Origin: an uncultured Selenomonadaceae bacterium
GTDB lineage: Bacteria > Bacillota > Negativicutes > Selenomonadales > Selenomonadaceae
Assembly (NCBI GenBank): GCA_965363355.1
Contig: CBDTTM010000001.1
Coordinates: 5,495 to 69,494, forward strand
DNA: 64,000 nt
Direction: 5' to 3'
Made by a program: the position numbers and the translations under genes
The notes under the pieces: generated by a model
Seen by the model: the letters and a program-made list of their open reading frames with translations, nothing else
The model's database searches: none
What the model was told of the DNA's origin: nothing
Part shown: piece by piece, positions 1 through 64,000 of the stretch
Numbering within the stretch: position 1 is the stretch's first letter
Layout of the letters: the number at the start of each line of letters is the position of its first letter

Positions 1-32
1 AGGACTTTCCTCATTTATAAATCATTTTAAAA

Positions 33-443
33 TTATGCTTTTTTGCTCTGCTTTATCTCGACAATTGCTGCCCCATCTTTCTTTTTAGCAGCCATTTCAC
101 TATGCCCGCGGAAAACTCCGCCTTCTTCAATGCTAAATGCTGTCGTCTTCGCATCACCGACCAGTTGCCCCGAGGCAAACACACTTAAATTTCCAGCTAC
201 ATCTACATTGCCTTTGATTGAACCTGAAACCAAGAGATTTTCAGCTTTGATATTACCAATGACATCTCCACTGCTGCCAATCACCACATCACCTGTAATG
301 GAAATGCCACCTTCAATACGTCCATCTACTCGAATATTGCCGCTTCCATTCATCTCACCTTTTATCGAGGTGTTTTTTCCGATAATGGTTTCAATGTCAT
401 GCGCATTTCCTGTTTCTCCAGTTTTTTTGATCGAGCCAAACAT
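33..443 (-). CDS. bactofilin-family polymer-forming cytoskeletal protein (DUF583/CcmA-like)
   Basis: 136 aa with Gly/Val/Ile-rich beta-helical repeats typical of bactofilins (IRVDGRIEGGISITGDVVIGSSGDVIGNIKAENLLVSGSIKGNVDVAGNL). Lys-rich C-terminal tail. Confidence 0.8.
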   Translation of the reverse strand: MFGSIKKTGETGNAHDIETIIGKNTSIKGEMNGSGNIRVDGRIEGGISITGDVVIGSSGDVIGNIKAENLLVSGSIKGNVDVAGNLSVFASGQLVGDAKTTAFSIEEGGVFRGHSEMAAKKKDGAAIVEIKQSKKA

Positions 444-514
444 AATAAAATCAACACTCCTTTGTTATCCTAATAAAAAAGCCCAGATGTCTTCACCTGA
501 GCTTTTAAATTCTG

Positions 515-1414
515 TTATAAATATCTCGCTGGATTTACGGCTTGTCCATTTACTCTGACTTCATAATGTACATGTGGGCCTGTACTGAATCCCGTGCTGC
601 CCATATAGGCAATTACCTGTCCACGCTTGACTTGCTGTCCTGCTGTAACAACGACTCGCTGAGCATGTCCATAACGTGTCGTAATTCCATTACCGTGATC
701 AATATCAATCATGTTTCCATAGCCGCCTGCATTCCAGCCTGCAGTGGTCACAACGCCATCTGCTGTAGCTACAATGGGCGTTCCTGCATCATTTGCTATA
801 TCAATGCCCGGATGAAAATCCGTTCCATTCCATCTTAAACCATATGGTGAACTCACATCACCGCTTGCTGGCCATATAGACGGTGTCACTGCCATTTCCG
901 CCTGCTTTACTGCTAATTGTTGTTGCAAGGCTTCTAGGCTTTCTTTTCGCTGTGCCATGGTTTTTTCAATATTATCCAAGGCGTCACTCACATTTTGAAT
1001 ACTCGGCTGAATTCTTGGACCACCTTGACCATCATGGGTCCCACCTGCACCTGGATTAGACGAACCATCTGCCGGTGCTGAAAGCTGCCTTATTTCAGTT
1101 TCAAGCTCATTGAGCTTTTCCATGTCGGCCTGTAAGACACTGGCTTTTTTAGCTAATGACAACAATTGTTCCTGCTGTAAACTATTTACCTGTCTCAATT
1201 CACCAATTTCGGCTGTATTGCTCTTTTGTACATACACATTATATGTAGCATAGCCAAAAGCTCCGACAAATAAAATCGCTCCCAAACACAATGAAGCAAT
1301 TCCATATTTAATTGTACGGATTGGCAGGCGAATGCTCTGAACGTTTTCTCCACGGTGAGGAATAATTTTTATGGTATACTCCCGGTTATCCGGTTTTTGA
1401 ACTTGCTTTTCCAA
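515..1414 (-). CDS. M23 (LytM-domain) peptidoglycan metallopeptidase with N-terminal TM helix and coiled coil
   Basis: C-terminal M23 signature: HPGIDIA ... GYGNMIDIDHGNGITTRYGHA ... GSTGFSTGPHVHYEV. Hydrophobic helix at aa ~37-60, followed by a heptad-like region. Confidence 0.85.
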   Translation of the reverse strand: MEKQVQKPDNREYTIKIIPHRGENVQSIRLPIRTIKYGIASLCLGAILFVGAFGYATYNVYVQKSNTAEIGELRQVNSLQQEQLLSLAKKASVLQADMEKLNELETEIRQLSAPADGSSNPGAGGTHDGQGGPRIQPSIQNVSDALDNIEKTMAQRKESLEALQQQLAVKQAEMAVTPSIWPASGDVSSPYGLRWNGTDFHPGIDIANDAGTPIVATADGVVTTAGWNAGGYGNMIDIDHGNGITTRYGHAQRVVVTAGQQVKRGQVIAYMGSTGFSTGPHVHYEVRVNGQAVNPARYL

Positions 1415-1559
1415 AAAAAGTCCTCCAAACTAAGAATGTATTTGGCTTCTTTTTTATGTACAAAAAAAGCCAGTACTATACTATTATAGCACAGGCTTTT
1501 TTTATTTTAAAGGCATTTCCTTCATAACATTATATTTCTCGCTGCATTACATGTTGAAA

Positions 1560-2072
1560 TTATTGCTGCATTGCTTTTTGTAAAGCTTCCTTTTCTTCAT
1601 CGGTCAGCGTGTAGGTTGACGTCCCATTGACAATAGGTTTTGTATAACTGCGTGACTCTTCTCGACCGAAAATGCTCGATAAGATCAATCCATTATTTCC
1701 TTCATCAAGCATGGCTACGGCATAACTTAAATCACTACCAATATCTTCAAATGCACAAAATCTTATAATTCCAATCTTATGTAATGATTTATTTACCAGC
1801 TGTCGGATGATTTTATTATCTTCTTCCACTGCCGCCGTTCTTTTGACAACTTCTTTGACTTCATCAATATGCCCCAAGAGCATACGTTCTAGGTTTGCCC
1901 CATCGTCAACTCCCGTCATCATTTTTCTATACCTTTTTTTCAAATAACTTACATTCATAAATAAACTGATGATAATTACATACATTACTAAAACCAAAAC
2001 ACCTAAAACACCTAAAATATAAAACATATTATTCATCATCATATTCATCAGTACCGAACTATCGATTGCCAT
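1560..2072 (-). CDS. DUF4446-family membrane-anchored protein (commonly found next to parB in Bacillota)
   Basis: 170 aa with one N-terminal TM helix. The C-terminal block RFCAFEDIGSDLSYAVAMLDEGNNGLILSSIFGREESRSYTKPI matches my recollection of the DUF4446 core. Lies directly downstream of parB. Confidence 0.6.
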   Translation of the reverse strand: MAIDSSVLMNMMMNNMFYILGVLGVLVLVMYVIIISLFMNVSYLKKRYRKMMTGVDDGANLERMLLGHIDEVKEVVKRTAAVEEDNKIIRQLVNKSLHKIGIIRFCAFEDIGSDLSYAVAMLDEGNNGLILSSIFGREESRSYTKPIVNGTSTYTLTDEEKEALQKAMQQ

Positions 2073-2270
2073 TTTTGCTTATTCTCCTCTTGCGTTGCAG
2101 CCGCTTTTAGCCTATACATAAATTCTAAATATCTGCCTCGCTGTTTGCGTATTCTAGTAGGAAAAATTTATGTTTTAAACATATTCGTTTCTATCCAATA
2201 AATTTTTCCACTAAATTATTTTATCACAAAATTTTTCAACGTAAATACTTCTCAATAAAAAAACATTTTT

Positions 2271-2286
2271 TGTTTCACGTGAAACA
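2271..2286. other. parS: parS centromere-like site, perfect 16-bp palindrome TGTTTCACGTGAAACA
   Basis: Exact match to the palindromic ParB/Spo0J binding consensus. Ends 8 nt before the stop-codon end of parB (2294). Confidence 0.85.
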
Positions 2287-2293
2287 TTTTTTC

Positions 2294-3220
2294 TTATACA
2301 ATTATTTCTTTTGAGAAACGATTTATTGTATTTCTTTGCTCAATCTGTTTCGTCAATGTTTCAACTATATTATCTAAATCGTCTGCTGAGTAGAATTCGA
2401 TTTCGATTTTACTCTTACTTTTCCCTGGTTTTATACGGACTTTTGTTCCTAAGAGCATTTTTAATCGATCTTCTGCTTCAAGAACAAAAATTTCACGTTT
2501 TTCATCATTGCCTTCTATATCAATAATTTCATCTTTTTCTTTAAAATAGCTTGGATCTTTTTGTACTTTTTTTACAAGTTCCTCAGCCATTCGCGACGAT
2601 AAATCTTCTGCAATAATATAATCAGCTGCTTCTATTTGAAGTGCTTCATCCTCAATTCCAAGCAACGGCTTCGCCTGCCCCATGGTTATGGATGCATTGA
2701 TGATATATCCCTGTACACGTTTACTCAAACGTAAAAGGCGTAAGAAATTAGCAATATGTGACCGACTTCGACCTACACGTTTAGCTAATAAGTCTTGCGT
2801 AAGGCCGAATTCAGAAGATAGCCTTTCGTAAGCCAGCGCTTCTTCAATTGCATTCAAATCTTCTCGCTGTAAATTTTCAATCAAAGCAATTTCCGTTGAT
2901 TGTGCATCCGTATATTCTCTGACAAGAACGGGAACTTTCTCGAGCCCAGCTAATCTTGATGCTCGTAATCTTCTCTCCCCAGCAATCAATTCGTAACCTT
3001 GTGCACTTTTACGAACCAATAATGGTTGCAGTACGCCATATTCCTTGACAGAGTTCTTCAATTCCTCTAAAGTTTCTTCATCAAACTCTTTACGAGGCTG
3101 AAATGGGTTTACACTAATTTCATTTACAGAAATCTCTTGCACTTTATCTTTAACGTTTTCTGTATTTTTCAATAAAGCACCTAACCCTTTTCCTAGCCCT
3201 CCCGGCGATGTCTTAACCAT
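2294..3220 (-). CDS. parB: chromosome partitioning protein ParB/Spo0J
   Basis: ParB N-domain motif LIAGERRLRAS. HTH reads GLTQDLLAKRVGRSRSHIANFLRLLRL. Overlaps parA by 8 nt. Confidence 0.9.
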   Translation of the reverse strand: MVKTSPGGLGKGLGALLKNTENVKDKVQEISVNEISVNPFQPRKEFDEETLEELKNSVKEYGVLQPLLVRKSAQGYELIAGERRLRASRLAGLEKVPVLVREYTDAQSTEIALIENLQREDLNAIEEALAYERLSSEFGLTQDLLAKRVGRSRSHIANFLRLLRLSKRVQGYIINASITMGQAKPLLGIEDEALQIEAADYIIAEDLSSRMAEELVKKVQKDPSYFKEKDEIIDIEGNDEKREIFVLEAEDRLKMLLGTKVRIKPGKSKSKIEIEFYSADDLDNIVETLTKQIEQRNTINRFSKEIIV

Positions 3221-3986
3221 TCTTGCTCACCTCTTTAGCCAAATCGCGATATACCTCTGCCCCTTTTGATCTAGGATCATAGGCAATGATTGGTTGTCCG
3301 TAAGAAGGTGCTTCACTTAAGCGAACGTTTCTTGGAATAACCGTTTCATATACCTTTTCGGCAAAATGTTTGTGAACTTCTTCCGCTACTTGCATAGATA
3401 ACTTGGTACGGGAATCAAACATCGTCAATAATACGCCCTCAAGAACCAAATCTGGATTAAGATTTTGTTGAACAAGCGATATTGTATTCATAAGTTGTGA
3501 AACGCCTTCCAGTGCATAAAATTCAGATTGGATTGGCATCAATACGGAATCAGCTGCGGTTAATGAATTTAAAGTAAGCAAGCCTAAAGATGGTGGACAA
3601 TCTATAATTACATAGTCGTAATTTTTTTTGACCTTATCGATTGCTCTTTTCAATTTATTTTCCCGTGAAATTGCGGCAACTAACTCAACTTCAGCCCCAG
3701 CAAGTTCAATTGTTGCTGGTAAAATTGACAAATTGGCAAAATCTGTTTCCTGAATAACCAATTCAATATCAGCTCCAGCAACCAAAACGTCATAAATAGA
3801 TTGCTCAATCTGTGATTTATCCAATCCATAGCCACTTGTCGCATTTCCCTGAGGATCGACATCGACAAGTAATACCTTTTTATTGAGTTCCGCTAAGCAA
3901 GCGCTTAAATTTACCGAGGTAGTCGTTTTTCCAACGCCGCCTTTTTGATTGGCAATCGCAATAATTTTTGCCAAATTGTTCACCAT
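3213..3986 (-). CDS. parA: chromosome partitioning ATPase ParA/Soj
   Basis: Deviant Walker A KGGVGKTT near the N-terminus, 257 aa, classic Soj length and neighbourhood. Confidence 0.9.
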   Translation of the reverse strand: MVNNLAKIIAIANQKGGVGKTTTSVNLSACLAELNKKVLLVDVDPQGNATSGYGLDKSQIEQSIYDVLVAGADIELVIQETDFANLSILPATIELAGAEVELVAAISRENKLKRAIDKVKKNYDYVIIDCPPSLGLLTLNSLTAADSVLMPIQSEFYALEGVSQLMNTISLVQQNLNPDLVLEGVLLTMFDSRTKLSMQVAEEVHKHFAEKVYETVIPRNVRLSEAPSYGQPIIAYDPRSKGAEVYRDLAKEVSKNG

Positions 3987-4208
3987 CTTTTCTTTTTTTT
4001 AAATCTGCTGTTTTTTCACTGCAAAATTCTCTTAATTTTTAAATTTCCACAATTTGATTTTATATTCCTGCCTAAAAAGAAAAATTTTACTTTATTGTGA
4101 TAAAAACTGCATTTTAAAAGAGCATTTTATGATAAAATGTTACTATTGGCTTACAGTTTTACAACTAAAGTCTTTTATTTAGCAAAGCTAGTGTTTACAC
4201 TAATAAAT

Positions 4209-4224
4209 TGTTTCACGTGAAACA
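4209..4224. other. parS: parS site, perfect TGTTTCACGTGAAACA
   Basis: Exact 16-mer. Ends 21 nt upstream of the ATG at 4246, in the promoter/5' UTR region of the metH operon. Confidence 0.85.
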
Positions 4225-4245
4225 ACTCAATGAAAGGAGCTGCTT

Positions 4246-4926
4246 ATGCCGATATACAACGCCCCTTTAAAGAAAGTCGACAAAAGTGAAACGCGTCGCT
4301 ACGCAGGCTTAAATAAAGCAAAGTTCGATGAAAGTGTCATTGAAGCAGCTTGCATGGAAGTTCAGATTTTAGCGCAGCCAAAAGGCATTTGGAATCTTTA
4401 CGATTATGATTCATCAACTGCAATTATCCACTCAGACCCACCTTTTTTTATTGAAGGGAAAAAAATCCAGAAGCATTTAGCTGCTTCGAAAAAAGTCATT
4501 TTATTAGCAGCAACAATCGGCGAAACTGTTGAAGAACAGATTACTTCCTGTTTCAAAGATGGCAAATATTCTTATTCACTCCTGCTTGATGCTGCAGCAA
4601 CAACTGCTGTAGAGCAAGCTGCTGATGAACTTGAAAAGACAATCCGCCAAAAAGTAGAGCCGATGGGATATGATATGATTTGGCGATTCAGTCCCGGCTA
4701 CGGCGATTGGGATATTCGCTTTCAACCCGAAATGATTCGTTTGAGCCAGGCAAACAAAATAGGAATAACTTTAACTGAATCGATGATGCTTTTGCCACGA
4801 AAATCAATTACCGCAATTATTGGGTTAGTCCCCAAAAAGAATGAGTTCCCTTGTGATGAAAGTCATTCACAAAAACATGATTGCCAGATTTGTGAAAAAA
4901 TCGATTGTTTAGCTAGAAAATCATAA
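4246..4926 (+). CDS. stand-alone methionine synthase activation (AdoMet-binding) domain protein with Cys-rich C-tail
   Basis: 226 aa. RFSPGYGDW motif resembles the MetH reactivation domain. RBS aaaggag upstream. The next ORF is a MetH lacking this domain. Tail reads CDESHSQKHDCQICEKIDC. Confidence 0.7.
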   Translation: MPIYNAPLKKVDKSETRRYAGLNKAKFDESVIEAACMEVQILAQPKGIWNLYDYDSSTAIIHSDPPFFIEGKKIQKHLAASKKVILLAATIGETVEEQITSCFKDGKYSYSLLLDAAATTAVEQAADELEKTIRQKVEPMGYDMIWRFSPGYGDWDIRFQPEMIRLSQANKIGITLTESMMLLPRKSITAIIGLVPKKNEFPCDESHSQKHDCQICEKIDCLARKS

Positions 4927-4957
4927 ATATTATTATATATGGAAGAGGAGAATCCTA

Positions 4958-7330
4958 ATGATCCAAGTTTTTGACGGTGCTATGGGCACTATGCTACAGT
5001 CAGCTGGTTTGAAGCCCGGTGATTGCCCTGAATTATTAAATATAGAACAACCTGAAATTGTTGAAAAAGTCCATGCTGCATATATTTCTAGCGGTGCCGA
5101 CATTATCGAAACCAATACCTTTGGTGGCAATCGCCTAAAGCTCGAGCATTATGGATTGGCTAGCCGAGCAAAGGAAATCAACAAGGCCGCTGTAAAAGCA
5201 GCCCAAACAGCTGCAAAAGGCACCAAAGTTAAAATTGCCGGATCTATGGGGCCAACAGGAAGATTTATTGCTCCGCTTGGCGATTTGGATTTTGATGAAG
5301 CCTATGATGCCTTTTTTGAACAAGCACAAGCTCTAGCAGAAGCTGGTGCCGATTATTTATTAATAGAAACGAGTATTGATATTCAAGAAATGCGTGCTGC
5401 ACTTCTTGCTGCCAAAGCCGCAGCAAAGATTCCTGTAATTTGCCAAATGTCTTATAGTGAGGATGGCCGAACGGTTACAGGAACAGATCCACAGACTGCT
5501 GCCATCACGCTCGAGGCTTTAGGTGCTGATATCATTGGGGCAAATTGCTCCTTAGGCCCTGAACAACTCATCCCCATCGTAGAAACACTTGCAGCAAATT
5601 GCTCTTGTCCAATCAGCGTCCAGCCAAACGCCGGAATGCCTCATTTGGTTGACGGAAATACAATTTTCCCTATGTCGGCAGATGATATGGGACAATGGGC
5701 TGAAAAACTTGCTGCTGCAGGTGCTACTTTTATTGGCGGATGCTGCGGAACAACGCCAGCACACATCGCTGCTTTAAAAAATGCATTAAAAGACGTCACT
5801 CCAGTCCAAAGAAAACCTCGCCGTCCCATTTTGGCACTAACAAGTCGCAGTAAAACCGTCTTTATTGATAAAGACCTTCCAACCCGTTTAATTGGCGAAC
5901 GCGTTAATCCGACAGGTCGAAAAAAACTAGCAGAAGAAATACGTAATAATTCATTCCTATCTGTGAAAAAAGAGGCAATTGAGCAAGTACACGCAGGAGC
6001 AGATATTCTCGACATCAACATGGGTGTCGCTGGTATCGACCAAACAATTGCAATGAAAAAAGCCGTTACCGACATTGCTCAACTCGTAGATGTCCCTCTA
6101 GCGATTGACACAAGCGATGCCAATGCCTTAGAAGCTGGACTAAGGGCATACCCAGGGAGAGCCTTGATTAATTCCGTCAGTGCCGAGCCAGAGCGTTTGG
6201 AATACTTTTTGCCACTGGCAAAAAAGTACGGTGCTGCAATCCTTTGTTTACCAATTTCGCCAGAAGGCGTACCACAAACGGCTATCGAAAGAAAAAATCT
6301 CATTGAGAAAATAATTGATGAAGCTCAGCAATTCGGCTTAAAATCAGGTGATTTTCTTTTAGATGGCCTCGTCATGACCGCAGCCGCTGATGCAAAAGCC
6401 GGTACAGAAACCTTGGAAACCTTACGCTTGTATCGCGAACATTTTGGTTATCCTTCAACGATGGGACTCAGCAATATTTCATTTGGTTTGCCAAATCGTC
6501 CTTTAATCAATAGTACTTTCTTTTCGATGTGCTTAGCAGCTGGCCTTGATGCTCCAATCATGAACCCTTATGATGATTCCATGCAGAACGCATTGCTTGC
6601 CAGTGCAGCGCTTTTAGGCAAAGACCCAAACGCTCGTGCCTACAGCATGAATACCGTTAACCAATCTGCGCCGAAGTCTGCTGCCACCGCTAAAATAGTC
6701 GATATGGATATTCTCACCGCTATAAAAACAAGCGTAATCAATGGTGAAACAGATTCTGTTGCAGCCTTGGTCGAAACAGCGCTTAAGGAAGGGCACTCTT
6801 CTGATGAAATAACAGAAAAAGCCTTAACTGCAGCGATGAATGATATTGGCATCGACTTTGGTCAAGGACGTGTTTTTCTTCCGCAAGTTTTGCTATCAGC
6901 AGAAACCATGCGAGCGGCCTTCTTGAAAATAAAAGAAATTCTTCCAATGCAAAATACGCAAAATAAAGGTACCGTCGTAATTGCTACAGTAAAAGGCGAT
7001 GTCCATGATCTTGGAAAAAACATCGTTGCTGCGCTTTTAGAAAACAATGGTTTCAAACTAATAGATTTAGGCAAAGATGTCGACACGGAAACTATTGTCC
7101 GCAGTGCAATTGAAAACGAGGCCGATATCGTTGGCTTATGTGCCCTGATGACGACAACAATGGTGCAAATCGATAAAGTCATCCAATCACTTAAAGAGGC
7201 AGGCTGCATGGCTAAGGTCATTGTCGGTGGCGCTGTATTAACACAAGAATACGCTGACCAAGCTGGTGCTGACGCTTATGCTCATGATGGTGTGATTGCA
7301 GTTAATCTAGCTAAAGAATTGTTGGATTGA
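4958..7330 (+). CDS. metH: cobalamin-dependent methionine synthase (Hcy-binding + pterin-binding + B12 cap + B12-binding domains; no activation domain)
   Basis: N-terminal homocysteine S-methyltransferase region (GGCCGTTPAHI), central pterin-binding region, C-terminal DxHxxG B12 motif (GDVHDLGKNIV). 790 aa. Confidence 0.85.
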   Translation: MIQVFDGAMGTMLQSAGLKPGDCPELLNIEQPEIVEKVHAAYISSGADIIETNTFGGNRLKLEHYGLASRAKEINKAAVKAAQTAAKGTKVKIAGSMGPTGRFIAPLGDLDFDEAYDAFFEQAQALAEAGADYLLIETSIDIQEMRAALLAAKAAAKIPVICQMSYSEDGRTVTGTDPQTAAITLEALGADIIGANCSLGPEQLIPIVETLAANCSCPISVQPNAGMPHLVDGNTIFPMSADDMGQWAEKLAAAGATFIGGCCGTTPAHIAALKNALKDVTPVQRKPRRPILALTSRSKTVFIDKDLPTRLIGERVNPTGRKKLAEEIRNNSFLSVKKEAIEQVHAGADILDINMGVAGIDQTIAMKKAVTDIAQLVDVPLAIDTSDANALEAGLRAYPGRALINSVSAEPERLEYFLPLAKKYGAAILCLPISPEGVPQTAIERKNLIEKIIDEAQQFGLKSGDFLLDGLVMTAAADAKAGTETLETLRLYREHFGYPSTMGLSNISFGLPNRPLINSTFFSMCLAAGLDAPIMNPYDDSMQNALLASAALLGKDPNARAYSMNTVNQSAPKSAATAKIVDMDILTAIKTSVINGETDSVAALVETALKEGHSSDEITEKALTAAMNDIGIDFGQGRVFLPQVLLSAETMRAAFLKIKEILPMQNTQNKGTVVIATVKGDVHDLGKNIVAALLENNGFKLIDLGKDVDTETIVRSAIENEADIVGLCALMTTTMVQIDKVIQSLKEAGCMAKVIVGGAVLTQEYADQAGADAYAHDGVIAVNLAKELLD

Positions 7331-7341
7331 TTTCATAGATA

Positions 7342-7357
7342 TGTTTCACGTGAAACA
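7342..7357. other. parS: parS site, perfect TGTTTCACGTGAAACA, embedded in a longer near-palindrome
   Basis: Exact 16-mer starting 12 nt after the metH stop. Flanks tcatagat(a)...atctatga extend the inverted repeat. Confidence 0.85.
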
Positions 7358-7387
7358 ATCTATGAAAAATCTCGCACACAATAAACA

Positions 7388-7415
7388 AAGCCCGCAGCAA
7401 ATTGCTGCGGGCTTT
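7388..7415. terminator. bidirectional intrinsic terminator between metH and pfkA
   Basis: Hairpin aaagcccgcagca-at-tgctgcgggcttt with A/T runs on both sides. Confidence 0.7.
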
Positions 7416-7430
7416 GTTTCACGTGAAACA
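7415..7430. other. parS: parS site, perfect TGTTTCACGTGAAACA
   Basis: Exact 16-mer abutting the terminator stem. Ends 4 nt before the pfkA stop-codon end (7434). Confidence 0.85.
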
Positions 7431-7433
7431 TTA

Positions 7434-8396
7434 TCAAACTAACACTTTTGCCAAACGAATGAATTCTGGATCCAATTTCTTTTTATTCGTTACCGCATCA
7501 TGTAAATCAATTGATACAACTTTACCAGCATCAAAACCGAAAACGACATTCGATAAGCCTGATATAAGTGCCAAAGCTGCTTTTTCACCTAATTGACTGG
7601 CCTTGACCCTATCAATTACCGTTGGCGATCCACCTCTTTGAATATGTCCAAGAACGGATACTCTAGTTTCAATATTTGTTTTTTCACCAATGACTTTTCC
7701 TATTTCAATACCACTGCCGACACCTTCAGCAACAACTACCATGCTGTATCGTTTGCCTCTCTCATACGCTGCTTTGATTTCCTCACAAACAACATCTAAA
7801 TCGTATTCCGCTTCTGGAACCAAAATAGATTCAGCTCCGCCAGAGATTCCTGCAATCATTGCCAACCAACCGCATTTGCGGCCCATAACTTCAATGACAG
7901 CAATACGGCGATGTGCTGAAGCCGTGTCTCTTAGTTTATTGATTGCATCAATAATCGTATTCGCTGCTGTGTCGGAACCAATTGTGTAATCTGTTCCCCA
8001 AACATCATTATCAATAGTTCCCGGTAAACCGACAATAGGGATGCCATGCTCTGCACTCAATTTTTGTGCACCACGCAGACTTCCATCGCCACCAATTACA
8101 ACCAAACCTTGAATTCCACGTTTTACAAGATTCTCATAACCTTTTTGACGTCCTTCCGGCGTTTCAAATTCCGGGCAACGTGCCGTTCCTAAAAATGTTC
8201 CGCCACGTTGAATGATATCACTAACTGAGCATGTATTCATCGGAAAAATATCTTCCTCTAACATTCCCTTATAGCCATTATTAATTCCCCAAACTTTTAC
8301 CCCTTCAAACAAAGCAGTACGGACTACCGCACGGGTAGCTGCGTTCATTCCCGGGCTGTCTCCACCACTTGTCATCACTGCAATACTTTTTAACAT
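7434..8396 (-). CDS. pfkA: ATP-dependent 6-phosphofructokinase
   Basis: MTSGGDSPGMNAA, GGDGS and GLPGTIDND motifs, 320 aa. Confidence 0.9.
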   Translation of the reverse strand: MLKSIAVMTSGGDSPGMNAATRAVVRTALFEGVKVWGINNGYKGMLEEDIFPMNTCSVSDIIQRGGTFLGTARCPEFETPEGRQKGYENLVKRGIQGLVVIGGDGSLRGAQKLSAEHGIPIVGLPGTIDNDVWGTDYTIGSDTAANTIIDAINKLRDTASAHRRIAVIEVMGRKCGWLAMIAGISGGAESILVPEAEYDLDVVCEEIKAAYERGKRYSMVVVAEGVGSGIEIGKVIGEKTNIETRVSVLGHIQRGGSPTVIDRVKASQLGEKAALALISGLSNVVFGFDAGKVVSIDLHDAVTNKKKLDPEFIRLAKVLV

Positions 8397-8506
8397 AATA
8401 CTGTATCGCCTCCCGTTTATAGTATTCTCCTTCTAAGAAAAAAATCCTGTGCTTTTTACCGTAATCCGCGCAAAAGGAAGAATTTATTTTATGTTCTGTC
8501 AAAATT

Positions 8507-9343
8507 CTATTTATAAACAAACTGGTCTTGCAAAAAATCTTCTTCTGCTAGACAAAGGAAAAAAGTATCCAACACAACTGGATCGAACTTTTTCCCTCGC
8601 TCCTTTATCATAAGCTGCAAAGCTGCTTCAGAAGTCATCGCTTGGCGATAAACCCGATTTGCAGTAAGCGCTTCATAGACATCCACAACCGATAGAATTT
8701 TTGCAGGTAATGGAATTTCATCGCCAATTAAATGACATGGATAACCACTTCCATCAACAGCTTCATGATGAAAGCAGACATATTGTGACACTTTCCGAAA
8801 AGCTGCAATATCTTTTATTGCATTGCAACCAATCTGTGGATGTCTTTTGATTACAGCAAACTCTGCTTCTGTGAGACTATCTTTTTTTTGCAATATATTT
8901 TCAGGAATCCCAATTTTCCCAATATCATGCAGGCTTGCCGCTATTGCCAAATCAGTCAAATCAGTTGCACTAAGCTGCAGGCGTCGGCCCAACATCATCG
9001 CCAAAGAACATACACGCTCAGAATGCCGCCCTGTTGAACGGTCTCTACAATCGATCAATTTAACCAAAGCCGCAACAGCCTCTAAAGATATTTGCTGGTT
9101 CATTTGCTGAACTTGCTTATCCGTTAGAAGGGATGCAAGCCATTGTCGCTCTTCTCTGGTCTTCATCACTTTTTCTTTTAATAAACGACCGAATAGTTTC
9201 TGGTTAAAAAAAATAATAAAAAGGATGCTAATCATCTCAATGCTTGCATATGAATCTGACGCTCCGGCAAAAAAGAAAGAACTTCCCATCAATACATATA
9301 AGAAACACAAAAATAGAAAGTTTTGTCTCAAAATATCAACCAA
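8507..9343 (-). CDS. membrane-anchored HD-GYP domain phosphodiesterase
   Basis: HDIGKIGIP and HHEAVDGSGYP motifs. Hydrophobic N-terminus. Confidence 0.8.
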   Translation of the reverse strand: MVDILRQNFLFLCFLYVLMGSSFFFAGASDSYASIEMISILFIIFFNQKLFGRLLKEKVMKTREERQWLASLLTDKQVQQMNQQISLEAVAALVKLIDCRDRSTGRHSERVCSLAMMLGRRLQLSATDLTDLAIAASLHDIGKIGIPENILQKKDSLTEAEFAVIKRHPQIGCNAIKDIAAFRKVSQYVCFHHEAVDGSGYPCHLIGDEIPLPAKILSVVDVYEALTANRVYRQAMTSEAALQLMIKERGKKFDPVVLDTFFLCLAEEDFLQDQFVYK

Positions 9344-9570
9344 CCTTTCTTCTCGGATAAAGCTTCGGTTCTTAAATAGTGGAAAAATATTTCTGGTTAC
9401 AGCTAATCAAGCCATGACAATATTCCATTTTTTTTACATTAAATATTTATTTTATAGGTATATAGTATCAGACAAAAATTTTTTTTAGCTTTGTTTTTCC
9501 TTTGTTCTTAAAAATCATCTCATCAATTTCCATTTTATGTAATTTATACATTTTGTTAAAGCATGTCATC

Positions 9571-9599
9571 TTGACAAAATTCTGCCGTGATGTTACATT
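9571..9599 (+). promoter_or_regulatory. sigma-70-type promoter (TTGACA-17-TACATT with extended TG) driving the ZTP leader
   Basis: ttgaca at 9571-9576, tgt-tacatt at 9591-9599, spacer 17 nt. Confidence 0.55.
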
Positions 9600-9607
9600 T
9601 TATGTAA

Positions 9608-9708
9608 CGTGCTATACGACTGACGGAAGTGGAAATGACCACATGAAGTATAGCAAAGCAAGCCGACCGTCTGGGCAAAAAAGTCCGGGATACGTGGGCT
9701 TTTTTTTA
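9608..9708 (+). promoter_or_regulatory. ZTP (pfl-motif) riboswitch with U-tract expression platform
   Basis: P1 gctatac/gtatagc. Conserved cgACUGaCGGaa, P2 GUGG...CCAC, distal gCCGaCCGuCUGGGCa. Pseudoknot GACGG/CCGUC carries a compensatory change relative to consensus GGCGG/CCGCC. Weak hairpin plus T9 at ~9697-9707. Lies upstream of a purH-type gene. Confidence 0.75.
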
Positions 9709-9735
9709 TATCTTTTGAATGGAGAGAATATAAAA

Positions 9736-10908
9736 ATGAATGAACTCGCATTAAAATACGGTTGCAATCCCAACCAAAAACCAGCAAAAGTCTTCACAAA
9801 AGAAGGAAAGCTTCCTTTTACTGTCCTCAATGGCAAACCAGGGTATATCAATCTATTGGATGCCTTAAACAGCTGGCAGCTTGTCAAAGAATTAGAAGCC
9901 GCAACAAAATTACCTGCCGCTGCATCTTTCAAGCATGTCAGTCCTGCCGGAGCTGCCGTTGCAGTACCTCTATCCGAAACATTGAAGCAAGTCTATTTTG
10001 TCGAAGGTATCGAGCTCTCGCCGATTGCTACAGCTTATGTAAGAGCCCGCGGTGCCGACCGTATGTCCTCTTATGGTGATTTTGTGGCTTTATCAAGTGA
10101 ATGCGATGCCCAAACAGCTTCTTTTTTAGCTAGAGAAGTATCCGATGGCATTATTGCACCTTCATTCTCCCCTGCAGCACTTGAAATTTTAAAAACAAAG
10201 AGAAAAGGCACCTATGTCGTCATCCAAATAGACCCTTCCTTTATTCCACCCTTATTGGAAACAAAAGAAGTCTTTGGCGTCACATTTGAACAACAACATA
10301 ACAACATCCAAATCACGCCAGAGTGCTTGATCAACATTCCAACAAAAAACAAAAACATTCCAATCGAAGCACAGCGTGACCTTCTAATTGCCTTGATTAC
10401 ATTAAAATACACACAATCGAATTCAGTATGTTACACAAAAGACGGGCAAGCGATCGGTATCGGTGCCGGCCAGCAGTCAAGAGTACATTGTACACGTTTA
10501 GCAGGCAATAAGGCTGATGTTTGGTATCTTCGTCAAAATCCAAAAGTCTTGAATCTACCATTTAAAGATGATATTCGCAGACCTGATCGAGACAATGCCA
10601 TTGACGTCTATGTTTCCGATGAATATATGGACCTGCTGTCCGGAGATAATTGGAAACATGCCTTTACAGAAAAACCTGAAATCTTTTCAAAAGAAGAAAA
10701 AATCGCCTGGCTCCAAACAGCAAAAGGCATCTCATTAGGTTCTGACGCCTTTTTCCCTTTTGGTGACAACATTGAGCGCGCCCACAAAAGTGGCGTTGAC
10801 TTTGTCGCTCAAAGCGGCGGTTCGATTCGCGATGATAATGTCATTGAGACCTGCGATAAATATAATATGGCAATGGCCTTCACTGCCATTCGCCTATTCC
10901 ACCACTAA
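9736..10908 (+). CDS. purH: AICAR formyltransferase-only PurH-like protein (no IMP cyclohydrolase/MGS domain)
   Basis: Start trimmed to the ATG at 9736 (RBS ggagag at 9721). 390 aa, MNELALKYGCNPNQ..., SFKHVSPAGAA and C-terminal FxAIRLFHH resemble the PurH C-terminal domain. The N-terminal 78 codons of the ORF-track call cover the riboswitch. Confidence 0.8.
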   Translation: MNELALKYGCNPNQKPAKVFTKEGKLPFTVLNGKPGYINLLDALNSWQLVKELEAATKLPAAASFKHVSPAGAAVAVPLSETLKQVYFVEGIELSPIATAYVRARGADRMSSYGDFVALSSECDAQTASFLAREVSDGIIAPSFSPAALEILKTKRKGTYVVIQIDPSFIPPLLETKEVFGVTFEQQHNNIQITPECLINIPTKNKNIPIEAQRDLLIALITLKYTQSNSVCYTKDGQAIGIGAGQQSRVHCTRLAGNKADVWYLRQNPKVLNLPFKDDIRRPDRDNAIDVYVSDEYMDLLSGDNWKHAFTEKPEIFSKEEKIAWLQTAKGISLGSDAFFPFGDNIERAHKSGVDFVAQSGGSIRDDNVIETCDKYNMAMAFTAIRLFHH

Positions 10909-10910
10909 AC

Positions 10911-10954
10911 AAAAAAAACCACGATTCGGGCTTTAGCCCAATCGTGGTTTTTTT
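10911..10954. terminator. bidirectional intrinsic terminator
   Basis: Hairpin ccacgattcgggc-ttta-gcccaatcgtgg flanked by an A8 run and a T8 run. Confidence 0.7.
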
Positions 10955-10955
10955 A

Positions 10956-11561
10956 TTATAAGGATATCCGTAAGGTTTCTTCTAAAAAATCACTGTTGAA
11001 AAAACCTTTCTTTTCTGCTTTGGGTTTGGCAATCGACTTACTGTTATCGATTACAGCCTGATACACTTTTTCCTCGACGCTGCCCGGTACTAAATCTTCC
11101 CAATGTAGTGCGTCATACGGCCTTTGTTGCACTGTATTCGTGGGACGACCCGCTACCTCTAACTCGCACAGAAACTGTATCTGCCGCTTTTCCGGCCGGA
11201 TATAGTAATGTTCCAGCAAATAGGTCTCTGGGTAGCTGTATTCCTTATCAGCTGAGCTCACAAGCTTGACCCAAACGTCCAAAACCTGCTCTTTGCTTTT
11301 ATTGGGAAGATTTATCCATCGTGCCGATGGTTTATCCAAATAATATTTATAATCGTCATCTTGCAATATTTGCAAGAAACGATCAGCAGATTTATCATCG
11401 CCTTTTTTAGCGGGTTTTCCTTTATCCGCTGATGAACTTTTTAATAAAGTTCCCGAATCTGATGTATCTTTGTTGACGACAGTCGTATCTGCTGCAAAAC
11501 AAAGCCCGCTAAAGCTGACGCAGCACAGCATTATCAAAATTCCTTGCTTTATCATAATCAT
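10956..11561 (-). CDS. secreted hypothetical protein (signal peptide, Lys/Asp-rich linker, ~130-aa globular domain)
   Basis: N-terminal MIKQGILIMLCCVSFSGLCFAADT signal-like sequence. I recognise no family motif. Confidence 0.5.
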   Translation of the reverse strand: MIMIKQGILIMLCCVSFSGLCFAADTTVVNKDTSDSGTLLKSSSADKGKPAKKGDDKSADRFLQILQDDDYKYYLDKPSARWINLPNKSKEQVLDVWVKLVSSADKEYSYPETYLLEHYYIRPEKRQIQFLCELEVAGRPTNTVQQRPYDALHWEDLVPGSVEEKVYQAVIDNSKSIAKPKAEKKGFFNSDFLEETLRISL

Positions 11562-11587
11562 TCACCTATTTTTCCGCCCTAAAAGCA

Positions 11588-12493
11588 TTATTTTTTCTGT
11601 TTCGGAATAACCATACTGACCGTAATGTAATCTTCCGACTGCTCTTGCTTAACTTCAACTTGCAATCCGGATTTTTTCATTTGTTTCGTCAGTTGATTGA
11701 TCGTATTTAAATATATGCGGACATCACGAACGATGCCTACTACTTTTTTCTTCGATTTTTCTTTAGGTGCAGCAGTTTCAAGCATTTTTTCGATAAACTG
11801 CTCTGTTTCACGCACATTCATTTGTTTATCGATGATTTCAGCCAAAGCCTTAACCTGCATTTCTTCCTGCGGTAATTTTAACAGAACTCTAGCGTGTCGT
11901 TCTGTTAAACCTGCTGAAAAAATCTGTCCGCGAATCTGCTCTGTCAATTTAAGCAGACGAAGCTTATTGGCAATCGTCGACTGACTTTTTCCCATGCGCT
12001 TAGCCAGCTCTTCTTGCGTAAAAGCAAAAGTCGCCATCAACTTAGCAAACCCCTCTGCTTCTTCCAAAAAATGAAGGTCTTCCCGTTGCAAATTTTCAAT
12101 CATTGCAATTTCAGCAGTCTCTTTATCCTCCATTTTTTTTACAATAACCGGAACTTCGACCAAGCCTGCAAGCTTAGATGCTCTTAATCGTCGTTCACCG
12201 GCAACTAATTCAAACCCCTGCTCGCTTTGGCGTACTAATAATGGCTGAATCACACCATATTCGCGGATTGAGGCTGCTAAATCCTCAAGCGCTGCCGGAA
12301 GAAAATTTTTTCTTGGCTGAAAAGGGTTTGGAACGATTGCATCGATTGGCACAATCTGTATATCCTGTTTATCTTCAACTGCATCGATTTGTATATTATC
12401 TATTTCCTTTGGTTCCAGCACTGCTTCGGCTTGAGCCGAATTTTTTTCCTCTATATCTGAAGCCATGCCAAACAATCTGGCTAATCCTTTCAT
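11588..12493 (-). CDS. noc: nucleoid occlusion protein Noc (ParB paralogue)
   Basis: ParB fold (LVAGERRLRAS). HTH GKSQSTIANKLRLLKL...TERHAR matches B. subtilis Noc rather than Spo0J. Lies directly downstream of rsmG, as in Bacillus. Confidence 0.8.
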   Translation of the reverse strand: MKGLARLFGMASDIEEKNSAQAEAVLEPKEIDNIQIDAVEDKQDIQIVPIDAIVPNPFQPRKNFLPAALEDLAASIREYGVIQPLLVRQSEQGFELVAGERRLRASKLAGLVEVPVIVKKMEDKETAEIAMIENLQREDLHFLEEAEGFAKLMATFAFTQEELAKRMGKSQSTIANKLRLLKLTEQIRGQIFSAGLTERHARVLLKLPQEEMQVKALAEIIDKQMNVRETEQFIEKMLETAAPKEKSKKKVVGIVRDVRIYLNTINQLTKQMKKSGLQVEVKQEQSEDYITVSMVIPKQKK

Positions 12494-12574
12494 TCATACA
12501 CCGCCCTCAATAAAACATATGACCATCATAATAATATTCGGTTGGTCAACCAAAAAATCCTTTTTCCTAGCAAC

Positions 12575-13291
12575 TCATAACGGATTTTTTTCCGGAGTTC
12601 CTGCCTTTCGCGGATATTGCGAAGGTGTTTTTTGCACTTTTTTTATATAAATAACGGCTCGACTGTCATCTATACCAGGAAGTTTTACTGGCACGACCCG
12701 TTCAATTCTCCCACCAAGCAGGAATACGGCTTTTTTAGCTTCTTCCTCTTCTTCTTTATACTGCATTCCTTTAAGAGCGACAAAATAACCGCCAACCTTA
12801 ACAAAAGGCAAGCAATATTCGCAAAGCACTGGCAATCTTGCTACTGCACGCGAGACGGCGATATCGAAGCCTTCCCTATACAACTTATTACGCGCACCCT
12901 CTTCTGCTCGTGAGTGGATTGCTGCGGCGTTTTTAAGCTGTAGCGCATTTATGACCTCTTGTAAAAAATTCACCCGTTTTTTCAATGAATCCAATAGCGT
13001 CAAATCTATATCATCCCTAAAGATTTTAAGTGGTAAACCAGGAAACCCTGCACCCGTGCCTACATCAATTACACTGGCGCCCTTTTTAAAGATATCTTCT
13101 TGCCAACAGCTCAAAGAATCAATCATATGTTTTACAGCTACCTGTTCTGGTTCTGTAATCGCCGTAAGATTCATCCGTTCGTTCCAGTCGATAAGAAGCT
13201 CGTAGTACAATGTATAGGCTTTTATCTGTTCATCCGTCAGGTTGCAGCCATATTCATCTGCGGATTTTTTCAATATTTCGGCAAAAATCAT
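12575..13291 (-). CDS. rsmG: 16S rRNA (guanine527-N7)-methyltransferase RsmG/GidB
   Basis: SAM motif [21 protein letters not shown] start/stop overlap with mnmG. Confidence 0.9.
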
Positions 13292-15171
13292 TTTTTCACC
13301 TCTCTACGACATTGCTCCAAATAAACCAATAAAATCGAAATATCCGCTGGCGATACACCAGAAATACGTCCGGCTTGTCCAACCGAATGGGGCCGAATAG
13401 CAGTCAGCTTTTCTCTGGCTTCATCTCTTAAACTAGGCACGATTTGGTAATCGATATCTTCCGGCAATATTTTTTCTTCTAGTTTTTCCATGCGTTCTAC
13501 TTGTTCTAGTTGCTTTTTTATATAACCTTCATAGACAACAAAGATCTCCACCTGTTTTTTCACTTCTGATTCAAGTTCTGGCAAAGAAAAAACCGATTGA
13601 AGCAAATCATACGTAATTTCAGTCCGCTTCAACAGATCATATAACGAAGTTGTCGTTCGAATTGGTGATGAACCTATTTTTACAAGCTTCGCCTGGACAT
13701 CCTGACTTGGATTCACTAAAGCATCCTTCAAGATTTCTAAAGTACGATCTATTGCCTGACGCTTATTCACAAAGCGTTCATAACGCGAATCCGATACTAA
13801 CCCAACATTACGGCCTTTTTCTGTAAGGCGAAGATCTGCATTGTCTTGACGAAGCAGCAGCCGATATTCTGCTCTTGACGTCATGATTCGATACGGTTCC
13901 TGTGTGCCTTTTGTGACTAAGTCATCAATCAAGACCCCTAAATAGGCCTCAGACCGTTTTAAAATCAAGGCATCTTTTCCTTGTACCTTCATTGCCGCAT
14001 TGATACCAGCGATAAGACCTTGTGCCGCTGCCTCTTCATAGCCTGATGTCCCATTTGCCTGCCCCGCTGAAAACAAACCATTTACTTTTTTGAATTCCAA
14101 AGAAGATTTCAACTGCAATGGGTCGATACAATCATATTCTATAGCATACCCTGGACGCATGATTTTTACGGATTCCAGCCCTGGAATCGTTTTTAAAAAT
14201 TCCATCTGCACATCAATCGGCATACTCGTAGACATTCCCTGTACATACATTTCTTCTGTATTAAGCCCCTCCGGCTCCAAAAACAATTGATGCTTTTCTT
14301 TCTCCGGAAAACGAAGGACTTTTGTTTCAATTGACGGACAATACCGTGGCCCTATTCCCTCGATCATGCCATTTGCCATCGGTGCCCGATGCATATTATC
14401 CCGAAGAATTTTATGCGTCTCTTCATTTGTATACGTCAGCCAGCAAGGAATCTGCTCCCTAGTCTTTTCATCGCTCATAAAAGAAAAATTATGTGCTTCA
14501 TCGTCACCCGGTTGAATCAACATCTTACTAAAATCAACCGAACGACGATCTACTCTTGCCGGGGTTCCTGTCTTAAAGCGCATCAAGTCTATTCCGGCAG
14601 CCTGCAAAGAAGCGGACAGCTTTTCTGCGGAACGCTGTCCGCTAGGCCCCCCACTATAGGTAGATTCACCGATAATGATCTTACCTCTCAAATACGTACC
14701 CGAAGCAAGCACCGCACATTGGCATTCATAAATCTCACCCGTCTCGATTTTAACGCCTTTGACTTTTCCATTTTCCAATAAGATCTCATCGACCAAAAGC
14801 TGTTTGACGTCGAGATTTTCTTGCAGTTCACACGTTTCCTTCATTGCAAATTGATAAAGTTTTTTATCAGCTTGTGCGCGAAGCGCATGTACCGCCGGAC
14901 CCTTACCAGTGTTGAGCATGCGAAACTGTATACATGTCTTGTCTGCATTGATTCCCATTTCGCCGCCAAGAGCGTCCAGTTCCCTGACAAGATGCCCTTT
15001 AGCCGGTCCTCCTACAGAAGGGTTACATGGCATCATAGCAATGTTATCAAGGCTCAAGGTAACTAAAAGAGTCTGACAGCCAATCCTGGCTGATGCCAGT
15101 GCTGCCTCTACCCCAGCATGCCCTGCTCCTATTACAATCACATCATATTTCCCTGCAACAAACACAATCAT
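13288..15171 (-). CDS. mnmG: tRNA uridine 5-carboxymethylaminomethyl modification enzyme MnmG/GidA
   Basis: FAD motif [12 protein letters not shown]. Start trimmed to the ATG at 15171, just after the mnmE stop (a GTG at 15165 is also possible). 627 aa. Confidence 0.9.
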
Positions 15172-15176
15172 CACTC

Positions 15177-16559
15177 CTATTTTCCAATGCAAAATTGACT
15201 AAAAATCTGATCTATAATATCTTCACCGACTGTATCGCCAGTTATCTCTCCTAATTTTTCCCATGAGCTGCGTAAATCAATCGATATGAAATCGACAGAC
15301 ATACCATTATTTACCGTTGTCAATGCCTCTGCCAAATGAAGATCTGCCTGGCGAAGGATTTCAGCTTGACGAACACTATTGACAAAAGCTCCATCGCCCT
15401 GGCTGATGTTGCTGCCATAAACAATTTTTACGATAGCCGCTTCAAGTGCCGCAAGGCCTGTTTCAAGAACTGTCGATATTTCTATGATATCATGCTCACC
15501 CGCAGCTTCACGGATTTCTTCTAGGGGAAGCTTACCGTCTAAATCCATTTTGTTGATCAAAATCAATGCATCCTTATCGCGGACAAGCTGCAATATTTCA
15601 CTATCTTCTGCGGATATTTCCCGGGAAAAATCCAAGACGACCAAAACCAGTGCTGCTTGTTCGACATAAGCTCTTGCTTTTTCAACGCCGATTTTTTCAA
15701 CAAGGTCTTCTGTTTTTCGAATTCCAGCTGTATCGATGATTTTTAATGGAATACCGCTAATATTAGCATATTCTTCGATACTGTCGCGCGTCGTCCCCGG
15801 AATATCCGTAACAATCGCTCGATTTTCCCTTAATAAGGCATTGAGCAGGCTCGATTTTCCGACATTCGGTTTTCCTATAATAGCCGTTTCTAGTCCATCT
15901 CTCAATATTTTGCCCGTCTTCGCTGTAGCTAAAATTGCCGCCAACTCCATTCGAAGTTCCGTAACTTCATCCGCAACGTTTTGCGTCACGACATCATCAA
16001 TATCATCCTCTGGAAAATCAATAGCTGCTTCCAAATGAGCAATCATGGCTAAAATAGAATGGCGCAAGCCCTTTATTTTTTCAGAAAAATGCCCTTGGAG
16101 ATGACCTTCTGCCAATCGTAAGGAAGCTTCGGTCTTAGCCTGGATGATGTCCATAACGGCTTGCGCTTGAGACAGATCCAGCCGTCCATTCAAAAAAGCA
16201 CGCTTCGTAAATTCTCCTGGTTCAGCTAACCGAGCACCGGCCTTAAAAGTCAGCGCCAGTATTTCCTTAAGCGGCATGATGCCTCCATGGCAATGTATTT
16301 CAACTACATCTTCTTTAGTATAAGAATGCGGCGCATACATCGGCAAACACAGCACTTCATCGACAATTTCTCCGGATTCCGGATAGATGATCTTTCCATA
16401 AGATGCTTGATGCGATTTTATTTCCCGCAACGTCTTTCCACTTGCTGCCTTAAATATTTTTTCGGCTACAGCCACTGCCTTTTCTCCACTGATCCGAACA
16501 ATGCCGATTCCGCCTTCTCCCATAGCTGTCGCAATAGCGCTGATTGTATCCGCCTGCAT
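15177..16559 (-). CDS. mnmE: tRNA modification GTPase MnmE/TrmE
   Basis: G1 [16 protein letters not shown]-terminal CIGK. Start trimmed to M21 (ATG at 16559) behind RBS aagaggaagggg. Confidence 0.9.
15615..15630. other. Noc-binding-site-like palindrome TATTTCCCGGGAAAAA (15/16 to TATTTCCCGGGAAATA)
   Basis: Read directly from the sequence, inside mnmE. Confidence 0.45.
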
Positions 16560-16746
16560 AATCAAAACCCCTTCCTCTTTATAAAATCCACCATGTAGTC
16601 TTTCAAATTCCGCAACCAAACGTTATGATAATTTTCTTAATCATAACAGATTGGGCCATTACAATTCCACAGTTTATTCTTTTCAAAAAAAATAGAGCTA
16701 TCCCAAATAAAAATTTGAGACAGCCCTTTCACAGTTCTCCCACAGC

Positions 16747-17391
16747 TTACACTTTTCTGCTATTATGCTTTATATCAATTACTACTTTACGATATGGTTC
16801 TTCACCATCGCTATAAGTCATAACACGATGATTATCCTGTAAAGCTGTATGGATGATTTTTCGTTCATGCCTGTTCATCGGCTCCAACACGATTTTTTCA
16901 CCCGAATTCTTTACCCGGTCAGCTAAACGAAGTGCTAGGCGGCGTAAAGTTTCTTCCCGACGGCTTCTATAATTTTCCACATCAAGTATAATGCGGACTT
17001 TTTCTTCTGACAAATCTCGATTCGCTGCTAGATTTGTCAGATACTGCAATGCATCTAACGTCTGGCCGTGTTTGCCAATCAATATACCCAAATCGTCACC
17101 AATCAGATTAAAAACATTGCCATCTTCATTGTCGCGATGTTCTACTTGAACTTCAAGGTTCATCTGTAAAAAAATCTTTTGTAAGAACTCTTCTGCTTTT
17201 TCAAGCGGAGAAAGTTCCTTGACTGTAACTCTGATTTTGGCGAGTTTGCCGCCGATAAGTCCAAAAAACCCCTTTGTAGGTTCCTCTATTATTTCAAACG
17301 AAATACGGTCCTCAGGTAAGTTCAAATCTGCAAGAGCCGCATCTAATGCTTCTTTAACAGTTTTACCGGTTTTTTCAACGACATTCGCCAT
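16747..17391 (-). CDS. jag: RNA-binding protein Jag/KhpB (Jag_N + KH + R3H)
   Basis: C-terminal R3H-type block EPMNRHERKIIHTALQD. Start trimmed to M18 (ATG at 17391), adjacent to the yidC stop. Confidence 0.85.
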   Translation of the reverse strand: MANVVEKTGKTVKEALDAALADLNLPEDRISFEIIEEPTKGFFGLIGGKLAKIRVTVKELSPLEKAEEFLQKIFLQMNLEVQVEHRDNEDGNVFNLIGDDLGILIGKHGQTLDALQYLTNLAANRDLSEEKVRIILDVENYRSRREETLRRLALRLADRVKNSGEKIVLEPMNRHERKIIHTALQDNHRVMTYSDGEEPYRKVVIDIKHNSRKV

Positions 17392-17393
17392 GA

Positions 17394-18047
17394 TCAGGCA
17401 GCCCCCTTTTTCACATTGCTGTCTCCACGATACATCCACCATTGCTGCAAAATCTGCATAATATTACTGATTACCCAATAAATTACCAGACCTGCCGGGA
17501 ACGTACAACTGATCCAGCCGATAAAGAGCGGCATGAAGATCATCATCATCTTCATCTGCTGATTTGCTTCTGAAGTTGTTTGTTTCTGTTGAATAAATGT
17601 CGTCAATGCCGAAAGAACTGGCAATATGTAATACGGATCCGCATCCGACAAATTCGTTACCCACAAAAACGAAGGATCGCCCACATAGTCAAAAGCTTTT
17701 AAGGCATAAAACATCCCCATGAGAATCGGCATTTGTGCTACCAATGGTAAGCAACCCGCCAATGGATTTATACCCGATTCTTTATAGAGCTTCGCCATTT
17801 CTTTTTGTAAGATTTCTGGGCTCTTTTTATATTTTTCCTGCAATTTTTTCATTTCTGGCTGCATGTCCTGCATACCCTTCATCGACTTGACCTGTTTAAT
17901 CGTGAGTGGATACAGAATCATCTTGACGACAATCGTCATTAAAATAATAGCTATCCCATAGCTTTCAAAACCGAGCATCGAACTAAACTGAAAGAAAAAA
18001 CCTAAAATATCCTGAAGCCAGCCAATAAATGTATCAAAGATACCCAA
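17394..18047 (-). CDS. yidC: membrane protein insertase YidC/Oxa1 family (short form)
   Basis: KQVKSMKGMQDMQPEMKKLQEKYK and GINPLAGCLP motifs, with multiple TM segments. Confidence 0.85.
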   Translation of the reverse strand: MGIFDTFIGWLQDILGFFFQFSSMLGFESYGIAIILMTIVVKMILYPLTIKQVKSMKGMQDMQPEMKKLQEKYKKSPEILQKEMAKLYKESGINPLAGCLPLVAQMPILMGMFYALKAFDYVGDPSFLWVTNLSDADPYYILPVLSALTTFIQQKQTTSEANQQMKMMMIFMPLFIGWISCTFPAGLVIYWVISNIMQILQQWWMYRGDSNVKKGAA

Positions 18048-18077
18048 AACATCACATCCTAATAATTGTAATCTCTA

Positions 18078-18287
18078 TCATTCAACAGGGTCATACCCGC
18101 CTTTATGAAACGGGTGGCATCGCAAAATTCTTTTCACAGCCATCCATCCACCGCGAAAAGCCCCATATTTTTCAACTGCAATCAATGCATATTCCGAACA
18201 CGTCGGAATATAACGGCAAGAAGGCGGCTTCAATGGCGATATAAACATCCGATAAAATTTTATCAGCAATATAAACATTCGCTTCAT
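18078..18287 (-). CDS. yidD: membrane protein insertion efficiency factor YidD
   Basis: [11 protein letters not shown] motif, 69 aa. Confidence 0.85.
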
Positions 18288-18644
18288 TCAATCCGCCTCT
18301 TGCCCATAAATCTTAGCTTTTCGCCCTAAAGCACGAAAAGCTTTTTCTATGACAATATACTTTACTTCTGTCGCTGCTTTTCTGCCAACAAGCAAAATAC
18401 TATGTTTTTGCGTCAGCAAATCCTGATTCAGCCTATAGGCTTCCCGTAACAAACGCTTCACTCGGTTACGAGTAACCGCATTCCCCAATTTTTTTCCGGC
18501 AGCAAAACCTACTTTGCTCTGCGCATTATTTTCCGCAAAAACATACAGCACTAAATACCGATTCGCATACGAACGTCCATAACGATAAACTTTTTGAAAT
18601 TCTTTATTCTTACGCAAAATCCGCCGCTTCGGCAATTTATACAT
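18288..18644 (-). CDS. rnpA: ribonuclease P protein component
   Basis: Basic 118-aa protein with GNAVTRNRVKRLLREAYR (RNR motif). Confidence 0.9.
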   Translation of the reverse strand: MYKLPKRRILRKNKEFQKVYRYGRSYANRYLVLYVFAENNAQSKVGFAAGKKLGNAVTRNRVKRLLREAYRLNQDLLTQKHSILLVGRKAATEVKYIVIEKAFRALGRKAKIYGQEAD

Positions 18645-18669
18645 TTCTAATCCTCATTCCGCTAAATGG

Positions 18670-18694
18670 AAAAAATAGGTCACCGGAGTGACCT
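18670..18694 (-). terminator. hairpin plus T-run between rpmH and rnpA (attenuator/terminator)
   Basis: Minus strand reads aggtcac-tccg-gtgacct followed by atttttt. Confidence 0.5.
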
Positions 18695-18698
18695 AATA

Positions 18699-18833
18699 TT
18701 AAGCCGACAGTTTTTTTCTGCCTCTAGCACGTCTTTTCTTTAAGACAAGACGACCACCTTTAGTCTTCATGCGTTCACGGAAACCATGGGTTCTTTTCTT
18801 CCAAAGCGTATTTGGTTGAAAGGTTTGTTTCAT
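18699..18833 (-). CDS. rpmH: 50S ribosomal protein L34 (absent from the ORF track, below the length cutoff)
   Basis: Hand translation gives [44 protein letters not shown], 44 aa, the canonical L34 sequence. Confidence 0.9.
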
Positions 18834-18918
18834 TGTTTCAACACCTCCTTACCACAATAAAAAAAACGTTTTCGGTCAAAATTACAATTCTATTAATCAC
18901 AAATTTTAACTATATGAA

Positions 18919-18947
18919 ATTATAGACTACACGGCCACTAGTGTCAA
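18919..18947 (-). promoter_or_regulatory. consensus sigma-70 promoter for rpmH-rnpA (TTGACA-17-TATAAT)
   Basis: Minus strand reads cTTGACActagtggccgtgtagtcTATAAT. Confidence 0.7.
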
Positions 18948-18977
18948 GATTTTTAGACGAAGATACGAACTGAAGAT

Positions 18978-19299
18978 TGTGGATATTTTCGTCTTTTTTA
19001 TCTTTTCTCTATAAATATTGTTGATAACTTCCCTCTATTTTGGTAATATAACTTTAGCTACTTATCCACATTTCCACATAAGTCTATGGATTTATACCCA
19101 TTTTCTTAAGTTTATTAACAATATAGTCCACTTATACACATATTTATCCACAAAGATGTAAATTGCAAATATGCCACTGTATACAAAGCCTCGAGAATAT
19201 TTTAGTTTTTCGATTTTGTATTTTTTTTCGCCTTTTTACCTTTTCCACTGAATAAAGATATCCACAGTTGTGCATAAAATTGTGGATATCTTATCCAGG
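18978..19299. other. oriC: oriC upstream DnaA-box cluster (incA/B-like)
   Basis: Perfect TTATCCACA at 19062-19070 and 19144-19152. One-mismatch boxes at 18978, 19132, 19258 and 19281. A two-mismatch box at 19291. Confidence 0.8.
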
Positions 19300-19346
19300 T
19301 GTTGATAATTATTGTTCATATCTTATTTTCAGAAAGGATTTTTTTA

Positions 19347-20771
19347 ATGGATCAGACTCAATTAAAGGCCACGTGGGAGCAGATTCTAAAAAAACTAGAA
19401 GATTCTCTCTCACAAATCGTATGCGAAAATTGGCTAAAGCCACTCATCCCCGTTTCGCTGACACCAACCACTTTAGAAATAGGCACTCCGACCGATTTTT
19501 CTAAAGAGTGGATTGAAACTCATTATATTCCTTTCATCATCGACGCCAGTTATGAAGTCACCCAGGCAAAACTTGAAATACGAATTACCAGTCTGCATAT
19601 AGAAAATGAAAACAGTGCTGCACCTATTCCTCAGACCAGTGCTGCAACAGTTGTGCCCGAAGCGCAGCTGCCGATGCAGGCAACATTACTCGATGAACAG
19701 ACCAATTTTCGTGCCCCTACTCCATCGCCTATTGTTCCTGGAGACCCTTCCTCTTTGAACCCTAAATATGTCTTTGAGACGTTTGTCACAGGAAATTCCA
19801 ACCGATTTGCTCATGCAGCAGCACTAGCTGTAGCTGAATCACCAGCAAGAGTTTATAACCCGTTTTTTATGTATGGCGGCGTTGGCCTCGGAAAAACTCA
19901 TCTCATGCATGCAATCGGACATAAAATTTTACAAAATCATCCAGAAATGCGCGTTCTTTACATATCAAGCGAAAAGTTTACCAATGAATTGATCAATTCG
20001 ATTCGTGATGGTAAACCAGAAGCATTCCGACAAAAATATCGGAATATTGATGTTCTTCTCGTTGATGATATTCAATTCTTATCGAAAAAAGAACATACGC
20101 AAGAAGAATTTTTTCATACATTCAACACCTTGCACGATGCAAATAAACAAATCATCATTTCAAGCGATCGTCATCCTCGAGAAATCCAAACTCTTGAAGA
20201 CCGCCTCCGTTCCCGTTTTGAATGGGGCCTCATCACAGACATCCAAGCTCCGGATCTGGAAACGCGTATCGCTATTCTTCGTAAAAAAGCATTGCTTGAA
20301 AATCTCAATGTTCCAAATGATGTCATGGTTTATATTGCCAGCCGCATCGATAACAATATTCGAGAACTCGAAGGTGCTTTGACTAGAGTCGTTGCCTTTG
20401 CTTCGCTGAATAACCAAGTGATAACGAATGAACTAGCAGCCGCTGCCCTAAAAGATGTTTTCCCGACGGGCAAGACAAAACAGATCACACTTGAATTGAT
20501 CCAAGAAATCGTCGCATCCTATTTCAAGATTAAAGTCGACGAGTTATTGGTAAAAAAGCGGACGAGAAATTTGGCATTTCCTCGACAGATTGCGATGTAT
20601 CTATGCCGAGAACTCACAGATACATCTTTGCCTAGAATAGGAGAGATGTTTGGTGGGAGAGATCATACAACTGTCATCCATGCTCATGACAAAATCAGTC
20701 GCGAACGCAATGAAGATATGAAGCTCAACAATATCATCAAAGAACTTATCCAACGAATTGAAAGTATGTAG
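19347..20771 (+). CDS. dnaA: chromosomal replication initiator protein DnaA
   Basis: Walker [11 protein letters not shown], sensor motifs, C-terminal DNA-binding domain ([11 protein letters not shown]). Start trimmed to the ATG at 19347 (RBS aaagga). 474 aa. Confidence 0.95.
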
Positions 20772-20781
20772 TGAACAAAGC

Positions 20782-20999
20782 TGTGTATAACTATGTATTT
20801 TTCCTGTAGATGAATTGTGGGTAAGATTTATCCCTAAAAATTATGTGGATATGTGGATAACTCGACTATTATTTATAAACATGTTATTCACCACGATAAT
20901 GTTGATAACTTACCGTTTAACAGTAGTTATCAACATTTCCACAGTCCCTACGACTATTACGACTATTTTTTTATATATATTTAAAACAGTAATACTAAA
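20782..20999. other. oriC: oriC downstream DnaA-box cluster plus AT-rich unwinding region (incC-like)
   Basis: Boxes at 20782, 20816 and 20844. Perfect tgtggataa at 20852-20860. Inverted TTATCAACA pair at 20900 and 20927. Tandem tacgactat x2 at 20949-20966, then an AT-rich stretch to 20999. Confidence 0.7.
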
Positions 21000-21007
21000 G
21001 AAGAGGT

Positions 21008-22129
21008 GTGCACAAATTGAAATTTACCTGCACAAAAAGCGAATTAGTCCAAGCAGTGCAAATTGTATCCAAAGCTGTTTCGAGCAAACCACAAATGCCA
21101 ATTTTATCGGGAATATATCTAAACGCCTATGATAATACGCTTGAATTACAGGCAACAGATTATGAAATAGGCATTACTTGCAAAATTGAAGCGCAAATCG
21201 ATGAACCAGGAACCATTGTCTTGTCGGGTCGTTATTTTCAAGAAGTCGTCAGACGACTTCCTGGCGAAAATATCTCTTTGGAATTCAATCGATCAGAGCA
21301 GACGGTTCGAATTATTTCAGATTCTGCTAATTTTAATCTTTTGAGCTTACCGGCAAATGAATTTCCTGTAATAAAAGAACTTTCAGGAAATACAACCTTC
21401 ACAATTCGAGACAATATCTTTCGCGATCTTATTAAAAAAACAGTTTTTGCTTGTTCAGCTGATGAATCGCGTCCGATCTTTACAGGTTGTTTGCTTGAAG
21501 TCCATGGATCGGATATGATCATGGCTGCGACAAATACACATCGTCTTTCTGTAAAACGCGAAATCCTCGATGATTTTACGGGAAATATAAAAATTATCAT
21601 TCCTTCAAAAATCCTAAATGAATTGCTCAGAATTATGACTTCAGAAATTCCGACAAATGTTACTGTCAATTGCAGTTATAATCAAATCAGTTTTGCTTTT
21701 GACAATGTTTATGTGACATCACGTCTGATTGAAGGTCAATTTCCAGATTATACAAGAGTAATTCCTCCGCAATTTGCGACAAAGATTCAGATTGGCACAC
21801 ATGCTTTTCAATCTGCAGTTGATCGTGTATCGTTGATTTCTCGATCGGGTGATTATAATATCATTCGATTGGATTTTAAAAACAATCAAGTGTGCATAAC
21901 TTCAAATAATCCGGATATCGGTAAAGCCGAAGAGACAGTAGAGGCTTCGATAGAAGGCCCTGAACTCGATATTGCTTTTAATGCAAAATATGTTACAGAT
22001 GTATTGAAATGCCTTGAAGGGGACGTATTCTCCTTTTCTTTTAATCAGTCTTTAAGTCCGGCGGCAATGAGACCGATTAATGATGATAATTTCACTTATA
22101 TCGTGACTCCTGTACGAACAGCGCATTGA
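21008..22129 (+). CDS. dnaN: DNA polymerase III beta sliding clamp
   Basis: 373 aa with typical N-terminus (M)KFTCTKSEL. The GTG at 21008 is too close to RBS aagagg, so the TTG at 21017 is the more likely start. Confidence 0.9.
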   Translation: MHKLKFTCTKSELVQAVQIVSKAVSSKPQMPILSGIYLNAYDNTLELQATDYEIGITCKIEAQIDEPGTIVLSGRYFQEVVRRLPGENISLEFNRSEQTVRIISDSANFNLLSLPANEFPVIKELSGNTTFTIRDNIFRDLIKKTVFACSADESRPIFTGCLLEVHGSDMIMAATNTHRLSVKREILDDFTGNIKIIIPSKILNELLRIMTSEIPTNVTVNCSYNQISFAFDNVYVTSRLIEGQFPDYTRVIPPQFATKIQIGTHAFQSAVDRVSLISRSGDYNIIRLDFKNNQVCITSNNPDIGKAEETVEASIEGPELDIAFNAKYVTDVLKCLEGDVFSFSFNQSLSPAAMRPINDDNFTYIVTPVRTAH

Positions 22130-22160
22130 CAGGGACATAAAAAATAATTGCAATAATTCA

Positions 22161-22196
22161 TTAGGGACTGTATATAGCAGTCCCTAATATTTTATT
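22161..22196 (+). terminator. intrinsic terminator after dnaN
   Basis: Hairpin ttagggactg-tatatag-cagtccctaa followed by a T-rich tract. Confidence 0.6.
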
Positions 22197-22223
22197 TGAA
22201 AATGAAATATTTAGGAGGATAAT

Positions 22224-22445
22224 ATGAAAATTATAGAAATAAACACAGATACAATACAACTTGATCAACTTTTAAAATGGGGTGGAATCATCAATTCTGG
22301 CGGGCAGATGAAATTTTTGATCGAGGAAGAAAAAGTCAAATTGAATGGAGAAATCGTAACGGCTAAACGTAAAAAAATTGTTCCTGGGGACATTGTTGAA
22401 GTAGCGGATCAAGGTGTTTGGCAAGTGCAAAAACAAGGTGATTAA
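22224..22445 (+). CDS. yaaA: S4-domain RNA-binding protein YaaA/RlbA
   Basis: 73 aa with an S4-like KLNGEIVTAKRKKIVPGDIV block, in the conserved position between dnaN and recF. Confidence 0.8.
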   Translation: MKIIEINTDTIQLDQLLKWGGIINSGGQMKFLIEEEKVKLNGEIVTAKRKKIVPGDIVEVADQGVWQVQKQGD

Positions 22446-22447
22446 AA

Positions 22448-23545
22448 ATGAAAGTTAAAACCTTGACTTTACGTGATTATCGGAATTATGCTAGTCTTTT
22501 TTTGGAGTTTTCACCCAATATAAATATTTTTCTTGGTTCGAACGCGCAAGGAAAAACCAATATTATAGAAGCTCTTTATTATGGTGCTATGGGAAGATCT
22601 CATCGAACAAATACAGATGGAGATCTTATTCGCTGGAACGCAGAAGAAGCTTCTGTAAAAATCGAATACGACCGCTTGGAAGTACTCAATCAGCTGCAAT
22701 TTCAGTTCAGTCGCGAAAAACGTCGTAAGATATCTGCGAATGGACAAAACATTCGATTAAAAGAACTTATTGGCATGATAAATGCGGTTTTGTTTTCCCC
22801 CGAGGATCTTTTCCTCATCAAGGGAGCTCCTTCGGGCCGCAGACATTTTCTTGATGCAGAAATAAGCCAGGCAAGCCCAGCTTATTATCATGAATTAGCT
22901 AAATACACGCGCATTGTCACACAAAGGAATACCTTGCTCAAAAAAATTCGTGAACGCAAAGCTAAGCCAGAACTTTTGGATAGCTGGGATCCACAGCTAG
23001 CACTGTCTGCTTCACGGCTTGTCGCGAAAAGACAGTCCGCTGTAAAAAAATTGAGTATGTTAGCCAATTTGATGCATCGGCGTATATCGAAAAATGAAGA
23101 GAGTTTAAGTGTGCATTATGAAGTGAATGGATTGGAAAATGTGACAGAAGATTTGCTTTCATGGTATAATGATACCTTAAGGGAGTTTCGCCAAAATGAT
23201 ATTTTGCGCGGGTCCACGAGTGTTGGGCCACATCGAGATGATCTTGTTTTAGAAGTAAATGGTATTAACCTGAGAACCTTTGGTTCGCAGGGGCAGCAGA
23301 GGACAGGTGTTTTAGCCTTAAAACTAGCTGAGTTAGAATTCATCAAATCAGAGCAAGGGGAATATCCTATATTGCTTTTGGATGATGTGATGAGCGAGCT
23401 TGATGCCAAACGCAGAGAACAACTTTTACTGTTTATAAACCAAGAGAGGATACAGACTATCATTACAGCAACAGATGAGGCGTATTTCCCACAGATAAGG
23501 ATTGGTCGGTATTATCGTGTAGAAGCTGGCCGTATAGTGGGGTGA
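22448..23545 (+). CDS. recF: DNA replication and repair protein RecF
   Basis: Walker A GSNAQGKTNIIEA, signature GSQGQQRT, Walker B LLLDDV. Confidence 0.9.
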   Translation: MKVKTLTLRDYRNYASLFLEFSPNINIFLGSNAQGKTNIIEALYYGAMGRSHRTNTDGDLIRWNAEEASVKIEYDRLEVLNQLQFQFSREKRRKISANGQNIRLKELIGMINAVLFSPEDLFLIKGAPSGRRHFLDAEISQASPAYYHELAKYTRIVTQRNTLLKKIRERKAKPELLDSWDPQLALSASRLVAKRQSAVKKLSMLANLMHRRISKNEESLSVHYEVNGLENVTEDLLSWYNDTLREFRQNDILRGSTSVGPHRDDLVLEVNGINLRTFGSQGQQRTGVLALKLAELEFIKSEQGEYPILLLDDVMSELDAKRREQLLLFINQERIQTIITATDEAYFPQIRIGRYYRVEAGRIVG

Positions 23546-23549
23546 TTAT

Positions 23550-24470
23550 TTGGCAGCTGCCAGGGGTAAAGCTAGATTTGAACGAGTACAAGAGATTATT
23601 CCTAAAATGATCCATTCTCTGGGCATGAATAATAAGTATAAGGTCCAGCTGATTTTTTTCTATTGGAAAAAAATTGTTGGGGAAACGATTGCAGCTCAGG
23701 CATTTCCGGCAAATGTTTCTTATGGAGTATTGACACTTACGGCTAAAAATTCGGTTTGGGCCAATAATCTTATGATGATGAAAATCGATTTGATCAGCAA
23801 AATAAATCGTTTTATTGGAGATACGATTATTAAGGATATTCGTTTTCGTGGTTATTCGTGGCAGGACAAAGAAGAAAATGCCATCGGTGAACCGGAAAAT
23901 GAAAAACAGGATTTAGGTCGAATTTTACGTAAGATTCCTTTAGTAGTTACGGATATCCAAAAGGCGGAGGAGCAATGTGCTGCAGTTAAAGACCAGGAAT
24001 TGAAGCAGCAGTTGATTCGTCTTTATCAAAAAAATATAAAGCTAAAAAAAATGGAAGAAAATAAAGGTTGGCAGCCTTGTAAAAAATGCGGCGTCCTTTG
24101 TCCGCCATCCATTGTTTATTGTGCTGTTTGTGAGCGGGAAGAAAGGCAGAAAACCGAAGCTGAAATTCGTGAAATGCTTGCAGCTATGCCTTGGGCGCGT
24201 TACGCAGACATTCATAAATATATTGAATGCAGTGCAGCCATGGTCAATCAGCAGAGAGTCAAGATGTTGATGAAAACAGCATCTAAGGTAGATCCGGAAA
24301 AGCCTGACAGCTTAGCAGCAAAAACATTAGTCATGCTGTATCGCTGCGTGCCACCTGATCAGCTCACCGATGAAATCATGAGTAAGACATTACATCGGTT
24401 GCGCAATGATCTTCGGCAGCAAATCTTTAAAAAAAATACGAAAAAGTATGCAAAAAAGCAAAAGAAATGA
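23550..24470 (+). CDS. DUF721 (DciA-like) domain protein with C-terminal zinc-ribbon extension
   Basis: The N-terminal ~105 aa (FYWKKIVGETIAAQAFPANVSYGVLTLTAKNSVWANNLMMMKIDLISKINRFIG) resembles DUF721. A ~200-aa extension follows, containing CKKCGVLCPPSIVYCAVCE. TTG start. Confidence 0.65.
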   Translation: MAAARGKARFERVQEIIPKMIHSLGMNNKYKVQLIFFYWKKIVGETIAAQAFPANVSYGVLTLTAKNSVWANNLMMMKIDLISKINRFIGDTIIKDIRFRGYSWQDKEENAIGEPENEKQDLGRILRKIPLVVTDIQKAEEQCAAVKDQELKQQLIRLYQKNIKLKKMEENKGWQPCKKCGVLCPPSIVYCAVCEREERQKTEAEIREMLAAMPWARYADIHKYIECSAAMVNQQRVKMLMKTASKVDPEKPDSLAAKTLVMLYRCVPPDQLTDEIMSKTLHRLRNDLRQQIFKKNTKKYAKKQKK

Positions 24471-24480
24471 GGGTGATACC

Positions 24481-24756
24481 GTGTTTCTGCACTTAGGCGG
24501 CGATAGGGCCATAGCGATAGAGGATATCATTTCCATAGGTGAATGCAGTTCTTTTCGATTGGATTCGGCAAAAAAAGCGGATATCAATCGAGAATTTTTA
24601 GAGAAGATGCGCAGCGACGGCAAAGTGATCGATGCTTCGGAAAAAGAGCCTAAATCCTTTGTAGTTACAGCTGATAAGGTTTATCTGTCATCCATCTCTT
24701 CTATTACGTTGAAGAGGCGGGCTGCCATGATATTTGATATAGATGTTAAGAAATGA
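24481..24756 (+). CDS. DUF370 small protein, RemB/YaaB-like
   Basis: Start trimmed to the GTG at 24481 (RBS gaggg, 7-nt spacing). 91 aa, (V)FLHLGGDRAIAIEDIISI ... KSFVVTADKVYLSSISSITLKRR. Same position as B. subtilis remB, between recF and gyrB. Confidence 0.6.
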   Translation: MFLHLGGDRAIAIEDIISIGECSSFRLDSAKKADINREFLEKMRSDGKVIDASEKEPKSFVVTADKVYLSSISSITLKRRAAMIFDIDVKK

Positions 24757-24759
24757 TGA

Positions 24760-26784
<2,025 letters not shown>

Positions 26785-26800
26785 TCAAAATTTTATGAAT

Positions 26801-26840
26801 AAAAATCCCTGGTATATGTGAATATACCAGGGATTTTTGT
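26801..26840 (+). terminator. intrinsic terminator after gyrB
   Basis: Hairpin aaaaatccctggtatat-gtga-atataccagggattttt. Confidence 0.75.
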
Positions 26841-26909
26841 TTATAAAACATTAATTGACAATTTGTCTTTTGAATGATATCATTAGCTCATAGATATAAA
26901 GAGATTTAT

Positions 26910-27045
26910 TTCCTACAAGGGGAGTAGCTGAACGGCCGGTACACCGTCATCCCGAGTGAGAGCTCCGGTTCGGCCGACATGGATTTGTAAGCGAGACTTT
27001 GTTTTGTCTGGTGTTTTATCAGGCGGGGCAAGGTCTTTTTATATT
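26910..27045 (+). promoter_or_regulatory. yybP-ykoY (Mn2+) riboswitch
   Basis: Hallmark acaAGGGGAGUAGC at 26915-26929, ...cCGACAUgg..., uuGUAAGCGAGACuuugu closing P1 (acaagg/ctttgt). Upstream of a TerC-family gene, the classic regulon member. Confidence 0.75.
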
Positions 27046-27072
27046 AAATAAAAACAAGGAAGGCGGTATGAA

Positions 27073-27786
27073 ATGGAAGGTATGTTTTCAATGGAATGGA
27101 TCATGGCGTTAGGCAGTATAACATTCCTCAACATTCTCCTAAGCGGCGATAATGCGATTTTGATTGCCTTAGCTTGTAAAAATTTACCTGATAAACAGAA
27201 ATTTAAAGCGATGATGATTGGTGGTTTGGCAGCTGTACTCATTCGTGTCGTACTCACGCTATTTGCCACAAGTTTGCTAGCAATTCCCTATTTTGAGTTT
27301 ATTGGAGGTCTAGCACTTCTCTATATAGCGGTCAACTTATTGACCGATCATGGTGATGGTGATGGCGGCAGTGATAAATCTAGGTCGACCACCTTGTCTT
27401 CGGCAATAAAAACAATTTTGATTGCTGATTTGATCATGAGTATTGATAATATTTTGGGTTTGGCAGGTGTTGCTAATACGGTGAGCCAAGGTCAGTGGAG
27501 CCTGATTATTTGTGGTTTATTGATCAGTATCCCCATCGTTCTTTTCGGGGCACAGATTTTTATGTTGATTATTCAAAGATTTTCTTTCATCATATACTTA
27601 GGTGCTGGGATACTGGCATTCACAGCTGGAAAAATGGTCGTCATGGACCATGCTTTAGGGGTCTATTTCGCTCCGGTAGCTGGATTTGTTGAGGGAATAT
27701 TAGTTTTGCTTGTTCTGACGGTTGGTTGGTATATCAATCGAAAGAATGCACTTGCTTATCAAAAAGAAAATATAGATGATAAATAA
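27073..27786 (+). CDS. TerC-family integral membrane protein (YkoY/Alx-like, putative Mn2+ exporter)
   Basis: LLSGDNAILIAL and MSIDNILG TerC repeats, 237 aa. Confidence 0.8.
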   Translation: MEGMFSMEWIMALGSITFLNILLSGDNAILIALACKNLPDKQKFKAMMIGGLAAVLIRVVLTLFATSLLAIPYFEFIGGLALLYIAVNLLTDHGDGDGGSDKSRSTTLSSAIKTILIADLIMSIDNILGLAGVANTVSQGQWSLIICGLLISIPIVLFGAQIFMLIIQRFSFIIYLGAGILAFTAGKMVVMDHALGVYFAPVAGFVEGILVLLVLTVGWYINRKNALAYQKENIDDK

Positions 27787-27807
27787 TGGAATTTGGGAGG
27801 AATTGAA

Positions 27808-28665
27808 ATGAATACATTAAAAACAGCGGTGCTTATGGCTCTTTTGACAGGGATATTGGTCGCTGTCGGCGGAGTTTTTGGTGGACGTGGTGGCGCGACC
27901 ATTATGTTAATGGTTTCTTTAGGAATAAACTTCTTTTCGTATTGGTATAGCGATTCCATCGTATTAAAAGCATATGATGCAAGAGAAGTGACGCCAACTC
28001 AAGCACCTGATTTATATCGAATGGTTGAAAATTTGGCTGGCAATGCGGATTTGCCGATGCCAAAAGTGTATATCATAGATACAGATGTTCCAAATGCTTT
28101 TGCTACAGGGAGAAATCCTGCTCATGCTGTCGTTGTGGTGACTACTGGGATCATGAAGACATTGCAGTATGATGAGTTAGCTGGTGTAGTGGCTCATGAA
28201 CTGTCGCATATCAAGCATAGGGACACACTTATTAGCACTATCGTAGCTTCGATTGCCGGGGTCATTTCTTGGATAGGCAATATGGCACAGTGGGCAGCTA
28301 TATTTGGTATGGGAAGAAATGAGAATGAAGAAGAAGGCGGCGGCATGCTTGGCATGCTCTTTACGATCATCGTGGCTCCGTTGGCAGCCATGCTCATACA
28401 GATGGCTATTTCTCGTTCGCGTGAATTTGAGGCTGATGCGAGTGGTGGTAAGATTTGCGGTAATCCATTGGCTTTAGCTTCTGCTTTGGAAAAAATCGAG
28501 TATTATGCAAAAAATGCAGTGATGCAGCAAGCGACGCCATCAACGGCACATTTGTTCATCATTAATCCACTGGCTGGATCCGGCAAGAAAATCATGAATC
28601 TTTTCAGCACACATCCTTTGACGGCAGAGAGAATTGCCCGTTTAAAGCAGCAGGCCAATGCCTGA
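27808..28665 (+). CDS. htpX: zinc metalloprotease HtpX (M48)
   Basis: HELSHIKHRD zinc motif, four TM segments. Start trimmed to the ATG at 27808 behind gggagg. Confidence 0.9.
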   Translation: MNTLKTAVLMALLTGILVAVGGVFGGRGGATIMLMVSLGINFFSYWYSDSIVLKAYDAREVTPTQAPDLYRMVENLAGNADLPMPKVYIIDTDVPNAFATGRNPAHAVVVVTTGIMKTLQYDELAGVVAHELSHIKHRDTLISTIVASIAGVISWIGNMAQWAAIFGMGRNENEEEGGGMLGMLFTIIVAPLAAMLIQMAISRSREFEADASGGKICGNPLALASALEKIEYYAKNAVMQQATPSTAHLFIINPLAGSGKKIMNLFSTHPLTAERIARLKQQANA

Positions 28666-28674
28666 TAAATAGTT

Positions 28675-28716
28675 AAAAAAAGAGGAGAAAACCATAGCGG
28701 TTTTCTCCTCTTTTTA
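28675..28716. terminator. bidirectional intrinsic terminator
   Basis: Hairpin agaggagaaaacc-atagc-ggttttctcctct flanked by A7 and T5 runs. Confidence 0.75.
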
Positions 28717-28735
28717 ATGTTGCCTTTATGCAACA

Positions 28736-29290
28736 TTAGAATTTTCGTCGTTCCATTAACCCCATCAATGCGAGTATCTGATTGAGGGCAACATCTGGGA
28801 CGCTGATGTTTTTTACAACATGCGTCGAGAGTTTCCAAGAATCAAATTCTCCATTATTTTCGGCATATTCAAGATGATACTTGATTTCGTCATTGCTTTC
28901 ATTGAGCTTAAGCATACGCTCGATCAATGTGACGTAATCTACCATGATATAAATCGATTCAATACGGGATGTAAGTATTTTTTGCAGCTGTTTTAAACCA
29001 TTTGCTTCTAAGAGTACCAGGCTGATCTGATGATTAGCCAATGCGTAGAGGACATCTTCTTTGGCTAGGCCGTAATATTCTCCACGATAGGTAACTTTTT
29101 CAATCAATGAAAGCTTAAAAAAATCTTCGCGGCTCACATGCTTATAAAAAGGCGTGCGGTCATTCGTTTCAATCGGTGCGCGTGTTGTATAACTAGGAAT
29201 GTAATGGATTCCTAGCGCCTGCAGCTTTTGGGCAAAAAAACGCTTGCCTGCAGCATGAGGTCCGATGAATGCATAGATTTTATTTGCCAT
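28736..29290 (-). CDS. guanylate-kinase-like P-loop protein (divergent)
   Basis: Start trimmed to M17 (ATG at 29290). GPHAAGK P-loop and SYTTR motif. The GMP-binding GExDGxDY region is not conserved. Confidence 0.55.
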   Translation of the reverse strand: MANKIYAFIGPHAAGKRFFAQKLQALGIHYIPSYTTRAPIETNDRTPFYKHVSREDFFKLSLIEKVTYRGEYYGLAKEDVLYALANHQISLVLLEANGLKQLQKILTSRIESIYIMVDYVTLIERMLKLNESNDEIKYHLEYAENNGEFDSWKLSTHVVKNISVPDVALNQILALMGLMERRKF

Positions 29291-29388
29291 AAAACCACTC
29301 CTGCTCCCGTGCATTTTTATTTCCCGAGCATTTACCAATATATTTATTTTAACATAAATCAGATTCTTTATAAATAGGTAATATGAAG

Positions 29389-29429
29389 AAAAAAACAGAA
29401 GCGAGAGCTTCCGATCGCCCTCGCTTCTG
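29389..29429 (-). terminator. intrinsic terminator (second of two in tandem downstream of tRNA-Pro)
   Basis: Minus strand reads cagaagcgagggcgatcggaagctctcgcttctg followed by T7. Confidence 0.55.
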
Positions 29430-29532
29430 CCGCCTCTACCTTACCTTTGCCACCTACTACAAAATGTAGTAGTTCCCCAAACAGTAGGATACACCTTTTA
29501 TATTATTTTGGCAATAGGTAAAATAAATTTTT

Positions 29533-29566
29533 GCAAAAAAAAAACATTCCCAAAAGGAATGTTTTA
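29533..29566 (-). terminator. intrinsic terminator of tRNA-Pro
   Basis: Minus strand reads aaaacattcc-ttttg-ggaatgtttt followed by a long T-run. Confidence 0.6.
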
Positions 29567-29581
29567 CTTTTTTAGAAAAAA

Positions 29582-29658
29582 TGGTCGGAGCAGCAGGATT
29601 CGAACCTGCGACCCCCTGGTCCCAAGCCAGGTACTCTACCAAACTGAGCCATGCCCCG
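29582..29658 (-). tRNA. tRNA-Pro (anticodon UGG), CCA encoded
   Basis: Minus strand reads CGGGGCA-TG-GCTCAGTTTGGTAGAGT-A-CCTGG-CTTGGGA-CCAGG-GGGTC-GCAGG-TTCGAAT-CCTGC-TGCTCCG-ACCA. All four stems pair. Confidence 0.9.
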
Positions 29659-29766
29659 ATAGCCAATAAAAAAATTATAATAAGAAATGGAGGATTTGTC
29701 AATACCTTTTATGGGTTTTATAAAAAAATATATGAAAGTATGTAAAATAAAAGCTTTGAAACTGTG

Positions 29767-30486
29767 TCAAAAATAACGATTGAGAACTTTATCGTCAGTT
29801 CCAGCACGGCTATAACGATATTGCGGTCGACCGACGGTGCCATAGACCAGTTGTAGATTCAGTAATTCTAAATCTTTTAGGAAATCGAGGTATTTTCTCA
29901 TGGAAACACGGGAAATCCCTACTTGGATAGCAATTTCTTCTGTGGAGAAAAAAATACTGTCGGCTTGCTTTATTTGCTGCCAGACGCTTTTTAAGGTATT
30001 TTTGTCAATTCCTTTGGGCAGATGCATTTCGTTTGTATGTTCTTTATATAAAAGATAATTGTCGAGATGAACTTGGTCGATCAGGTTTTCTTTTTTCATG
30101 ACTTGAAGCAATTCCTTATAATTGAGTAAGGCACTGCTGAGGCGTTCAAAGTCAAAGGGCTTAATAATGTAATCAATTGCACCGAAACGAAGCGCCTGCA
30201 TGATTGTAGCGTTATCACGAGCGGCTGTTACGAGGATGACATCTACGGATTTGCTCTTTGCACGGATTTGTGTCAATAAATCGAGTCCGTTGAGCTTTGG
30301 CAGGAATATATCCAATAAAACGAGATCGATGTCTATCTTGTCGATGATAGACAAGACTTCAAGGGCATCATGGACGACGGATACGACTTTGAAGCCATCA
30401 ACTAATTCGACATAGCGCTTATTCAATTCGGCGACCATAAAATCGTCTTCAACGACTAATACATTGATCAAAGTCTCACTTCCCAT
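29767..30486 (-). CDS. response regulator, CitB/DcuR family
   Basis: Receiver domain (VLVVEDD...DLVLLDIFLP) plus C-terminal HTH. 239 aa, overlapping the kinase gene. Confidence 0.85.
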   Translation of the reverse strand: MGSETLINVLVVEDDFMVAELNKRYVELVDGFKVVSVVHDALEVLSIIDKIDIDLVLLDIFLPKLNGLDLLTQIRAKSKSVDVILVTAARDNATIMQALRFGAIDYIIKPFDFERLSSALLNYKELLQVMKKENLIDQVHLDNYLLYKEHTNEMHLPKGIDKNTLKSVWQQIKQADSIFFSTEEIAIQVGISRVSMRKYLDFLKDLELLNLQLVYGTVGRPQYRYSRAGTDDKVLNRYF

Positions 30487-32119
30487 CGCTATATGGTATA
30501 TTTACATAGAATGTGGTTCCTTGGTTTATTTGGGATTCAAAAGCAATAGTGCCTTTATATCGATTTAGGATCTGTTTTGTCTGATAGAGTCCGATTCCAC
30601 GGTTCTTGCTTTTAGTAGAATACGCATTTTGGTAAATGTGTAAAATATTCTCTTGTGGAATGCCAATTCCTGTATCATTTACCATAATTTTAATTTGTTC
30701 ATCTGTTTGAGAAATTTCTAATTCGACCTTTTTGTTTTGACTATTTTCTACAGATTCGACAGCATTGTTCAAAAGGCTGCCAAGAATCGTTATGACATCG
30801 TGGATAATTGGTGCATCTAGCATGTTTGGTAAAAAGCAGTTTTCGGTAAGTTTCATTTCAACACCAGCTTCATGAGCCCAGCTGAGTTTGCCTAGAAGAA
30901 AACCAGCGAGTACGGGATCTTTTATATTTTTAATGATGGCGCCGGTTTCTGATTGGTATTTGTAAGCGATTTGACGAATATATTCTTGTAGTTGGTCATA
31001 GCATTGCAGTTGGATCATTCCGAGTACAACGTGCATTTTATTCATGAATTCATGGGTCTGGGCACGTAGTGCTTCGGCATAAGTGCTGACATCCATGAGT
31101 TTTTCGGCAAGTTTTTGCAACTCGCTCTTATCACGGAAAGTAGCTACGACGCCGACGATTTCATTGTTTACATAAATAGGGACTCTGTTCGTCAATATGG
31201 TGATGCCGTTTAAGTCTTGTTCTTGATCGAGCTCGGCTATGCCGCTTTCTAGTACTTGGACCATTCGGCTGTTCGGGACGAAATCATCGACTTTTTCACC
31301 GATACCGTCGCCCTTGATGCCAGCTTCGGCGAATAAACGTCTTGCCGCCGGATTTATGGTTTGGATTCTTGTATCTTTGTCGATGGCGAACGAACCTTCG
31401 CGGATAGCTGTCAATATGGCATTTCTTTCTTCAAGCAATCTAGCCACGGCGAAGGGTTCAAGACCGAACGTCGATTTTTTGATGTGTTTTGCCATAAAGC
31501 CGGCAAAAATAAGGCCAGTCAATAAGCCGCAAATACTGCCATATAAGATGGGGAGTTTGTTTTCTGTAGCATTGCCTTCGGCAGTATCGAGCATGATGCC
31601 GACTAAGACAACTCCGATTTGTTCTTGTTTTTTGTTATAGATCGGAATGAATTTTCGCATGGATTCTCCGAGCGAACCTTTTGATACAGAGGATATTTCC
31701 TTGCCATGAAAAGCATCATCGGCATCGGTGTTATCGTAATAGGTATCAATCATTGCTGCATCGGGATGAGAATAGCGTTTACCGTCCATGCCAAGCACGA
31801 CGACAAAACGGATTTCATCGATTTCAGAAATGTTGTCAGCGAATTGTTGTATTTTTTCAGGCGGTATTTTACCGGAAAGACCATCGATTACAATAGGGGA
31901 ATCTGCTACCATGTGAGCGATATCATCTGCCTTTATGTATAAGTGCTGATATGTGTTTTCATGGACTTTACTGCTGATTAAAAAATCGGTGATAAGAAGC
32001 GATACGCTGATGATGATAAAGGTGAGGAGAACAAAGTTGTGTTCTAGAGAAAAAAAATTTTTTGTTGTTTTGATAAAAAACACCTTCAATCTATGAATAT
32101 AAATAAATTTTAGGGACAA
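30476..32119 (-). CDS. sensor histidine kinase, CitA/DcuS family
   Basis: TM, extracytoplasmic sensor domain, TM, PAS, SpoOB-type phosphoacceptor (AQTHEFMNKMHVVLGMIQL), then HATPase (NAVES...DTGIGIP...GIGL). TTG start; the exact start is uncertain. Confidence 0.85.
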   Translation of the reverse strand: MSLKFIYIHRLKVFFIKTTKNFFSLEHNFVLLTFIIISVSLLITDFLISSKVHENTYQHLYIKADDIAHMVADSPIVIDGLSGKIPPEKIQQFADNISEIDEIRFVVVLGMDGKRYSHPDAAMIDTYYDNTDADDAFHGKEISSVSKGSLGESMRKFIPIYNKKQEQIGVVLVGIMLDTAEGNATENKLPILYGSICGLLTGLIFAGFMAKHIKKSTFGLEPFAVARLLEERNAILTAIREGSFAIDKDTRIQTINPAARRLFAEAGIKGDGIGEKVDDFVPNSRMVQVLESGIAELDQEQDLNGITILTNRVPIYVNNEIVGVVATFRDKSELQKLAEKLMDVSTYAEALRAQTHEFMNKMHVVLGMIQLQCYDQLQEYIRQIAYKYQSETGAIIKNIKDPVLAGFLLGKLSWAHEAGVEMKLTENCFLPNMLDAPIIHDVITILGSLLNNAVESVENSQNKKVELEISQTDEQIKIMVNDTGIGIPQENILHIYQNAYSTKSKNRGIGLYQTKQILNRYKGTIAFESQINQGTTFYVNIPYSDGK

Positions 32120-32204
32120 TCAAAAGTATAGAATATATGGGATATTTATTACAATATTCCATATATTCTATACTATATCCTGCTTATTCATAATAGATAA
32201 AAAC

Positions 32205-32238
32205 AGGGAAAGGTGCAGAATGTACTGCACCTTTCCCT
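32205..32238. terminator. hairpin terminator at the end of the decarboxylase/transporter operon
   Basis: Hairpin agggaaaggtgcag-aatgta-ctgcacctttccct with T-rich flanks. Confidence 0.55.
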
Positions 32239-32252
32239 ATTTTAAGCAAATT

Positions 32253-32795
32253 TTAATTATTTTGCAGATTTGCAAGAATGGTATTTTTGTCTGTTTGATT
32301 TATTTTACCAGGTAAATTTTTGGTCAGTTCTGCCAAAAAATTTGCATCGGGTTTAAAATAAATTCGTTCATTTTCTATCTTTTTTGTATTTTTGCTGACG
32401 GTGTAGGCAATGGTCCAAACCTTTCGGTTATCAAGTCCACTGTGGAAGCGGAAGGTTCGTCTGAAATGCATGATGCCGATTAATTTTGGTTCATAGGGAT
32501 AAATTCCTTGGATTTGAGAAAATTCTATTGTTGATGTCTTCATATTCCAAAGATTTTTTTGTGTGAATTTAAGCAGTTTTCCAGAGCATTCACATATATA
32601 TTTTCCTTGTATGCGTTTTATCAGTGAAAAAAGGAAGACGATATCTATGCCGATTCCAAGTGGCTGGAATTTGTGCAATTTGAAAATTTCCATCAGATTC
32701 AAAAGCAGTAGTCCGGCAAAAAAAAGTATAGCCAGAGTGAAAAAAATACGGTTTTTGGAATTTATTTCTGATTCTGTCGATAAAAATTTTGCCAT
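32253..32795 (-). CDS. hypothetical two-TM membrane protein, visibly AT-rich
   Basis: 180 aa with two hydrophobic helices (aa ~17-60), then a ~110-aa basic soluble domain. I recognise no motif. Confidence 0.4.
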   Translation of the reverse strand: MAKFLSTESEINSKNRIFFTLAILFFAGLLLLNLMEIFKLHKFQPLGIGIDIVFLFSLIKRIQGKYICECSGKLLKFTQKNLWNMKTSTIEFSQIQGIYPYEPKLIGIMHFRRTFRFHSGLDNRKVWTIAYTVSKNTKKIENERIYFKPDANFLAELTKNLPGKINQTDKNTILANLQNN

Positions 32796-32832
32796 AGGAT
32801 CGTCTCCTTATATTCACGAAGATAGAGATTTT

Positions 32833-34209
32833 TTATACGTTTAGCAGGCCAAAGAAAATATAGCAAAGGATAGCACCGACAACGCACATGGAGAAGCCCC
32901 AAATCAAAAGTTGACGGAATAATTTACTCTTATCTTCTTTATCCGAAGCACAAGCGATACACATTGCGCCAAACAGCGAGAGCGGTGAGGTATCAACTAG
33001 ATGTGAGCCGACATCGATCGAAGAGATCATGGCGATGGCGCTGCCGCCGCCAAGCTGTTCGACCAAACCTGGAACAAGTGGCAAGAACATCGGCATGACG
33101 ACACCAGAAGAGCTTGAAAACGATGAAATAAATCCGCTGGTAAGCGCTAAGACACCATTGATGCTTGTTGGGTTTGAAACTGTAGCAATCATGCCAACGA
33201 GTGCGTCTAGTCCACCGGCTTTGTCCATGACGTCGATGAGGACACCCATGCCGCCTACCATGATGATGACGGACCACGGAACAGCCTTGATGGCTTCTTT
33301 GCTGTCACCTACGTTCAAGATCAGAAGAAGTGAAGAAAGCATAAAGGCGATTGCCCCGACATTGGTAACCTTTCCATTACCTAAAAAGTCCATGATTGTC
33401 GGAGTAAAGAAGCTTTTTGTTAAAGAAAGGCTTGGTAAAATGACTAAGAGAACAAGGATACCGATAGCTCCGAGGGTCATCCATTGTTTTTTGTCAAAAG
33501 GTTCTGGCTTTGGTGCGATATCATCGATGTTGAGTGTGGAAGCACGTTGATTCCGTATCCAAGCCCAGCCGCCGAAAATCATGAAGCCGCCGATATTGGC
33601 AAATAGTTGGGCAATTTCAGAGTTGAGATGGATTTTCCAGGCCAAGAGGCTTAAATCGCCCATATGCTGACCGAGGCTTTCAAGTTCAGGAGTCATTTTG
33701 GCAATGAAAGAATTGGAGATGATGCCGCTTGGCGCGATTGGTGAAAATGCAGCTCCGTTAGCGGCACCGACGACAAGTAATGTCATCAAGAAGGCTTTCA
33801 TGCCGATGCGTTCCGATATGGACATGACGACTGGCGCCATTAAGGTAACGGTTGCGATATTGCCAGGGCCGATGGTTGTTATGATGGTGATCAAAGCGAA
33901 GATGATCAAAGGAATCAGGGCTGTGTTTCCTTTGGCCAGCCGTATGGCATTAGCCGTAAGCTTTTCCATGGTTCCGTTTGTTGTGGCGATTCCAAAGAGA
34001 AAGGTTACACCTGTAAGTACCATAAATAAATCAACTGGCCAGGCTTGCATGATTTTTACAGCAGAAAGGTTAGCGAAAAAGGCACCTATGCCGATCGCAA
34101 AAGAAATGGCAATAATCCCTACATTGAGATCTTCATTGATCATGGATATAGCAACTACAATGAGTATGCCAGCCAATGAAGCGATTGCGGCAGATGATAA
34201 TCCTAGCAT
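32833..34209 (-). CDS. polytopic anion permease of the ion-transporter superfamily (DASS/CitMHS/ArsB/DcuC-like); putative carboxylate carrier
   Basis: 458 aa, about 12 TM segments, internal two-fold repeat with a central hydrophilic loop. Family assigned by general appearance and context only. Confidence 0.5.
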   Translation of the reverse strand: MLGLSSAAIASLAGILIVVAISMINEDLNVGIIAISFAIGIGAFFANLSAVKIMQAWPVDLFMVLTGVTFLFGIATTNGTMEKLTANAIRLAKGNTALIPLIIFALITIITTIGPGNIATVTLMAPVVMSISERIGMKAFLMTLLVVGAANGAAFSPIAPSGIISNSFIAKMTPELESLGQHMGDLSLLAWKIHLNSEIAQLFANIGGFMIFGGWAWIRNQRASTLNIDDIAPKPEPFDKKQWMTLGAIGILVLLVILPSLSLTKSFFTPTIMDFLGNGKVTNVGAIAFMLSSLLLILNVGDSKEAIKAVPWSVIIMVGGMGVLIDVMDKAGGLDALVGMIATVSNPTSINGVLALTSGFISSFSSSSGVVMPMFLPLVPGLVEQLGGGSAIAMISSIDVGSHLVDTSPLSLFGAMCIACASDKEDKSKLFRQLLIWGFSMCVVGAILCYIFFGLLNV

Positions 34210-34257
34210 AAAAGATTCCCCCTCGAATTTATCGTATATCCCAAGGAAGCCAATACA

Positions 34258-34404
34258 TCAATCATCGTCTTCTTCGCCGGCTGCATCTGCTGGAAAAGCT
34301 TTGCGAAGAAGGACGGTTGCACCGATGAAAATTGCGATTACAAAAAACATGGTTGGCAGGGCAATACACATCATAGTGACTGCTTTTACAAATGCTCCAT
34401 CCAT
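34258..34404 (-). CDS. OadG-like small single-TM subunit of the Na+-decarboxylase (absent from the ORF track)
   Basis: Hand translation gives MDGAFVKAVTMMCIALPTMFFVIAIFIGATVLLRKAFPADAAGEEDDD (48 aa). RBS gtgaggtg. Lies between the beta-subunit and permease genes. Confidence 0.55.
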   Translation of the reverse strand: MDGAFVKAVTMMCIALPTMFFVIAIFIGATVLLRKAFPADAAGEEDDD

Positions 34405-34422
34405 TTTTGACACCTCACTTTT

Positions 34423-35580
34423 TTATTTTGCCAAGGCTGGAATAAGTGCTAAGACAAGACCACCGGCGACGACAGAAGCAATCTGACCGGCAACATTGAC
34501 TCCGATGGCATGCTGGATGATAAAGTTTGAAGGATCTTCTTTAAGTGCCATTTTGGCAATGACTCTTCCAGACATAGGAAATGCAGAAATTCCGCAAGCA
34601 CCGATCATCGGATTTATTTTTTCGGATCTGAGCAGGTTGAGTAATTTTGCAAACAATACGCCGCCAGCTGTATCAAAAACAAAAGCGACTGCGCCGAGAG
34701 CCATGATCATAGCTACCTGTACGGTGAGAAAATTTTCACCTGACATCGTACCACCTATCGTGATGCCGAGAAGTAATGTAACTAGGTTGGAAAGCTCATT
34801 TTCAGCAGCACTCGAAAGATTGTCGACAACGCCAGAAACTTTGAGGATGTTGCCAAACATCAAGCTGCCGATCAATGCCACGGAAATCGGAGCAACAATG
34901 CCAGCGATGAGGACAACCATCAAGGGAAAGAGGAAAATCGTGGTTTTAGATAGAGGTTCATCTTCTGAGTAGCCCATTTTTATTTTGCGTTCCGCTTGGG
35001 TCGTCAAGGCTTTGATGACAGGCGGCTGTATAATCGGAACTAAAGACATGTAAGAATAAGCGGCAACGGATAATGGCCCTAAAAGATCTTGAGCAAAACG
35101 GCTGGCAACGTAAATAGTCGTCGGGCCGTCGGCTGCGCCAATAATGCCGATGGATGCAGCGTTTTCAAAGGAAAAACCCATCAAAGCTGCTAATACGGCG
35201 GTGCCGAAGATACCTACCTGAGCAGCTGCGGCAAAGAGCATGACGATCGGGCGCCGTATCAGGGGCGTAAAATCGCACATGGCTCCAATGGCAATGAAGA
35301 TCAATACGGGAAATAATTCGTTGGCTATGCCGGCCTTATAAAGGACCCATAAAAATCCTTCTTCGCCGACTGCTTGTGAAATAGCAGATGAATAAGGGAT
35401 GTTTGCCAGTAATGCACCGAATCCGATCGGCAGCAGCAAGTTTGGTTCATAGTCACGTTTTACCGCCAGGTAAATCAGTAAAAAGCTGATGCCCCACATG
35501 ACGATGTTTTTCCATGTCAGGCCGATGAAGCCCATAAGTAATTCGTCTAACCAAGGGTATTGCAACATTAAAGATTCCAT
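34423..35580 (-). CDS. Na+-translocating decarboxylase beta subunit (OadB/MmdB/GcdB family)
   Basis: 385 aa, polytopic, with the length and sequence character of the OadB/MmdB family. Confidence 0.85.
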   Translation of the reverse strand: MESLMLQYPWLDELLMGFIGLTWKNIVMWGISFLLIYLAVKRDYEPNLLLPIGFGALLANIPYSSAISQAVGEEGFLWVLYKAGIANELFPVLIFIAIGAMCDFTPLIRRPIVMLFAAAAQVGIFGTAVLAALMGFSFENAASIGIIGAADGPTTIYVASRFAQDLLGPLSVAAYSYMSLVPIIQPPVIKALTTQAERKIKMGYSEDEPLSKTTIFLFPLMVVLIAGIVAPISVALIGSLMFGNILKVSGVVDNLSSAAENELSNLVTLLLGITIGGTMSGENFLTVQVAMIMALGAVAFVFDTAGGVLFAKLLNLLRSEKINPMIGACGISAFPMSGRVIAKMALKEDPSNFIIQHAIGVNVAGQIASVVAGGLVLALIPALAK

Positions 35581-35642
35581 TAAGCATGCCTCCTCATATG
35601 TTTATAAATAACTGCAGCAGCCGTAGTTTTGGCTGTTGCAGG

Positions 35643-36038
35643 TCAAACACTCAATAAAATAAGGATTTGTCCGGGTTTGACACTGTCACCAGCTTGAACA
35701 TTGACCGATTTTATGGTGCCATTTACAGGTGAGGCGATTTCATTCATCATTTTCATTGCCTCTAAAATCAAAAGCAAGTCGCCCGTATGGACGGTATCAC
35801 CAGCTTTTACATTGATTTTATTGACTTTTCCTGGCATAGGAGCTGATATTTTTGTATCTCCATCACTAATTGTTGGTGTTGGTTCGATAATGCTTTCTTT
35901 GGAAACTGAAACTGGCATGGCAACTGAAGGTGCTGGAATGGATTTTTTTGCTAGCGGAGAAGCGCTTTCGCCGGTCTTTTCGACTTCTACGGCATAAGCT
36001 GTTCCGTTTATGGTAACTGTCAGATTCATTTTATTCAT
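35643..36038 (-). CDS. biotin carboxyl carrier subunit (MmdC/GcdC-like)
   Basis: Biotinylation motif LILEAMKMMNEI. Ala/Pro-rich linker. Start trimmed to the ATG at 36038 behind ggaggt. Confidence 0.85.
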   Translation of the reverse strand: MNKMNLTVTINGTAYAVEVEKTGESASPLAKKSIPAPSVAMPVSVSKESIIEPTPTISDGDTKISAPMPGKVNKINVKAGDTVHTGDLLLILEAMKMMNEIASPVNGTIKSVNVQAGDSVKPGQILILLSV

Positions 36039-36064
36039 AGATGATACCTCCACTTCAAATTGGG

Positions 36065-36322
36065 CTAAATCTTGTAGGAATCCATTAGTTTTTGGCGCCC
36101 GCATAATTGCCATTCTTTACTGACTCGCGTTATTTTAAATGCGAGTCCAGGATTTTCAGCTGAAAACATCGCATAGGCTGCAGCGGTTATGATTGCTGCA
36201 GTCTCTGGAGAAACACCGAAGGTATCAGCTGTTCCAGTCTCTAACTTTTGTGTGGATTCAAGCGTTTCTTTTTTTGATTTTTTTTCTTTTTTATGGCCAA
36301 ATAACGATGCAAAAAATCCCAT
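36065..36322 (-). CDS. small decarboxylase-associated subunit (MmdD/MmdE/OadG-C-terminal-like)
   Basis: 85 aa from the ATG at 36322 (RBS aggagg). The motif AAIITAAAYAMF...ITRVSKEWQLCGRQKLM resembles C-terminal segments of OadG-family proteins. Confidence 0.45.
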   Translation of the reverse strand: MGFFASLFGHKKEKKSKKETLESTQKLETGTADTFGVSPETAAIITAAAYAMFSAENPGLAFKITRVSKEWQLCGRQKLMDSYKI

Positions 36323-36355
36323 GGTGATCACCTCCTTTACAAAACATAAAGTATT

Positions 36356-37798
36356 TTAAAATGGGATATTTCCGTGCTTTTTATGTGGACGAGATTCCCG
36401 TTTTGTCATCAGCATAGTTAAGGCCTGGATAATGTGGATACGCGTTTCAACAGGGTCTATAATTTGGTCAGTACAGGTAAAAATAGGCTTTTGCATATCT
36501 ATATGGGACAAAGATTTTTCTGGTATATGGTTTTTTTCTGCCTTTTGGCGGAAGAGGACAGCGGCTGAGCCAGCTGGTTCTTTTATTGCGATCTTAGCGC
36601 TCGGCCAAGCGAGTACGAGGTCTGCTCCAAGTTCTTTTGAACACAGTGCAAGATACGCAGCTCCATAAGCTTTGCGAATCAGCAGGCTGATTTTGGGCAC
36701 AGTGGCTTCTGCATAGGAATAGAGGATTTTGGTGCTGTGCCGGATAATGCCTTTATATTCTTGGCTTGTGTCTGGCAAAAATCCGGGAACATCAATGAAG
36801 GTTATTAAAGGCAAGTTGAATGCGTCGCAAAAACGGATAAAACGCGAAGCCTTGTCAGAAGAATTTATATCGAGGCAGCCGCCGATGGTCAAAGGCTGAT
36901 TGGCGATGATTCCTACGGATTGGCCATTGAAGCGAGCAAACCCGGTAATTAAGTTGCGGGCGTATAAAGACTGGACTTCATAGAATTGTTGGTCGTCGGC
37001 GGTAAGCTCAACCAAGTGCTTCATATCATAAGGGGAATCAATATTATCCGGCAGCACAGAATCAAGTTCTGGAATCAAGCGCATCGCAGAATCTTTTGTT
37101 GGTTTAATTGGTACATCTTCGAGATTATTGCTTGGTAAAAAACTTAAGAGCCGACGGATTTGGCAGATGCTGTCTGAGGGTGTAAGTGAGGAAAAATGAG
37201 CTGAGCCGGAACTTGTGTTGTGAGTGATCGCTCCACCTAGTTGTTCGGACGTTATCGTCTCACCAGTAATCGCTTTGATTGAAGCGGGTGAAGTCAAGAA
37301 CATGCTGCTTGCATCTTGCACCATATAGATGAAATCTGTAAGAGCGGGGGCGTAAACAGCACTGCCAGTACAAGAATTCAAGATAACCGATATTTGTGGA
37401 ACGACACCTGAGGCAAGTATGTGTTGATAAAGAAGTTTGCCATAGCCATTCATATTGTTGGCTGTTTTGTCGCTGGGAATATCGTTTAGCTTATTGATGC
37501 CGATGATTGGACAACGGGCCTTAAGGGCCATAGTAAATAGTTTACAGAGATTTTCGGTGTAGGATTCATCAAATACACTGTCTTCTACTGTGCAGTCTTG
37601 CGCATAGGCAAAAACAAGGCGATTTTCTATATTGCCATAGCCGGCAGCAAGACCAATAGGTGTTGCCGTGAAGTTTACGAAAGTTCCTTGATCAAAAAGC
37701 AGCTCCAAATACGTACTTGGGCAGCCTTCTTTTTTAGAAAGTGTTTCTTCAATACGTCGTACGGTCGTTTGCAAGAGCGGCACCTCCTGTGCGTGCAC
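36356..37798 (-). CDS. carboxyltransferase of the acyl-CoA carboxylase beta / MmdA / 12S family, with a degenerate N-domain
   Basis: Canonical C-terminal half (GIIANQP, CLDINSSDKASRFIRFCDAFNLPLITFIDVPGFLP, KKHGNIPF). N-domain glycine motifs are replaced (see findings). Confidence 0.8.
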   Translation of the reverse strand: MHAQEVPLLQTTVRRIEETLSKKEGCPSTYLELLFDQGTFVNFTATPIGLAAGYGNIENRLVFAYAQDCTVEDSVFDESYTENLCKLFTMALKARCPIIGINKLNDIPSDKTANNMNGYGKLLYQHILASGVVPQISVILNSCTGSAVYAPALTDFIYMVQDASSMFLTSPASIKAITGETITSEQLGGAITHNTSSGSAHFSSLTPSDSICQIRRLLSFLPSNNLEDVPIKPTKDSAMRLIPELDSVLPDNIDSPYDMKHLVELTADDQQFYEVQSLYARNLITGFARFNGQSVGIIANQPLTIGGCLDINSSDKASRFIRFCDAFNLPLITFIDVPGFLPDTSQEYKGIIRHSTKILYSYAEATVPKISLLIRKAYGAAYLALCSKELGADLVLAWPSAKIAIKEPAGSAAVLFRQKAEKNHIPEKSLSHIDMQKPIFTCTDQIIDPVETRIHIIQALTMLMTKRESRPHKKHGNIPF

Positions 37799-38033
37799 TT
37801 TCTGAACTTTTCTTATATCTAATTTACTGCTTAATTCATAAAAAGTCAGTATTTTATAAGTTTTTAAACTATTTTGTAATTAAAGTTACTGAGAAAAATA
37901 AAAAGAAGAAAATCCCTTTGTTTCTTTGGTAAAAATAGCAGGAAAAATAACAGGTACTAGAGAATGGATTGGCTGATAGGGGTATCTGCCCTTATTTAGA
38001 AAATCATATATTTTTTAATATGGGGGCGATGCT

Positions 38034-39026
38034 ATGCATTTTTATTGTGAAAAATGTAAAAAAGAATATCCGATGGATACCCTGGCTTACAAATGCATTT
38101 GTGGAGGCTTATTTCGTTTATTTAAACGCTTTGATGAAGTAGTGCCGACTAAAGTTTCGTTGGGAGAAGTAAGGACTCCGTTATTGCCGATACATGTTGA
38201 TAAAATCGATTTTTTATTGAAAATGGAGCATTTGCAGCCAACTGGATCTTTTAAAGATCGAGGCGCATTTATGTTGATAAATGAACTCAAAAATTTGGGC
38301 GTCAAAGAAATCGTCGAAGATTCTGCGGGCAATGCAGCAGCGGCGATTGCAGCCTATGCAGCGGCGGCTGGTATAGATTGTCTGATTTATCTACCGGAAA
38401 AGACCTCACCGGCGAAAATCCGGCAAATCGAGTCGACTGGTGCAACGATCAAAAAAGTAAGAGGTGATCGTGATAAGACGGCTCAGCTGGTGCAGAAAGC
38501 GGCAAAGGAAAGATATTACGCATCACATGTCTACAATCCACTTTTTTTTGAGGGAATGAAATCAATGGCACAGGAAATATATGAGCAGCTTGGTCAACAG
38601 GTTCCGGAATATATTTTTATGCCGGTGGGAAATGGAACTATGCTGCTTGGGCTTTATTATGGTTTTGAGGAAATCGGTCGTCTGCCGAAGTTCGTCGCTG
38701 TCCAAAGCTGCACTTGCCAACCGCTTTGTCATGCATTGCATAAAAAGGCAGGCAAAGATTCGGGGGAGACTATAGCAGAATCTATACGCGTAGGAAATCC
38801 GGCAAGGCTTGATGAAATGCTGCAGGCAATAAAAAATAGTAGAGGGGACGCTGTTACAGTCACCGATGAGGAAATCATGGCAGCAGCAAAAATACTTGGA
38901 AAAAATGGAATATATACAGAAATTAGTTCAGCGGCAGCCTTGGCTGGAGCCAAAAAATTCTTCAAGGATGGCAAGCCGGATAATTATAAGGTTGTCATAC
39001 CGCTTACCGGTCATGGCTTGAAATAA
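38034..39026 (+). CDS. PLP-dependent enzyme of the threonine synthase family with N-terminal zinc ribbon
   Basis: CEKCKKEY...CICGG zinc ribbon. PLP-lysine motif PTGSFKDRGA. 330 aa. Confidence 0.7.
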   Translation: MHFYCEKCKKEYPMDTLAYKCICGGLFRLFKRFDEVVPTKVSLGEVRTPLLPIHVDKIDFLLKMEHLQPTGSFKDRGAFMLINELKNLGVKEIVEDSAGNAAAAIAAYAAAAGIDCLIYLPEKTSPAKIRQIESTGATIKKVRGDRDKTAQLVQKAAKERYYASHVYNPLFFEGMKSMAQEIYEQLGQQVPEYIFMPVGNGTMLLGLYYGFEEIGRLPKFVAVQSCTCQPLCHALHKKAGKDSGETIAESIRVGNPARLDEMLQAIKNSRGDAVTVTDEEIMAAAKILGKNGIYTEISSAAALAGAKKFFKDGKPDNYKVVIPLTGHGLK

Positions 39027-39097
39027 AAAAATCGTGGGATTTTCTGCCATAATGAACTATAATTAAATCTTGTTCAGTATGACAGGAGGTTTTTTTT

Positions 39098-39856
39098 TTG
39101 GATGATGTGAGTATGATTGTTTTTTTGATGGTAATGGGATTTTTGGCATCCTTTGTTGATTCCGTTGTTGGCGGTGGTGGATTGATTTCATTGCCGGCTA
39201 TTCTTTTCACAGGAATGCCTCCGGTCCTCGCTTTGGGCACGAATAAGATTGCTGCAGTCATGGGGGCATTGACGAGCTTTGCGGCTTTTGTCCGTTCCGG
39301 CAAGGTCGATATGTCTTTGATCAAGATATTGTTTCCGCTATCTTTTATCGGTTCTTTGGCGGGCGTCATGATCGTGCGTCAGGTTCCACCTGATTTCTTG
39401 CGCCCACTTGTTGTCGTACTATTGATATCGGTGACGATCTATAGCCTTAAGCGCAAAGATTGGGGCACGACGTCCACTTATGGTGGATTGACTAAAAAAA
39501 TGCTTTATATGAGTGGTGTGGCAGCATTTTCTTTGGGCATCTATGATGGATTTTTTGGGCCGGGAACTGGTTCATTTTTGCTCTTTGCATTTCTTTTCAT
39601 TGGTTTTGATTTTATTGGTGCAGCCGCGAATGCGCGCGCTCTCAATTTTGCCAGTAACGTATCGGCTGCTTTGCTTTTTTCTTATTTTGGACTAGTAAAT
39701 TATCACTATGCATTGCCGATGGGTCTAGCGATGATCTGTGGTGCTTATTGTGGCACTAAAATGGCTATATCCAAGGGTGCCGCTTATATCAAACCTTTAT
39801 TTATAACAATGACGACCATTCTTATTGGTAAACAAATCTGGGACTTATTGAAGTGA
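39098..39856 (+). CDS. TauE/SafE-family (DUF81) anion exporter
   Basis: 252 aa, about 8 TM segments, GGGGLISLP and LGTNK motifs. Confidence 0.8.
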   Translation: MDDVSMIVFLMVMGFLASFVDSVVGGGGLISLPAILFTGMPPVLALGTNKIAAVMGALTSFAAFVRSGKVDMSLIKILFPLSFIGSLAGVMIVRQVPPDFLRPLVVVLLISVTIYSLKRKDWGTTSTYGGLTKKMLYMSGVAAFSLGIYDGFFGPGTGSFLLFAFLFIGFDFIGAAANARALNFASNVSAALLFSYFGLVNYHYALPMGLAMICGAYCGTKMAISKGAAYIKPLFITMTTILIGKQIWDLLK

Positions 39857-40019
39857 TTTAATTGTATAATTTTTGAAGAGATAAACCTGTAGGATCAATC
39901 GCTGCTGTTGGTTGATTTTATAGGTTTTTTTATATTTTTGTTAAAGTCATTGAAGAAAAGGATATTTTCAATTACAATAAGAAACAATAAATCATAAATG
40001 ATGATGACAGGGGGCGCTC

Positions 40020-40937
40020 GTGATGATCCAGGCGATTATAGATATAGGCTCTAATACGATTCGATTGGCGATTTACAAAATTGAATATGGGAAAATAGAG
40101 CTGATTATGAAACGCAAGAATATGGTCGGGCTCGCCGCTTATATAAAAGCAGATATCATGCAGCCTAAGGGCATTGCTAAAGCCTGCGAAATCCTCAATG
40201 AATACAAAGAATTTCTCAATGCCTTCAAAATCAAAGAGATTACGGCGTTTACTACGGCAGCTCTTCGCAATGTAAAAAATAGTCAAGAAGCTGTGCAGCA
40301 GATAACAGAGGAGACGGGAATCGCTATACGAGTGATTTCTGGCGATGAGGAAGCAGTCTATGATTTTATTGGCGCGACACATGATTTAAAAGATGACAGC
40401 GGGCTGCTGATTGATATCGGTGGCGCAAGTACGGAAATCGTGGTTTATGAAGACCATGAAATATGCAGCAAAATCAGTCTGCCGATAGGTTCTTTGGCAC
40501 TTCATACGAAGTATGTAGAGGGTTTTTTGCCGAGTTGCTTGGAAATAGAGGATATGCGTAAGGATATTGAGTCACTGTTGTCCTCGGCGCCCGAATTCAA
40601 GGAAATCCAGCATGCGCATATTTGCGGTATAGGTGGTACGTTCAAAGGAGCATCCGCTTTATACAATGAAATATTTAAAATGGGGCATGATAATAAATCT
40701 TTGCAAACAGAAAAGCTGGAGGAGATCATTGCTCGATTCAATCGCGATGCCAGTATGATTGAAAATGATGTATTGATTTTGATGCGAACGGTGCCGGATC
40801 GCATTCAAACGATTATTCCGGGACTTGTAATTGCCGATGTTTTGGCTAAGCATTTTGGCAGCGAACAAATTGATTATGCCGATGCTGGTGTACGCGAAGG
40901 TTATTTGTATGATCAGATCGTCAATGATGCAGAATGA
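40020..40937 (+). CDS. Ppx/GppA-family phosphatase (N-terminal actin-like domains only)
   Basis: IDIGSNTIRL, DIGGASTE and GIGGT motifs. Confidence 0.8.
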   Translation: MMIQAIIDIGSNTIRLAIYKIEYGKIELIMKRKNMVGLAAYIKADIMQPKGIAKACEILNEYKEFLNAFKIKEITAFTTAALRNVKNSQEAVQQITEETGIAIRVISGDEEAVYDFIGATHDLKDDSGLLIDIGGASTEIVVYEDHEICSKISLPIGSLALHTKYVEGFLPSCLEIEDMRKDIESLLSSAPEFKEIQHAHICGIGGTFKGASALYNEIFKMGHDNKSLQTEKLEEIIARFNRDASMIENDVLILMRTVPDRIQTIIPGLVIADVLAKHFGSEQIDYADAGVREGYLYDQIVNDAE

Positions 40938-40942
40938 AAAGG

Positions 40943-40976
40943 AGCTCAGGTTAGAATACCTGAGCTGTTTTTTTTA
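40943..40976 (+). terminator. intrinsic terminator
   Basis: Hairpin agctcagg-ttagaata-cctgagct followed by gT8. Confidence 0.7.
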
Positions 40977-41215
40977 TAAAAATACAATGGGGACAATCTT
41001 TTGTTGATTTTAGAAATTTTAGGATGGTTTGCTTAATTTATCGTGAAGCGGATTTTTTATAAAGCTTTTGCGGTTCGGTTGAAAAAGATGAAATGTCTTA
41101 TATAATGTGGGATTATGGACATTTTTATCGAAAAATGATATAATTAAGAGCTAATATGAACAAGGTATGTATAATTTTTTATATATTTTTAGGAAAATGA
41201 TTTTGAGGTGAGAAT

Positions 41216-43648
41216 GTGGATTTTGGTATAGGAAGAGTTTTACCGGTCAACATCGAAGATGAGATGAAAAATTCTTATATCGATTATGCGATGAGCGTTA
41301 TCGTTATGCGTGCGTTGCCGGATGTCCGCGACGGCTTGAAGCCTGTACATAGGCGTATTTTGTATGCGATGCAGGAAGCCGGAATGGCTTCGAATAAACC
41401 GTATAAAAAATCAGCCCGTATCGTCGGGGAAGTTTTGGGTAAGTATCATCCGCATGGTGATAGTTCTGTCTATGAAGCCATTGTGCGTATGGCTCAGAAC
41501 TTTTCTTCTCGTTACATGCTAGCTGATGGCCATGGGAATTTCGGTTCTGTCGATGGCGATTCGGCAGCAGCTATGCGTTATACGGAAGTTCGTATGTCAA
41601 AAGTTGCCGAAGCGATGCTTCAGGACATTGAAAAAGAAACTGTCGATTTTGTGCCGAACTATGATGAATCACTCAAAGAACCATCTGTTTTGCCAGCTAA
41701 ATTGCCAAATCTCTTAGTAAATGGATCTTCAGGTATTGCTGTCGGGATGGCTACGAATATTCCGCCGCATAATATGGTGGAAGTCGTCGATGGCGTATTG
41801 ATGATGATCGATAATCCTGAAATCACCATAGATGAACTGATGCTTTCAATCAAGGGACCGGATTTTCCAACGGGCGGGTTGATTCTCGGCCGCGAAGGGA
41901 TTTATTCGGCATATACGACTGGCCGTGGCATCGTCAAGATGCGGGCACAGGCTCGTATCGAAATGATGTCGAATGGAAAGCCTCGTATTGTTGTTACAGA
42001 GCTTCCTTATCAGGTGAATAAAGCTCGTTTGGTTGAAAAAATCGCTGAACTCGTTCGCGATAAAGCTGTCGAAGGCATAACGGATTTGCGCGATGAATCT
42101 GACCGTAACGGGATGCGCGTAGTCATTGAATTGCGTCGCGACTCGAACCCGGATGTCATTTTGAATCAGCTCTACAAGCATACGCAGCTGCAAGAAAGCT
42201 TCGGTATCATCATGCTGGCACTTGTCGAAGGCAAACCACAGGTCCTCAACTTGAAAGAAGTCTTGTATTACTACATCAAGCATCAAGAGGAAGTCATTCG
42301 GCGCCGGACGCAGTATGAACTAAGTAAAGCCAAGGCTAGAGCTCATATCTTAGAAGGTTTGACGATTGCTCTTGACCATCTTGATAATGTAATCAAAATG
42401 ATTCGAGAATCTCGTACGGCAGATGTTGCCCGTACGGCTTTGATGACGACGCTGAACCTTTCAGAAAAACAAGCACAAGCGATTTTAGATCTTCGTTTAC
42501 AACGTTTGACAGGTCTTGAACGTGAAAAAATTGAAGAAGAGTATCATGAAATACTCAAGACCATTGAATGGCTCGAATCTGTTTTGGCAGATGAAGCAAA
42601 GGTCCTCAATATCATCAAGGAAGAATTGACTGAAGTAAAACGTAAATTCGGCGACGAACGCAGAACGCGGATTACGGAAGATTTTTCGAAAATGAATATG
42701 GAAGATCTCATTGCTGAAGAAGATGTCGTCATTACATTGACACACAACAACTATATCAAGCGCATGCCGCTTGATACGTATAGAAATCAAAAACGCGGTG
42801 GCCGCGGCGTAACTGGCATGGGAACGAAGGAAGAAGACTTCGTTGAAAATATGTTGATTACGACAACGCATCATACGATTATGTTCTTTACGAACCAGGG
42901 TCGTGTATATCGCCTTAAAGGTTATGAAATCAATGAATCGAGCCGGACTGCCAAAGGAACAGCCATCATCAATCTCTTGTCGATGGAAGCCGGTGAAAAG
43001 ATCACAGCGGTCATTCCAATCCGTGAATTCATGGAAGGAAAATTCTTGTTCATGGCTACGCGTAAAGGGATTGTCAAAAAGACCGAACTCATGGATTTCG
43101 ATACCGCACGCAAAGGCGGTTTGATTGCCTTGACGCTTGATGATGACGATGAACTCATCGGTGTTAAGCTTACCGATGGCACTCGTCATGTAATCCTTGG
43201 GACTCGCGATGGTATGGCGATTGCTTTTGCTGAAGATGATGTCCGTTCTATGGGACGTACAGCACATGGTGTGCGTGGAATTCGCCTCAGTGATGAGGAC
43301 GAAGTCATCGGTATGGATAATCTCAAGAAAAATGCAGATGTGCTCTCCGTGACAGAAGCTGGTTACGGAAAGAGAACTCCTACGGGAGAATATCGCTCGC
43401 AGACTCGTGGTGGCAAAGGCCTGATCAATCTTAAAGTCACGGATAAGACCGGTGTTGTCATCGGCCTTAAAGTGGTAAGACCGGATCAAGAACTCATGTT
43501 GATCACGACAGAAGGTATTGTTATTCGGACGAATGTAGATCAAATTTCGGTAATCAGTCGCAATACGCAGGGCGTAATGCTGATGAAAACCGATACGAAT
43601 GACAAAGTGGCTTCTATGGCTACGATGGATCAGAAAAGCGATAGCTGA
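41216..43648 (+). CDS. gyrA: DNA gyrase subunit A
   Basis: [12 protein letters not shown], active-site region AAMRYTE, GyrA-box QTRGGKG. GTG start, 810 aa. Confidence 0.95.
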
Positions 43649-43690
43649 TAAAATATAATATGTCTTGTCCGCTTTGGCGTGAGACGATGG

Positions 43691-43724
43691 AAAAGGCCGG
43701 GTGCATACGCATCCGGCCTTTTGT
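43691..43724 (+). terminator. intrinsic terminator after gyrA
   Basis: Hairpin aaggccgg...ccggcctt followed by tt. Confidence 0.6.
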
Positions 43725-43735
43725 GAGGTGAAGAT

Positions 43736-43954
43736 ATGATATTCCACGATATAGGAAAATTATTGATTTATTTGGGGCTGTTTCTCATCATCATCGGTTT
43801 ACTGTTTTATTTCGGTGGGAAATTTTTGCCGCTGGGAAAACTGCCAGGTGATTTCAATTGGGAAACTAGTAATATTTCGGTGCATTTTCCTGTTGTCAGT
43901 TGCATCATTATCAGTATTATCCTGACCATTCTGGCAAATTTATTTTTGCGTTGA
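43736..43954 (+). CDS. DUF2905-family small membrane protein
   Basis: 72 aa, two TM segments, central LPGD motif. Confidence 0.65.
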   Translation: MIFHDIGKLLIYLGLFLIIIGLLFYFGGKFLPLGKLPGDFNWETSNISVHFPVVSCIIISIILTILANLFLR

Positions 43955-43960
43955 GGTAAT

Positions 43961-43995
43961 AAAGAAGCAATTTTTAGGATTGCTTCTTTTTGTTT
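43961..43995. terminator. bidirectional intrinsic terminator
   Basis: Hairpin aagaagcaat-ttttagg-attgcttctt with flanking A/T runs. Confidence 0.7.
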
Positions 43996-45978
43996 TCAGA
44001 CCTTGAATTCAGCAATTACAGTTTGAAGTTCTTGGGCCAGTTCAGCTAGGTTCGCACTGGCATGAGAAATTTCTTCGGTAGAAGACTGTTGCTCTTGTGT
44101 AGCAGAAGATACTTGCTGGATGCCAGCAGTAGATCTTTTGCTGAAGCTATCCATGTTTTTTACGAGCCCAACGATATGTTGGGCGCTGCTATCGATGTGG
44201 CCAATGGATTCAGATATTTTTTGAATCTGTCCAGCTTGTTCATCAAGCAGCGATGATATCTCTTGGAAAGATCGTCCGGCCTCATTGACTGTTTCGGTAC
44301 CTTTACGGACTTCTTTTGTGCCAGATTCCATAGCAGTGACGGCTTGGATTGTATCATCTTGGATACTGGTGATCAATTCACTGATTTGCTTGGTGGCTGT
44401 CTGCGATTGTTCGGCAAGTTTTCGTACTTCTTCAGCAACAACAGCGAAGCCACGGCCTTGTTCTCCAGCGCGGGCAGCTTCAATAGCCGCATTTAAAGCC
44501 AATAGATTCGTTTGCCCGGCAATATTTGAAATAGCTTCGACAATTTGTCCTATTTCAGTAGATCGCTCGTTTAATTTGACGACCACAGCCGCTGAGGCAT
44601 TGACCGTTTTTTCAATATAGTCCATCTGGTTTACAGCTTTATCTAGCGTGTCACCACTGGTCTTGGCTTTTGCTTTGGTCTGGATTGAATGCGAAGATGC
44701 TTTATCTGCATTACTGGCGATTTGTTCTATGTTGGCAGCCATTTCTTCAACAATATGTGTTGTCTTACCAGCCGCCTCATTTTGCTTGTCAGCTTGTTCG
44801 CCGATAATGGCAATGGATTTGGCGACTTGTTCCGAAGCTTCGGCGGACTGCTCTGAGCTGGCGGTCAATTCTTCACTGGAAGCAGCTAACTGCTCAGATT
44901 GCATTTGCACTTTTTTTATCAGCGTGCGAAGATATCCGGCCATTTTGTTGAAATCTGTTGCCAATTGTCCGATTTCATCCTGGCTTGAGGCTTCGGCATG
45001 TACCGTGAGGTCCCCTTGTGCCAGTTGACTGACCTGTCCGGAAAGTATTTCAATGGGCTTTGCCAGGCGGCGACTGATATAAAGTGTTGTCAAGGCAACC
45101 AGTAAGATGGCAATCAAAGTGCCGATGCCAAAGAGCCAACGCAGGCCTGCCAGCGGGGCAAATGCTTTTTCTGATGGAATATGGACGGCTAAGATCCAAC
45201 CGGATGATGGGATTTTTTGATAGGTCAACAAAGTAGGCTGGCCGTTTATATCACAGTGGACGATTCCATGGTCTTGTTGCAGCATAGCTTGCCAAGTATC
45301 TTTTAAATCCTTGAGTTCGTCGACTGCTAAAATATTTTTGCCCATGATTTTTTCATCTGGATGGACGATGACATTTCCTTGAGAATCGAGTAAAAAAGCA
45401 TATCCAGTTTCATAAGGATTGATGGCTTTAATCGTATCAATCATGGTCTGGAGGAGAATGTCTTCGGATAGGACACCGCGAATTGCGCCAGAAGAGTCTT
45501 TGAGAGGCATAGCGACTGGCAGTGCCATTTTGTTGGTGACTTTATCGAGATATGGATCGGCGAAGACGACTTTTCCGGCGCCTATGGCAGCTTTATACCA
45601 AGAACGCGTTCGGGAGTCAAAATCAGCGGGGGCTTGCCAGCCTTTTCCATCGACAATTTCTCCGGTAGCAGCTGAGCCGAAATAGAGATCAGAGATTTCT
45701 GGGTCGGCTAGTTGGAAACCCGCTACCATAGGAATGGTTATCTGGGTTTTATCAGCTGTCGTTTGCAAAGTTCCTGCTGTGATTTCAAGCATTTTGACTT
45801 TACTTAGAAGCCAACCATCTAATTTATTGACTTGGGCTGAGGCGTAGGAATTTACTTCAGATTCTATACGCTGCGTTAAAAGCTCTTTGGTGTAAGAATA
45901 TGCGGCATAAGAGAGAATGAGAAGTAGTACAGCAACTAGGGTGGAAAATATTAGAGTAAGTTTTAGTTTTAGTTTCAT
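43996..45978 (-). CDS. methyl-accepting chemotaxis protein (dCache-type sensor, HAMP, MA domain)
   Basis: Start trimmed to M43 (ATG at 45978). TM, ~280-aa periplasmic Cache-like domain, TM, HAMP, then the highly conserved signalling hairpin ([37 protein letters not shown]). Confidence 0.85.
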
Positions 45979-46123
45979 AAATCCTTCGACCTCCATGTTT
46001 CCGGTATTTGGGTACAAAAAAAGTGCAGGAGGGCATTGCCCTTCCTGCACTACATTGTACTCAATCGGTACAATCATTATATTTTTTTTAACAACTACTG
46101 TCAAGTATGGTCGTAGTTTTCAG

Positions 46124-47404
46124 TTATTGCGATTTACCGGCACTGTCGCTGATTCTTGGCGATGAAGCCGGTATAGCTGGCGAACTCGGCGTGCTTGGTG
46201 ATTTGCGTGAGGAATCACTCGTGTCACTGTCACTTGTCGACGGTTTGCGCTGCGCTGCATCGGTTGATGGAGCATCCGTTTTATTCGTCGTCTTTGCTGC
46301 CGGAGTCTTGGAGCTCTTTGTTTTTTCGGTTGAGGCAGAGGAAACGGCATGCCCGATGGAAGTATCATTCGATGGTACAGATGTTGCACCACTTGGAATG
46401 GAATTTTCGTACTCGGAGCTTTCTCTTTCCATAGCAGAGCGCATAGAGGAGTTCATTGTAATGCCGAGGTTCTCAGCTAAAGTGTTTCTGAGTTTTGATA
46501 TATCTGGAATCCAGTAGCTGATACCTTCTATATAAAGTGGTCTGCCCGGTACCATATCGGTTTTGAGTCCGTTCTTTTGGGACTCACGTAAAGTTCCGGC
46601 AAATTCCAGCATTTCTCGGATAGAAAGGTCTGTTTTAACAGACTTACTGATTTCGCTAATAATAGTAGGGATTTGTGGAATAATGGACGGAGATGTCAAT
46701 TTATCCATGATTGCTTTCATGAATTTTTGTTGACGATAAATACGACCAATATCGCCTTCCTCATCACGATAGCGAACGTAGGTTATTGCTGTTTTTCCAT
46801 CCATATGCTGCATGCCAGGGTGCAGATCAATTAAAAGGCCGCCTTCATCATCCCATGGATCGGAATAATACATGCGCTTTTCGACATCGATGTCAATGCC
46901 GCCAAAGGCATCAATGATGCGTTGGAAAGCCTGTATATTGATGATGATGTAATGGTCCATAGGTACGCCGAGAAATTTTTCAACGGTGTCTTGCGTGAGT
47001 TTATGGCCGCCGTAAGCATAGGCGGCGTTGATTTTATCAAAGCCATTTCCTTTGATTTTTACGCGAGTATCGCGCGGGATAGAAAGCAGCGATGCCTGAT
47101 CAAGTTTTGGGTCGATAGCGGCAATCATCAAGGTGTCGCTGCGGCCAACATCGTCATCACGTTGATCGACGCCCATGATCATGACCGTCGATTTATCTTT
47201 GGCAACGAGCATACCTTCTTCTGCTTTTTTTTCAATTGGTTTATCAAAAAATCCGGAAGAGGCAAATATGACGCCAGCAATGGCAGCTAGTACAAAAACA
47301 CCAGCTAAGACCTTGGGCCATAATTTCTTCTTCTTCTTTTTATTTTGGCGACGGGAGGGTATATTGTTATCCGGGTGATTCATAAAAAAGCATACCTTCT
47401 TCAT
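46124..47404 (-). CDS. LytR-CpsA-Psr (LCP) family protein with Ser/Thr/Pro-rich C-terminal tail
   Basis: TM anchor, LCP core (GVDQRDDDVGRSDTLMIAAIDP...SIPRDT...KINAAYAYGG), then ~110 aa of low-complexity tail. Start uncertain (M12 or M19 of the ORF-track call). Confidence 0.8.
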   Translation of the reverse strand: MKKVCFFMNHPDNNIPSRRQNKKKKKKLWPKVLAGVFVLAAIAGVIFASSGFFDKPIEKKAEEGMLVAKDKSTVMIMGVDQRDDDVGRSDTLMIAAIDPKLDQASLLSIPRDTRVKIKGNGFDKINAAYAYGGHKLTQDTVEKFLGVPMDHYIIINIQAFQRIIDAFGGIDIDVEKRMYYSDPWDDEGGLLIDLHPGMQHMDGKTAITYVRYRDEEGDIGRIYRQQKFMKAIMDKLTSPSIIPQIPTIISEISKSVKTDLSIREMLEFAGTLRESQKNGLKTDMVPGRPLYIEGISYWIPDISKLRNTLAENLGITMNSSMRSAMERESSEYENSIPSGATSVPSNDTSIGHAVSSASTEKTKSSKTPAAKTTNKTDAPSTDAAQRKPSTSDSDTSDSSRKSPSTPSSPAIPASSPRISDSAGKSQ

Positions 47405-47607
47405 ATTGTATTTGTCGGGCTTATAAAAATCGAGCAATTGTTTGCAGTTAAATTATATAGAAAACAATACATACGCTTTCCTTTAAAAACAACTGTATTC
47501 TCTATTATAAAATTTTATCTTTTTTAGCGCAAACATTATTTTTATTTACCCTAAAATGACGTGCGAATAAAGTATAGTCGGTGAAACTGAAAATAAGCTG
47601 AGAAATT

Positions 47608-48726
47608 TCAATCGAGCGTCTTGTTGAATTTTTTGATGGCAAGTCCTAGGGTCGCGGAAATGAAGAGGATCAAGGCGAGCACCTGTCCCCATAAAACGGT
47701 AAGGTCATTGCCTCGCAAAATGATGCCGCGGAGTATTTCAATGTAATATGTCATCGGTAAAAGCTGGCTCAGGAGATAAAAGAGCTTGGGCATGGCATCA
47801 CGAGGGAACATGAATCCAGATAGTAAGACGCTTGGCATAAAAATGAAAAAAGACATTTGCATAGCCTGCATCTGTGTCCGTGACAGGCTGGAAATCAGAA
47901 CGCCAAGAGCCAAGGATGCTATGATGAAAAAAGAGGTCAGTCCATATAAGAGACCAAGGCTGCCACGTATCGGCAAGTCAAATATGGCGATGCCGACGAG
48001 AAGTGATATCGTGGCTTGCACATAGCCCATGACAATATAGGGAATGATTTTGCCAATCATGAGTTCATAGGTTTTTAGTGGCGTGACGATGAGCTGTTCG
48101 AGCGTGCCGGTTTCGCGTTCACGCACGATGGCCATTGAAGTGATCATGACCATTGTCATCGTCAAGATGATGCCCATGATTCCAGGAACCATGTAATAAG
48201 CAGTGATGAAATCGCGATTGTACCAGGAGCGGATGCGGATGTCGTAAAGGCTTAAGGCGGAAGCTGAGATGTTATGCTGCTGTAAGAATAGTTCTTGCGA
48301 TTTGAGCTGTCCTATGGTTTGGGCAGCAGCAATAGCGGAAGATGCAGATGTCGAGTCAGAGGCGTCGACGATGACCTGGATCGGTGTTGCGTGGCTGTGT
48401 TTGAGGTTGGCGGCAAGGTCGGGCGGAATAATGATCGCCACCTTTGCTTTGCCGCTGTTGACCAAGGCATCTGCTTCATCGAAGCTCTGAGCGATATAGT
48501 CGATGTCAAAATACTCACTAGCGGTAAAGCTTGTCAGTAAATCGCGGCTTTCTGTGCTCAAGGATTGGTCGAAGACCACTGTGCTGAGGTGCTTTACATC
48601 GGTGTGGATAGCAAAGCCGAAGACCAAGAGCTGGATAATCGGCAGTAAGACCATGAGTGCCAGTGTCAGATTATCGCGTTTCATTTGGATGAATTCTTTG
48701 ATCAAAAGAGCGCGAAGCCGAATCAT
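47608..48726 (-). CDS. ABC-2 type transporter permease (YbhS/YbhR-like)
   Basis: 372 aa: N-terminal TM, large extracytoplasmic loop, then five C-terminal TM segments. Confidence 0.8.
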   Translation of the reverse strand: MIRLRALLIKEFIQMKRDNLTLALMVLLPIIQLLVFGFAIHTDVKHLSTVVFDQSLSTESRDLLTSFTASEYFDIDYIAQSFDEADALVNSGKAKVAIIIPPDLAANLKHSHATPIQVIVDASDSTSASSAIAAAQTIGQLKSQELFLQQHNISASALSLYDIRIRSWYNRDFITAYYMVPGIMGIILTMTMVMITSMAIVRERETGTLEQLIVTPLKTYELMIGKIIPYIVMGYVQATISLLVGIAIFDLPIRGSLGLLYGLTSFFIIASLALGVLISSLSRTQMQAMQMSFFIFMPSVLLSGFMFPRDAMPKLFYLLSQLLPMTYYIEILRGIILRGNDLTVLWGQVLALILFISATLGLAIKKFNKTLD

Positions 48727-49631
48727 AGGCGAACCTCCCTGCTTTTAGATTTTACATAATGGACGAAGACGTCCTCCATCGTCGGGGCGATTTTTCGGCA
48801 AATCCCGAAGTCTTTAAGTGCATCGGAGTTTCCTTGCAGCAGCACATGGAGCTCTTTGCCAAAAATATAGGCATCTTCATACGAAAAATCGGAGGCTTGG
48901 AGCCGGGCAAGGGTATCTAAGGAGTCTTCGCTTTGCAGGGCAAACAATTCCCCGGGGATGCTTTTTTTGAGTTCATAAGGGGTTCCGGTGGCGGTGAGCT
49001 GGCTTTGGTAAATAAAACCGACTGAATTACAATGCTCTGCTTCGTCCATAAAATGAGTCGTCACTAAGATGGTAGTACCGTTTTGGGCAAGGTTATAGAG
49101 AATATCCCAAAAAAGCCTTCGGGAGACAGGATCCACCCCACCGGTTGGCTCGTCGAGAAAAACGATTTCTGGTTGGTGTAAAATGGCGCAGCCAAGGGCC
49201 AGGCGTTGCCGGACTCCACCGGAAAGACCCGCGGTAAGAACATTTTCCTGGGCTTCCAGATTGGCCATTTGCAGCATGGCTTTTATGCGATGTTTTTTTT
49301 CAGTACCGCGAAGTGAATACATACCAGCATAAAAATCTAAGTTCTCTCTAATGCTAAGGTCTTGATACAAGCTGAATTTTTGTGACATGTAGCCGATGTG
49401 CTGTTTGATTTTTTCTTGCTCAGTAGAGATATCGAAGCCGAGGACGGTCCCCCCGCCAAAACTGGGGGTCAATATGCCGCAGAGCATGCGAATCGTCGTG
49501 GATTTTCCCGAGCCGTTAGGTCCGAGAAAACCATAAATCGAGCCTTGTTCTATTTGAATATTGACGTGGTCGACGGCGGTGAAATCACCAAATCGGCAAG
49601 TCAGATCGTGTGTTTCAATCGCAATTGGCAT
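48723..49631 (-). CDS. ABC transporter ATP-binding protein
   Basis: Walker A GPNGSGKST, signature LSGGVRQR, Walker B VFLDEPT. Start trimmed to M17 (ATG at 49631). Confidence 0.85.
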   Translation of the reverse strand: MPIAIETHDLTCRFGDFTAVDHVNIQIEQGSIYGFLGPNGSGKSTTIRMLCGILTPSFGGGTVLGFDISTEQEKIKQHIGYMSQKFSLYQDLSIRENLDFYAGMYSLRGTEKKHRIKAMLQMANLEAQENVLTAGLSGGVRQRLALGCAILHQPEIVFLDEPTGGVDPVSRRLFWDILYNLAQNGTTILVTTHFMDEAEHCNSVGFIYQSQLTATGTPYELKKSIPGELFALQSEDSLDTLARLQASDFSYEDAYIFGKELHVLLQGNSDALKDFGICRKIAPTMEDVFVHYVKSKSREVRL

Positions 49632-50544
49632 CTTTATCACCAGCTTTGTCTTTTTCTTGGGAAAATAATACAAATACATCCTCTAAGGAGGCCGATATTT
49701 TCTGAAGTTCCGGCAACTGTTTCTTTTGGGCCAAGAAGCAATGCGTCAATTCATCAATGGTCCGTTCTTCATCGTCTGTTATGATATGGTATTTGTTGCC
49801 AAATGATTGAAGACTGAGAAAATAACAAGAATTCATTTCGGCAGGGCGTGACTGCAGCGATAAGGCGAGTTCAAGAACGGTAAAGGGATAGCTGGCTATA
49901 AGTTCGGCTGGAGACGCGCAGCGTATCATTTGCCCGGAATGAAGCAAGGCGATTCGATGACAAAGTTCGGCTTCATCCATGTAAGGCGTCGCGGCGATTA
50001 TCGTCATGCCTTTTTTGTTGAGTCCGTATAAAAGCTGCCAAAATTCTCGCCGGGCTACGGGGTCGACTCCAGTCGTCGGTTCGTCCAAAAAGAAAATCAA
50101 GGGATCGTGGACAAGACCGCTGGCAAGCGCGAGCTTTTGTTTCATTCCACCAGACAATTTTCCGGCAAGGCGGTCGCGAAAAGTCCATAAATCCGTAAAT
50201 CGAAGAATTTCTTCGGCTTTTTGGTGAATGGCTGCTTTTTCGATGCCGTATAGTGAGCCAATCAGATCTATATTTTCTAGTACGGTCAAATCTTGATATA
50301 AGCTGAAGCGCTGAGGAATGTAGCTTAGCTTGGCTTTTATGCTTTCGATGTCGGTTTGCCCTAGAATGCGTATTTCACCTTGATATTGGCGATACAGGCC
50401 GAGCATTAAGCGAATCAAAGTCGTTTTTCCGGCACCGTCAGGGCCAACGAGGCCTAAGATTTCCCCTTTTTTGATTTGAAGCGAGAAATCTTTGAGGGCG
50501 TTGACCGAGCCAAAGTTTTTTGTTACATTTTTGATTTCAATCAT
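49615..50544 (-). CDS. ABC transporter ATP-binding protein (second ATPase)
   Basis: Walker A GPDGAGKTT, signature LSGGMKQK, Walker B FFLDEPT. Confidence 0.85.
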   Translation of the reverse strand: MIEIKNVTKNFGSVNALKDFSLQIKKGEILGLVGPDGAGKTTLIRLMLGLYRQYQGEIRILGQTDIESIKAKLSYIPQRFSLYQDLTVLENIDLIGSLYGIEKAAIHQKAEEILRFTDLWTFRDRLAGKLSGGMKQKLALASGLVHDPLIFFLDEPTTGVDPVARREFWQLLYGLNKKGMTIIAATPYMDEAELCHRIALLHSGQMIRCASPAELIASYPFTVLELALSLQSRPAEMNSCYFLSLQSFGNKYHIITDDEERTIDELTHCFLAQKKQLPELQKISASLEDVFVLFSQEKDKAGDKDANCD

Positions 50545-51517
50545 TTAATATCACATCCGCTGGCATGCCGGGCTTAAAGATGGATGACGCATTATCAACA
50601 GCAATTTTTACAGCGAAGACCATGTTGGTGCGTTCGTTTTTGGTGATGCTCTGTCTAGGCGTATACTCGGCGGAATCTTTGATTTCTTTGATTGTTCCGT
50701 GAAATTTTTGGTCAGGTGCAGCATCGATTTTGATGATGGCTTCGTCACCAATTCTTATTTTCCCCAGTTCTTCCGATGGAACATAAATCTTGATCCAGCA
50801 GTCCGTCAGATCGGCAGCAGTTGCGATGGCTGCACCGCTTGCTAGATATTCGCCCATTTCAAAATTCTTGGTCAGTACCAGTCCGTCGAGGGGCGAACTT
50901 ATGGTCATGTCGTTGATATTTGTCAGAGATTCCTGTAAGACGGCTTCACAGCGTTCTATTTCATCTTGGGCGGCCAGAATCTGATCGGATCGGTTTCCAG
51001 CGAGCAGCAGAGATTCTTTTTCTTGGGCGGCACTGAGCTGGGCTTTGCTTGAATCATAAGCTGCTTCGGCATCATCGAGTTGTTGATGAGCCGTGGCGCC
51101 AGAGGCGTAAAGTGATTGCTGGCGATTGTAGTCTTTTTCGGATTTTATAAAAGCCGCTTTGGCAGCAGCTGTGTTGGCGGCGGCTTCGCGCAATTCTTCG
51201 GGACGGGCACCTTTTTCTAGGTCAGCTAGCTGCGCCTGGGCTTTTTTGAGTGCAGCTTGATCTCTTTTGCGCGCAGATAAAAAATCGGATCGATCAATTT
51301 TGGCGATGTTTTCTCCTTTATGAAGCATATCGCCTTCTTTAATAGATAAATCCGTCATGTAGCCACTGATCTTGGTCGTGATATCTACTTTCGTGACTTC
51401 TACAGTTCCCGTGTACGTTTTGGCTGTTTTTTGTTGTTGCTGATAATTATAAATGGCCATTCCTGTTAAAACCAGAAGCAATAGTATGACAAAAATAATT
51501 TTCAGGCGTTTGTTCAA
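50537..51517 (-). CDS. HlyD-family membrane fusion/periplasmic adaptor protein
   Basis: N-terminal TM, lipoyl-like and coiled-coil hairpin, beta-barrel. 326 aa. Confidence 0.8.
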   Translation of the reverse strand: MNKRLKIIFVILLLLVLTGMAIYNYQQQQKTAKTYTGTVEVTKVDITTKISGYMTDLSIKEGDMLHKGENIAKIDRSDFLSARKRDQAALKKAQAQLADLEKGARPEELREAAANTAAAKAAFIKSEKDYNRQQSLYASGATAHQQLDDAEAAYDSSKAQLSAAQEKESLLLAGNRSDQILAAQDEIERCEAVLQESLTNINDMTISSPLDGLVLTKNFEMGEYLASGAAIATAADLTDCWIKIYVPSEELGKIRIGDEAIIKIDAAPDQKFHGTIKEIKDSAEYTPRQSITKNERTNMVFAVKIAVDNASSIFKPGMPADVILND

Positions 51518-51519
51518 GG

Positions 51520-52116
51520 TCAGTCCCTCCTTTTGATACCGGATAGGAATATATCAAGTGTCTGCGTGAGATAGGTCGTAGCAGGCAGCGATTTTTCATC
51601 TTTGATTCGAGATCGAATGGGGCGGCTGAAAAAGAAAAAATTGACCATGCCGGCCCAAAGAATGACCGCAGCATCGACATCGAGATCTTGACGAAATAAG
51701 CCTTCTTCAATTCCACGGTGCAAGGCTTTGGCGATTATTTCAAAAACATATTTTAAGTGATTTTGGGCAAATGCTTCGAGAATTGCAGAAGGGGCTATGA
51801 ATTCGCGGTAACACAGCTTGATGAAATACGGGTTTTCCGTATGGATCTTAAGCATGGTCGCAGCATAGAGCTCGAGAATATCGATGGGACTGTTTTCTCC
51901 ATTTTGGGCTTTTTGGGTGAAGTCTACCAATATTTGAAGCTGTTTTTCGACAGCGGCTTGGTAAAGCCCTTGTTTGCTGCCAAAATGATAAGAAATCAAA
52001 GCGCTGTTGACGTTGGCTTTTGCGGCAAGTTGACGAATGGAAGTCTTATCAAAACCATCGTCGGCAAAAAGCTCGATGGCAGTCTGCAATAATTTTTCTT
52101 TGCTGTCGTTTTCCAT
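51520..52116 (-). CDS. TetR/AcrR-family transcriptional regulator
   Basis: N-terminal HTH LLQTAIELFADDGFDKTSIRQLAAKANVNSALISYHFGSK. Confidence 0.85.
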   Translation of the reverse strand: MENDSKEKLLQTAIELFADDGFDKTSIRQLAAKANVNSALISYHFGSKQGLYQAAVEKQLQILVDFTQKAQNGENSPIDILELYAATMLKIHTENPYFIKLCYREFIAPSAILEAFAQNHLKYVFEIIAKALHRGIEEGLFRQDLDVDAAVILWAGMVNFFFFSRPIRSRIKDEKSLPATTYLTQTLDIFLSGIKRRD

Positions 52117-52295
52117 AAATATCCCCTTTTAATCAAATGATTTAATCTTTTGATTAAATCATAAGGCCAAAGTAATTATTTTGCAAGAGAAATTCTTTGC
52201 GTTAGGCCAGATGGTGCCAATTTTTATAAAAAGAATTGTTATCAACAACCAAAAATTATATAATTAAGAAAATAGAACCAGCGGGGGTGAAGCCA

Positions 52296-53558
52296 ATGTT
52301 TGATATAATAAAAGATTATTTCAATAAAACACATGCAGCGAGTGCTAAAGCCCGCAATTTTTTTCGCTACATAGGACCGGGTATCTTAATTACAGTAGGG
52401 TTCATCGATCCAGGAAACTGGGCATCCAATATGGCGGCCGGGGCCCAGTACGGCTACTTGCTCTTGTGGATGGTCACGCTCTCGACAATCATGTTGATTG
52501 TTTTGCAGCATAATGCAGCTCATCTAGGAATCGTTACGGGCCTTTGTTTGTCAGAAGCTGCGGCGGCGTATGTTCAACCTATTATTGGTAAATTTATTCT
52601 GGTATCCGCTGTGGCGGCTTCCATTGCTACAGCTTTGGCGGAGATTCTCGGTGGCGCGATTGCCCTATCCATTTTGTTTGGCTTGCCAATCAAAATAGGA
52701 TCGGTCATCATGGCGATGGTTTGTGGCTTTTTGCTTTGGTCTAATTCCTATAAAAAGTTAGAGAAAATCATCATCGGTTTTGTTTCGGTTATTGGCTTGT
52801 CCTTTTTAGCAGAACTCTATTTCATTGATATCGATTGGGCACAGGCAGCTTCGGGCTGGGTCGTGCCGACGATGCCAGAGGGATCGCTTTTGATTGTGAT
52901 GAGCGTGCTCGGCGCCGTGGTCATGCCGCATAATTTGTTTTTGCATTCGGAGGTCATCCAGAGCAGGCAGTGGAACTTAGAGGATGAAATCATCATCAAA
53001 AAACAGCTCAAATATGAATTTTTGGATACCTTGTTTTCCATGGGATTGGGCTGGGCGATAAACAGTGCGATGATTCTCGTCGCCGTAGCGGTATTTTACA
53101 GTCACTCCATTGCTGTTGAGGATTTACAACAAGCCGTTGATATGTTGAGGCCTCTTTTGGGCGGCAGTGCAGCACTTATTTTTGCAATTGCGTTGCTCTT
53201 TTCGGGTATTGCATCGACGACAACTGCGGGGATGGCCGGTGGCAGTATTTATGCGGGCATCTTTGGTGAGGCGTATGACATAAAGGATTATCATTCCTGG
53301 CATGGCGTTGCTTTGACCTATGGCGTAGCCGTGGCTATTTTGTTTTTTGTCAGCGATCCGTTTCAGGGACTGATTTATTCGCAAATGGCGCTCAGCATCC
53401 AGCTTCCGTGGACCATTGGTTTGCAAATTTACTTGACTTCATCAAAACGTGTCATGGGCAAATACGCAAATAATTTGCGGCAGAAAATCAGCCTGGGTAT
53501 CATCGGGTTGATTGTTGCTGGTCTTAATATATGGTTATTGATTGAAATGCTTGATTGA
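52296..53558 (+). CDS. mntH: NRAMP-family divalent metal (Mn2+/Fe2+) transporter
   Basis: GPGILITVGFIDPGNW motif. Start trimmed to the ATG at 52296 behind gggggtga. 420 aa. Confidence 0.85.
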   Translation: MFDIIKDYFNKTHAASAKARNFFRYIGPGILITVGFIDPGNWASNMAAGAQYGYLLLWMVTLSTIMLIVLQHNAAHLGIVTGLCLSEAAAAYVQPIIGKFILVSAVAASIATALAEILGGAIALSILFGLPIKIGSVIMAMVCGFLLWSNSYKKLEKIIIGFVSVIGLSFLAELYFIDIDWAQAASGWVVPTMPEGSLLIVMSVLGAVVMPHNLFLHSEVIQSRQWNLEDEIIIKKQLKYEFLDTLFSMGLGWAINSAMILVAVAVFYSHSIAVEDLQQAVDMLRPLLGGSAALIFAIALLFSGIASTTTAGMAGGSIYAGIFGEAYDIKDYHSWHGVALTYGVAVAILFFVSDPFQGLIYSQMALSIQLPWTIGLQIYLTSSKRVMGKYANNLRQKISLGIIGLIVAGLNIWLLIEMLD

Positions 53559-53564
53559 GCACAT

Positions 53565-53610
53565 AAAAAAGGAAGCTTGTATTTCCCGGGAAATACAAGC
53601 TTCCTTTTTT
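53565..53610. terminator. 46-bp perfect palindrome (bidirectional terminator) whose centre is a perfect Noc-binding-site 16-mer
   Basis: Sequence aaaaaaggaagcttgTATTTCCCGGGAAATAcaagcttcctttttt. The 16-mer lies at 53580-53595. Confidence 0.7.
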
Positions 53611-53620
53611 ATGCCTAAAA

Positions 53621-54958
53621 TCATTCTAGGCGAAACGTATGTTTGAAATAACGGTAAAGCAAAACCGATGATAACAATATTGTGGCAGCTTCAGCCAATG
53701 GGACAGTAAGCCAGATCCCGCGGATGCCAAACAAGGCTGGCAGTAGAAAGATTCCTATGCCGATCCAAACAAAACCTTTGCTCAATGAAATCAAGGCTGC
53801 ATGCTGGGGATGTCCGACAGCCGTGAAAAAACCGGAGATAATGATGTTGAGTCCATTGACAAGGAAAGCAAATGCGTAGATTCTTGCGCCGAGGGCTGCA
53901 AATTCGAGTACTTTCGGATTGGCGTCTGCTAAGAATAAGGAGACGATTTCTTTGCTGCCGAAAAAAAGCAGGAAAAAAATCAAGACGCCGATGAAACAAG
54001 CCGAGATACTGGCGAGCTGCAGGGCTTTTTTGACACGTTTTTCTTTTTTATAGCCATAATTATAGCTGATGATTGCACCGGCACCGTCGGATAAACCAAT
54101 CAGCACGTTATTGCCGATAAAAGAAAGGTAGCTGATTACCGTAAAGGCTGCAACGCCAGATTCTCCTGCATAACGCATGAGCGTGATGTTGAATAGGAAT
54201 GTTGTCACCCCTGTACCGATTTCGGTGAGGCCTTCAGCCGAACCGCTGTAAAGTATATGGGAGGCAAGTTTTTTATCGAACGAGCCCTTGGCAATCTGTA
54301 AGCTGCAATGACGGCTGCAAAATGGAAGCAGTGCCATGATGAAGGCGACGGTGCAGCCGATGCCCATTGCCAGTGCCGCTCCTCTGATGCCAAGCTCCAA
54401 ATGAGCGATGAAGTACCAGGAAAAAAACATATGGCTGCTGACGGCAACGACTAAGGCAGCCATTGCGTAAAGCGGCATTGCAATGGTTTTTAAGGCATAG
54501 TCAAATACCAGCATGACGGTCAAAAATGGTAAAAAGATTCCAGTATAACGAATATAAGTTGCGGTCGGTTCAAGCAGTCGTTCATTTGCGCCGAGCAGAC
54601 GGGCAATCGATTCTGGATAAAAATATGCGGCGATGGCAAAAAACATCGATAAAAAGAATACGAGAATCAGAGCTGTGCGAAAGGCATCGCGAGCTTTGTC
54701 CCTCTCGCCGGCACCAAGCATTCGGCCAATCGAACTTTGCGCACCGATGCCGATGACTATGCTTAGAGCAATGGCGACACTGGCAAATGGCATTGCCAAA
54801 TTCACGCTGGCGAGTGCGTCCGTTCCGATGTAATTGCCGACAAAAAGGCCATCGATGATGGTGTTCAAGCCTAAAAAAAGCATAGCAGCAATTGCTGGAA
54901 GGCTGTAATGAACGAATAATTTTTGAATGCTATCCGTGCCTAAAATATTTTCTCTCAT
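53621..54958 (-). CDS. MATE-family efflux transporter
   Basis: 445 aa, 12 TM segments, typical MATE N-terminus (LFVHYSLPAIAAMLFLGLNTIIDGLFVGNYIG). Confidence 0.85.
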   Translation of the reverse strand: MRENILGTDSIQKLFVHYSLPAIAAMLFLGLNTIIDGLFVGNYIGTDALASVNLAMPFASVAIALSIVIGIGAQSSIGRMLGAGERDKARDAFRTALILVFFLSMFFAIAAYFYPESIARLLGANERLLEPTATYIRYTGIFLPFLTVMLVFDYALKTIAMPLYAMAALVVAVSSHMFFSWYFIAHLELGIRGAALAMGIGCTVAFIMALLPFCSRHCSLQIAKGSFDKKLASHILYSGSAEGLTEIGTGVTTFLFNITLMRYAGESGVAAFTVISYLSFIGNNVLIGLSDGAGAIISYNYGYKKEKRVKKALQLASISACFIGVLIFFLLFFGSKEIVSLFLADANPKVLEFAALGARIYAFAFLVNGLNIIISGFFTAVGHPQHAALISLSKGFVWIGIGIFLLPALFGIRGIWLTVPLAEAATILLSSVLLYRYFKHTFRLE

Positions 54959-55006
54959 ATAAAATCACTCCTATATAAGAGCATAAACCATGGAGCGGCT
55001 CTAAGG

Positions 55007-55816
55007 TCAAGCTTTGATGAGCTGAAACCATATTTCATAGTAATCGAGGCCATCTTTATGCGTACTGGCTAGATAGCGAGCTAGTAAATCACCTTTGGCT
55101 TTGTACCCTTTTTCTTCGATCCAAAGCATGGCAGTGGCGAGTATTTCGTTTTTGCTGGAGGCATAATCGGTAGATAATACGGTGTAAAAGTATTTTCCGC
55201 CAGGTGGAGCCTTGAATTCAGCTCGTTCGGCAGCGGAAAAACCTGCAAGTGTAGAATCTTCGAAGCTGAGGCCGACGAGGGCTTTGTCAAAATCCGCTGC
55301 GGTTAGCAAAGCTTCTTCGGGCAAAAGCATAGTATAGCGAAGAACATTCATCCAACTGGTGTCGGGAGTCTGGTATTGTTGGTTGATTTTGATCAGATCT
55401 TCAGCATCGAGGCTTAAAAATTTGCTTTTGAATAAGGGGGCAGGTACGATTGAAAATTTTCCGATGTGCTGTTGGCACTGTTCATAGCGCTCGGTTAGTT
55501 TTTCTAGTTGGCGGCTTTGTTCGCTGAGCAGTTTAATTTTTTGTTCAAGTGCCTGTTGATTTTCTTGCAGAAGGTTTTTCATCGCATCGATATCCATTTC
55601 GCACAAAGCCTGCCGTATATCCTTTACCGGTAGTTCCATGCTGCGAAAGGTCAAGATGTCCATGAGAATGACTAGGTCATCATAGCCATAATAACGATAG
55701 CTGTTATGTTCATGTCGATGAGAGGAAAGTAAGCCGGATTTCTCGTAATAGCGAAGGCTGTCGGTCGATATAGCAAAAAGTTTAGCAACTTCGCCGATGG
55801 TCCATTTGTTTTTCAT
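55007..55816 (-). CDS. MerR-family transcriptional regulator with C-terminal effector-binding domain (BmrR-like)
   Basis: N-terminal HTH WTIGEVAKLFAISTDSLRYYEKSGLL, coiled coil, then a ~150-aa C-domain. Confidence 0.85.
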   Translation of the reverse strand: MKNKWTIGEVAKLFAISTDSLRYYEKSGLLSSHRHEHNSYRYYGYDDLVILMDILTFRSMELPVKDIRQALCEMDIDAMKNLLQENQQALEQKIKLLSEQSRQLEKLTERYEQCQQHIGKFSIVPAPLFKSKFLSLDAEDLIKINQQYQTPDTSWMNVLRYTMLLPEEALLTAADFDKALVGLSFEDSTLAGFSAAERAEFKAPPGGKYFYTVLSTDYASSKNEILATAMLWIEEKGYKAKGDLLARYLASTHKDGLDYYEIWFQLIKA

Positions 55817-56259
55817 AGAAAAGTCCTTTTCTCTTGGCCGTAAAATACGGGCAATATTTATATATATTATTTGGTAGAGAATTCGTTGAGCGCGAGGGAT
55901 AGGAGCGGAACGGCATAAAACTAGATATTGTACAAATTAGCTTTGAGGGAGGAGTTTTCCTGCAAATCAGTAGGTTTATGTAGTTTATTGTGTTGGAAGA
56001 TTTATTTTTGATGCAGTAGTAAAAATGGACATTGTATATTGTTTTGATTTAACTAATTTTTACGCAATTCTTTTTATTGAAGTGAAATAAAAAAATGCAG
56101 TTTTAGGCTGGCGTTTTTTTTCACAATGTCGTATAATAACAAATAGAAATTATCACGATAACTTTTTGCTATAGGTTAAACAATTCAGATTATTAATTTG
56201 AAAGATGCCTATAGAGCATAATGGCTAAAACAATTTAAAAAGATTGCGAGGGAATTAAA

Positions 56260-57543
56260 TTGAATAAGAGCTTCTTTAAATCATTGCATTTTCAGGTTTT
56301 TGTATCGATCATTGTCGGTATAGCTGTAGGGTATTTTTATCCTTCCGTTGGTGCAAGCATGAAACCATTGGGAGATGCTTTCATCAAACTGATAAAAATG
56401 ATCATCGGACCGATTATCTTCTGTACGATTGTCGTCGGGATTGCCGGAATGGGCGATATGAAAAAAGTCGGACGCGTCGGCGGAAAAGCATTGCTTTATT
56501 TTGAAGCGGTAACGACGTTCTCGCTTTTCTTTGGCGTATTTTTAGTCAATTGGCTCAAACCTGGTGCCGGCATGAATGTCGATGCATCATCTTTGGATGC
56601 GGCCTCGGTGGCTGCGTATACGAGCGGGGCACAAAGCCATACAGCAGTGGACTTTTTTATGAATATCATTCCAAATACCGTGGTCGATGCTTTTGCTAAA
56701 GGCGAGATTTTGCAGATTCTGCTCTTTTCCGTTATGTTTGGCTGGGCGTTGTCTAAGTTCGGTGATAAAGGGCAGCGATTGCTTGGCCTGATCAGCGATG
56801 TTTCCCATATTTTCTTTGGTTTGGTAGACATTATCATGAAGCTTGCGCCAATCGGAACATTTGGTGCCATGGCCTTTACCATTGGGAAATATGGTATTGA
56901 ATCCTTAGGCCCATTGATGAAGCTTTTAGGAACCTTTTACTTTGCCTGTTTCTTGTTTATCATCTGTATTATTTGGCCGATTTCACGCTGGGCAGGCATT
57001 AGTTTCTTGAAATATCTCAAGTATTTCAAAGAAGAGCTTCTCGTTGTTTTCGGAACAGCTTCCTCGGAAAGCGTTTTGCCGCGAATGATGGAGAAGTTGG
57101 AAAAAGTAGGTTGTTCAAAATCAATTGTCGGACTTGTCATTCCGACAGGTTATTCGTTTAATCTTGATGGAACGTCGATTTATCTGACGGTTGCTGCTAT
57201 TTTCTTGGCGCAGGCGACGAATACAGATCTTACAGTTATGCAACAGGTTACGATCATTGCCGTGTTGCTTTTGACTTCAAAAGGAGCTTCGGGCGTTACG
57301 GGCAGCGGCTTCATTGTTTTGGCAGCGACCTTGTCGACGATTCCGACAATTCCGGTAGCAGCCTTAGCTTTGATTTTTGGTGTCGACCGTTTTATGACGC
57401 AGGGTCGTGCTTTGACAAACCTCATCGGGAATGGTATAGCGACGTTTGTTGTTGCTGAATGGGAAAATGAGCTTGATAAAGACAAGCTTAAAAAAGTGAT
57501 GTATGAAGAAGTTGAACCGGAATCGGTCAAAATATCTTCATGA
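56260..57543 (+). CDS. dicarboxylate/amino acid:cation symporter (DctA/GltP family)
   Basis: SDF-family motifs ([33 protein letters not shown]). TTG start. Confidence 0.85.
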
Positions 57544-57556
57544 GATAAGATTTTAA

Positions 57557-57597
57557 AAAGGACAGTTTTTGTTTTGGCAAAAGCTGTCCTTTTTTTG
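57557..57597 (+). terminator. intrinsic terminator after the symporter gene
   Basis: Hairpin aaaggacag...ctgtccttt followed by a T-run. Confidence 0.65.
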
Positions 57598-57673
57598 CTT
57601 TTTCTTTTAATGAAAAAGAGGTAGAAAGATTCATTGCACAAAATAGAATTTCAGGCTAAGCAGATGGAAAAAC

Positions 57674-57838
57674 TTATCCACAGGTTTATCCTCTATCCAT
57701 GGTGATTTTAGGTAAAAATGTATACTAAATATAGAAAAGTAGGTAAAAAAGATAGAATATCTAGAGTTATACACTTTTTTATCCACATTATCCACAGGCA
57801 GGTTAGTCACATGTATAAAAAAAGTCACTTTATGCACA
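57674..57838 (+). repeat. origin-distal DnaA-box cluster
   Basis: Perfect TTATCCACA at 57674-57682, 57779-57787 and 57788-57796 (the last two abut). TTATGCACA at 57830-57838. Weaker TTATACACT at 57767 and TTATCCTCT at 57686. All in the same orientation. Confidence 0.7.
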
Positions 57839-57860
57839 GGGGCTTTTAGAAGCCAATTGT

Positions 57861-57889
57861 TTGCATTTTTCAGTAAAGGACGCTACAAT
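57861..57889 (+). promoter_or_regulatory. sigma-70-type promoter TTGCAT-17-TACAAT upstream of the mgtC-like gene
   Basis: ttgcat at 57861-57866, tacaat at 57884-57889. Confidence 0.5.
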
Positions 57890-57912
57890 AAGATTACTTT
57901 TAATAAGGCGAG

Positions 57913-58596
57913 GTGAGCTTTTTGGTTGTTTCTGAATGGGAATTGCTGTTGCGATTGATCCTATCTTGTATTTTGGGTGGGATGATCGGCTATGAGCGGC
58001 AGTCGAGGCATAAATCGGCAGGTCTTCGGACCAATGTTTTGGTTTGTCTGGGCTCGTGCTTGATTATGGTCTTATCGCAGGCACTTTATCAGAATGTTGA
58101 AGGAAAGACCAATGCAGACCCGGCTCGTTTAGCGGCACAGGTGGTCAGCGGCATCGGTTTTCTAGGTGCCGGGGCAATCATGAAAGAGGGGCTTACGGTC
58201 ACAGGGCTTACGACAGCAGCCTGTCTATGGGTTGTTGCTGGTGTAGGATTGGCTGTAGGTGCAGGGTTTTATTCGGGGGCATTGTTTACAGCGGCATTGG
58301 TCTTCATCACGTTAGGCACGTTGTCCCGGCTTGATGATTGGGTTACGCATGAGAAGAACTTGTCGATTGAGATTCACACAATCGATGCACCGGGACAGCT
58401 TGTCCATATCAATCAATGTCTCGATGATCTCCAAATAAAGATCAAAGGTCTCAAAATCAAAAAATCAGAAGATGAAGCAGAAGAAGAGACGATGTGCATC
58501 GAACTGTTCGTCTTCAACAAAAAAGGAATCAAAAGCATCTTCATTATGGATGCACTTAAACAGATCGATGGTATTTTAAGTGTAAACATAGAATGA
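57913..58596 (+). CDS. MgtC/SapB-family membrane protein
   Basis: LRLILSCILGGMIGYERQSRHKSAGLRTN motif, with a C-terminal ACT-like soluble domain. Start is the GTG at 57913 or the TTG at 57922. Confidence 0.85.
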   Translation: MSFLVVSEWELLLRLILSCILGGMIGYERQSRHKSAGLRTNVLVCLGSCLIMVLSQALYQNVEGKTNADPARLAAQVVSGIGFLGAGAIMKEGLTVTGLTTAACLWVVAGVGLAVGAGFYSGALFTAALVFITLGTLSRLDDWVTHEKNLSIEIHTIDAPGQLVHINQCLDDLQIKIKGLKIKKSEDEAEEETMCIELFVFNKKGIKSIFIMDALKQIDGILSVNIE

Positions 58597-58603
58597 AAGA
58601 AAT

Positions 58604-58650
58604 AAAAAATCGCTATTCTCAACTAAATGAGAATAGCGATTTTTATTTTT
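58604..58650. terminator. bidirectional intrinsic terminator
   Basis: Hairpin atcgctattctc-aactaaat-gagaatagcgat flanked by A and T runs. Confidence 0.75.
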
Positions 58651-58658
58651 AAGCTATA

Positions 58659-60536
58659 TCAGCTTTTTAATGGTTTTTTGAGTACAGCCAGGCAGATCAT
58701 GGTAACGGCTGCGCCGATGAGGATTGCAAGCAGATACATCAATGGATTGCCAATGGTCGGTACGACGAAGATGCCGCCATGTGGAGCGCGAAGCGTGCAG
58801 TTAAATGCCATCGAAAGAGCACCTGCTGTAGCGGAACCGATGATGCAAGAAGGAATGACGCGAAGCGGATCGGCAGCTGCGAAAGGAATCGCACCTTCTG
58901 TAATGAAGGAAAGACCCATGACGTAGTTGGTGATTCCGGATTTGCGATCGCTTTCCGAGAAACGGTTACCAAAGAAAGTCGTGCAAAGGGCGATGCCAAG
59001 AGGTGGAACCATACCACCGGCCATGACGGAAGCCATGATGCCGAATTCTCCGTTAGCCAAAGCACCTGTACCGATTACATAGGCAGCTTTGTTGATCGGG
59101 CCACCCATGTCGACAGCCATCATGCCGCCGAATAAGATACCGATGAGGATACGGCTGCTAGGATCCATGTTTTTCAAGGTATCCATCATCCAGCCATTGA
59201 TTGCGGCAACAGGAGGATTGATGACGAAAGTGATCAAGACACCCATTACAAATACGCCAAGAAGTGGATACAGAAGGACTGGTTTTATGCCTTCGAGCGA
59301 CTGTGGCAGGCTGGCAAAAAGTTTTTTGAGTCCAACAACGATGTAGCCAGCAGCGAAACCGGCAATCAGAGCCCCGAGGAACCCGGATCCGCCAGAATTG
59401 GCAAGCGCACCGCCGACAAAACCTACAGCAAGACCAGGACGGTCAGCAATGCTCATCGCGATGAAGCCGGCGAGAACTGGAAGCATGAAGCCAAAAGAGG
59501 CACCGCCGACCCCTTTGAGGAAGGCTGCTAACGGCGTATTGGAACCGAAGTTTCCAGGATTTGCTGGATCGTAAACGTCAAACAGGAAGGCCAAAGCAAT
59601 CAAGATACCGCCGCCGATAACGAATGGAAGCATATGAGATACACCATTCATTAAATGCTTGTAAATCTGACGGCCGATGCTTTCCGCTTCGTCGCTGTCA
59701 GCGCCTGCTTCTGAATCGCCAGTATGATGGTAGATGGCAACATTACCGCTGATGGCTTTTTCTAAAAGCTCATCGGCTTTATTAATGCCATTGGCTACTT
59801 TTGTCTGGATGACAGGTTTGCCTTCAAAACGAGCCATTGCTACATTTTTATCAGCAGCAATGATGATGCATTCAGCCGCTTTGATATCAGCTGAGGTCAA
59901 TTCGTTTTTGACACCGCCGGAACCATTGGTTTCAACTTTTATGGAAATCCCTTTTTTCTTTGCATGCTGTTCAAGGCTTTCTGCTGCCATGAAAGTATGC
60001 GCAATGCCTGTTGGGCAAGCTGTGACGGCAAGAACACGGTAACCGTCTTTGGTCGCTGGAACTGCAGCAGCATCAAAGCTTCCGGCTTCTTTTTCGTCAA
60101 TGAGTTTCAAAAATGCTTCTTTGGTCGGTGCTGAGATCAAGGCTTCCTTGAAATCAGGGTCCATGATCAAGGTTGCCAGACGGCTGAGAACTTCGATGTG
60201 AAGGTTATCGGCACTGTCTGGAGCAGCAATCATGAAAAATAAACGAGCTGGTTGTCCGTCGAGAGATTCAAATTCGATGCCGTCTTTGATGACCATTGCG
60301 GATAAGCCCGCATTTTTGACCGCGCTGCTTTTTGCATGCGGGGTTGCGATACCATCGCCAAGACCTGTTGTTCCACTCGCTTCACGAGCCAAAACAGCCT
60401 TGAGATAGGTATCTTTGTCTGAAAGGTTTCCCGTCTGATCCATAAGATCAGCCAATGTCTTGATAGCATCCTCCTTGTTGGTTGGATTTGCATCAAGGGA
60501 TATACCGTTTAACTTTAATAAATCCGTGATACGCAT
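58659..60536 (-). CDS. fruA: PTS fructose-specific EIIABC component
   Basis: IIA(Fru/Ntr) domain with GIATPHAK. IIB with AVTACPTGIAHTFMAAE. C-terminal IIC membrane domain. Confidence 0.9.
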   Translation of the reverse strand: MRITDLLKLNGISLDANPTNKEDAIKTLADLMDQTGNLSDKDTYLKAVLAREASGTTGLGDGIATPHAKSSAVKNAGLSAMVIKDGIEFESLDGQPARLFFMIAAPDSADNLHIEVLSRLATLIMDPDFKEALISAPTKEAFLKLIDEKEAGSFDAAAVPATKDGYRVLAVTACPTGIAHTFMAAESLEQHAKKKGISIKVETNGSGGVKNELTSADIKAAECIIIAADKNVAMARFEGKPVIQTKVANGINKADELLEKAISGNVAIYHHTGDSEAGADSDEAESIGRQIYKHLMNGVSHMLPFVIGGGILIALAFLFDVYDPANPGNFGSNTPLAAFLKGVGGASFGFMLPVLAGFIAMSIADRPGLAVGFVGGALANSGGSGFLGALIAGFAAGYIVVGLKKLFASLPQSLEGIKPVLLYPLLGVFVMGVLITFVINPPVAAINGWMMDTLKNMDPSSRILIGILFGGMMAVDMGGPINKAAYVIGTGALANGEFGIMASVMAGGMVPPLGIALCTTFFGNRFSESDRKSGITNYVMGLSFITEGAIPFAAADPLRVIPSCIIGSATAGALSMAFNCTLRAPHGGIFVVPTIGNPLMYLLAILIGAAVTMICLAVLKKPLKS

Positions 60537-60580
60537 AATATATCGCTCCTTTTTTTATAGATGAGGGCATAATGAGAAAT

Positions 60581-61486
60581 TTATTTTATGGTTTTGAGTA
60601 GATTTTCTACTTCTGACCGTGTTGCCAAGTTTTCCGAAAAAGCGGAAGCCGAACCAGTTGCTACACCCATGTGGAAAGCTGTTTTGAAGTCGGAGCTTTC
60701 GCGGTAGCCTGTGATGAAGCCTGCCACCATGGAATCACCTGCTCCTACGGAGTTTACCAGTGTTCCTTTTGGTGCAGCACAAGTGAAGACATCACCATCG
60801 GCAGTGACGAGGATCGCGCCGTCGCCAGCCATTGAAATCAATACGTTCTGAGCACCTTTTTCTTGGAGCTTTTTCGCGTAAAAGATGATCTCATCCTGCG
60901 TTTTAAGGGTTACATCAAACATTTCGCCGAGTTCATGGTTATTCGGTTTGATCAAAAATGGTTTGTATTTGAGGACATTCAACAAAAGATTGCAGGTTGC
61001 ATCGACGATGATCCGGCACCCTTTATCCATGAGACGGGCCATGATTTTTTCGTAGATGTCATCGGGCAGTGTATTAGGAATGCTGCCAGCCAGTACGAGC
61101 ATATCGTCTTTTTGCAATTGGTCGAGCTGGGCAAAAAGCTTGTTTAGCGCAGCTTCTGTTATGCGCGGTCCCTGACCGTTGAGTTCAGTTTCCTGTCCGG
61201 CTTTGATTTTGACATTGATGCGGGACAAGCCTTCTTCTAATTCGATGAAATCGCTATGGCAGCCAAAGGCTTCTACGTTATGAGCGATTTCTTTGCCGGT
61301 AAATCCGGCGATGAAGCCGAGGGCTGTGCTGTCGATTCCCATGTTTTTGAGAACGATGGAGACATTGATGCCTTTGCCGCCGGGTAAGATTTGTTCGTAT
61401 TCAGTCCGATTGATCGTTCCAGCTGAAAAATTGGCTAAACGAACGATGTAATCGAGAGCTGGATTAAAAGTTACTGTATAAATCAT
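60581..61486 (-). CDS. fruK: 1-phosphofructokinase
   Basis: PfkB family: MIYTVTFNPALD, GGKGINV, VNSVGAGDSMVAGF. Confidence 0.9.
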   Translation of the reverse strand: MIYTVTFNPALDYIVRLANFSAGTINRTEYEQILPGGKGINVSIVLKNMGIDSTALGFIAGFTGKEIAHNVEAFGCHSDFIELEEGLSRINVKIKAGQETELNGQGPRITEAALNKLFAQLDQLQKDDMLVLAGSIPNTLPDDIYEKIMARLMDKGCRIIVDATCNLLLNVLKYKPFLIKPNNHELGEMFDVTLKTQDEIIFYAKKLQEKGAQNVLISMAGDGAILVTADGDVFTCAAPKGTLVNSVGAGDSMVAGFITGYRESSDFKTAFHMGVATGSASAFSENLATRSEVENLLKTIK

Positions 61487-62236
61487 TTAATCATGCACCT
61501 CCAAGATATTTGCAAAATCACGATATTTCCGGTCTCTGAGTTTTGTCGTAATGATGGTAGCTCCGGAAATATTCGCGAAAGTAATCGGGGATATTCGGTT
61601 GAATTTTGATGAATCCGCTAAAATAAAAGCTTTGCGGCAGCGTGATAATGCTCGTTGCTTAACAAGACCTTCGCTGGCGTCCGGTGTAGAAAATCCAGCT
61701 TTAGCACTGATTCCATTGGTTCCAAAAAAACCTTTTGTAAAATTGTAAGTTTTTAGATTATTCATGGCTTCTGTGCCAATTATAGCTTCTGTGGACTCTT
61801 TGAGTTCGCCGCCGATGACGAAGACCCTAAAGCCATGACTGGCTAGTTTGATGGCATGAGCGATGCCGTTGGTCACGTAGGATGCGTTTTTTTCATGGAT
61901 AAAGTCAATCATCCGTTCCGTCGTCGTGCCTGCATCGAGATAGATAAAATCGCCTGCTTCAATTAAGCTTGCTGCGGTTTTTGCGATTTTGATCTTTTCA
62001 TCTATATGGAGATCGTGTTTGGCTTCGACGGTTTCTTCCTGTGTGCTGTAACTGTTGTCGATAGAAGTCGCGCCGCCATATACCTTATATAACCGGCCAC
62101 TCTTATGGAGATTGTTTAAATCACGCCGTACAGTGGATTCCGAGGATTGCAGGATATGGGTAAGTTCTAAGACAGTTACCGCTTTTTTTTCTTCAAGGAT
62201 CTGCAAGATCGTGGCATAACGTTCTTCGGTAAGCAT
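61487..62236 (-). CDS. fruR: DeoR-family transcriptional repressor of the fructose operon
   Basis: N-terminal wHTH (ERYATILQILEEKKAVTVLELTHILQSSESTVRRDLNNL) plus a DeoR C-terminal sensor domain. Confidence 0.85.
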   Translation of the reverse strand: MLTEERYATILQILEEKKAVTVLELTHILQSSESTVRRDLNNLHKSGRLYKVYGGATSIDNSYSTQEETVEAKHDLHIDEKIKIAKTAASLIEAGDFIYLDAGTTTERMIDFIHEKNASYVTNGIAHAIKLASHGFRVFVIGGELKESTEAIIGTEAMNNLKTYNFTKGFFGTNGISAKAGFSTPDASEGLVKQRALSRCRKAFILADSSKFNRISPITFANISGATIITTKLRDRKYRDFANILEVHD

Positions 62237-62419
62237 ACGTCAATCCCCGCCTTTCTATCTACAATATATCATTCAAACTACGTCAAAGTCAATCAAAAAA
62301 TATATAAAAATAATCAACTTCAGTCAAACTTAATCACAAATATTGTGCATGAATCGCTTGATTTGCCACAATGGGGCGATTTTAGGTATAATAATAAGGA
62401 AAGAAAGGAGTTGATGTCT

Positions 62420-63334
62420 ATGACTGAAACTGAAAAATTGCTGGATCCGGCCTTGGCGGCCGAAGAAAAACGAAAAAAACTTCATCGAAAAAAAATGCGA
62501 GCGTATTTTAAAAAATACATCAGTTTGTTGATTGGTTCGATGATTTATGCAATCGGTTTGGAAATTTTTCTTGTGCCGAACCATATCATTGACGGGGGCA
62601 TCGTCGGTATTTCAATCATGCTCGAATCGTTGACGCATCAACCATTGGCCTTGTTCATGGTATTGCTCAATATTCCTTTCCTTTATGTTGGCTATAAACA
62701 AATCGGTAAATCCTTTGCTATCGCGACGGCGTTTTCTATTTGTTTCATGTCCCTAGGGACGTCCTTTTTTGAACCGATTCCGGGAATAACCGATGATCTG
62801 TTTTTAGCTGCGATATTTGGCGGCATTATCACCGGGCTTGGCGTCGGTTTGATCATTCGCAATGGTGGTTCCTTGGATGGAACAGAAATCGTAGCGATCA
62901 TCCTGGATCGGCGAACGAGTTTTTCCATCGGCGAAGTCGTGATGTTTATGAATCTTTTCATATTAAGCAGTGCTGGATTGGTATTTGGCTGGGATAGGGC
63001 CATGTATTCACTGGTCGCTTATTTTGTTATTTCGAAGATGATCGATGTTGTCATCAAGGGCTTGGATGAATCCTATGCGGTCATGATCGTGACTGAGTGC
63101 CATGAAGATATTGCATCGGCACTTATGGATCGTTTGGGGCGTGGTGTTACGCTTCTCCATGGCGAAGGCGGTTATACGGGCGATCTCAAGAAAATCTTGT
63201 ATTGTGTCGTAACTCGTCTTGAAGTTGATAAACTCAAAGACATCGTTGAAGAAAAAGACGATTCGGCTTTTGTGACCATTACGCCGGTACATGATATCGT
63301 CGGTGGCAGATTCAAGAAAAAAGCCATTCATTGA
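62420..63334 (+). CDS. YitT-family membrane protein with C-terminal DUF2179 domain
   Basis: Start trimmed (ATG at 62414 or 62420, RBS aaggag). Repeated GGxxG(I/T) membrane segments. C-terminal GVTLLHGEGGYTG...VVTRLE block. Confidence 0.75.
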   Translation: MTETEKLLDPALAAEEKRKKLHRKKMRAYFKKYISLLIGSMIYAIGLEIFLVPNHIIDGGIVGISIMLESLTHQPLALFMVLLNIPFLYVGYKQIGKSFAIATAFSICFMSLGTSFFEPIPGITDDLFLAAIFGGIITGLGVGLIIRNGGSLDGTEIVAIILDRRTSFSIGEVVMFMNLFILSSAGLVFGWDRAMYSLVAYFVISKMIDVVIKGLDESYAVMIVTECHEDIASALMDRLGRGVTLLHGEGGYTGDLKKILYCVVTRLEVDKLKDIVEEKDDSAFVTITPVHDIVGGRFKKKAIH

Positions 63335-63347
63335 TTTTTAAACGCAT

Positions 63348-63384
63348 AAAAAAATACCCGCCAGAGCAGGGCGGGTATTTTTTG
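63348..63384 (+). terminator. intrinsic terminator
   Basis: Hairpin atacccgcc-agagcag-ggcgggtat followed by T6. Confidence 0.75.
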
Positions 63385-63477
63385 TGTGTATTTTTAGGAG
63401 AGAGCTTTTAAAAGCCTGTCCATAATATAACATAAATGATAATGAAAATCAATAGCAATTACAGATGATTTTCTCTT

Positions 63478-64000
63478 TTAGAATTTTCGTGTGAAAAATT
63501 CATTGTCTTCGAGCAAGCTGCTAAGCGTAGTGAAATTGAGACGATAGAGAAGATCAAGGACGTAAGGATTATCAAGCGGTGTTTTGTACAATGCTTTTTC
63601 TCCGTAATTATTGACTTTTTTTCGTGCTTCTTCTTTATCGATCAAGGATTTCGGACCGCCGACGCAACCGCCGACACAGCCCATTCCTTCAAAGAAGTTG
63701 GCATTGGTCTTGCCTTCGAGGAGATCGGCAATCATTTGTTTGCAATCGGGGACACCATCGGCTTGTTGTGAACGGATCGTAATGCTTCTATCCGGATGCA
63801 GGCGTTCAAGCGTATTTTTGACAGCCTGGCTGACGCCGCCGGTACGGGCATAGATTCGGCCGGCTTCGGAGGAGAAATCCTTGATTTTATCTTCCATTTG
63901 CAAGAGGTCGATTTGCAGCAGATCAAAGAGTTCACGCGTTTCCTGGAAAGTCAGTACATAGTCTACAGCGCCGGCGATATCTTTTTCGCGGGCTTCTGCC
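63478..64000 (-). CDS. [FeFe]-hydrogenase-like protein, C-terminal part (5' end beyond the window)
   Basis: The reading frame stays open upstream of the ORF-track start to the window edge (AEAREKDIAGAVDYVLTFQETRELF...). H-cluster L3-like motif FEGMGCVGGCVGGP. Confidence 0.6.
   Translation of the reverse strand, partial: AEAREKDIAGAVDYVLTFQETRELFDLLQIDLLQMEDKIKDFSSEAGRIYARTGGVSQAVKNTLERLHPDRSITIRSQQADGVPDCKQMIADLLEGKTNANFFEGMGCVGGCVGGPKSLIDKEEARKKVNNYGEKALYKTPLDNPYVLDLLYRLNFTTLSSLLEDNEFFTRKF

Follow-up and report, generated by a model that had tools for sequence, protein, structure and literature searches.

A candidate C4-dicarboxylate module with a hyper-diverged carboxyltransferase subunit in an uncultured Selenomonadaceae bacterium

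Na+-translocating methylmalonyl-CoA decarboxylase (Mmd) is known from Veillonella parvula, where the gene order is mmdADECB, and from Propionigenium modestum. We compared these systems to a locus in a 64,000-nucleotide stretch of DNA (the window) from an uncultured Selenomonadaceae bacterium. Like them, the locus encodes an acyl-CoA-type carboxyltransferase, a carrier with AMKM, an OadB-type beta subunit and small, putatively OadG-related subunits, and from these subunits the same overall chemistry would be expected. In contrast to V. parvula, the order in the window is A-tail-C-B-anchor, with putative anchor and tail as separate genes, and the operon also encodes a permease and a membrane protein of 180 aa. 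A dedicated DcuS/DcuR pair adjoins it, mutase and epimerase genes do not, and the alpha subunit (A') scores far under the mmdA cut-off and is missing the motifs that contact CoA. A sequence-only reading of the window had pointed to a difference from mmdADECB, and the other gene order, the permease and the extra membrane protein bear this out.

In Phascolarctobacterium faecium JCM 30894, two tandem mmd sets are followed by a transporter gene annotated as SLC13/DASS; its TPM was much larger in co-culture with Bacteroides thetaiotaomicron. In that study the product was read as a succinate importer (PMC7568257). P. faecium and the window's genome are alike in having two sets of Mmd subunits per genome and a transporter gene close behind a beta gene, directly so in P. 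faecium. They differ in that both P. faecium sets lie in tandem within a pathway cluster, and that a diverged alpha, a two-component system and the 180-aa protein were not reported there (PMC7568257).

We propose, with a probability of about 0.6, that the locus is an accessory module for the sensing and uptake of a C4-dicarboxylate, most likely succinate, and for energy conservation, feeding the ordinary succinate-to-propionate pathway.

Operon, sensor pair and small subunits

The seven minus-strand ORFs (A', an 85-aa protein, the biotin carrier C', beta, a 48-aa single-TM peptide, a MatC-type permease and the 180-aa protein; Table 1) are separated by 33, 26, 62, 18, 48 and 37 nt. Directly 3' of the last gene is the only strong minus-strand terminator found. 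With gaps of 18-62 nt and a single strong terminator at the end, the seven-gene operon that had been proposed was confirmed. Three starts were corrected: A' begins at TTG 37774 (AGGAGG 8 nt upstream) and not at GTG 37798, C' begins at 36038, and the kinase, compared with that of L100 (a 90%-identical relative), begins at GTG 32083. By dN/dS, all genes of the locus are under purifying selection.

Table 1. Features of the locus, with positions in the window
Feature	Position	Strand	Basis
Conserved promoter block ACTTTAATTACAAAATAGTTTAAAAACTTATAAAAT; candidate regulator site	37851..37886	-	Promoter scan; -35-like ATTACA, -10-like TAAAAT
A', hyper-diverged carboxyltransferase (alpha), 472 aa	36356..37774	-	PF01039, 433.8 bits
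85-aa soluble protein, MGFFxSLFG...	36065..36322	-	Resembles anchorless tail of MmdD/E or OadG
C', biotin carboxyl carrier, 131 aa	35643..36038	-	Biotin_lipoyl, 75.7 bits; EAMKM intact
B, Na+-translocating carboxybiotin decarboxylase (beta), 385 aa	34423..35580	-	OAD_beta, 477.4 bits
48-aa single-TM peptide, acidic tail	34258..34404	-	Candidate membrane anchor (OadG/MmdD N-terminal helix)
MatC/CitMHS-type (ion-transporter superfamily) dicarboxylate permease, 458 aa	32833..34209	-	MatC_N, 102.2 bits; CitMHS, 67.4 bits
180-aa membrane protein	32253..32795	-	Two N-terminal TM helices and beta-rich C-terminal domain
Intrinsic terminator closing the operon	32200..32243	-	19-bp stem, 8 GC pairs, T-run
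DcuS/MalK-family sensor histidine kinase, 535 aa	30476..32083	-	NF008298, 599.8 bits (cut-off 520)
DcuR/CitB-type response regulator, 239 aa	29767..30486	-	Response_reg and DpiA-like HTH

The block in the promoter region is near-identical 5' of the operon in L100, two further loci (L099 and L120) and Propionispira, and partly present in Pectinatus; the intergenic DNA around it is unalignable between these loci. It occurs once in the window's own genome.

The kinase is in a transcription unit apart from the operon (promoter-like sites at 32154-32096). Its sensor domain aligns to that of Escherichia coli DcuS (E 1.6e-19), and RYSH and R-x-F are kept, matching DcuS R107, H110 and R147, which we take to be the C4-dicarboxylate ligand residues. 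The domain order (sCache/PASp, PAS, SpoOB-type DHp, HATPase) is that of E. coli DcuS, and the regulator has a DpiA/DcuR-type HTH. DcuR was the best of all models for the regulator, but at 216.7 bits the score is under the equivalog cut-off of 262. The E. coli pair targets dcuB, frd and dctA; the target of the window's pair would be the decarboxylase/permease operon. The pair follows the module in the window, in L100 and in L120, and precedes it in Propionispira and Pectinatus; the linkage is found in four lineages and two different orders. The claim that a kinase and regulator of a carboxylate-sensing type adjoin the operon stands, with the association conserved across lineages.

Beta passes TIGR01109 (393.6 bits, cut-off 190.6), and in an alignment to 6IVA has all of D203, Y229, N373, G377, S382 and R389, which are presumably the important Na+-binding and catalytic residues of OadB. 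The Biotin_lipoyl match and EAMKM give C' the biotinyl-lysine motif, and its N-terminus (MNKMNLT.TING.AYAVEVEKTG) is common to L120 and Propionispira.

The 85-aa protein matches OAD_gamma weakly over positions 31-72 of 76 (17.5 bits, below cut-off), as does its type as a group (positions ~26-73, below cut-off). No Pfam or NCBIfam family was assigned to the 48-aa ORF; its 44-aa Pectinatus orthologue has a weak OAD_gamma match over positions 2-34 (15.8 bits, below cut-off). The two types thus appear to cover complementary halves of OAD_gamma, which fits a split anchor. Orthologues of the 85-aa protein follow A in L100, L099, L120, Propionispira and a probable Sporolituus thermophilus (genome G026), and one is present in the Pectinatus module, which lacks A. 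An ORF of 44-50 aa is conserved directly 3' of the same beta type in L120, Propionispira, Pectinatus and genomes G018, G026 and G033. Values of dN/dS were 0.007 for beta, 0.009 for the permease and 0.105 for the 48-aa peptide.

Two other enzyme types were considered and rejected. A carboxyltransferase of the OadA type, which acts on a free acid, does not fit: the alpha subunit is of the PF01039 type, and oadA models match the biotin carrier domain only. For the biotin-dependent malonate decarboxylase of Malonomonas (Mad), beta scored 149.3 bits to MadB TIGR03136, under the cut-off of 596.9. None of the nine operon and two-component ORFs had an ACP-type or MadA-type match in Pfam or NCBIfam.

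The 180-aa protein accompanies the permease in five lineages and had no Pfam or NCBIfam match. Its AF2 model (mean pLDDT 68.9) gave weak fold matches only, to EROS and PH-like domains, and its family comprises just 66 clusters among 1.84 billion representatives.

Related modules and the succinate-to-propionate pathway

Because the same nine-gene order recurs in L100 and rearranged forms occur in four further lineages, the arrangement is not a matter of chance. The full set from A to the 180-aa protein is found in G026 and Propionispira, and without A in Pectinatus haikarae. In G026 the block (L117) has the same order: A, MGFF-tail, C, beta, 50-aa anchor, permease and a 183-aa protein. Its beta, the only one in that genome, is 82% identical to the window's; the permease (two copies) is 60-65% and the 183-aa protein 36-41% identical. 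Unlike in the window, genes for succinate CoA-transferase (TIGR03458, 775 bits, above cut-off), mutase, B12 subunit, MeaB and epimerase directly precede the block in one string, and a family-III dicarboxylate CoA-transferase gene lies between the permease and 183-aa genes. The A protein of L117 is canonical, 85% identical to the canonical MmdA of the window's genome and 48-50% identical to A'. No sensor pair was seen within the 20 kb read beside L117.

The Propionispira order is TCS-A-tail-C-B-anchor-permease-186aa-mutase. In P. haikarae it is tail-C-B-anchor-permease-180aa, and the sole full carboxyltransferase gene is on a different contig. L120 is at the same genomic site as the window's locus (gyrA, Ppx, TauE, PALP) and has a canonical A. 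G018 has beta and anchor only, and G033 beta, anchor and permease only. The genes for beta, the putative anchor and the permease are the strongly conserved core.

The window's permease is well above the MatC_N Pfam cut-off of 23. G026, G033, L120, Propionispira and Pectinatus likewise have such a permease next to this type of beta. Homologues 73-79% identical to the window's permease, in a Propionivibrio-like contig and Sporomusa aerivorans, are not beside mmd genes, so context does not fix its substrate. The MatC name refers to malonate transport.

The window's genome encodes succinate CoA-transferase, B12 mutase, MeaB, epimerase, canonical MmdA and MmdC, and a second beta on contigs C92, C203, C257 and C88. 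The sequence-only reading had noted the absence of CoA-transferase, mutase and epimerase genes. This holds for the window's contig, where tblastn with the G026 pathway proteins found none of the three and gave a weak B12-domain match as its sole hit. The module is linked to these genes in G026 and Propionispira and not in the window. The same reading had also said that it would fail if these genes lay elsewhere and the complex had standard methylmalonyl-CoA decarboxylase activity; the first part of this is what we found. We do not regard the module as self-contained: A', being a carboxyltransferase of the acyl-CoA type (PF01039), requires a CoA thioester, and the pathway genes are on other contigs. 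Nor is the proposal of an unidentified substrate supported, since the homologous block in G026 directly follows succinate-pathway genes.

In the mechanism that we propose, the DcuS-type kinase would detect an external C4-dicarboxylate and its DcuR-type partner would activate the single promoter with the 36-bp block, a link suggested by synteny and by the conserved DNA. The seven-gene transcript would provide a MatC-type permease importing the dicarboxylate, with the small two-TM protein as accessory, and a complete second Na+-translocating methylmalonyl-CoA decarboxylase set (A', anchorless tail, carrier, beta and 48-aa anchor). Succinate would be converted to (S)-methylmalonyl-CoA by the CoA-transferase, B12 mutase and epimerase encoded on the other contigs. 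The carboxyl group would pass to biotin, and beta would decarboxylate carboxybiotin, exporting Na+.

Against this reading we counted the score and motif loss of A' (below), the permease homologues away from mmd genes, the MatC name and the regulator link. In its favor, as far as sequence analysis can indicate, were the domains, the operon structure, L100, the homologous blocks, the sensor linkage, the kept residues, selection, the pathway genes and the P. faecium precedent (PMC7568257).

The diverged carboxyltransferase A'

Judged from its sequence, the novel element of the locus is A', an abnormally fast-evolving carboxyltransferase subunit. It scored 550.7 bits to the curated mmdA model TIGR01117, under the cut-off of 998.8, and is about 50-56% identical to every MmdA found. 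Identity to its positional orthologue is ~52%, compared to 92-95% for beta and the permease. Its branch is extremely long, and in a relative-rate test it had 138 unique changes versus 22, roughly a six-fold faster divergence. In cryo-EM work on AccD5, the GGSLG and DSGGARIQ motifs contact the CoA adenine and thioester carbonyl. Neither acyl-CoA-side motif was found in A', which has DSVFD in place of GGSLG and KLNDIPSDK in place of DSGGARIQE. Human PCCB residues R165 and E168, variants of which cause propionic acidaemia, correspond to Pro and Lys in A'. With the loss of both loops, which hold the adenine of CoA and polarise its thioester, loading of the carrier may therefore depend partly or wholly on canonical MmdA.

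One explanation is that A'-tail-C' is a decaying duplicate headed for loss, co-transcribed merely by lying upstream of an essential beta and permease. The long branch, the loss of A and degeneration of C in Pectinatus, and an apparent frameshift in the L120 C gene are consistent with this. However, the 472-codon frame of A' is intact in 5/5 clade sequences compared (81-99% identity), with no stops or frameshifts, and dN/dS of 0.08-0.11 at dS of 0.58-1.3 cannot be reconciled with neutral drift. We consider decay hardly credible.

At rather less than even odds, it is possible that A' has been repurposed, either as the first non-catalytic "pseudo-alpha", docking the carrier and canonical MmdA onto the second beta pump, or as a catalyst that takes its carboxyl group from a new donor.

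The second option, with malonyl-CoA or another dicarboxylyl thioester as donor and a non-succinate dicarboxylate as the compound imported and decarboxylated, is nearest to the sequence-only reading, and we regard it as quite improbable. The changes in A' are concentrated on the acyl-CoA side (the N-terminus and N domain), and PGFLP and RKAYG.AY, on the biotin side, are retained. The permease family is named for the malonate carrier, and the extra family-III CoA-transferase of G026 would also fit. DSVFD and NSCTGS are common to the whole A' clade, but because the clade is shallow (at least 81% identity) such shared replacements say little in favor of a new function. Transport specificity, moreover, did not shift with A', given that L120 and Propionispira, both with a canonical A, have permeases 92% and 88% identical to the window's; the sensor keeps the DcuS residues; and neither a CoA-transferase nor a ligase is encoded in the operon. 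If this option were true, the operon would decarboxylate a substrate other than methylmalonyl-CoA under dicarboxylate control.

That A' is a structural or docking subunit, possibly in mixed hexamers with canonical MmdA, is unlikely but the better of the two. Beta, anchor and permease, perhaps with the 180-aa protein, would then make up the functional unit, and canonical MmdA would load the carrier in trans. The P. haikarae module, with no A and a carrier in which TMKE replaces AMKM, suggests such a unit, as do the reduced sets in G018 and G033. Otherwise invariant columns are altered at 21/23 N-terminal, 43/112 N-domain and 30/132 C-domain positions, and the former DSGGARIQ loop varies within the clade (dN/dS 0.28 versus L099). 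Arguing for catalysis, dN/dS of the intact frame is 0.08 in both domains, and AMKM is retained in C'. The oxyanion holes are mildly altered, to G-S in hole 1 (PccB G182-G183) and A-A in hole 2 (PccB G419-A420), and A at these sites is tolerated by active enzymes (A-G in MCC, G-A in AccD4). Finally, redundancy by itself need not lead to decay, since both canonical A copies of Propionispira are retained.

Layout of the operon and a second decarboxylase set

The sequence-only reading described seven same-strand genes with short gaps and one terminator at the end, and a kinase/regulator pair immediately downstream. We found that this description was correct (family assignments in the table). The nine ORFs lie within positions 29767-37798 of the window, the gaps between operon genes are 18-62 nt, and the sole strong minus-strand terminator directly follows the 180-aa gene. 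Promoter-like hexamers are present upstream of the kinase gene. Thus, the sensor pair forms its own unit, in the orientation of the operon. An Rfam search of positions 29000-38500 for a leader RNA or riboswitch returned tRNA-Pro as its sole match. Based on database orthologues and an AGGAGG box, we corrected the start of the diverged carboxyltransferase (A') to a TTG codon, giving a protein of 472 aa.

Features of the module and its surroundings in the window, with family assignments
Feature	Position	Strand	Assignment
gyrA, Ppx-GppA, TauE, ThrC-like PALP enzyme	38034-43648
36-bp promoter block	37851-37886
Carboxyltransferase (A')	36356-37774	-	PF01039, 433.8 bits
85-88-aa protein		-	OAD_gamma match, sub-threshold
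Biotin carrier (C')	start 36038	-	EAMKM present
Beta subunit		-	OAD_beta, 477.4 bits; TIGR01109, 393.6 bits (cut-off 190.6)
48-51-aa ORF		-	no family in Pfam/NCBIfam
Permease		-	MatC_N/CitMHS
180-aa ORF	32253-32795	-	no family in Pfam/NCBIfam
Terminator	32243-32200	-
Sensor kinase		-	DcuS/MalK family, 599.8 bits (cut-off 520)
Response regulator		-	DcuR-like, 216.7 bits (below cut-off of 262)

The same reading had noted no CoA-transferase, mutase or epimerase to feed a methylmalonyl-CoA route. This did not hold for the genome (339 contigs, 2.8 Mb, Selenomonadaceae), which has two OAD_beta genes, two full carboxyltransferases and three mutase-domain genes. Contigs C92, C203 and C257 are linked by split genes into one order: a second beta gene, then succinate CoA-transferase, mutase, B12 subunit, MeaB, epimerase, canonical MmdA, a 48-aa tail protein and MmdC. 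A second mutase set is on contig C88. The canonical MmdA clusters with Selenomonadaceae members in the tree. The pathway and a standard decarboxylase are thus encoded elsewhere in the genome. The window operon is a second set. The second beta (C92, L001 132-1882) is 43% identical to that of the window and is an isolated gene preceded by a 142-aa ORF. About 7 kb downstream of it is the CoA-transferase/mutase/MmdA operon, which has neither a beta nor a TM anchor of its own.

We considered other decarboxylase types for the window operon. Model cut-offs failed for oxaloacetate decarboxylase and for malonate (Mad-type) decarboxylase. For glutaconyl-CoA decarboxylase, GcdA (1PIX) was absent from the PDB matches at E <= 1e-20, among which PccB, 12S and MmdA-like chains were present. 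The beta subunit retains OadB residues D203, Y229, N373, G377, S382 and R389.

In the 85-aa protein and its orthologues, MGFFxSLFG and a variable basic linker precede a conserved C-terminal domain, which also occurs in the 48-aa protein encoded by the canonical operon. Matches to the OAD_gamma model, all below cut-off, cover only its distal part for this family and the N-terminal helix for one of the 44-50-aa peptides. The simplest reading is that an OadG/MmdD-type subunit may have been split, with the anchor encoded after beta and the tail after alpha.

The diverged carboxyltransferase

A' was only 50-56% identical to every MmdA that we found in 185,579 species genomes, 41 relatives and a collection of 5.8 billion proteins (53% to the canonical MmdA encoded in the same genome). 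The same collections contained only four close A' clusters, at 81-99% identity. We also considered A' as an ancient paralogue. Its branch in the tree was long (1.36 + 0.49 substitutions/site) and long-branch attraction was flagged, so the position of the A' clade is uninterpretable. In place of the tree we used positional orthology with L120, a metagenome contig that encodes a canonical alpha at the genomic site of the window. The two loci are 95% identical in beta, 92% in the permease and 96% in gyrA, but 52% in alpha. In a relative-rate test with a probable Sporolituus thermophilus genome (G026) as outgroup, alpha had 138 unique changes in the window and 22 in L120 (p about 5e-20). The counts for beta (10 and 5) and the permease (12 and 10) were not significantly different.

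We then took the columns with an invariance of 97% or more among 110 canonical MmdAs. A' departs from 21 of 23 such columns in its N-terminal segment, and from 43 of 112 and 30 of 132 in the N and C domains, respectively. It carries DSVFD for GGSLG, NSCTGS for GPCAGG, and KLNDIPSDK for DSGGARIQE, the last a stretch that is variable inside the A' clade. In AccD5 with propionyl-CoA, the CoA adenine is held by the backbone of S116, A146, A148 and I150, and the thioester carbonyl is polarised by A148 and G187 (bioRxiv 10.64898/2026.02.06.704326). With the offset set by the oxyanion hole, these residues map to GGSLG and DSGGARIQ, both lost in A'. A' also has Pro and Lys where human PCCB has R165 and E168; the PCCB variants R165W and E168K are causes of propionic acidaemia (PMC8944130, PMC7137301). 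Mapped onto solved homologues, its oxyanion holes are G-S (PccB G182-G183) and A-A (PccB G419-A420), and specificity position D422 is Leu.

Judging by dN/dS, A' is not a pseudogene. Values were 0.081 against its 90% identical relative in L100 (N half 0.086, C half 0.077) and 0.11 and 0.09 against L099, compared to 0.007 for beta and 0.009 for the permease; all genes of the module are under selection. PGFLP and RKAYG.AY are retained, and active enzymes with single Ala substitutions at the oxyanion holes exist. For A' itself, we consider residual methylmalonyl-CoA activity slightly more probable than a non-catalytic docking role, and a new substrate slightly less probable again; each of the three is less likely than not.

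The module in other lineages

L100 has the same nine-gene order as the window. In L099, A' is 81% identical and the upstream PALP-TauE-Ppx-gyrA context is shared. In L120, the canonical alpha is followed by tail, carrier, beta, a 45-aa ORF, permease, a 180-aa ORF and kinase. Its carrier gene (8138-8541) was called as two pieces (43 and 92 aa), from a frameshift or sequencing error. The order in Propionispira raffinosivorans is kinase-regulator-A-88aa-C-beta-46aa-permease-186aa-mutase. Pectinatus haikarae has kinase-regulator-85aa-C-beta-44aa-permease-180aa without alpha, and its carrier has TMKE where others have AMKM. In a genome probably representing Pectinatus, the only carboxyltransferase gene is on another contig. 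In one P. haikarae genome an IS (rve/DDE) element lies between the degenerate carrier gene and beta (L123 7490-8518); it is absent from the other (L124).

G026, from another family, has a single string: succinate CoA-transferase (TIGR03458, 775 bits, above cut-off), mutase, B12 subunit, MeaB, epimerase, MmdA, a 107-aa MGFF-tail protein, MmdC, beta, a 50-aa single-TM ORF, two permease copies, a family-III CoA-transferase and a 183-aa homologue of the 180-aa protein. Its beta is 82% identical to that of the window and its permeases 60-65%. No other beta was found in G026, so the window's beta type is a genuine MmdB there. The family-III CoA-transferase gene (L117 13960-15144) separates the two permease genes from the 183-aa protein gene. 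Its best matches, all sub-threshold, are to succinate-glutarate, oxalate and mesaconate CoA-transferases, a hint of a second dicarboxylate substrate in G026.

Two further genomes have beta-47aa-permease (G033) or beta-47aa alone (G018); of the decarboxylase subunits, only beta and the anchor are present in these modules. Together with Pectinatus, which has lost alpha, they show that a beta of this type is able to work with no cognate alpha gene next to it. Judging by gene content, the conserved core of the module is beta and the anchor (with the permease and the 180-aa protein). The permease was found in 4 of 262 Selenomonadaceae genomes searched, spread over three genera. Given this and the recurrence across lineages, the module is real but rare. 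It is also a natural experiment in subunit redundancy: some lineages keep a canonical alpha, one has a hyper-diverged alpha and another has none left, with beta, anchor and permease nearly unchanged throughout.

The genes from gyrA to the PALP enzyme adjoin the operon in the window clade and L120, and gyrA is also near the module in P. haikarae (gyrA, CbiMQO, sensor pair, module). The genomic site seems to be conserved across genera despite the rarity of the module in the family. Several complete Selenomonadaceae genomes (G012 among them) have an MmdA-like carboxyltransferase and no OAD_beta match; there, the enzyme would need a transcarboxylase or other partner.

Probable role in sensing and uptake

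The sensor domain of the kinase aligned best with Escherichia coli DcuS (E 1.6e-19; CitA 1.6e-6). It retains RYSH and R-x-F, aligned to the DcuS ligand residues R107, H110 and R147. Upstream of the operon, a 36-bp block that includes both the -35 and the -10 element is near-identical among the window, L100, L099, L120 and Propionispira, and can still be recognised in Pectinatus; the rest of the intergenic regions is unalignable. The genome has just one copy, other matches being at chance level. A single conserved copy fits, but does not prove, a dedicated regulator with one target, presumably the adjacent pair.

Most likely, the operon is an uptake and Na+-pump module that responds to C4-dicarboxylates and would feed the resident succinate-to-propionate pathway. 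The analysis establishes the gene content, the operon boundaries, synteny with pathway genes that is conserved in relatives, the pathway elsewhere in the genome and selection on all genes; the inducer, the substrate of the permease, control by the neighbouring pair and the activity of A' are inferred. The context of the permease was rejected as proof of its substrate: two homologues (73-79% identity) do not adjoin mmd genes. In Phascolarctobacterium faecium, a transporter gene comes after two mmd sets in tandem; its expression is high in co-culture with Bacteroides thetaiotaomicron, and the authors read the transporter as a succinate importer (PMC7568257). Thus, the general idea of linking a decarboxylase to a dicarboxylate carrier is not new. 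In the literature we found no earlier account of the hyper-diverged alpha subunit, of an anchor split in this way, of the 180-aa partner protein or of a conserved association with a DcuS-type pair.

Succinate-to-propionate conversion by Negativicutes shapes the short-chain fatty acid output of gut and rumen. In one study, whether external succinate was consumed could not be predicted from carriage of mmdA or of the full pathway (bioRxiv 10.1101/2023.11.21.568118). As a concrete genetic candidate for the missing determinant, we point to this module, in which a dicarboxylate sensor is coupled to a permease and a Na+ pump of its own.

None of six orthologues of the 180-aa protein had a Pfam or NCBIfam match. 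An AF2 model of modest confidence (pLDDT 68.9) had EROS (E 2.5e-3, TM 0.37) and PH domains as its best Foldseek matches, a possible resemblance that is only a lead. The gene has the lowest GC content in the operon (0.33 versus 0.40-0.46) and, with a dN/dS of 0.17, evolves faster than the permease gene that it always accompanies.

Follow-up and report, generated by a model that had tools for sequence, protein, structure and literature searches.

In Bacillus subtilis and in Staphylococcus aureus, the cell-division protein Noc binds a short palindrome, the Noc-binding site (NBS), for which Wu et al. 2009 is reportedly among the sources. NBS sites are described as 16 bp long, and the NBS duplex of Jalal et al. 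2021 reads GGATATTTCCCGGGAAATATCC (PMC8429893). B. subtilis carries about 70 NBS (PMC4331003), and ChIP-seq of S. aureus Noc gave 41 loci with the same consensus core, the binding at every peak extending over 8-10 kb (PMC5540599; Pang et al. 2017). With CTP bound, the B. subtilis protein slides onto adjacent DNA and anchors this DNA at the membrane (PMC8429893). Chromosomal parS, the site of ParB/Spo0J, is a sister 16-bp palindrome that likewise loads a CTP-dependent clamp, but it differs from NBS at two specificity positions and its reader is ParB, not Noc. Residues Q173, K179, K184 and R201 (Caulobacter ParB numbering) are sufficient to switch ParB from parS to NBS (PMC7383237; Jalal et al. 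2020), and Noc homologues reportedly share NBS specificity (PMC7383237, PMC5540599). The ancestral Firmicute origin cluster has been inferred to include noc (PMC8136486); the presence of the gene in the genome analysed here is therefore not new. Another closely related system is the bidirectional Rho-independent terminator, in which convergent stop codons are directly followed by an A-tract, a stem-loop and a T-tract that read alike in both directions.

We analysed a 64,000-nt stretch of DNA (hereafter the window) from a genome in which LpxC is present, which points to a diderm Firmicute. The LpxC match (G000:C29:14570-15400, 268.6 bits) was reported with one in-frame TGA. The genes for an Nramp/MntH-type Mn2+ transporter (mntH) and a MATE efflux transporter converge in the window, with their stop codons 62 bp apart, and the gap is nearly filled by a perfect 52-bp palindrome at 53562-53613. 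Its arms (53562-53587 and 53588-53613) are 26 nt each, 100% complementary and without a spacer. The mntH TGA stop codon (53556-53558) lies 6 nt ahead of the A-tract, and the MATE stop codon (53621-53623) lies 10 nt past the T-tract. The original prediction had described a perfect 46-bp palindrome between these convergent genes; it is real, and is the part of the 52 bp that is bounded by A6 and T6. The further claim that its central 16 bp equal the NBS consensus also proved correct, as 53580-53595 reads TATTTCCCGGGAAATA, a sequence within the published NBS oligo (PMC8429893). The coordinates are collected in Table 1.

Table 1. Coordinates of the palindrome, its neighbouring genes and the origin-cluster features in the window.
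Feature	Position	Strand	Remarks
parS TGTTTCACGTGAAACA, four perfect copies	2271-2286, 4209-4224, 7342-7357, 7415-7430		only ones in the assembly at <=2 mismatches
ParB/Spo0J gene	2294-3220		in the window's origin cluster
Soj gene	3213-3986		in the window's origin cluster
noc gene, 301 aa	11588..12493	-	TIGR04285, 337.9 bits (cut-off 315); ~41 kb from the palindrome; proposed trans-acting partner
Second NBS-like site TATTTCCCGGGAAAAA, 1 mismatch	15615..15630	.	inside mnmE, ~3.5 kb from the oriC DnaA boxes
Perfect DnaA boxes of oriC	19062, 19144, 20852		region 19062-20860
Nramp/MntH-type Mn2+ transporter gene	52236..53558	+	Pfam PF01566, E = 9.5e-108; NCBIfam Nramp family models
Conserved core, 46 bp	53565..53610	.	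A6 + 9-bp outer stem GGAAGCTTG + NBS + CAAGCTTCC + T6; candidate bidirectional intrinsic terminator
A6 tract	53565..53570	.	U-tract in the minus-strand transcript; read off the sequence
16-bp NBS, perfect	53580..53595	.	single perfect copy in the assembly
T6 tract	53605..53610	.	U-tract in the plus-strand transcript; read off the sequence
MATE efflux transporter gene (MatE)	53621..54958	-	Pfam PF01554, E = 1.7e-41

The palindrome was carried identically by an ENA contig from an independent assembly (L052). Three Logan contigs (L051, L053 and L054; DRR343902-DRR343904), from strains 99.5-99.7% identical, end at the same base, 4 nt beyond the palindrome centre. De Bruijn assemblers typically break at palindromes longer than k. 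A practical point follows for assembly work: spacerless palindromes of more than 31 bp, such as 53562-53613, fragment de Bruijn assemblies.

Several other identities were considered and discarded. The 52-mer is single-copy in the genome, which rules out a repeat or mobile element. An Rfam E-value scan of 51000-58500 for known RNA families returned only sub-threshold hairpin look-alikes (mir-556, BSnc120), far under their gathering scores. An operator of the neighbouring MerR or TetR regulators was dismissed on position, because both genes have their 3' ends there and the palindrome is not in a promoter.

Copies of the 16-mer in the 2.8-Mb assembly were compared with expectations from Markov models of orders 0-5. 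One perfect copy was observed against 0.001-0.003 expected, two copies with 1 mismatch against 0.05-0.07, and eight with 2 mismatches against 1.0-1.6. For the 14-bp core ATTTCCCGGGAAAT, 21 palindromes of identical composition were used as controls. The core occurs genome-wide in 2 perfect copies, 8 with 1 mismatch and 36 with 2 mismatches, whereas the controls gave 0 perfect copies and means of ~0.45 and ~7.5 for 1 and 2 mismatches. At up to 1 mismatch this amounts to 10 copies versus ~0.45, a ~20-fold excess, and at up to 2 mismatches to 46 versus ~8. The idea that NBS-like sites are no more frequent than composition predicts, which would have weighed against the original prediction, thus did not hold. 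On how many copies lie in terminator-like palindromes, the genome scan gave a one-sided answer: among 10 strong sites, the one at 53580-53595 is palindromic in its surroundings and is the only intergenic one, while the other 9 are inside long open frames and their flanks show no symmetry. Within the window, the palindrome NBS is ~33 kb and the mnmE site ~3.5 kb from the oriC DnaA boxes; these distances concern the two window sites, the assembly being in 339 contigs.

The variant TATTGCCCGGGCAATA accounted for three of the 2-mismatch matches in this genome (C174:5438, C179:73 and C29:9439). At C174 and C179 it is read in frame as GIARAIA of paralogous ABC-ATPase genes, past the LSGGQQQR signature. 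Those two matches are therefore explained by coding, and some NBS-like matches are coding by-products.

The genome encodes a candidate reader of the site. The candidate Noc of the window exceeded the TIGR04285 cut-off (Table 1), on which its paralogue ParB scored 239 bits, and its best PDB matches were the Noc structures 7NFU, 7NG0 and 7OL9. Its N-terminus, MKGLARLFG, resembles the conserved membrane-targeting peptide described for Noc, and the CTP motif GERRLRA is present. When its DNA-reading region (GKSQSTIANKLRLLKL...TERHAR) was aligned to Geobacillus Noc (7NFU), the four specificity positions were found to be Q/K/K/R; the window's ParB has R/F/R/G at the same positions. By profile score and by QKKR, this genome thus encodes a cognate Noc with the specificity residues of an NBS reader. 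The noc gene is followed by gidB, gidA and mnmE and belongs to the origin cluster gidA-gidB-noc / soj-spo0J. Together, these sequence data support 53580-53595 as a credible candidate Noc-binding site.

The resemblance to the B. subtilis and S. aureus systems extends to the identical 16-bp palindrome, its genome-wide over-representation, the origin-proximal position of the site, and a Noc with an N-terminal amphipathic-type peptide, a GERRxRA CTP motif and QKKR. Unlike in those systems, the host is a diderm Firmicute, its family is mostly without noc, and only ~10 strong sites were counted. This copy also differs from known NBS in that it is intergenic and sits inside a 46-52-bp hairpin, whereas the other sites of this genome, and nearly all of those in relatives, are genic and without extended symmetry.

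We then compared noc and NBS among relatives. In the comparison of 40 relatives, an NBS at <=1 mismatch was found in 13 of 16 noc-positive genomes versus 1 of 25 noc-negative ones, and a control pattern, the NBS read backwards, matched in just two genomes, once in each. NBS presence tracks noc presence; this is an association among related genomes and not a statistical test. A Noc-level score (>=312 bits) was reached by only three of 25 sampled genomes of the family (G000, the genome studied here, G001 and G017), and most of the family is without noc. In a 300-genome sample of the class, 37 other genomes carried a perfect NBS, with none among the 65 other members of the family in that sample. 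In other genera (L006-L016), the DNA that follows the mntH orthologue carries no NBS; it is non-homologous there and, at that evolutionary distance, uninformative.

The terminator anatomy was examined by RNA folding. On either strand the palindrome is predicted to form 24 pairs closed by a CCGG tetraloop, with folding energies of -38.3 and -40.1 kcal/mol for the two strands in 86-nt context (z = -8.1 and -8.9). The core hairpin has a non-A/U stem of 15 bp (dG -21.4 kcal/mol) directly followed by six U on both strands. The palindrome therefore combines a stable stem-loop with a U-tract on both strands, just past two convergent stop codons, and would be expected from its sequence to terminate the mntH and MATE transcripts. 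In this respect the original prediction, which saw a hairpin with U-tracts on both strands that looks like a bidirectional terminator, is supported computationally by the fold and the A6/T6 flanks.

Two of its further claims were not supported. The symmetry had been called more than a terminator needs; however, the genome contains 235 perfect inverted repeats with arms >=12, of which ~40 have arms >=19, and the palindrome ranks second by arm length and 21st by folding energy among the 235. The repeats with arms >=19 mostly have the form A-tract/stem/T-tract, several with the same CATAAAA...TTTTATG ends, and they include a 58-bp spacerless palindrome. Likewise, CCGG had been said to leave almost no loop, whereas the predicted fold has a normal 4-nt loop. 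Since long hairpins are common in this genome, the long symmetry and tight loop of the palindrome are ordinary there. A simple terminator scan of the window reported hairpins of like design at 57555-57594, 58605-58644 (both strands) and 63349-63383; it missed the palindrome because, under the rules of that scan, the stem absorbs the T-tract. As with other bidirectional Rho-independent terminators, the A-tract, stem-loop and T-tract read the same on both strands right after convergent stops, and size and energy fall inside this genome's range. The palindrome departs from usual bidirectional terminators in two ways: its loop-proximal 16 bp are a protein-binding palindrome, and its loop, CCGG, is self-complementary, so the DNA is a perfect palindrome without a spacer. 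Being 52 bp long and without a spacer, the palindrome might in principle also adopt a cruciform, and the NBS would then no longer exist as a duplex.

To follow the locus beyond these strains, we used a metagenome contig, L055 (Ga0183099_1000205), with 6.3 kb of synteny and a DNA identity of 88.8%; a sister species is its most likely source. Its copy of the 46-bp core is 100% identical, within a 52-nt identity run at 53565-53616; the outer CAT/ATG pairs of the palindrome are not kept. For comparison, third codon positions were 75% identical in mntH and 71% in MATE (~73%), larger intergenic regions were 84-86% identical, and perfect identity was reached by just 2.7% of the 46-bp windows along the alignment. 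Judged from this alignment, the core of the palindrome is under purifying selection. The core has no substitutions, hence no compensatory changes, so that constraint on the RNA hairpin and constraint on the Noc site are not separable. A two-strand hairpin alone is strongly constrained.

The generality of the overlap was then considered. Among 16 NBS at <=1 mismatch in relatives, none had arms extended by more than 2 bp, and among 27 further perfect NBS of relatives one did (L070, 10 bp), giving 1 of 43 examined. That site (L070:1491-1526) and L068:1501-1516, both from genus g36 of family f12, are orthologous perfect NBS with a common right flank. In L070, the 10 nt on the left side match the reverse complement of the right flank exactly; the left flank of L068 is unrelated, and neither has a T-tract. 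The picture in L070 resembles a palindrome extension by template switching that started from the NBS. A wide scan of 185,579 species genomes with the pattern A5-N6-14-NBS-N6-14-T5 returned 16 loci, 15 of which were chance A/T flanks in DNA of 23-39% GC (13 of these at 23-29% GC). The sole other terminator-like case was L046:6385-6424 (CAZBJD010000060.1), with the sequence aaaaaaagcaacTATTTCCCGGGAAATAgttgcttttttt (A7-GCAAC-NBS-GTTGC-T7). It lies in an uncultured Eubacteriales MAG, 11 nt past the end of a 362-aa ORF, and the genome encodes a Noc-like protein (307.8 bits on TIGR04285). With arms at 1 of 43 relatives' sites and one terminator-like locus beyond this one, a general class of NBS in terminators was rejected. 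The overlap of NBS and terminator is sporadic and rare, and nothing in it points to a new mechanism. Each component is a textbook element and only the combination of the two at one locus is uncommon; a literature search for Noc-binding sites overlapping intrinsic terminators found no paper in the collection searched.

The four parS sites of the window are all intergenic, at gene 3' ends, within ~5 kb around soj/spo0J. The one at 7342-7357 is flanked by 10-bp arms (TTTCATAGAT / ATCTATGAAA) that make it the middle of a near-palindrome, which has a 1-nt bulge and lacks a U-tract. The one at 7415-7430 directly adjoins a bidirectional terminator hairpin (GCCCGCAGC...GCTGCGGGC), and the T-tract is common to both.

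From the sequence, we consider it probable that the locus is of dual use, a bidirectional intrinsic terminator that would carry a Noc-binding site as its tip. As RNA, the palindrome would fold into a long hairpin followed by six U on either strand and so stop the transcripts that converge from mntH and MATE. In the DNA duplex, the central 16 bp of the palindrome, the best NBS of the chromosome, would nucleate Noc, a ParB-family CTPase, at this distance of ~33 kb from oriC. By analogy with B. subtilis, Noc might then close into a CTP clamp, slide onto flanking DNA and tether it to the membrane. We infer termination and Noc binding themselves, and equally the absence of coupling between them, from the sequence; the two functions are most likely independent, the unconstrained tip of an intergenic hairpin being a cheap place for a palindromic site. 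The two overlapping functions originally proposed are thus retained on the strength of the terminator anatomy and of a credible NBS (QKKR Noc, enrichment, conservation in the sister species), without the appeals to excess symmetry and to a missing loop. Against the dual-use reading counts the number of strong NBS: with only ~10 in the genome, it is uncertain how much Noc a single site would receive. It appears unlikely that the locus is an ordinary bidirectional terminator whose NBS match arose by chance or is unused by Noc. Such a reading would be in keeping with a palindrome that is unremarkable among the genome's hairpins, with conservation in L055 that is explicable if a hairpin used on two strands is doubly constrained, and with the genic position of the other 9 strong NBS, which makes this site atypical. 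However, the chance that an NBS forms the central 16 bp of a fully palindromic hairpin is ~2e-5, and at most ~5e-3 over all 235 perfect inverted repeats; a chance origin of the NBS at the palindrome tip would thus be unlikely. Moreover, the genome has both a QKKR Noc and the ~20-fold NBS enrichment, and a perfect site is expected to be bound by any Noc of B. subtilis-like specificity (PMC7383237, PMC5540599).

The order of events might also be reversed, with the NBS first and the palindrome growing outward from it by intramolecular template switching (quasi-palindrome correction), so that the arms would reflect mutation and not selection for termination. We regard this as quite improbable. The arms end exactly in A6/T6, fill the convergent gap and are 100% conserved over ~11% divergence, which fits a selected terminator, and such an extension was seen in just 1 of 43 relatives' NBS. 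The L070 site, with its 10-bp extension around a perfect NBS, its L068 orthologue with an unrelated left flank, neither with a T-tract, and the symmetric arms of parS 7342-7357 with their 1-nt bulge and no U-tract are nevertheless of the kind that it predicts. A coupled device, in which apex-bound Noc would act as a roadblock that aids termination, or in which convergent transcription, supercoiling or cruciform extrusion would gate Noc loading, seems highly improbable. Its gating version would tie nucleoid occlusion near the origin to expression of the Mn transporter or to transcription nearby. The physical overlap, the conservation of all 46 bp and the independent NBS-apex palindrome in the noc-bearing L046 genome are compatible with coupling, but nothing in the sequence requires it, and two cases among 185,579 species under the pattern used are a rarity that speaks against a general mechanism. 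Very doubtful, too, is a combination of the last two ideas, by which ParB-family loading sites (the NBS here, parS at 7342) would seed hairpin growth in intergenic DNA and then couple termination with Noc loading. Were it true, a Noc spread of 8-10 kb as in S. aureus (PMC5540599) would reach a DnaA-box cluster at 57.7 kb.

If the dual-use reading is right, one stretch of DNA would hold two unrelated signals, an RNA terminator and a DNA clamp-loading site, both intact across species. A diderm Firmicute lineage would also have kept a small working set of NBS though its family has mostly lost noc. The palindrome changes no understanding of Noc or of terminators; the arrangement is rare, and coupling is not indicated.

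Two minor observations concern the surroundings of NBS. In uncultured gut Bacilli/'Tenericutes' MAGs of 23-29% GC (L035-L045, L047-L049), most loci have several perfect NBS in clusters that span from a few hundred bp up to several kb; some lie beside parS, and five occur in ~650 bp in L042. In the window, three perfect DnaA boxes TTATCCACA, two of them abutting, are found in 123 bp at 57674-57796; the NBS is ~4 kb away and the oriC boxes are ~37 kb away. This cluster is within the distance of 8-10 kb over which Noc of S. aureus reportedly spreads (PMC5540599).

Follow-up and report, generated by a model that had tools for sequence, protein, structure and literature searches.

On balance, the segment at positions 57674-57838 of the window, the whole stretch of 64,000 nucleotides that was analysed, is best read as a DnaA-binding platform. 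Its sequence and that of its relatives favour an autonomous DnaA-box cluster (DBC) of the B. subtilis kind, which would buffer or restrain the initiation of replication and which probably also affects the adjacent mgtC gene. The original prediction had offered two readings, a DnaA-titrating cluster or direct control of mgtC; the comparative evidence favours a titrating cluster of the DBC type, and leaves the datA type unsupported. Most likely, judging from the way in which the cluster is distributed among related genomes, it buffers or senses DnaA rather than serving only mgtC.

The source genome (G000) is a Selenomonadaceae MAG of 2.8 Mb, in 339 contigs, with 42.8% G+C and 93% completeness. 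The spacer at 57596-57921 is intergenic, with the terminator of an SDF-family symporter gene on its left and an MgtC-family gene on its right (Table 1). Within 165 bp, the cluster contains three perfect boxes, one box that departs from the consensus at a single position, and two or three weaker boxes. The three perfect boxes, the last two of them abutting, and the one-mismatch box were found where they had been predicted, together with co-oriented weaker boxes, and every cluster box in the window lies on the + strand. The window holds six perfect boxes against 0.5 expected, a number that was reached in 0 of 100 shuffles, and the three perfect boxes outside the cluster flank dnaA. The whole genome has 49 perfect boxes. 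When 49 boxes were placed at random, three of them fell within 125 bp of one another anywhere in the genome in 1.2e-4 of the trials, while the local base composition gives an expectation of 0.004 boxes in the cluster spacer. The clustering of boxes in this segment is not due to chance.

Table 1. Coordinates of the DnaA-box cluster, its flanking genes and the compared oriC elements, in window positions
Feature	Position	Strand	Remarks
dnaA	19299-20771		Encodes DnaA
oriC box pair TTATCCACATTTCCACA	19062-19078		Two boxes overlapping by 1 nt
oriC box pair TTATACACA-3nt-TTATCCACA	19132-19152		
oriC box pair TTATCCACATATCCACA	20844-20860	-	Boxes overlapping by 1 nt
SDF-family symporter gene	56260-57543		Pfam SDF 1e-113
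Terminator hairpin of the SDF-family symporter gene	57555-57594		Left edge of the spacer; 18-pair stem, then T run
68-aa ORF across the cluster	57631-57837	-	Spurious
DnaA box A, TTATCCACA	57674-57682	+	Perfect; distal box; same relative position in 15 aligned loci
Weak box TTATCCTCT	57685-57693	+	Co-oriented
Non-box motif 1, ACTAAATATAG	57724-57734	+	Family consensus acaaaAt.t.g; alignments of 15 and 27 loci
Non-box motif 2, GAATATCTAGAG	57755-57766	+	Abuts box B; family consensus aAtATaT.GaG; same alignments
DnaA box B, TTATACACT	57767-57775	+	Weak; one mismatch to TTATNCACA
DnaA box C, TTATCCACA	57779-57787	+	Perfect; 3 nt after box B
DnaA box D, TTATCCACA	57788-57796	+	Perfect; abuts box C (0 nt spacer)
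Weak box TTAGTCACA	57803-57811	+	Two mismatches; counterpart in the S. ruminis group is TTAGCCACA
DnaA box E, TTATGCACA	57830-57838	+	One mismatch
Predicted mgtC promoter TTGCAT-17-TACAAT	57861-57889	+	Pattern match
MgtC-family gene	57922-58596	+	ACT-like C-terminus; Pfam MgtC 8e-41; ACT_4 3e-4, below cut-off

The genome encodes a DnaA with the box-binding domain IV (Bac_DnaA_C, 2.1e-33). A single switch in the sign of the GC skew occurs at about 20 kb, beside dnaA, and this places the cluster about 37 kb into the right replichore, bearing out the distance from oriC that had been proposed. In about 40 genomes that carry both on one contig, the distance from dnaA to the core of the cluster is 4.5-49 kb; it is 28.6 kb in P. 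arboris, 32.5 kb in S. ruminantium HD4, 17.5 kb in Selenomonas sp. AE3005 and 36 kb in S. ruminis. The exception is genome G006, with its cluster about 207 kb from dnaA. This proximity may reflect inherited gene order rather than selection, because in genome G014, which is DnaA-less, the distance between mgtC and dnaN is still about 25 kb.

Conservation of the boxes in relatives, a check that the original prediction had named, was examined by searching 201 genomes of the family with the core query GTTATNCACNNNNTTATCCACATTATCCACA (GTTATNCAC-N4-TTATCCACATTATCCACA), allowing up to 3 mismatches. The core was matched in 138 of the 201 genomes and in 32 of the 40 genera, mostly as one copy per genome, and the reversed core pattern, used as a control, in 0 of 201. 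The figure of 138 is an upper bound for this locus, as some matches are not orthologous: three adjoin trkA, and those of genus g43 and genome G002 lie within oriC itself. The family genomes are related, and hence are not independent samples. A distinct cluster with the same box-3nt-box-0nt-box core was seen next to trkA in genera g12 and g6 (L137, L138 and L150). When the search started from mgtC, a box cluster was located just upstream of the gene in 30 of 105 MgtC loci, all 30 of them in Selenomonadaceae; these span deep branches, the window's clade, to which Propionispira belongs, and the clade of S. ruminantium. The S. ruminantium cluster (L038, L044) is orthologous, with the same core, and is found at about 20-30 kb from the origin, with CYTH and mgtC as its neighbours. 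As compared with its five perfect boxes, the window has three, has lost a palindromic module and carries the SDF symporter gene in place of CYTH. The breadth of these matches indicates that the element is an ancient DnaA-site cluster of fixed architecture, retained by most members of the family.

The core has a constant order, in which box A is followed by 85 bp with two non-box motifs and then by box-3nt-box-0nt-box. Alignments of 15 and of 27 loci gave the pattern box A, about 40 nt, ACAAAATATRG, about 20-27 nt, gAATATMTRGRG, box B (TTATSCACn), 3 nt, box C, 0 nt, box D and a final G. In the 27-locus alignment, the boxes and the two non-box motifs are conserved and the spacers are variable, and both motifs hold their positions in many genera. 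Box B reads TTATCCACn or TTATGCACn in the relatives, and the abutting pair of boxes C and D is also kept in many genera. Motif 1 may be a UP-like promoter element or the site of an accessory factor, and motif 2 may be the -10 element of an upstream promoter; in seven genera a TTGACA stands between the two motifs, 16 nt upstream of the TAT of motif 2. The pair may represent either promoter elements or accessory-factor sites. If the motifs form a promoter, boxes B-D would sit just downstream of its transcription start. We treat this upstream promoter (P1), composed of the two motifs and the TTGACA of the seven genera, as hypothetical, because its spacing of 14-16 nt fits only approximately and the final position of the -10 is not conserved.

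Downstream of the core lies a proximal module that varies among the loci. In many genera it takes the form TTATCCACA-2nt-TGTGGATTn-3 to 5 nt-TGTGGATAA, and it contains a 16-bp palindrome, with GC as the 2-nt linker in the relatives. The module is carried by L038 (about 3857-3889), L033, L045, L061, L102, L107, L010, L008, L132 and L142, and a conserved TATATATTATAGNAGGAAA precedes it in the relatives. Only its first box remains in the window, as box E (TTATGCACA). The opposed orientation of the boxes in the relatives' module recalls the core of DARS.

The genes on both sides of the cluster change from genus to genus. We retrieved 20 core loci, picked mainly from genera without an adjacent mgtC. 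On the left, CYTH is the neighbour in twelve of the 20 and LCP (LytR-CpsA-Psr) in three; in S. ruminantium, the LCP gene adjoins CYTH. On the right, the neighbour is mgtC in two, cdd (cytidine deaminase; Pfam-checked in one) in three, RapZ in two and a YitT-family gene in one. In genome G055 (L142), the modules of the cluster are all intact and are followed by about 450 bp of ORF-less DNA and then by a convergent fruA. At this locus, an ORF-less stretch with long inverted repeats, from +180 to +600 relative to the core, occupies the place of mgtC. Four genomes (G003, G015, G021 and G022) have no MgtC match anywhere and have kept both CYTH and the cluster. Altogether, the cluster occurs without an adjacent mgtC in at least nine genera, and mgtC occurs without boxes in G024 and G005, both of which have DnaA, and in genus g15. 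Examined for co-inheritance, the boxes and mgtC were each found without the other.

The left neighbours comprise CYTH, LCP, TetR or, in the window, the SDF symporter. This comparison makes a CYTH-domain gene the ancestral left neighbour. The 93%-complete source assembly gave no CYTH match, and the symporter stands where that gene would be. In Propionispira, a divergent TetR gene lies to the left of the cluster, and its orthologue in the window is located about 5.5 kb further left (about 51523-52116). The additional stretch of about 5.5 kb between the TetR orthologue and the cluster (window positions about 52100-57600) takes in the SDF symporter gene and, on the minus strand at 55007-55816, a gene for a MerR-family regulator. 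Across the loci compared, the cluster is the constant part and both flanks vary, indicating that it is autonomous of its neighbours.

A rumen genus of the same family, g15, allowed the cluster to be compared with the presence of DnaA itself. This genus includes Quinella-labelled MAGs and a clade of 57 box-less MgtC entries (examples are genomes G014, G077, G101 and G119, and loci L005 and L117-L126). The DNA-binding domain of DnaA (PF08299) is missing from 21 of 23 g15 genomes, four of them 99-100% complete, and almost every genome of the other genera has it. Of 61 g15 genomes, 47 have no full-length DnaA, and dnaN is without a dnaA neighbour in all five genomes inspected. The core pattern was found in 0 of the 23 g15 genomes, and none of the five scanned for pairs of perfect boxes within 300 bp contained one. 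In most loci of the g15 clade, CYTH lies 23-119 bp from mgtC. About nine g15 genomes retain a DnaA, though a divergent one (45-50% identity), and may form a basal subclade or reflect contamination of the bins. An RPA-type plasmid initiator has been proposed for Fusobacteriaceae, and the corresponding Pfam family (RPA, PF10134) was not found in 101 family genomes, including four of g15. A literature search found no paper joining Quinella and DnaA.

Most g15 genomes appear from these searches to be without DnaA. The clusters are not found in the genus where most genomes lack DnaA, and this comparative evidence argues that DnaA is the reason for their existence. The g15 loss amounts in essence to a single phylogenetic event, so this evidence is illustrative rather than statistical.

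The gene on the right of the cluster in the window belongs to the MgtC family, as had been predicted. Its called start, a GTG at 57913, falls within the ribosome-binding site GAGGTGA (57910-57916). The true start is likely to be the TTG at 57922, 5 nt past this site, and relatives align from residue 4-5. The promoter scan itself called TTTGCA-18-TACAAT (9/12) at the place of the predicted mgtC promoter, and TTGCWT together with TACAAT recurs in the window's clade (L031, L033, L034 and L004). The original prediction had placed the end of the cluster about 25 bp upstream of the -35 element; this layout was seen, with a gap of 22 bp between the end of box E and the promoter-like -35 and with box E centred near -62 from the predicted start, the promoter being a pattern match.

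The 68-aa ORF that runs across the cluster had been suspected to be spurious, and the searches agreed. It matched no Pfam family, and its tblastn similarity to relatives is restricted to the stretch where the boxes are translated as VDNVDK; the cluster was rejected as a coding ORF on these grounds. When Rfam was searched at a permissive threshold, only sub-threshold matches were returned, on the terminator hairpin, and the cluster was likewise rejected as an RNA element, no Rfam family reaching the threshold.

From the sequence we infer DnaA occupancy of the cluster, titration and any effect on mgtC as follows. DnaA would bind the high-affinity boxes A, C and D, and would then spread by cooperative head-to-tail binding to the weaker boxes B and E and to the TTAGTCACA site. 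Lying 37 kb from oriC on the right replichore, the cluster would be duplicated soon after each initiation, and the DnaA bound to it would be unavailable to oriC. The element would in this way buffer or restrain initiation, as shown for the DBCs of B. subtilis. The same DnaA complex probably makes the transcription of mgtC depend on DnaA occupancy; given the gap of 22 bp between the end of box E and the -35, a modulation of mgtC by the complex is probable.

A different weighting of the same parts is that the cluster is mainly a transcriptional operator, through which DnaA activates or represses the right-hand gene (mgtC here) and ties its expression to replication status, titration being incidental. 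We regard this only as a tentative possibility. The placement of box E relative to the -35 fits such a role, the window's clade has kept the cluster with mgtC through at least three replacements of the upstream gene, and a co-oriented gene lies downstream of the cluster in most genera. The two motifs and the TTGACA of the seven genera could also make a promoter directed into boxes B-D, an arrangement of the repressing kind. In B. subtilis, moreover, five boxes lie upstream of the sda promoter, whose expression needs DnaA (PMC2533591). However, the cluster is intact in the four genomes that have no mgtC, and in G055 it is followed by ORF-less DNA and a convergent gene. The genes found downstream (mgtC, cdd, rapZ and yitT) are functionally unrelated, DnaA-bearing G024 and G005 have box-less mgtC orthologues, and the promoter calls are pattern matches only. 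Our first idea had been an operator specific to mgtC, in view of boxes that tracked mgtC across changes of the upstream gene, and it was downgraded when the pattern search and the 20 loci revealed the cluster without mgtC.

Like the sda promoter, the window has several boxes upstream of a promoter, here a predicted one. However, the sda boxes travel with sda, whereas the boxes of the cluster persist without the downstream gene. The predicted control of mgtC is possible in this genome, where 22 bp separate the boxes from the -35, but it is not the cluster's reason to exist, because at least nine genera keep the cluster without an adjacent mgtC. In B. subtilis, upstream boxes activate sda, and ywlC and yydA are repressed (PMC2533591), so that any effect on mgtC may go in either direction.

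It is very unlikely that the cluster is a machine altering the nucleotide state of DnaA, by datA-like inactivation or DARS-like reactivation, with an accessory protein at the two non-box motifs. No datA or DARS function is known in Firmicutes, which we count against this explanation. The architecture is fixed, and the constancy of the motif spacing across genera goes beyond the needs of a passive sink. The opposed-box module of the relatives, TTATCCACA-2nt-TGTGGATTn-TGTGGATAA, moreover recalls DARS boxes I and II (PMC6868365). In the window, however, the boxes of the cluster all point the same way, the opposed module has been lost and no IHF consensus site is present, and the motifs could simply be promoter elements.

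The cluster resembles E. coli datA as an origin-proximal group with about five high-affinity boxes, and would, like datA, restrain initiation. On the other hand, datA needs an IHF site and promotes the hydrolysis of DnaA-bound ATP, whereas the IHF consensus WATCAANNNNTTR is absent from both strands of 57596-57921; a datA-type site was rejected for this reason. With E. coli DARS1 and DARS2 the cluster shares a core of three closely spaced DnaA boxes. Unlike DARS, where boxes I and II are opposed, boxes B, C and D of the window run head to tail and all boxes of the cluster are on the + strand; an opposed module nearer the promoter is present in relatives only, not in the window. A more ambitious proposal, which we also consider unlikely, is that the element, rather than being a passive sink, is the first dedicated site for the control of DnaA activity in Firmicutes, where a factor at the two motifs and a head-to-tail DnaA trimer would cooperate in a fixed nucleoprotein complex and inactivate or recharge DnaA once per cycle. 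The opposed box pair of the relatives would then join the complex, in a role like that of E. coli datA or DARS.

The cluster had been described as equal to oriC in box density, and this was roughly right. It has more perfect boxes (three, versus two and one in the two oriC spacers) and fewer boxes with at most one mismatch (four in 165 bp, versus nine in 331 bp and six in 154 bp). Close box pairs of the cluster's kinds, with 3-nt spacing or 1-nt overlap, are present in the oriC of this genome (Table 1), and E. coli DnaA favours box pairs 2-3 bp apart (PMC11317965). This comparable density and the shared kinds of box pair are all that speaks for a second or relic replication origin, which we find scarcely credible. 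The element has no A/T-only run of at least 12 nt and no DnaA-trio array by its boxes, whereas oriC has a 23-bp A/T tract; the GC skew switches once, at dnaA; and the element lies beside ordinary genes in all relatives. A second origin was rejected for want of an unwinding element and of DnaA-trios. A functionless chance grouping of DnaA-box-like 9-mers, for which the AT-rich context of the spacer and nothing more can be cited, has a negligible probability, given the genome-wide P of about 1e-4, the low number of boxes expected from local composition and the conservation in 32 genera with a zero-match control, which refutes it.

The control of initiation in Firmicutes is only partly understood. 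We know of no Hda, SeqA or datA system described in this group, and the DBCs of B. subtilis are the main known cis-acting brakes on initiation. These are located at yydA-yycS, ywlC-ywlB, yqeG-sda, gcp-ydiF, ywcI-vpr and thdF-jag (Ishikawa 2007 PMC2533591; Okumura 2012 PMC3245932). Deletion of the six DBCs leads to early initiation, and a single DBC restores control best when it is near oriC (PMC3245932). The DBC downstream of gcp is conserved without a clear target gene (PMC2533591), and the cluster is likewise conserved independently of any one target.

The cluster shares with the B. subtilis DBCs the grouping of consensus TTATCCACA-type boxes in intergenic DNA outside oriC. Both are mostly origin-proximal, conserved in relatives and adjacent to promoters, a predicted one in the case of our cluster. 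Dense consensus boxes in non-coding DNA, a host with DnaA, a location near oriC and conservation in relatives were all found here. The cluster differs from the B. subtilis DBCs in belonging to a Negativicutes lineage with other neighbour genes, and is not orthologous to any of them. It also differs in having a fixed core, box-3nt-box-0nt-box, together with two conserved non-box motifs.

Further clusters were noticed in the same genome. One on contig C5 (G000:C5:10402-10580) has six perfect boxes and is flanked by the genes for an ArsR-like repressor and a BglG/PRD-type regulator; in a complete relative, the corresponding cluster lies across the origin, at 73 kb from dnaA. Another (G000:C45:8033-8170) has four perfect boxes, with a histidine-kinase gene on one side and a decarboxylase gene on the other, the genes at both sites being named from translations. 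Pairs of perfect boxes are also present on C10, C11, C13 and C68. In the complete genome of a close relative, whose DnaA is 90% identical, the same set of clusters extends from 22 kb to about 510 kb from dnaA. These other clusters and their spread in the complete relative imply a DBC repertoire like that of B. subtilis.

Several points weigh against the reading of the cluster as an autonomous DBC. With its three to six good boxes, the cluster would be a small sink, and a larger cluster, that of contig C5 with six perfect boxes, is present in the same genome. Simple titration does not account for the two conserved non-box motifs. In most genera the cluster has a co-oriented gene downstream, and a portable, DnaA-controlled promoter cassette is possible. 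Finally, G024 and G005 have DnaA and yet no cluster next to mgtC.

By its sequence and distribution, the element belongs to the known DBC kind. What is new is its independence from both neighbours, its fixed architecture throughout the family and its absence from the sampled genomes of the one genus that is mostly without DnaA. A literature search found no paper joining Selenomonas with "DnaA box", and among the papers naming both DnaA and MgtC, no link between the two was apparent from titles and abstracts. In Salmonella, MgtC lowers ATP via inhibition of the F1Fo ATP synthase.

Among the diderm Firmicutes (Negativicutes), the cluster provides an independent example of a DBC, and the comparative support for it is unusually clear. 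It offers a well-defined target of 170 bp for binding and deletion work in rumen Selenomonas that can be cultured. In addition, it suggests that DnaA occupancy may be linked to an MgtC-family gene, a link that can be put to the test.
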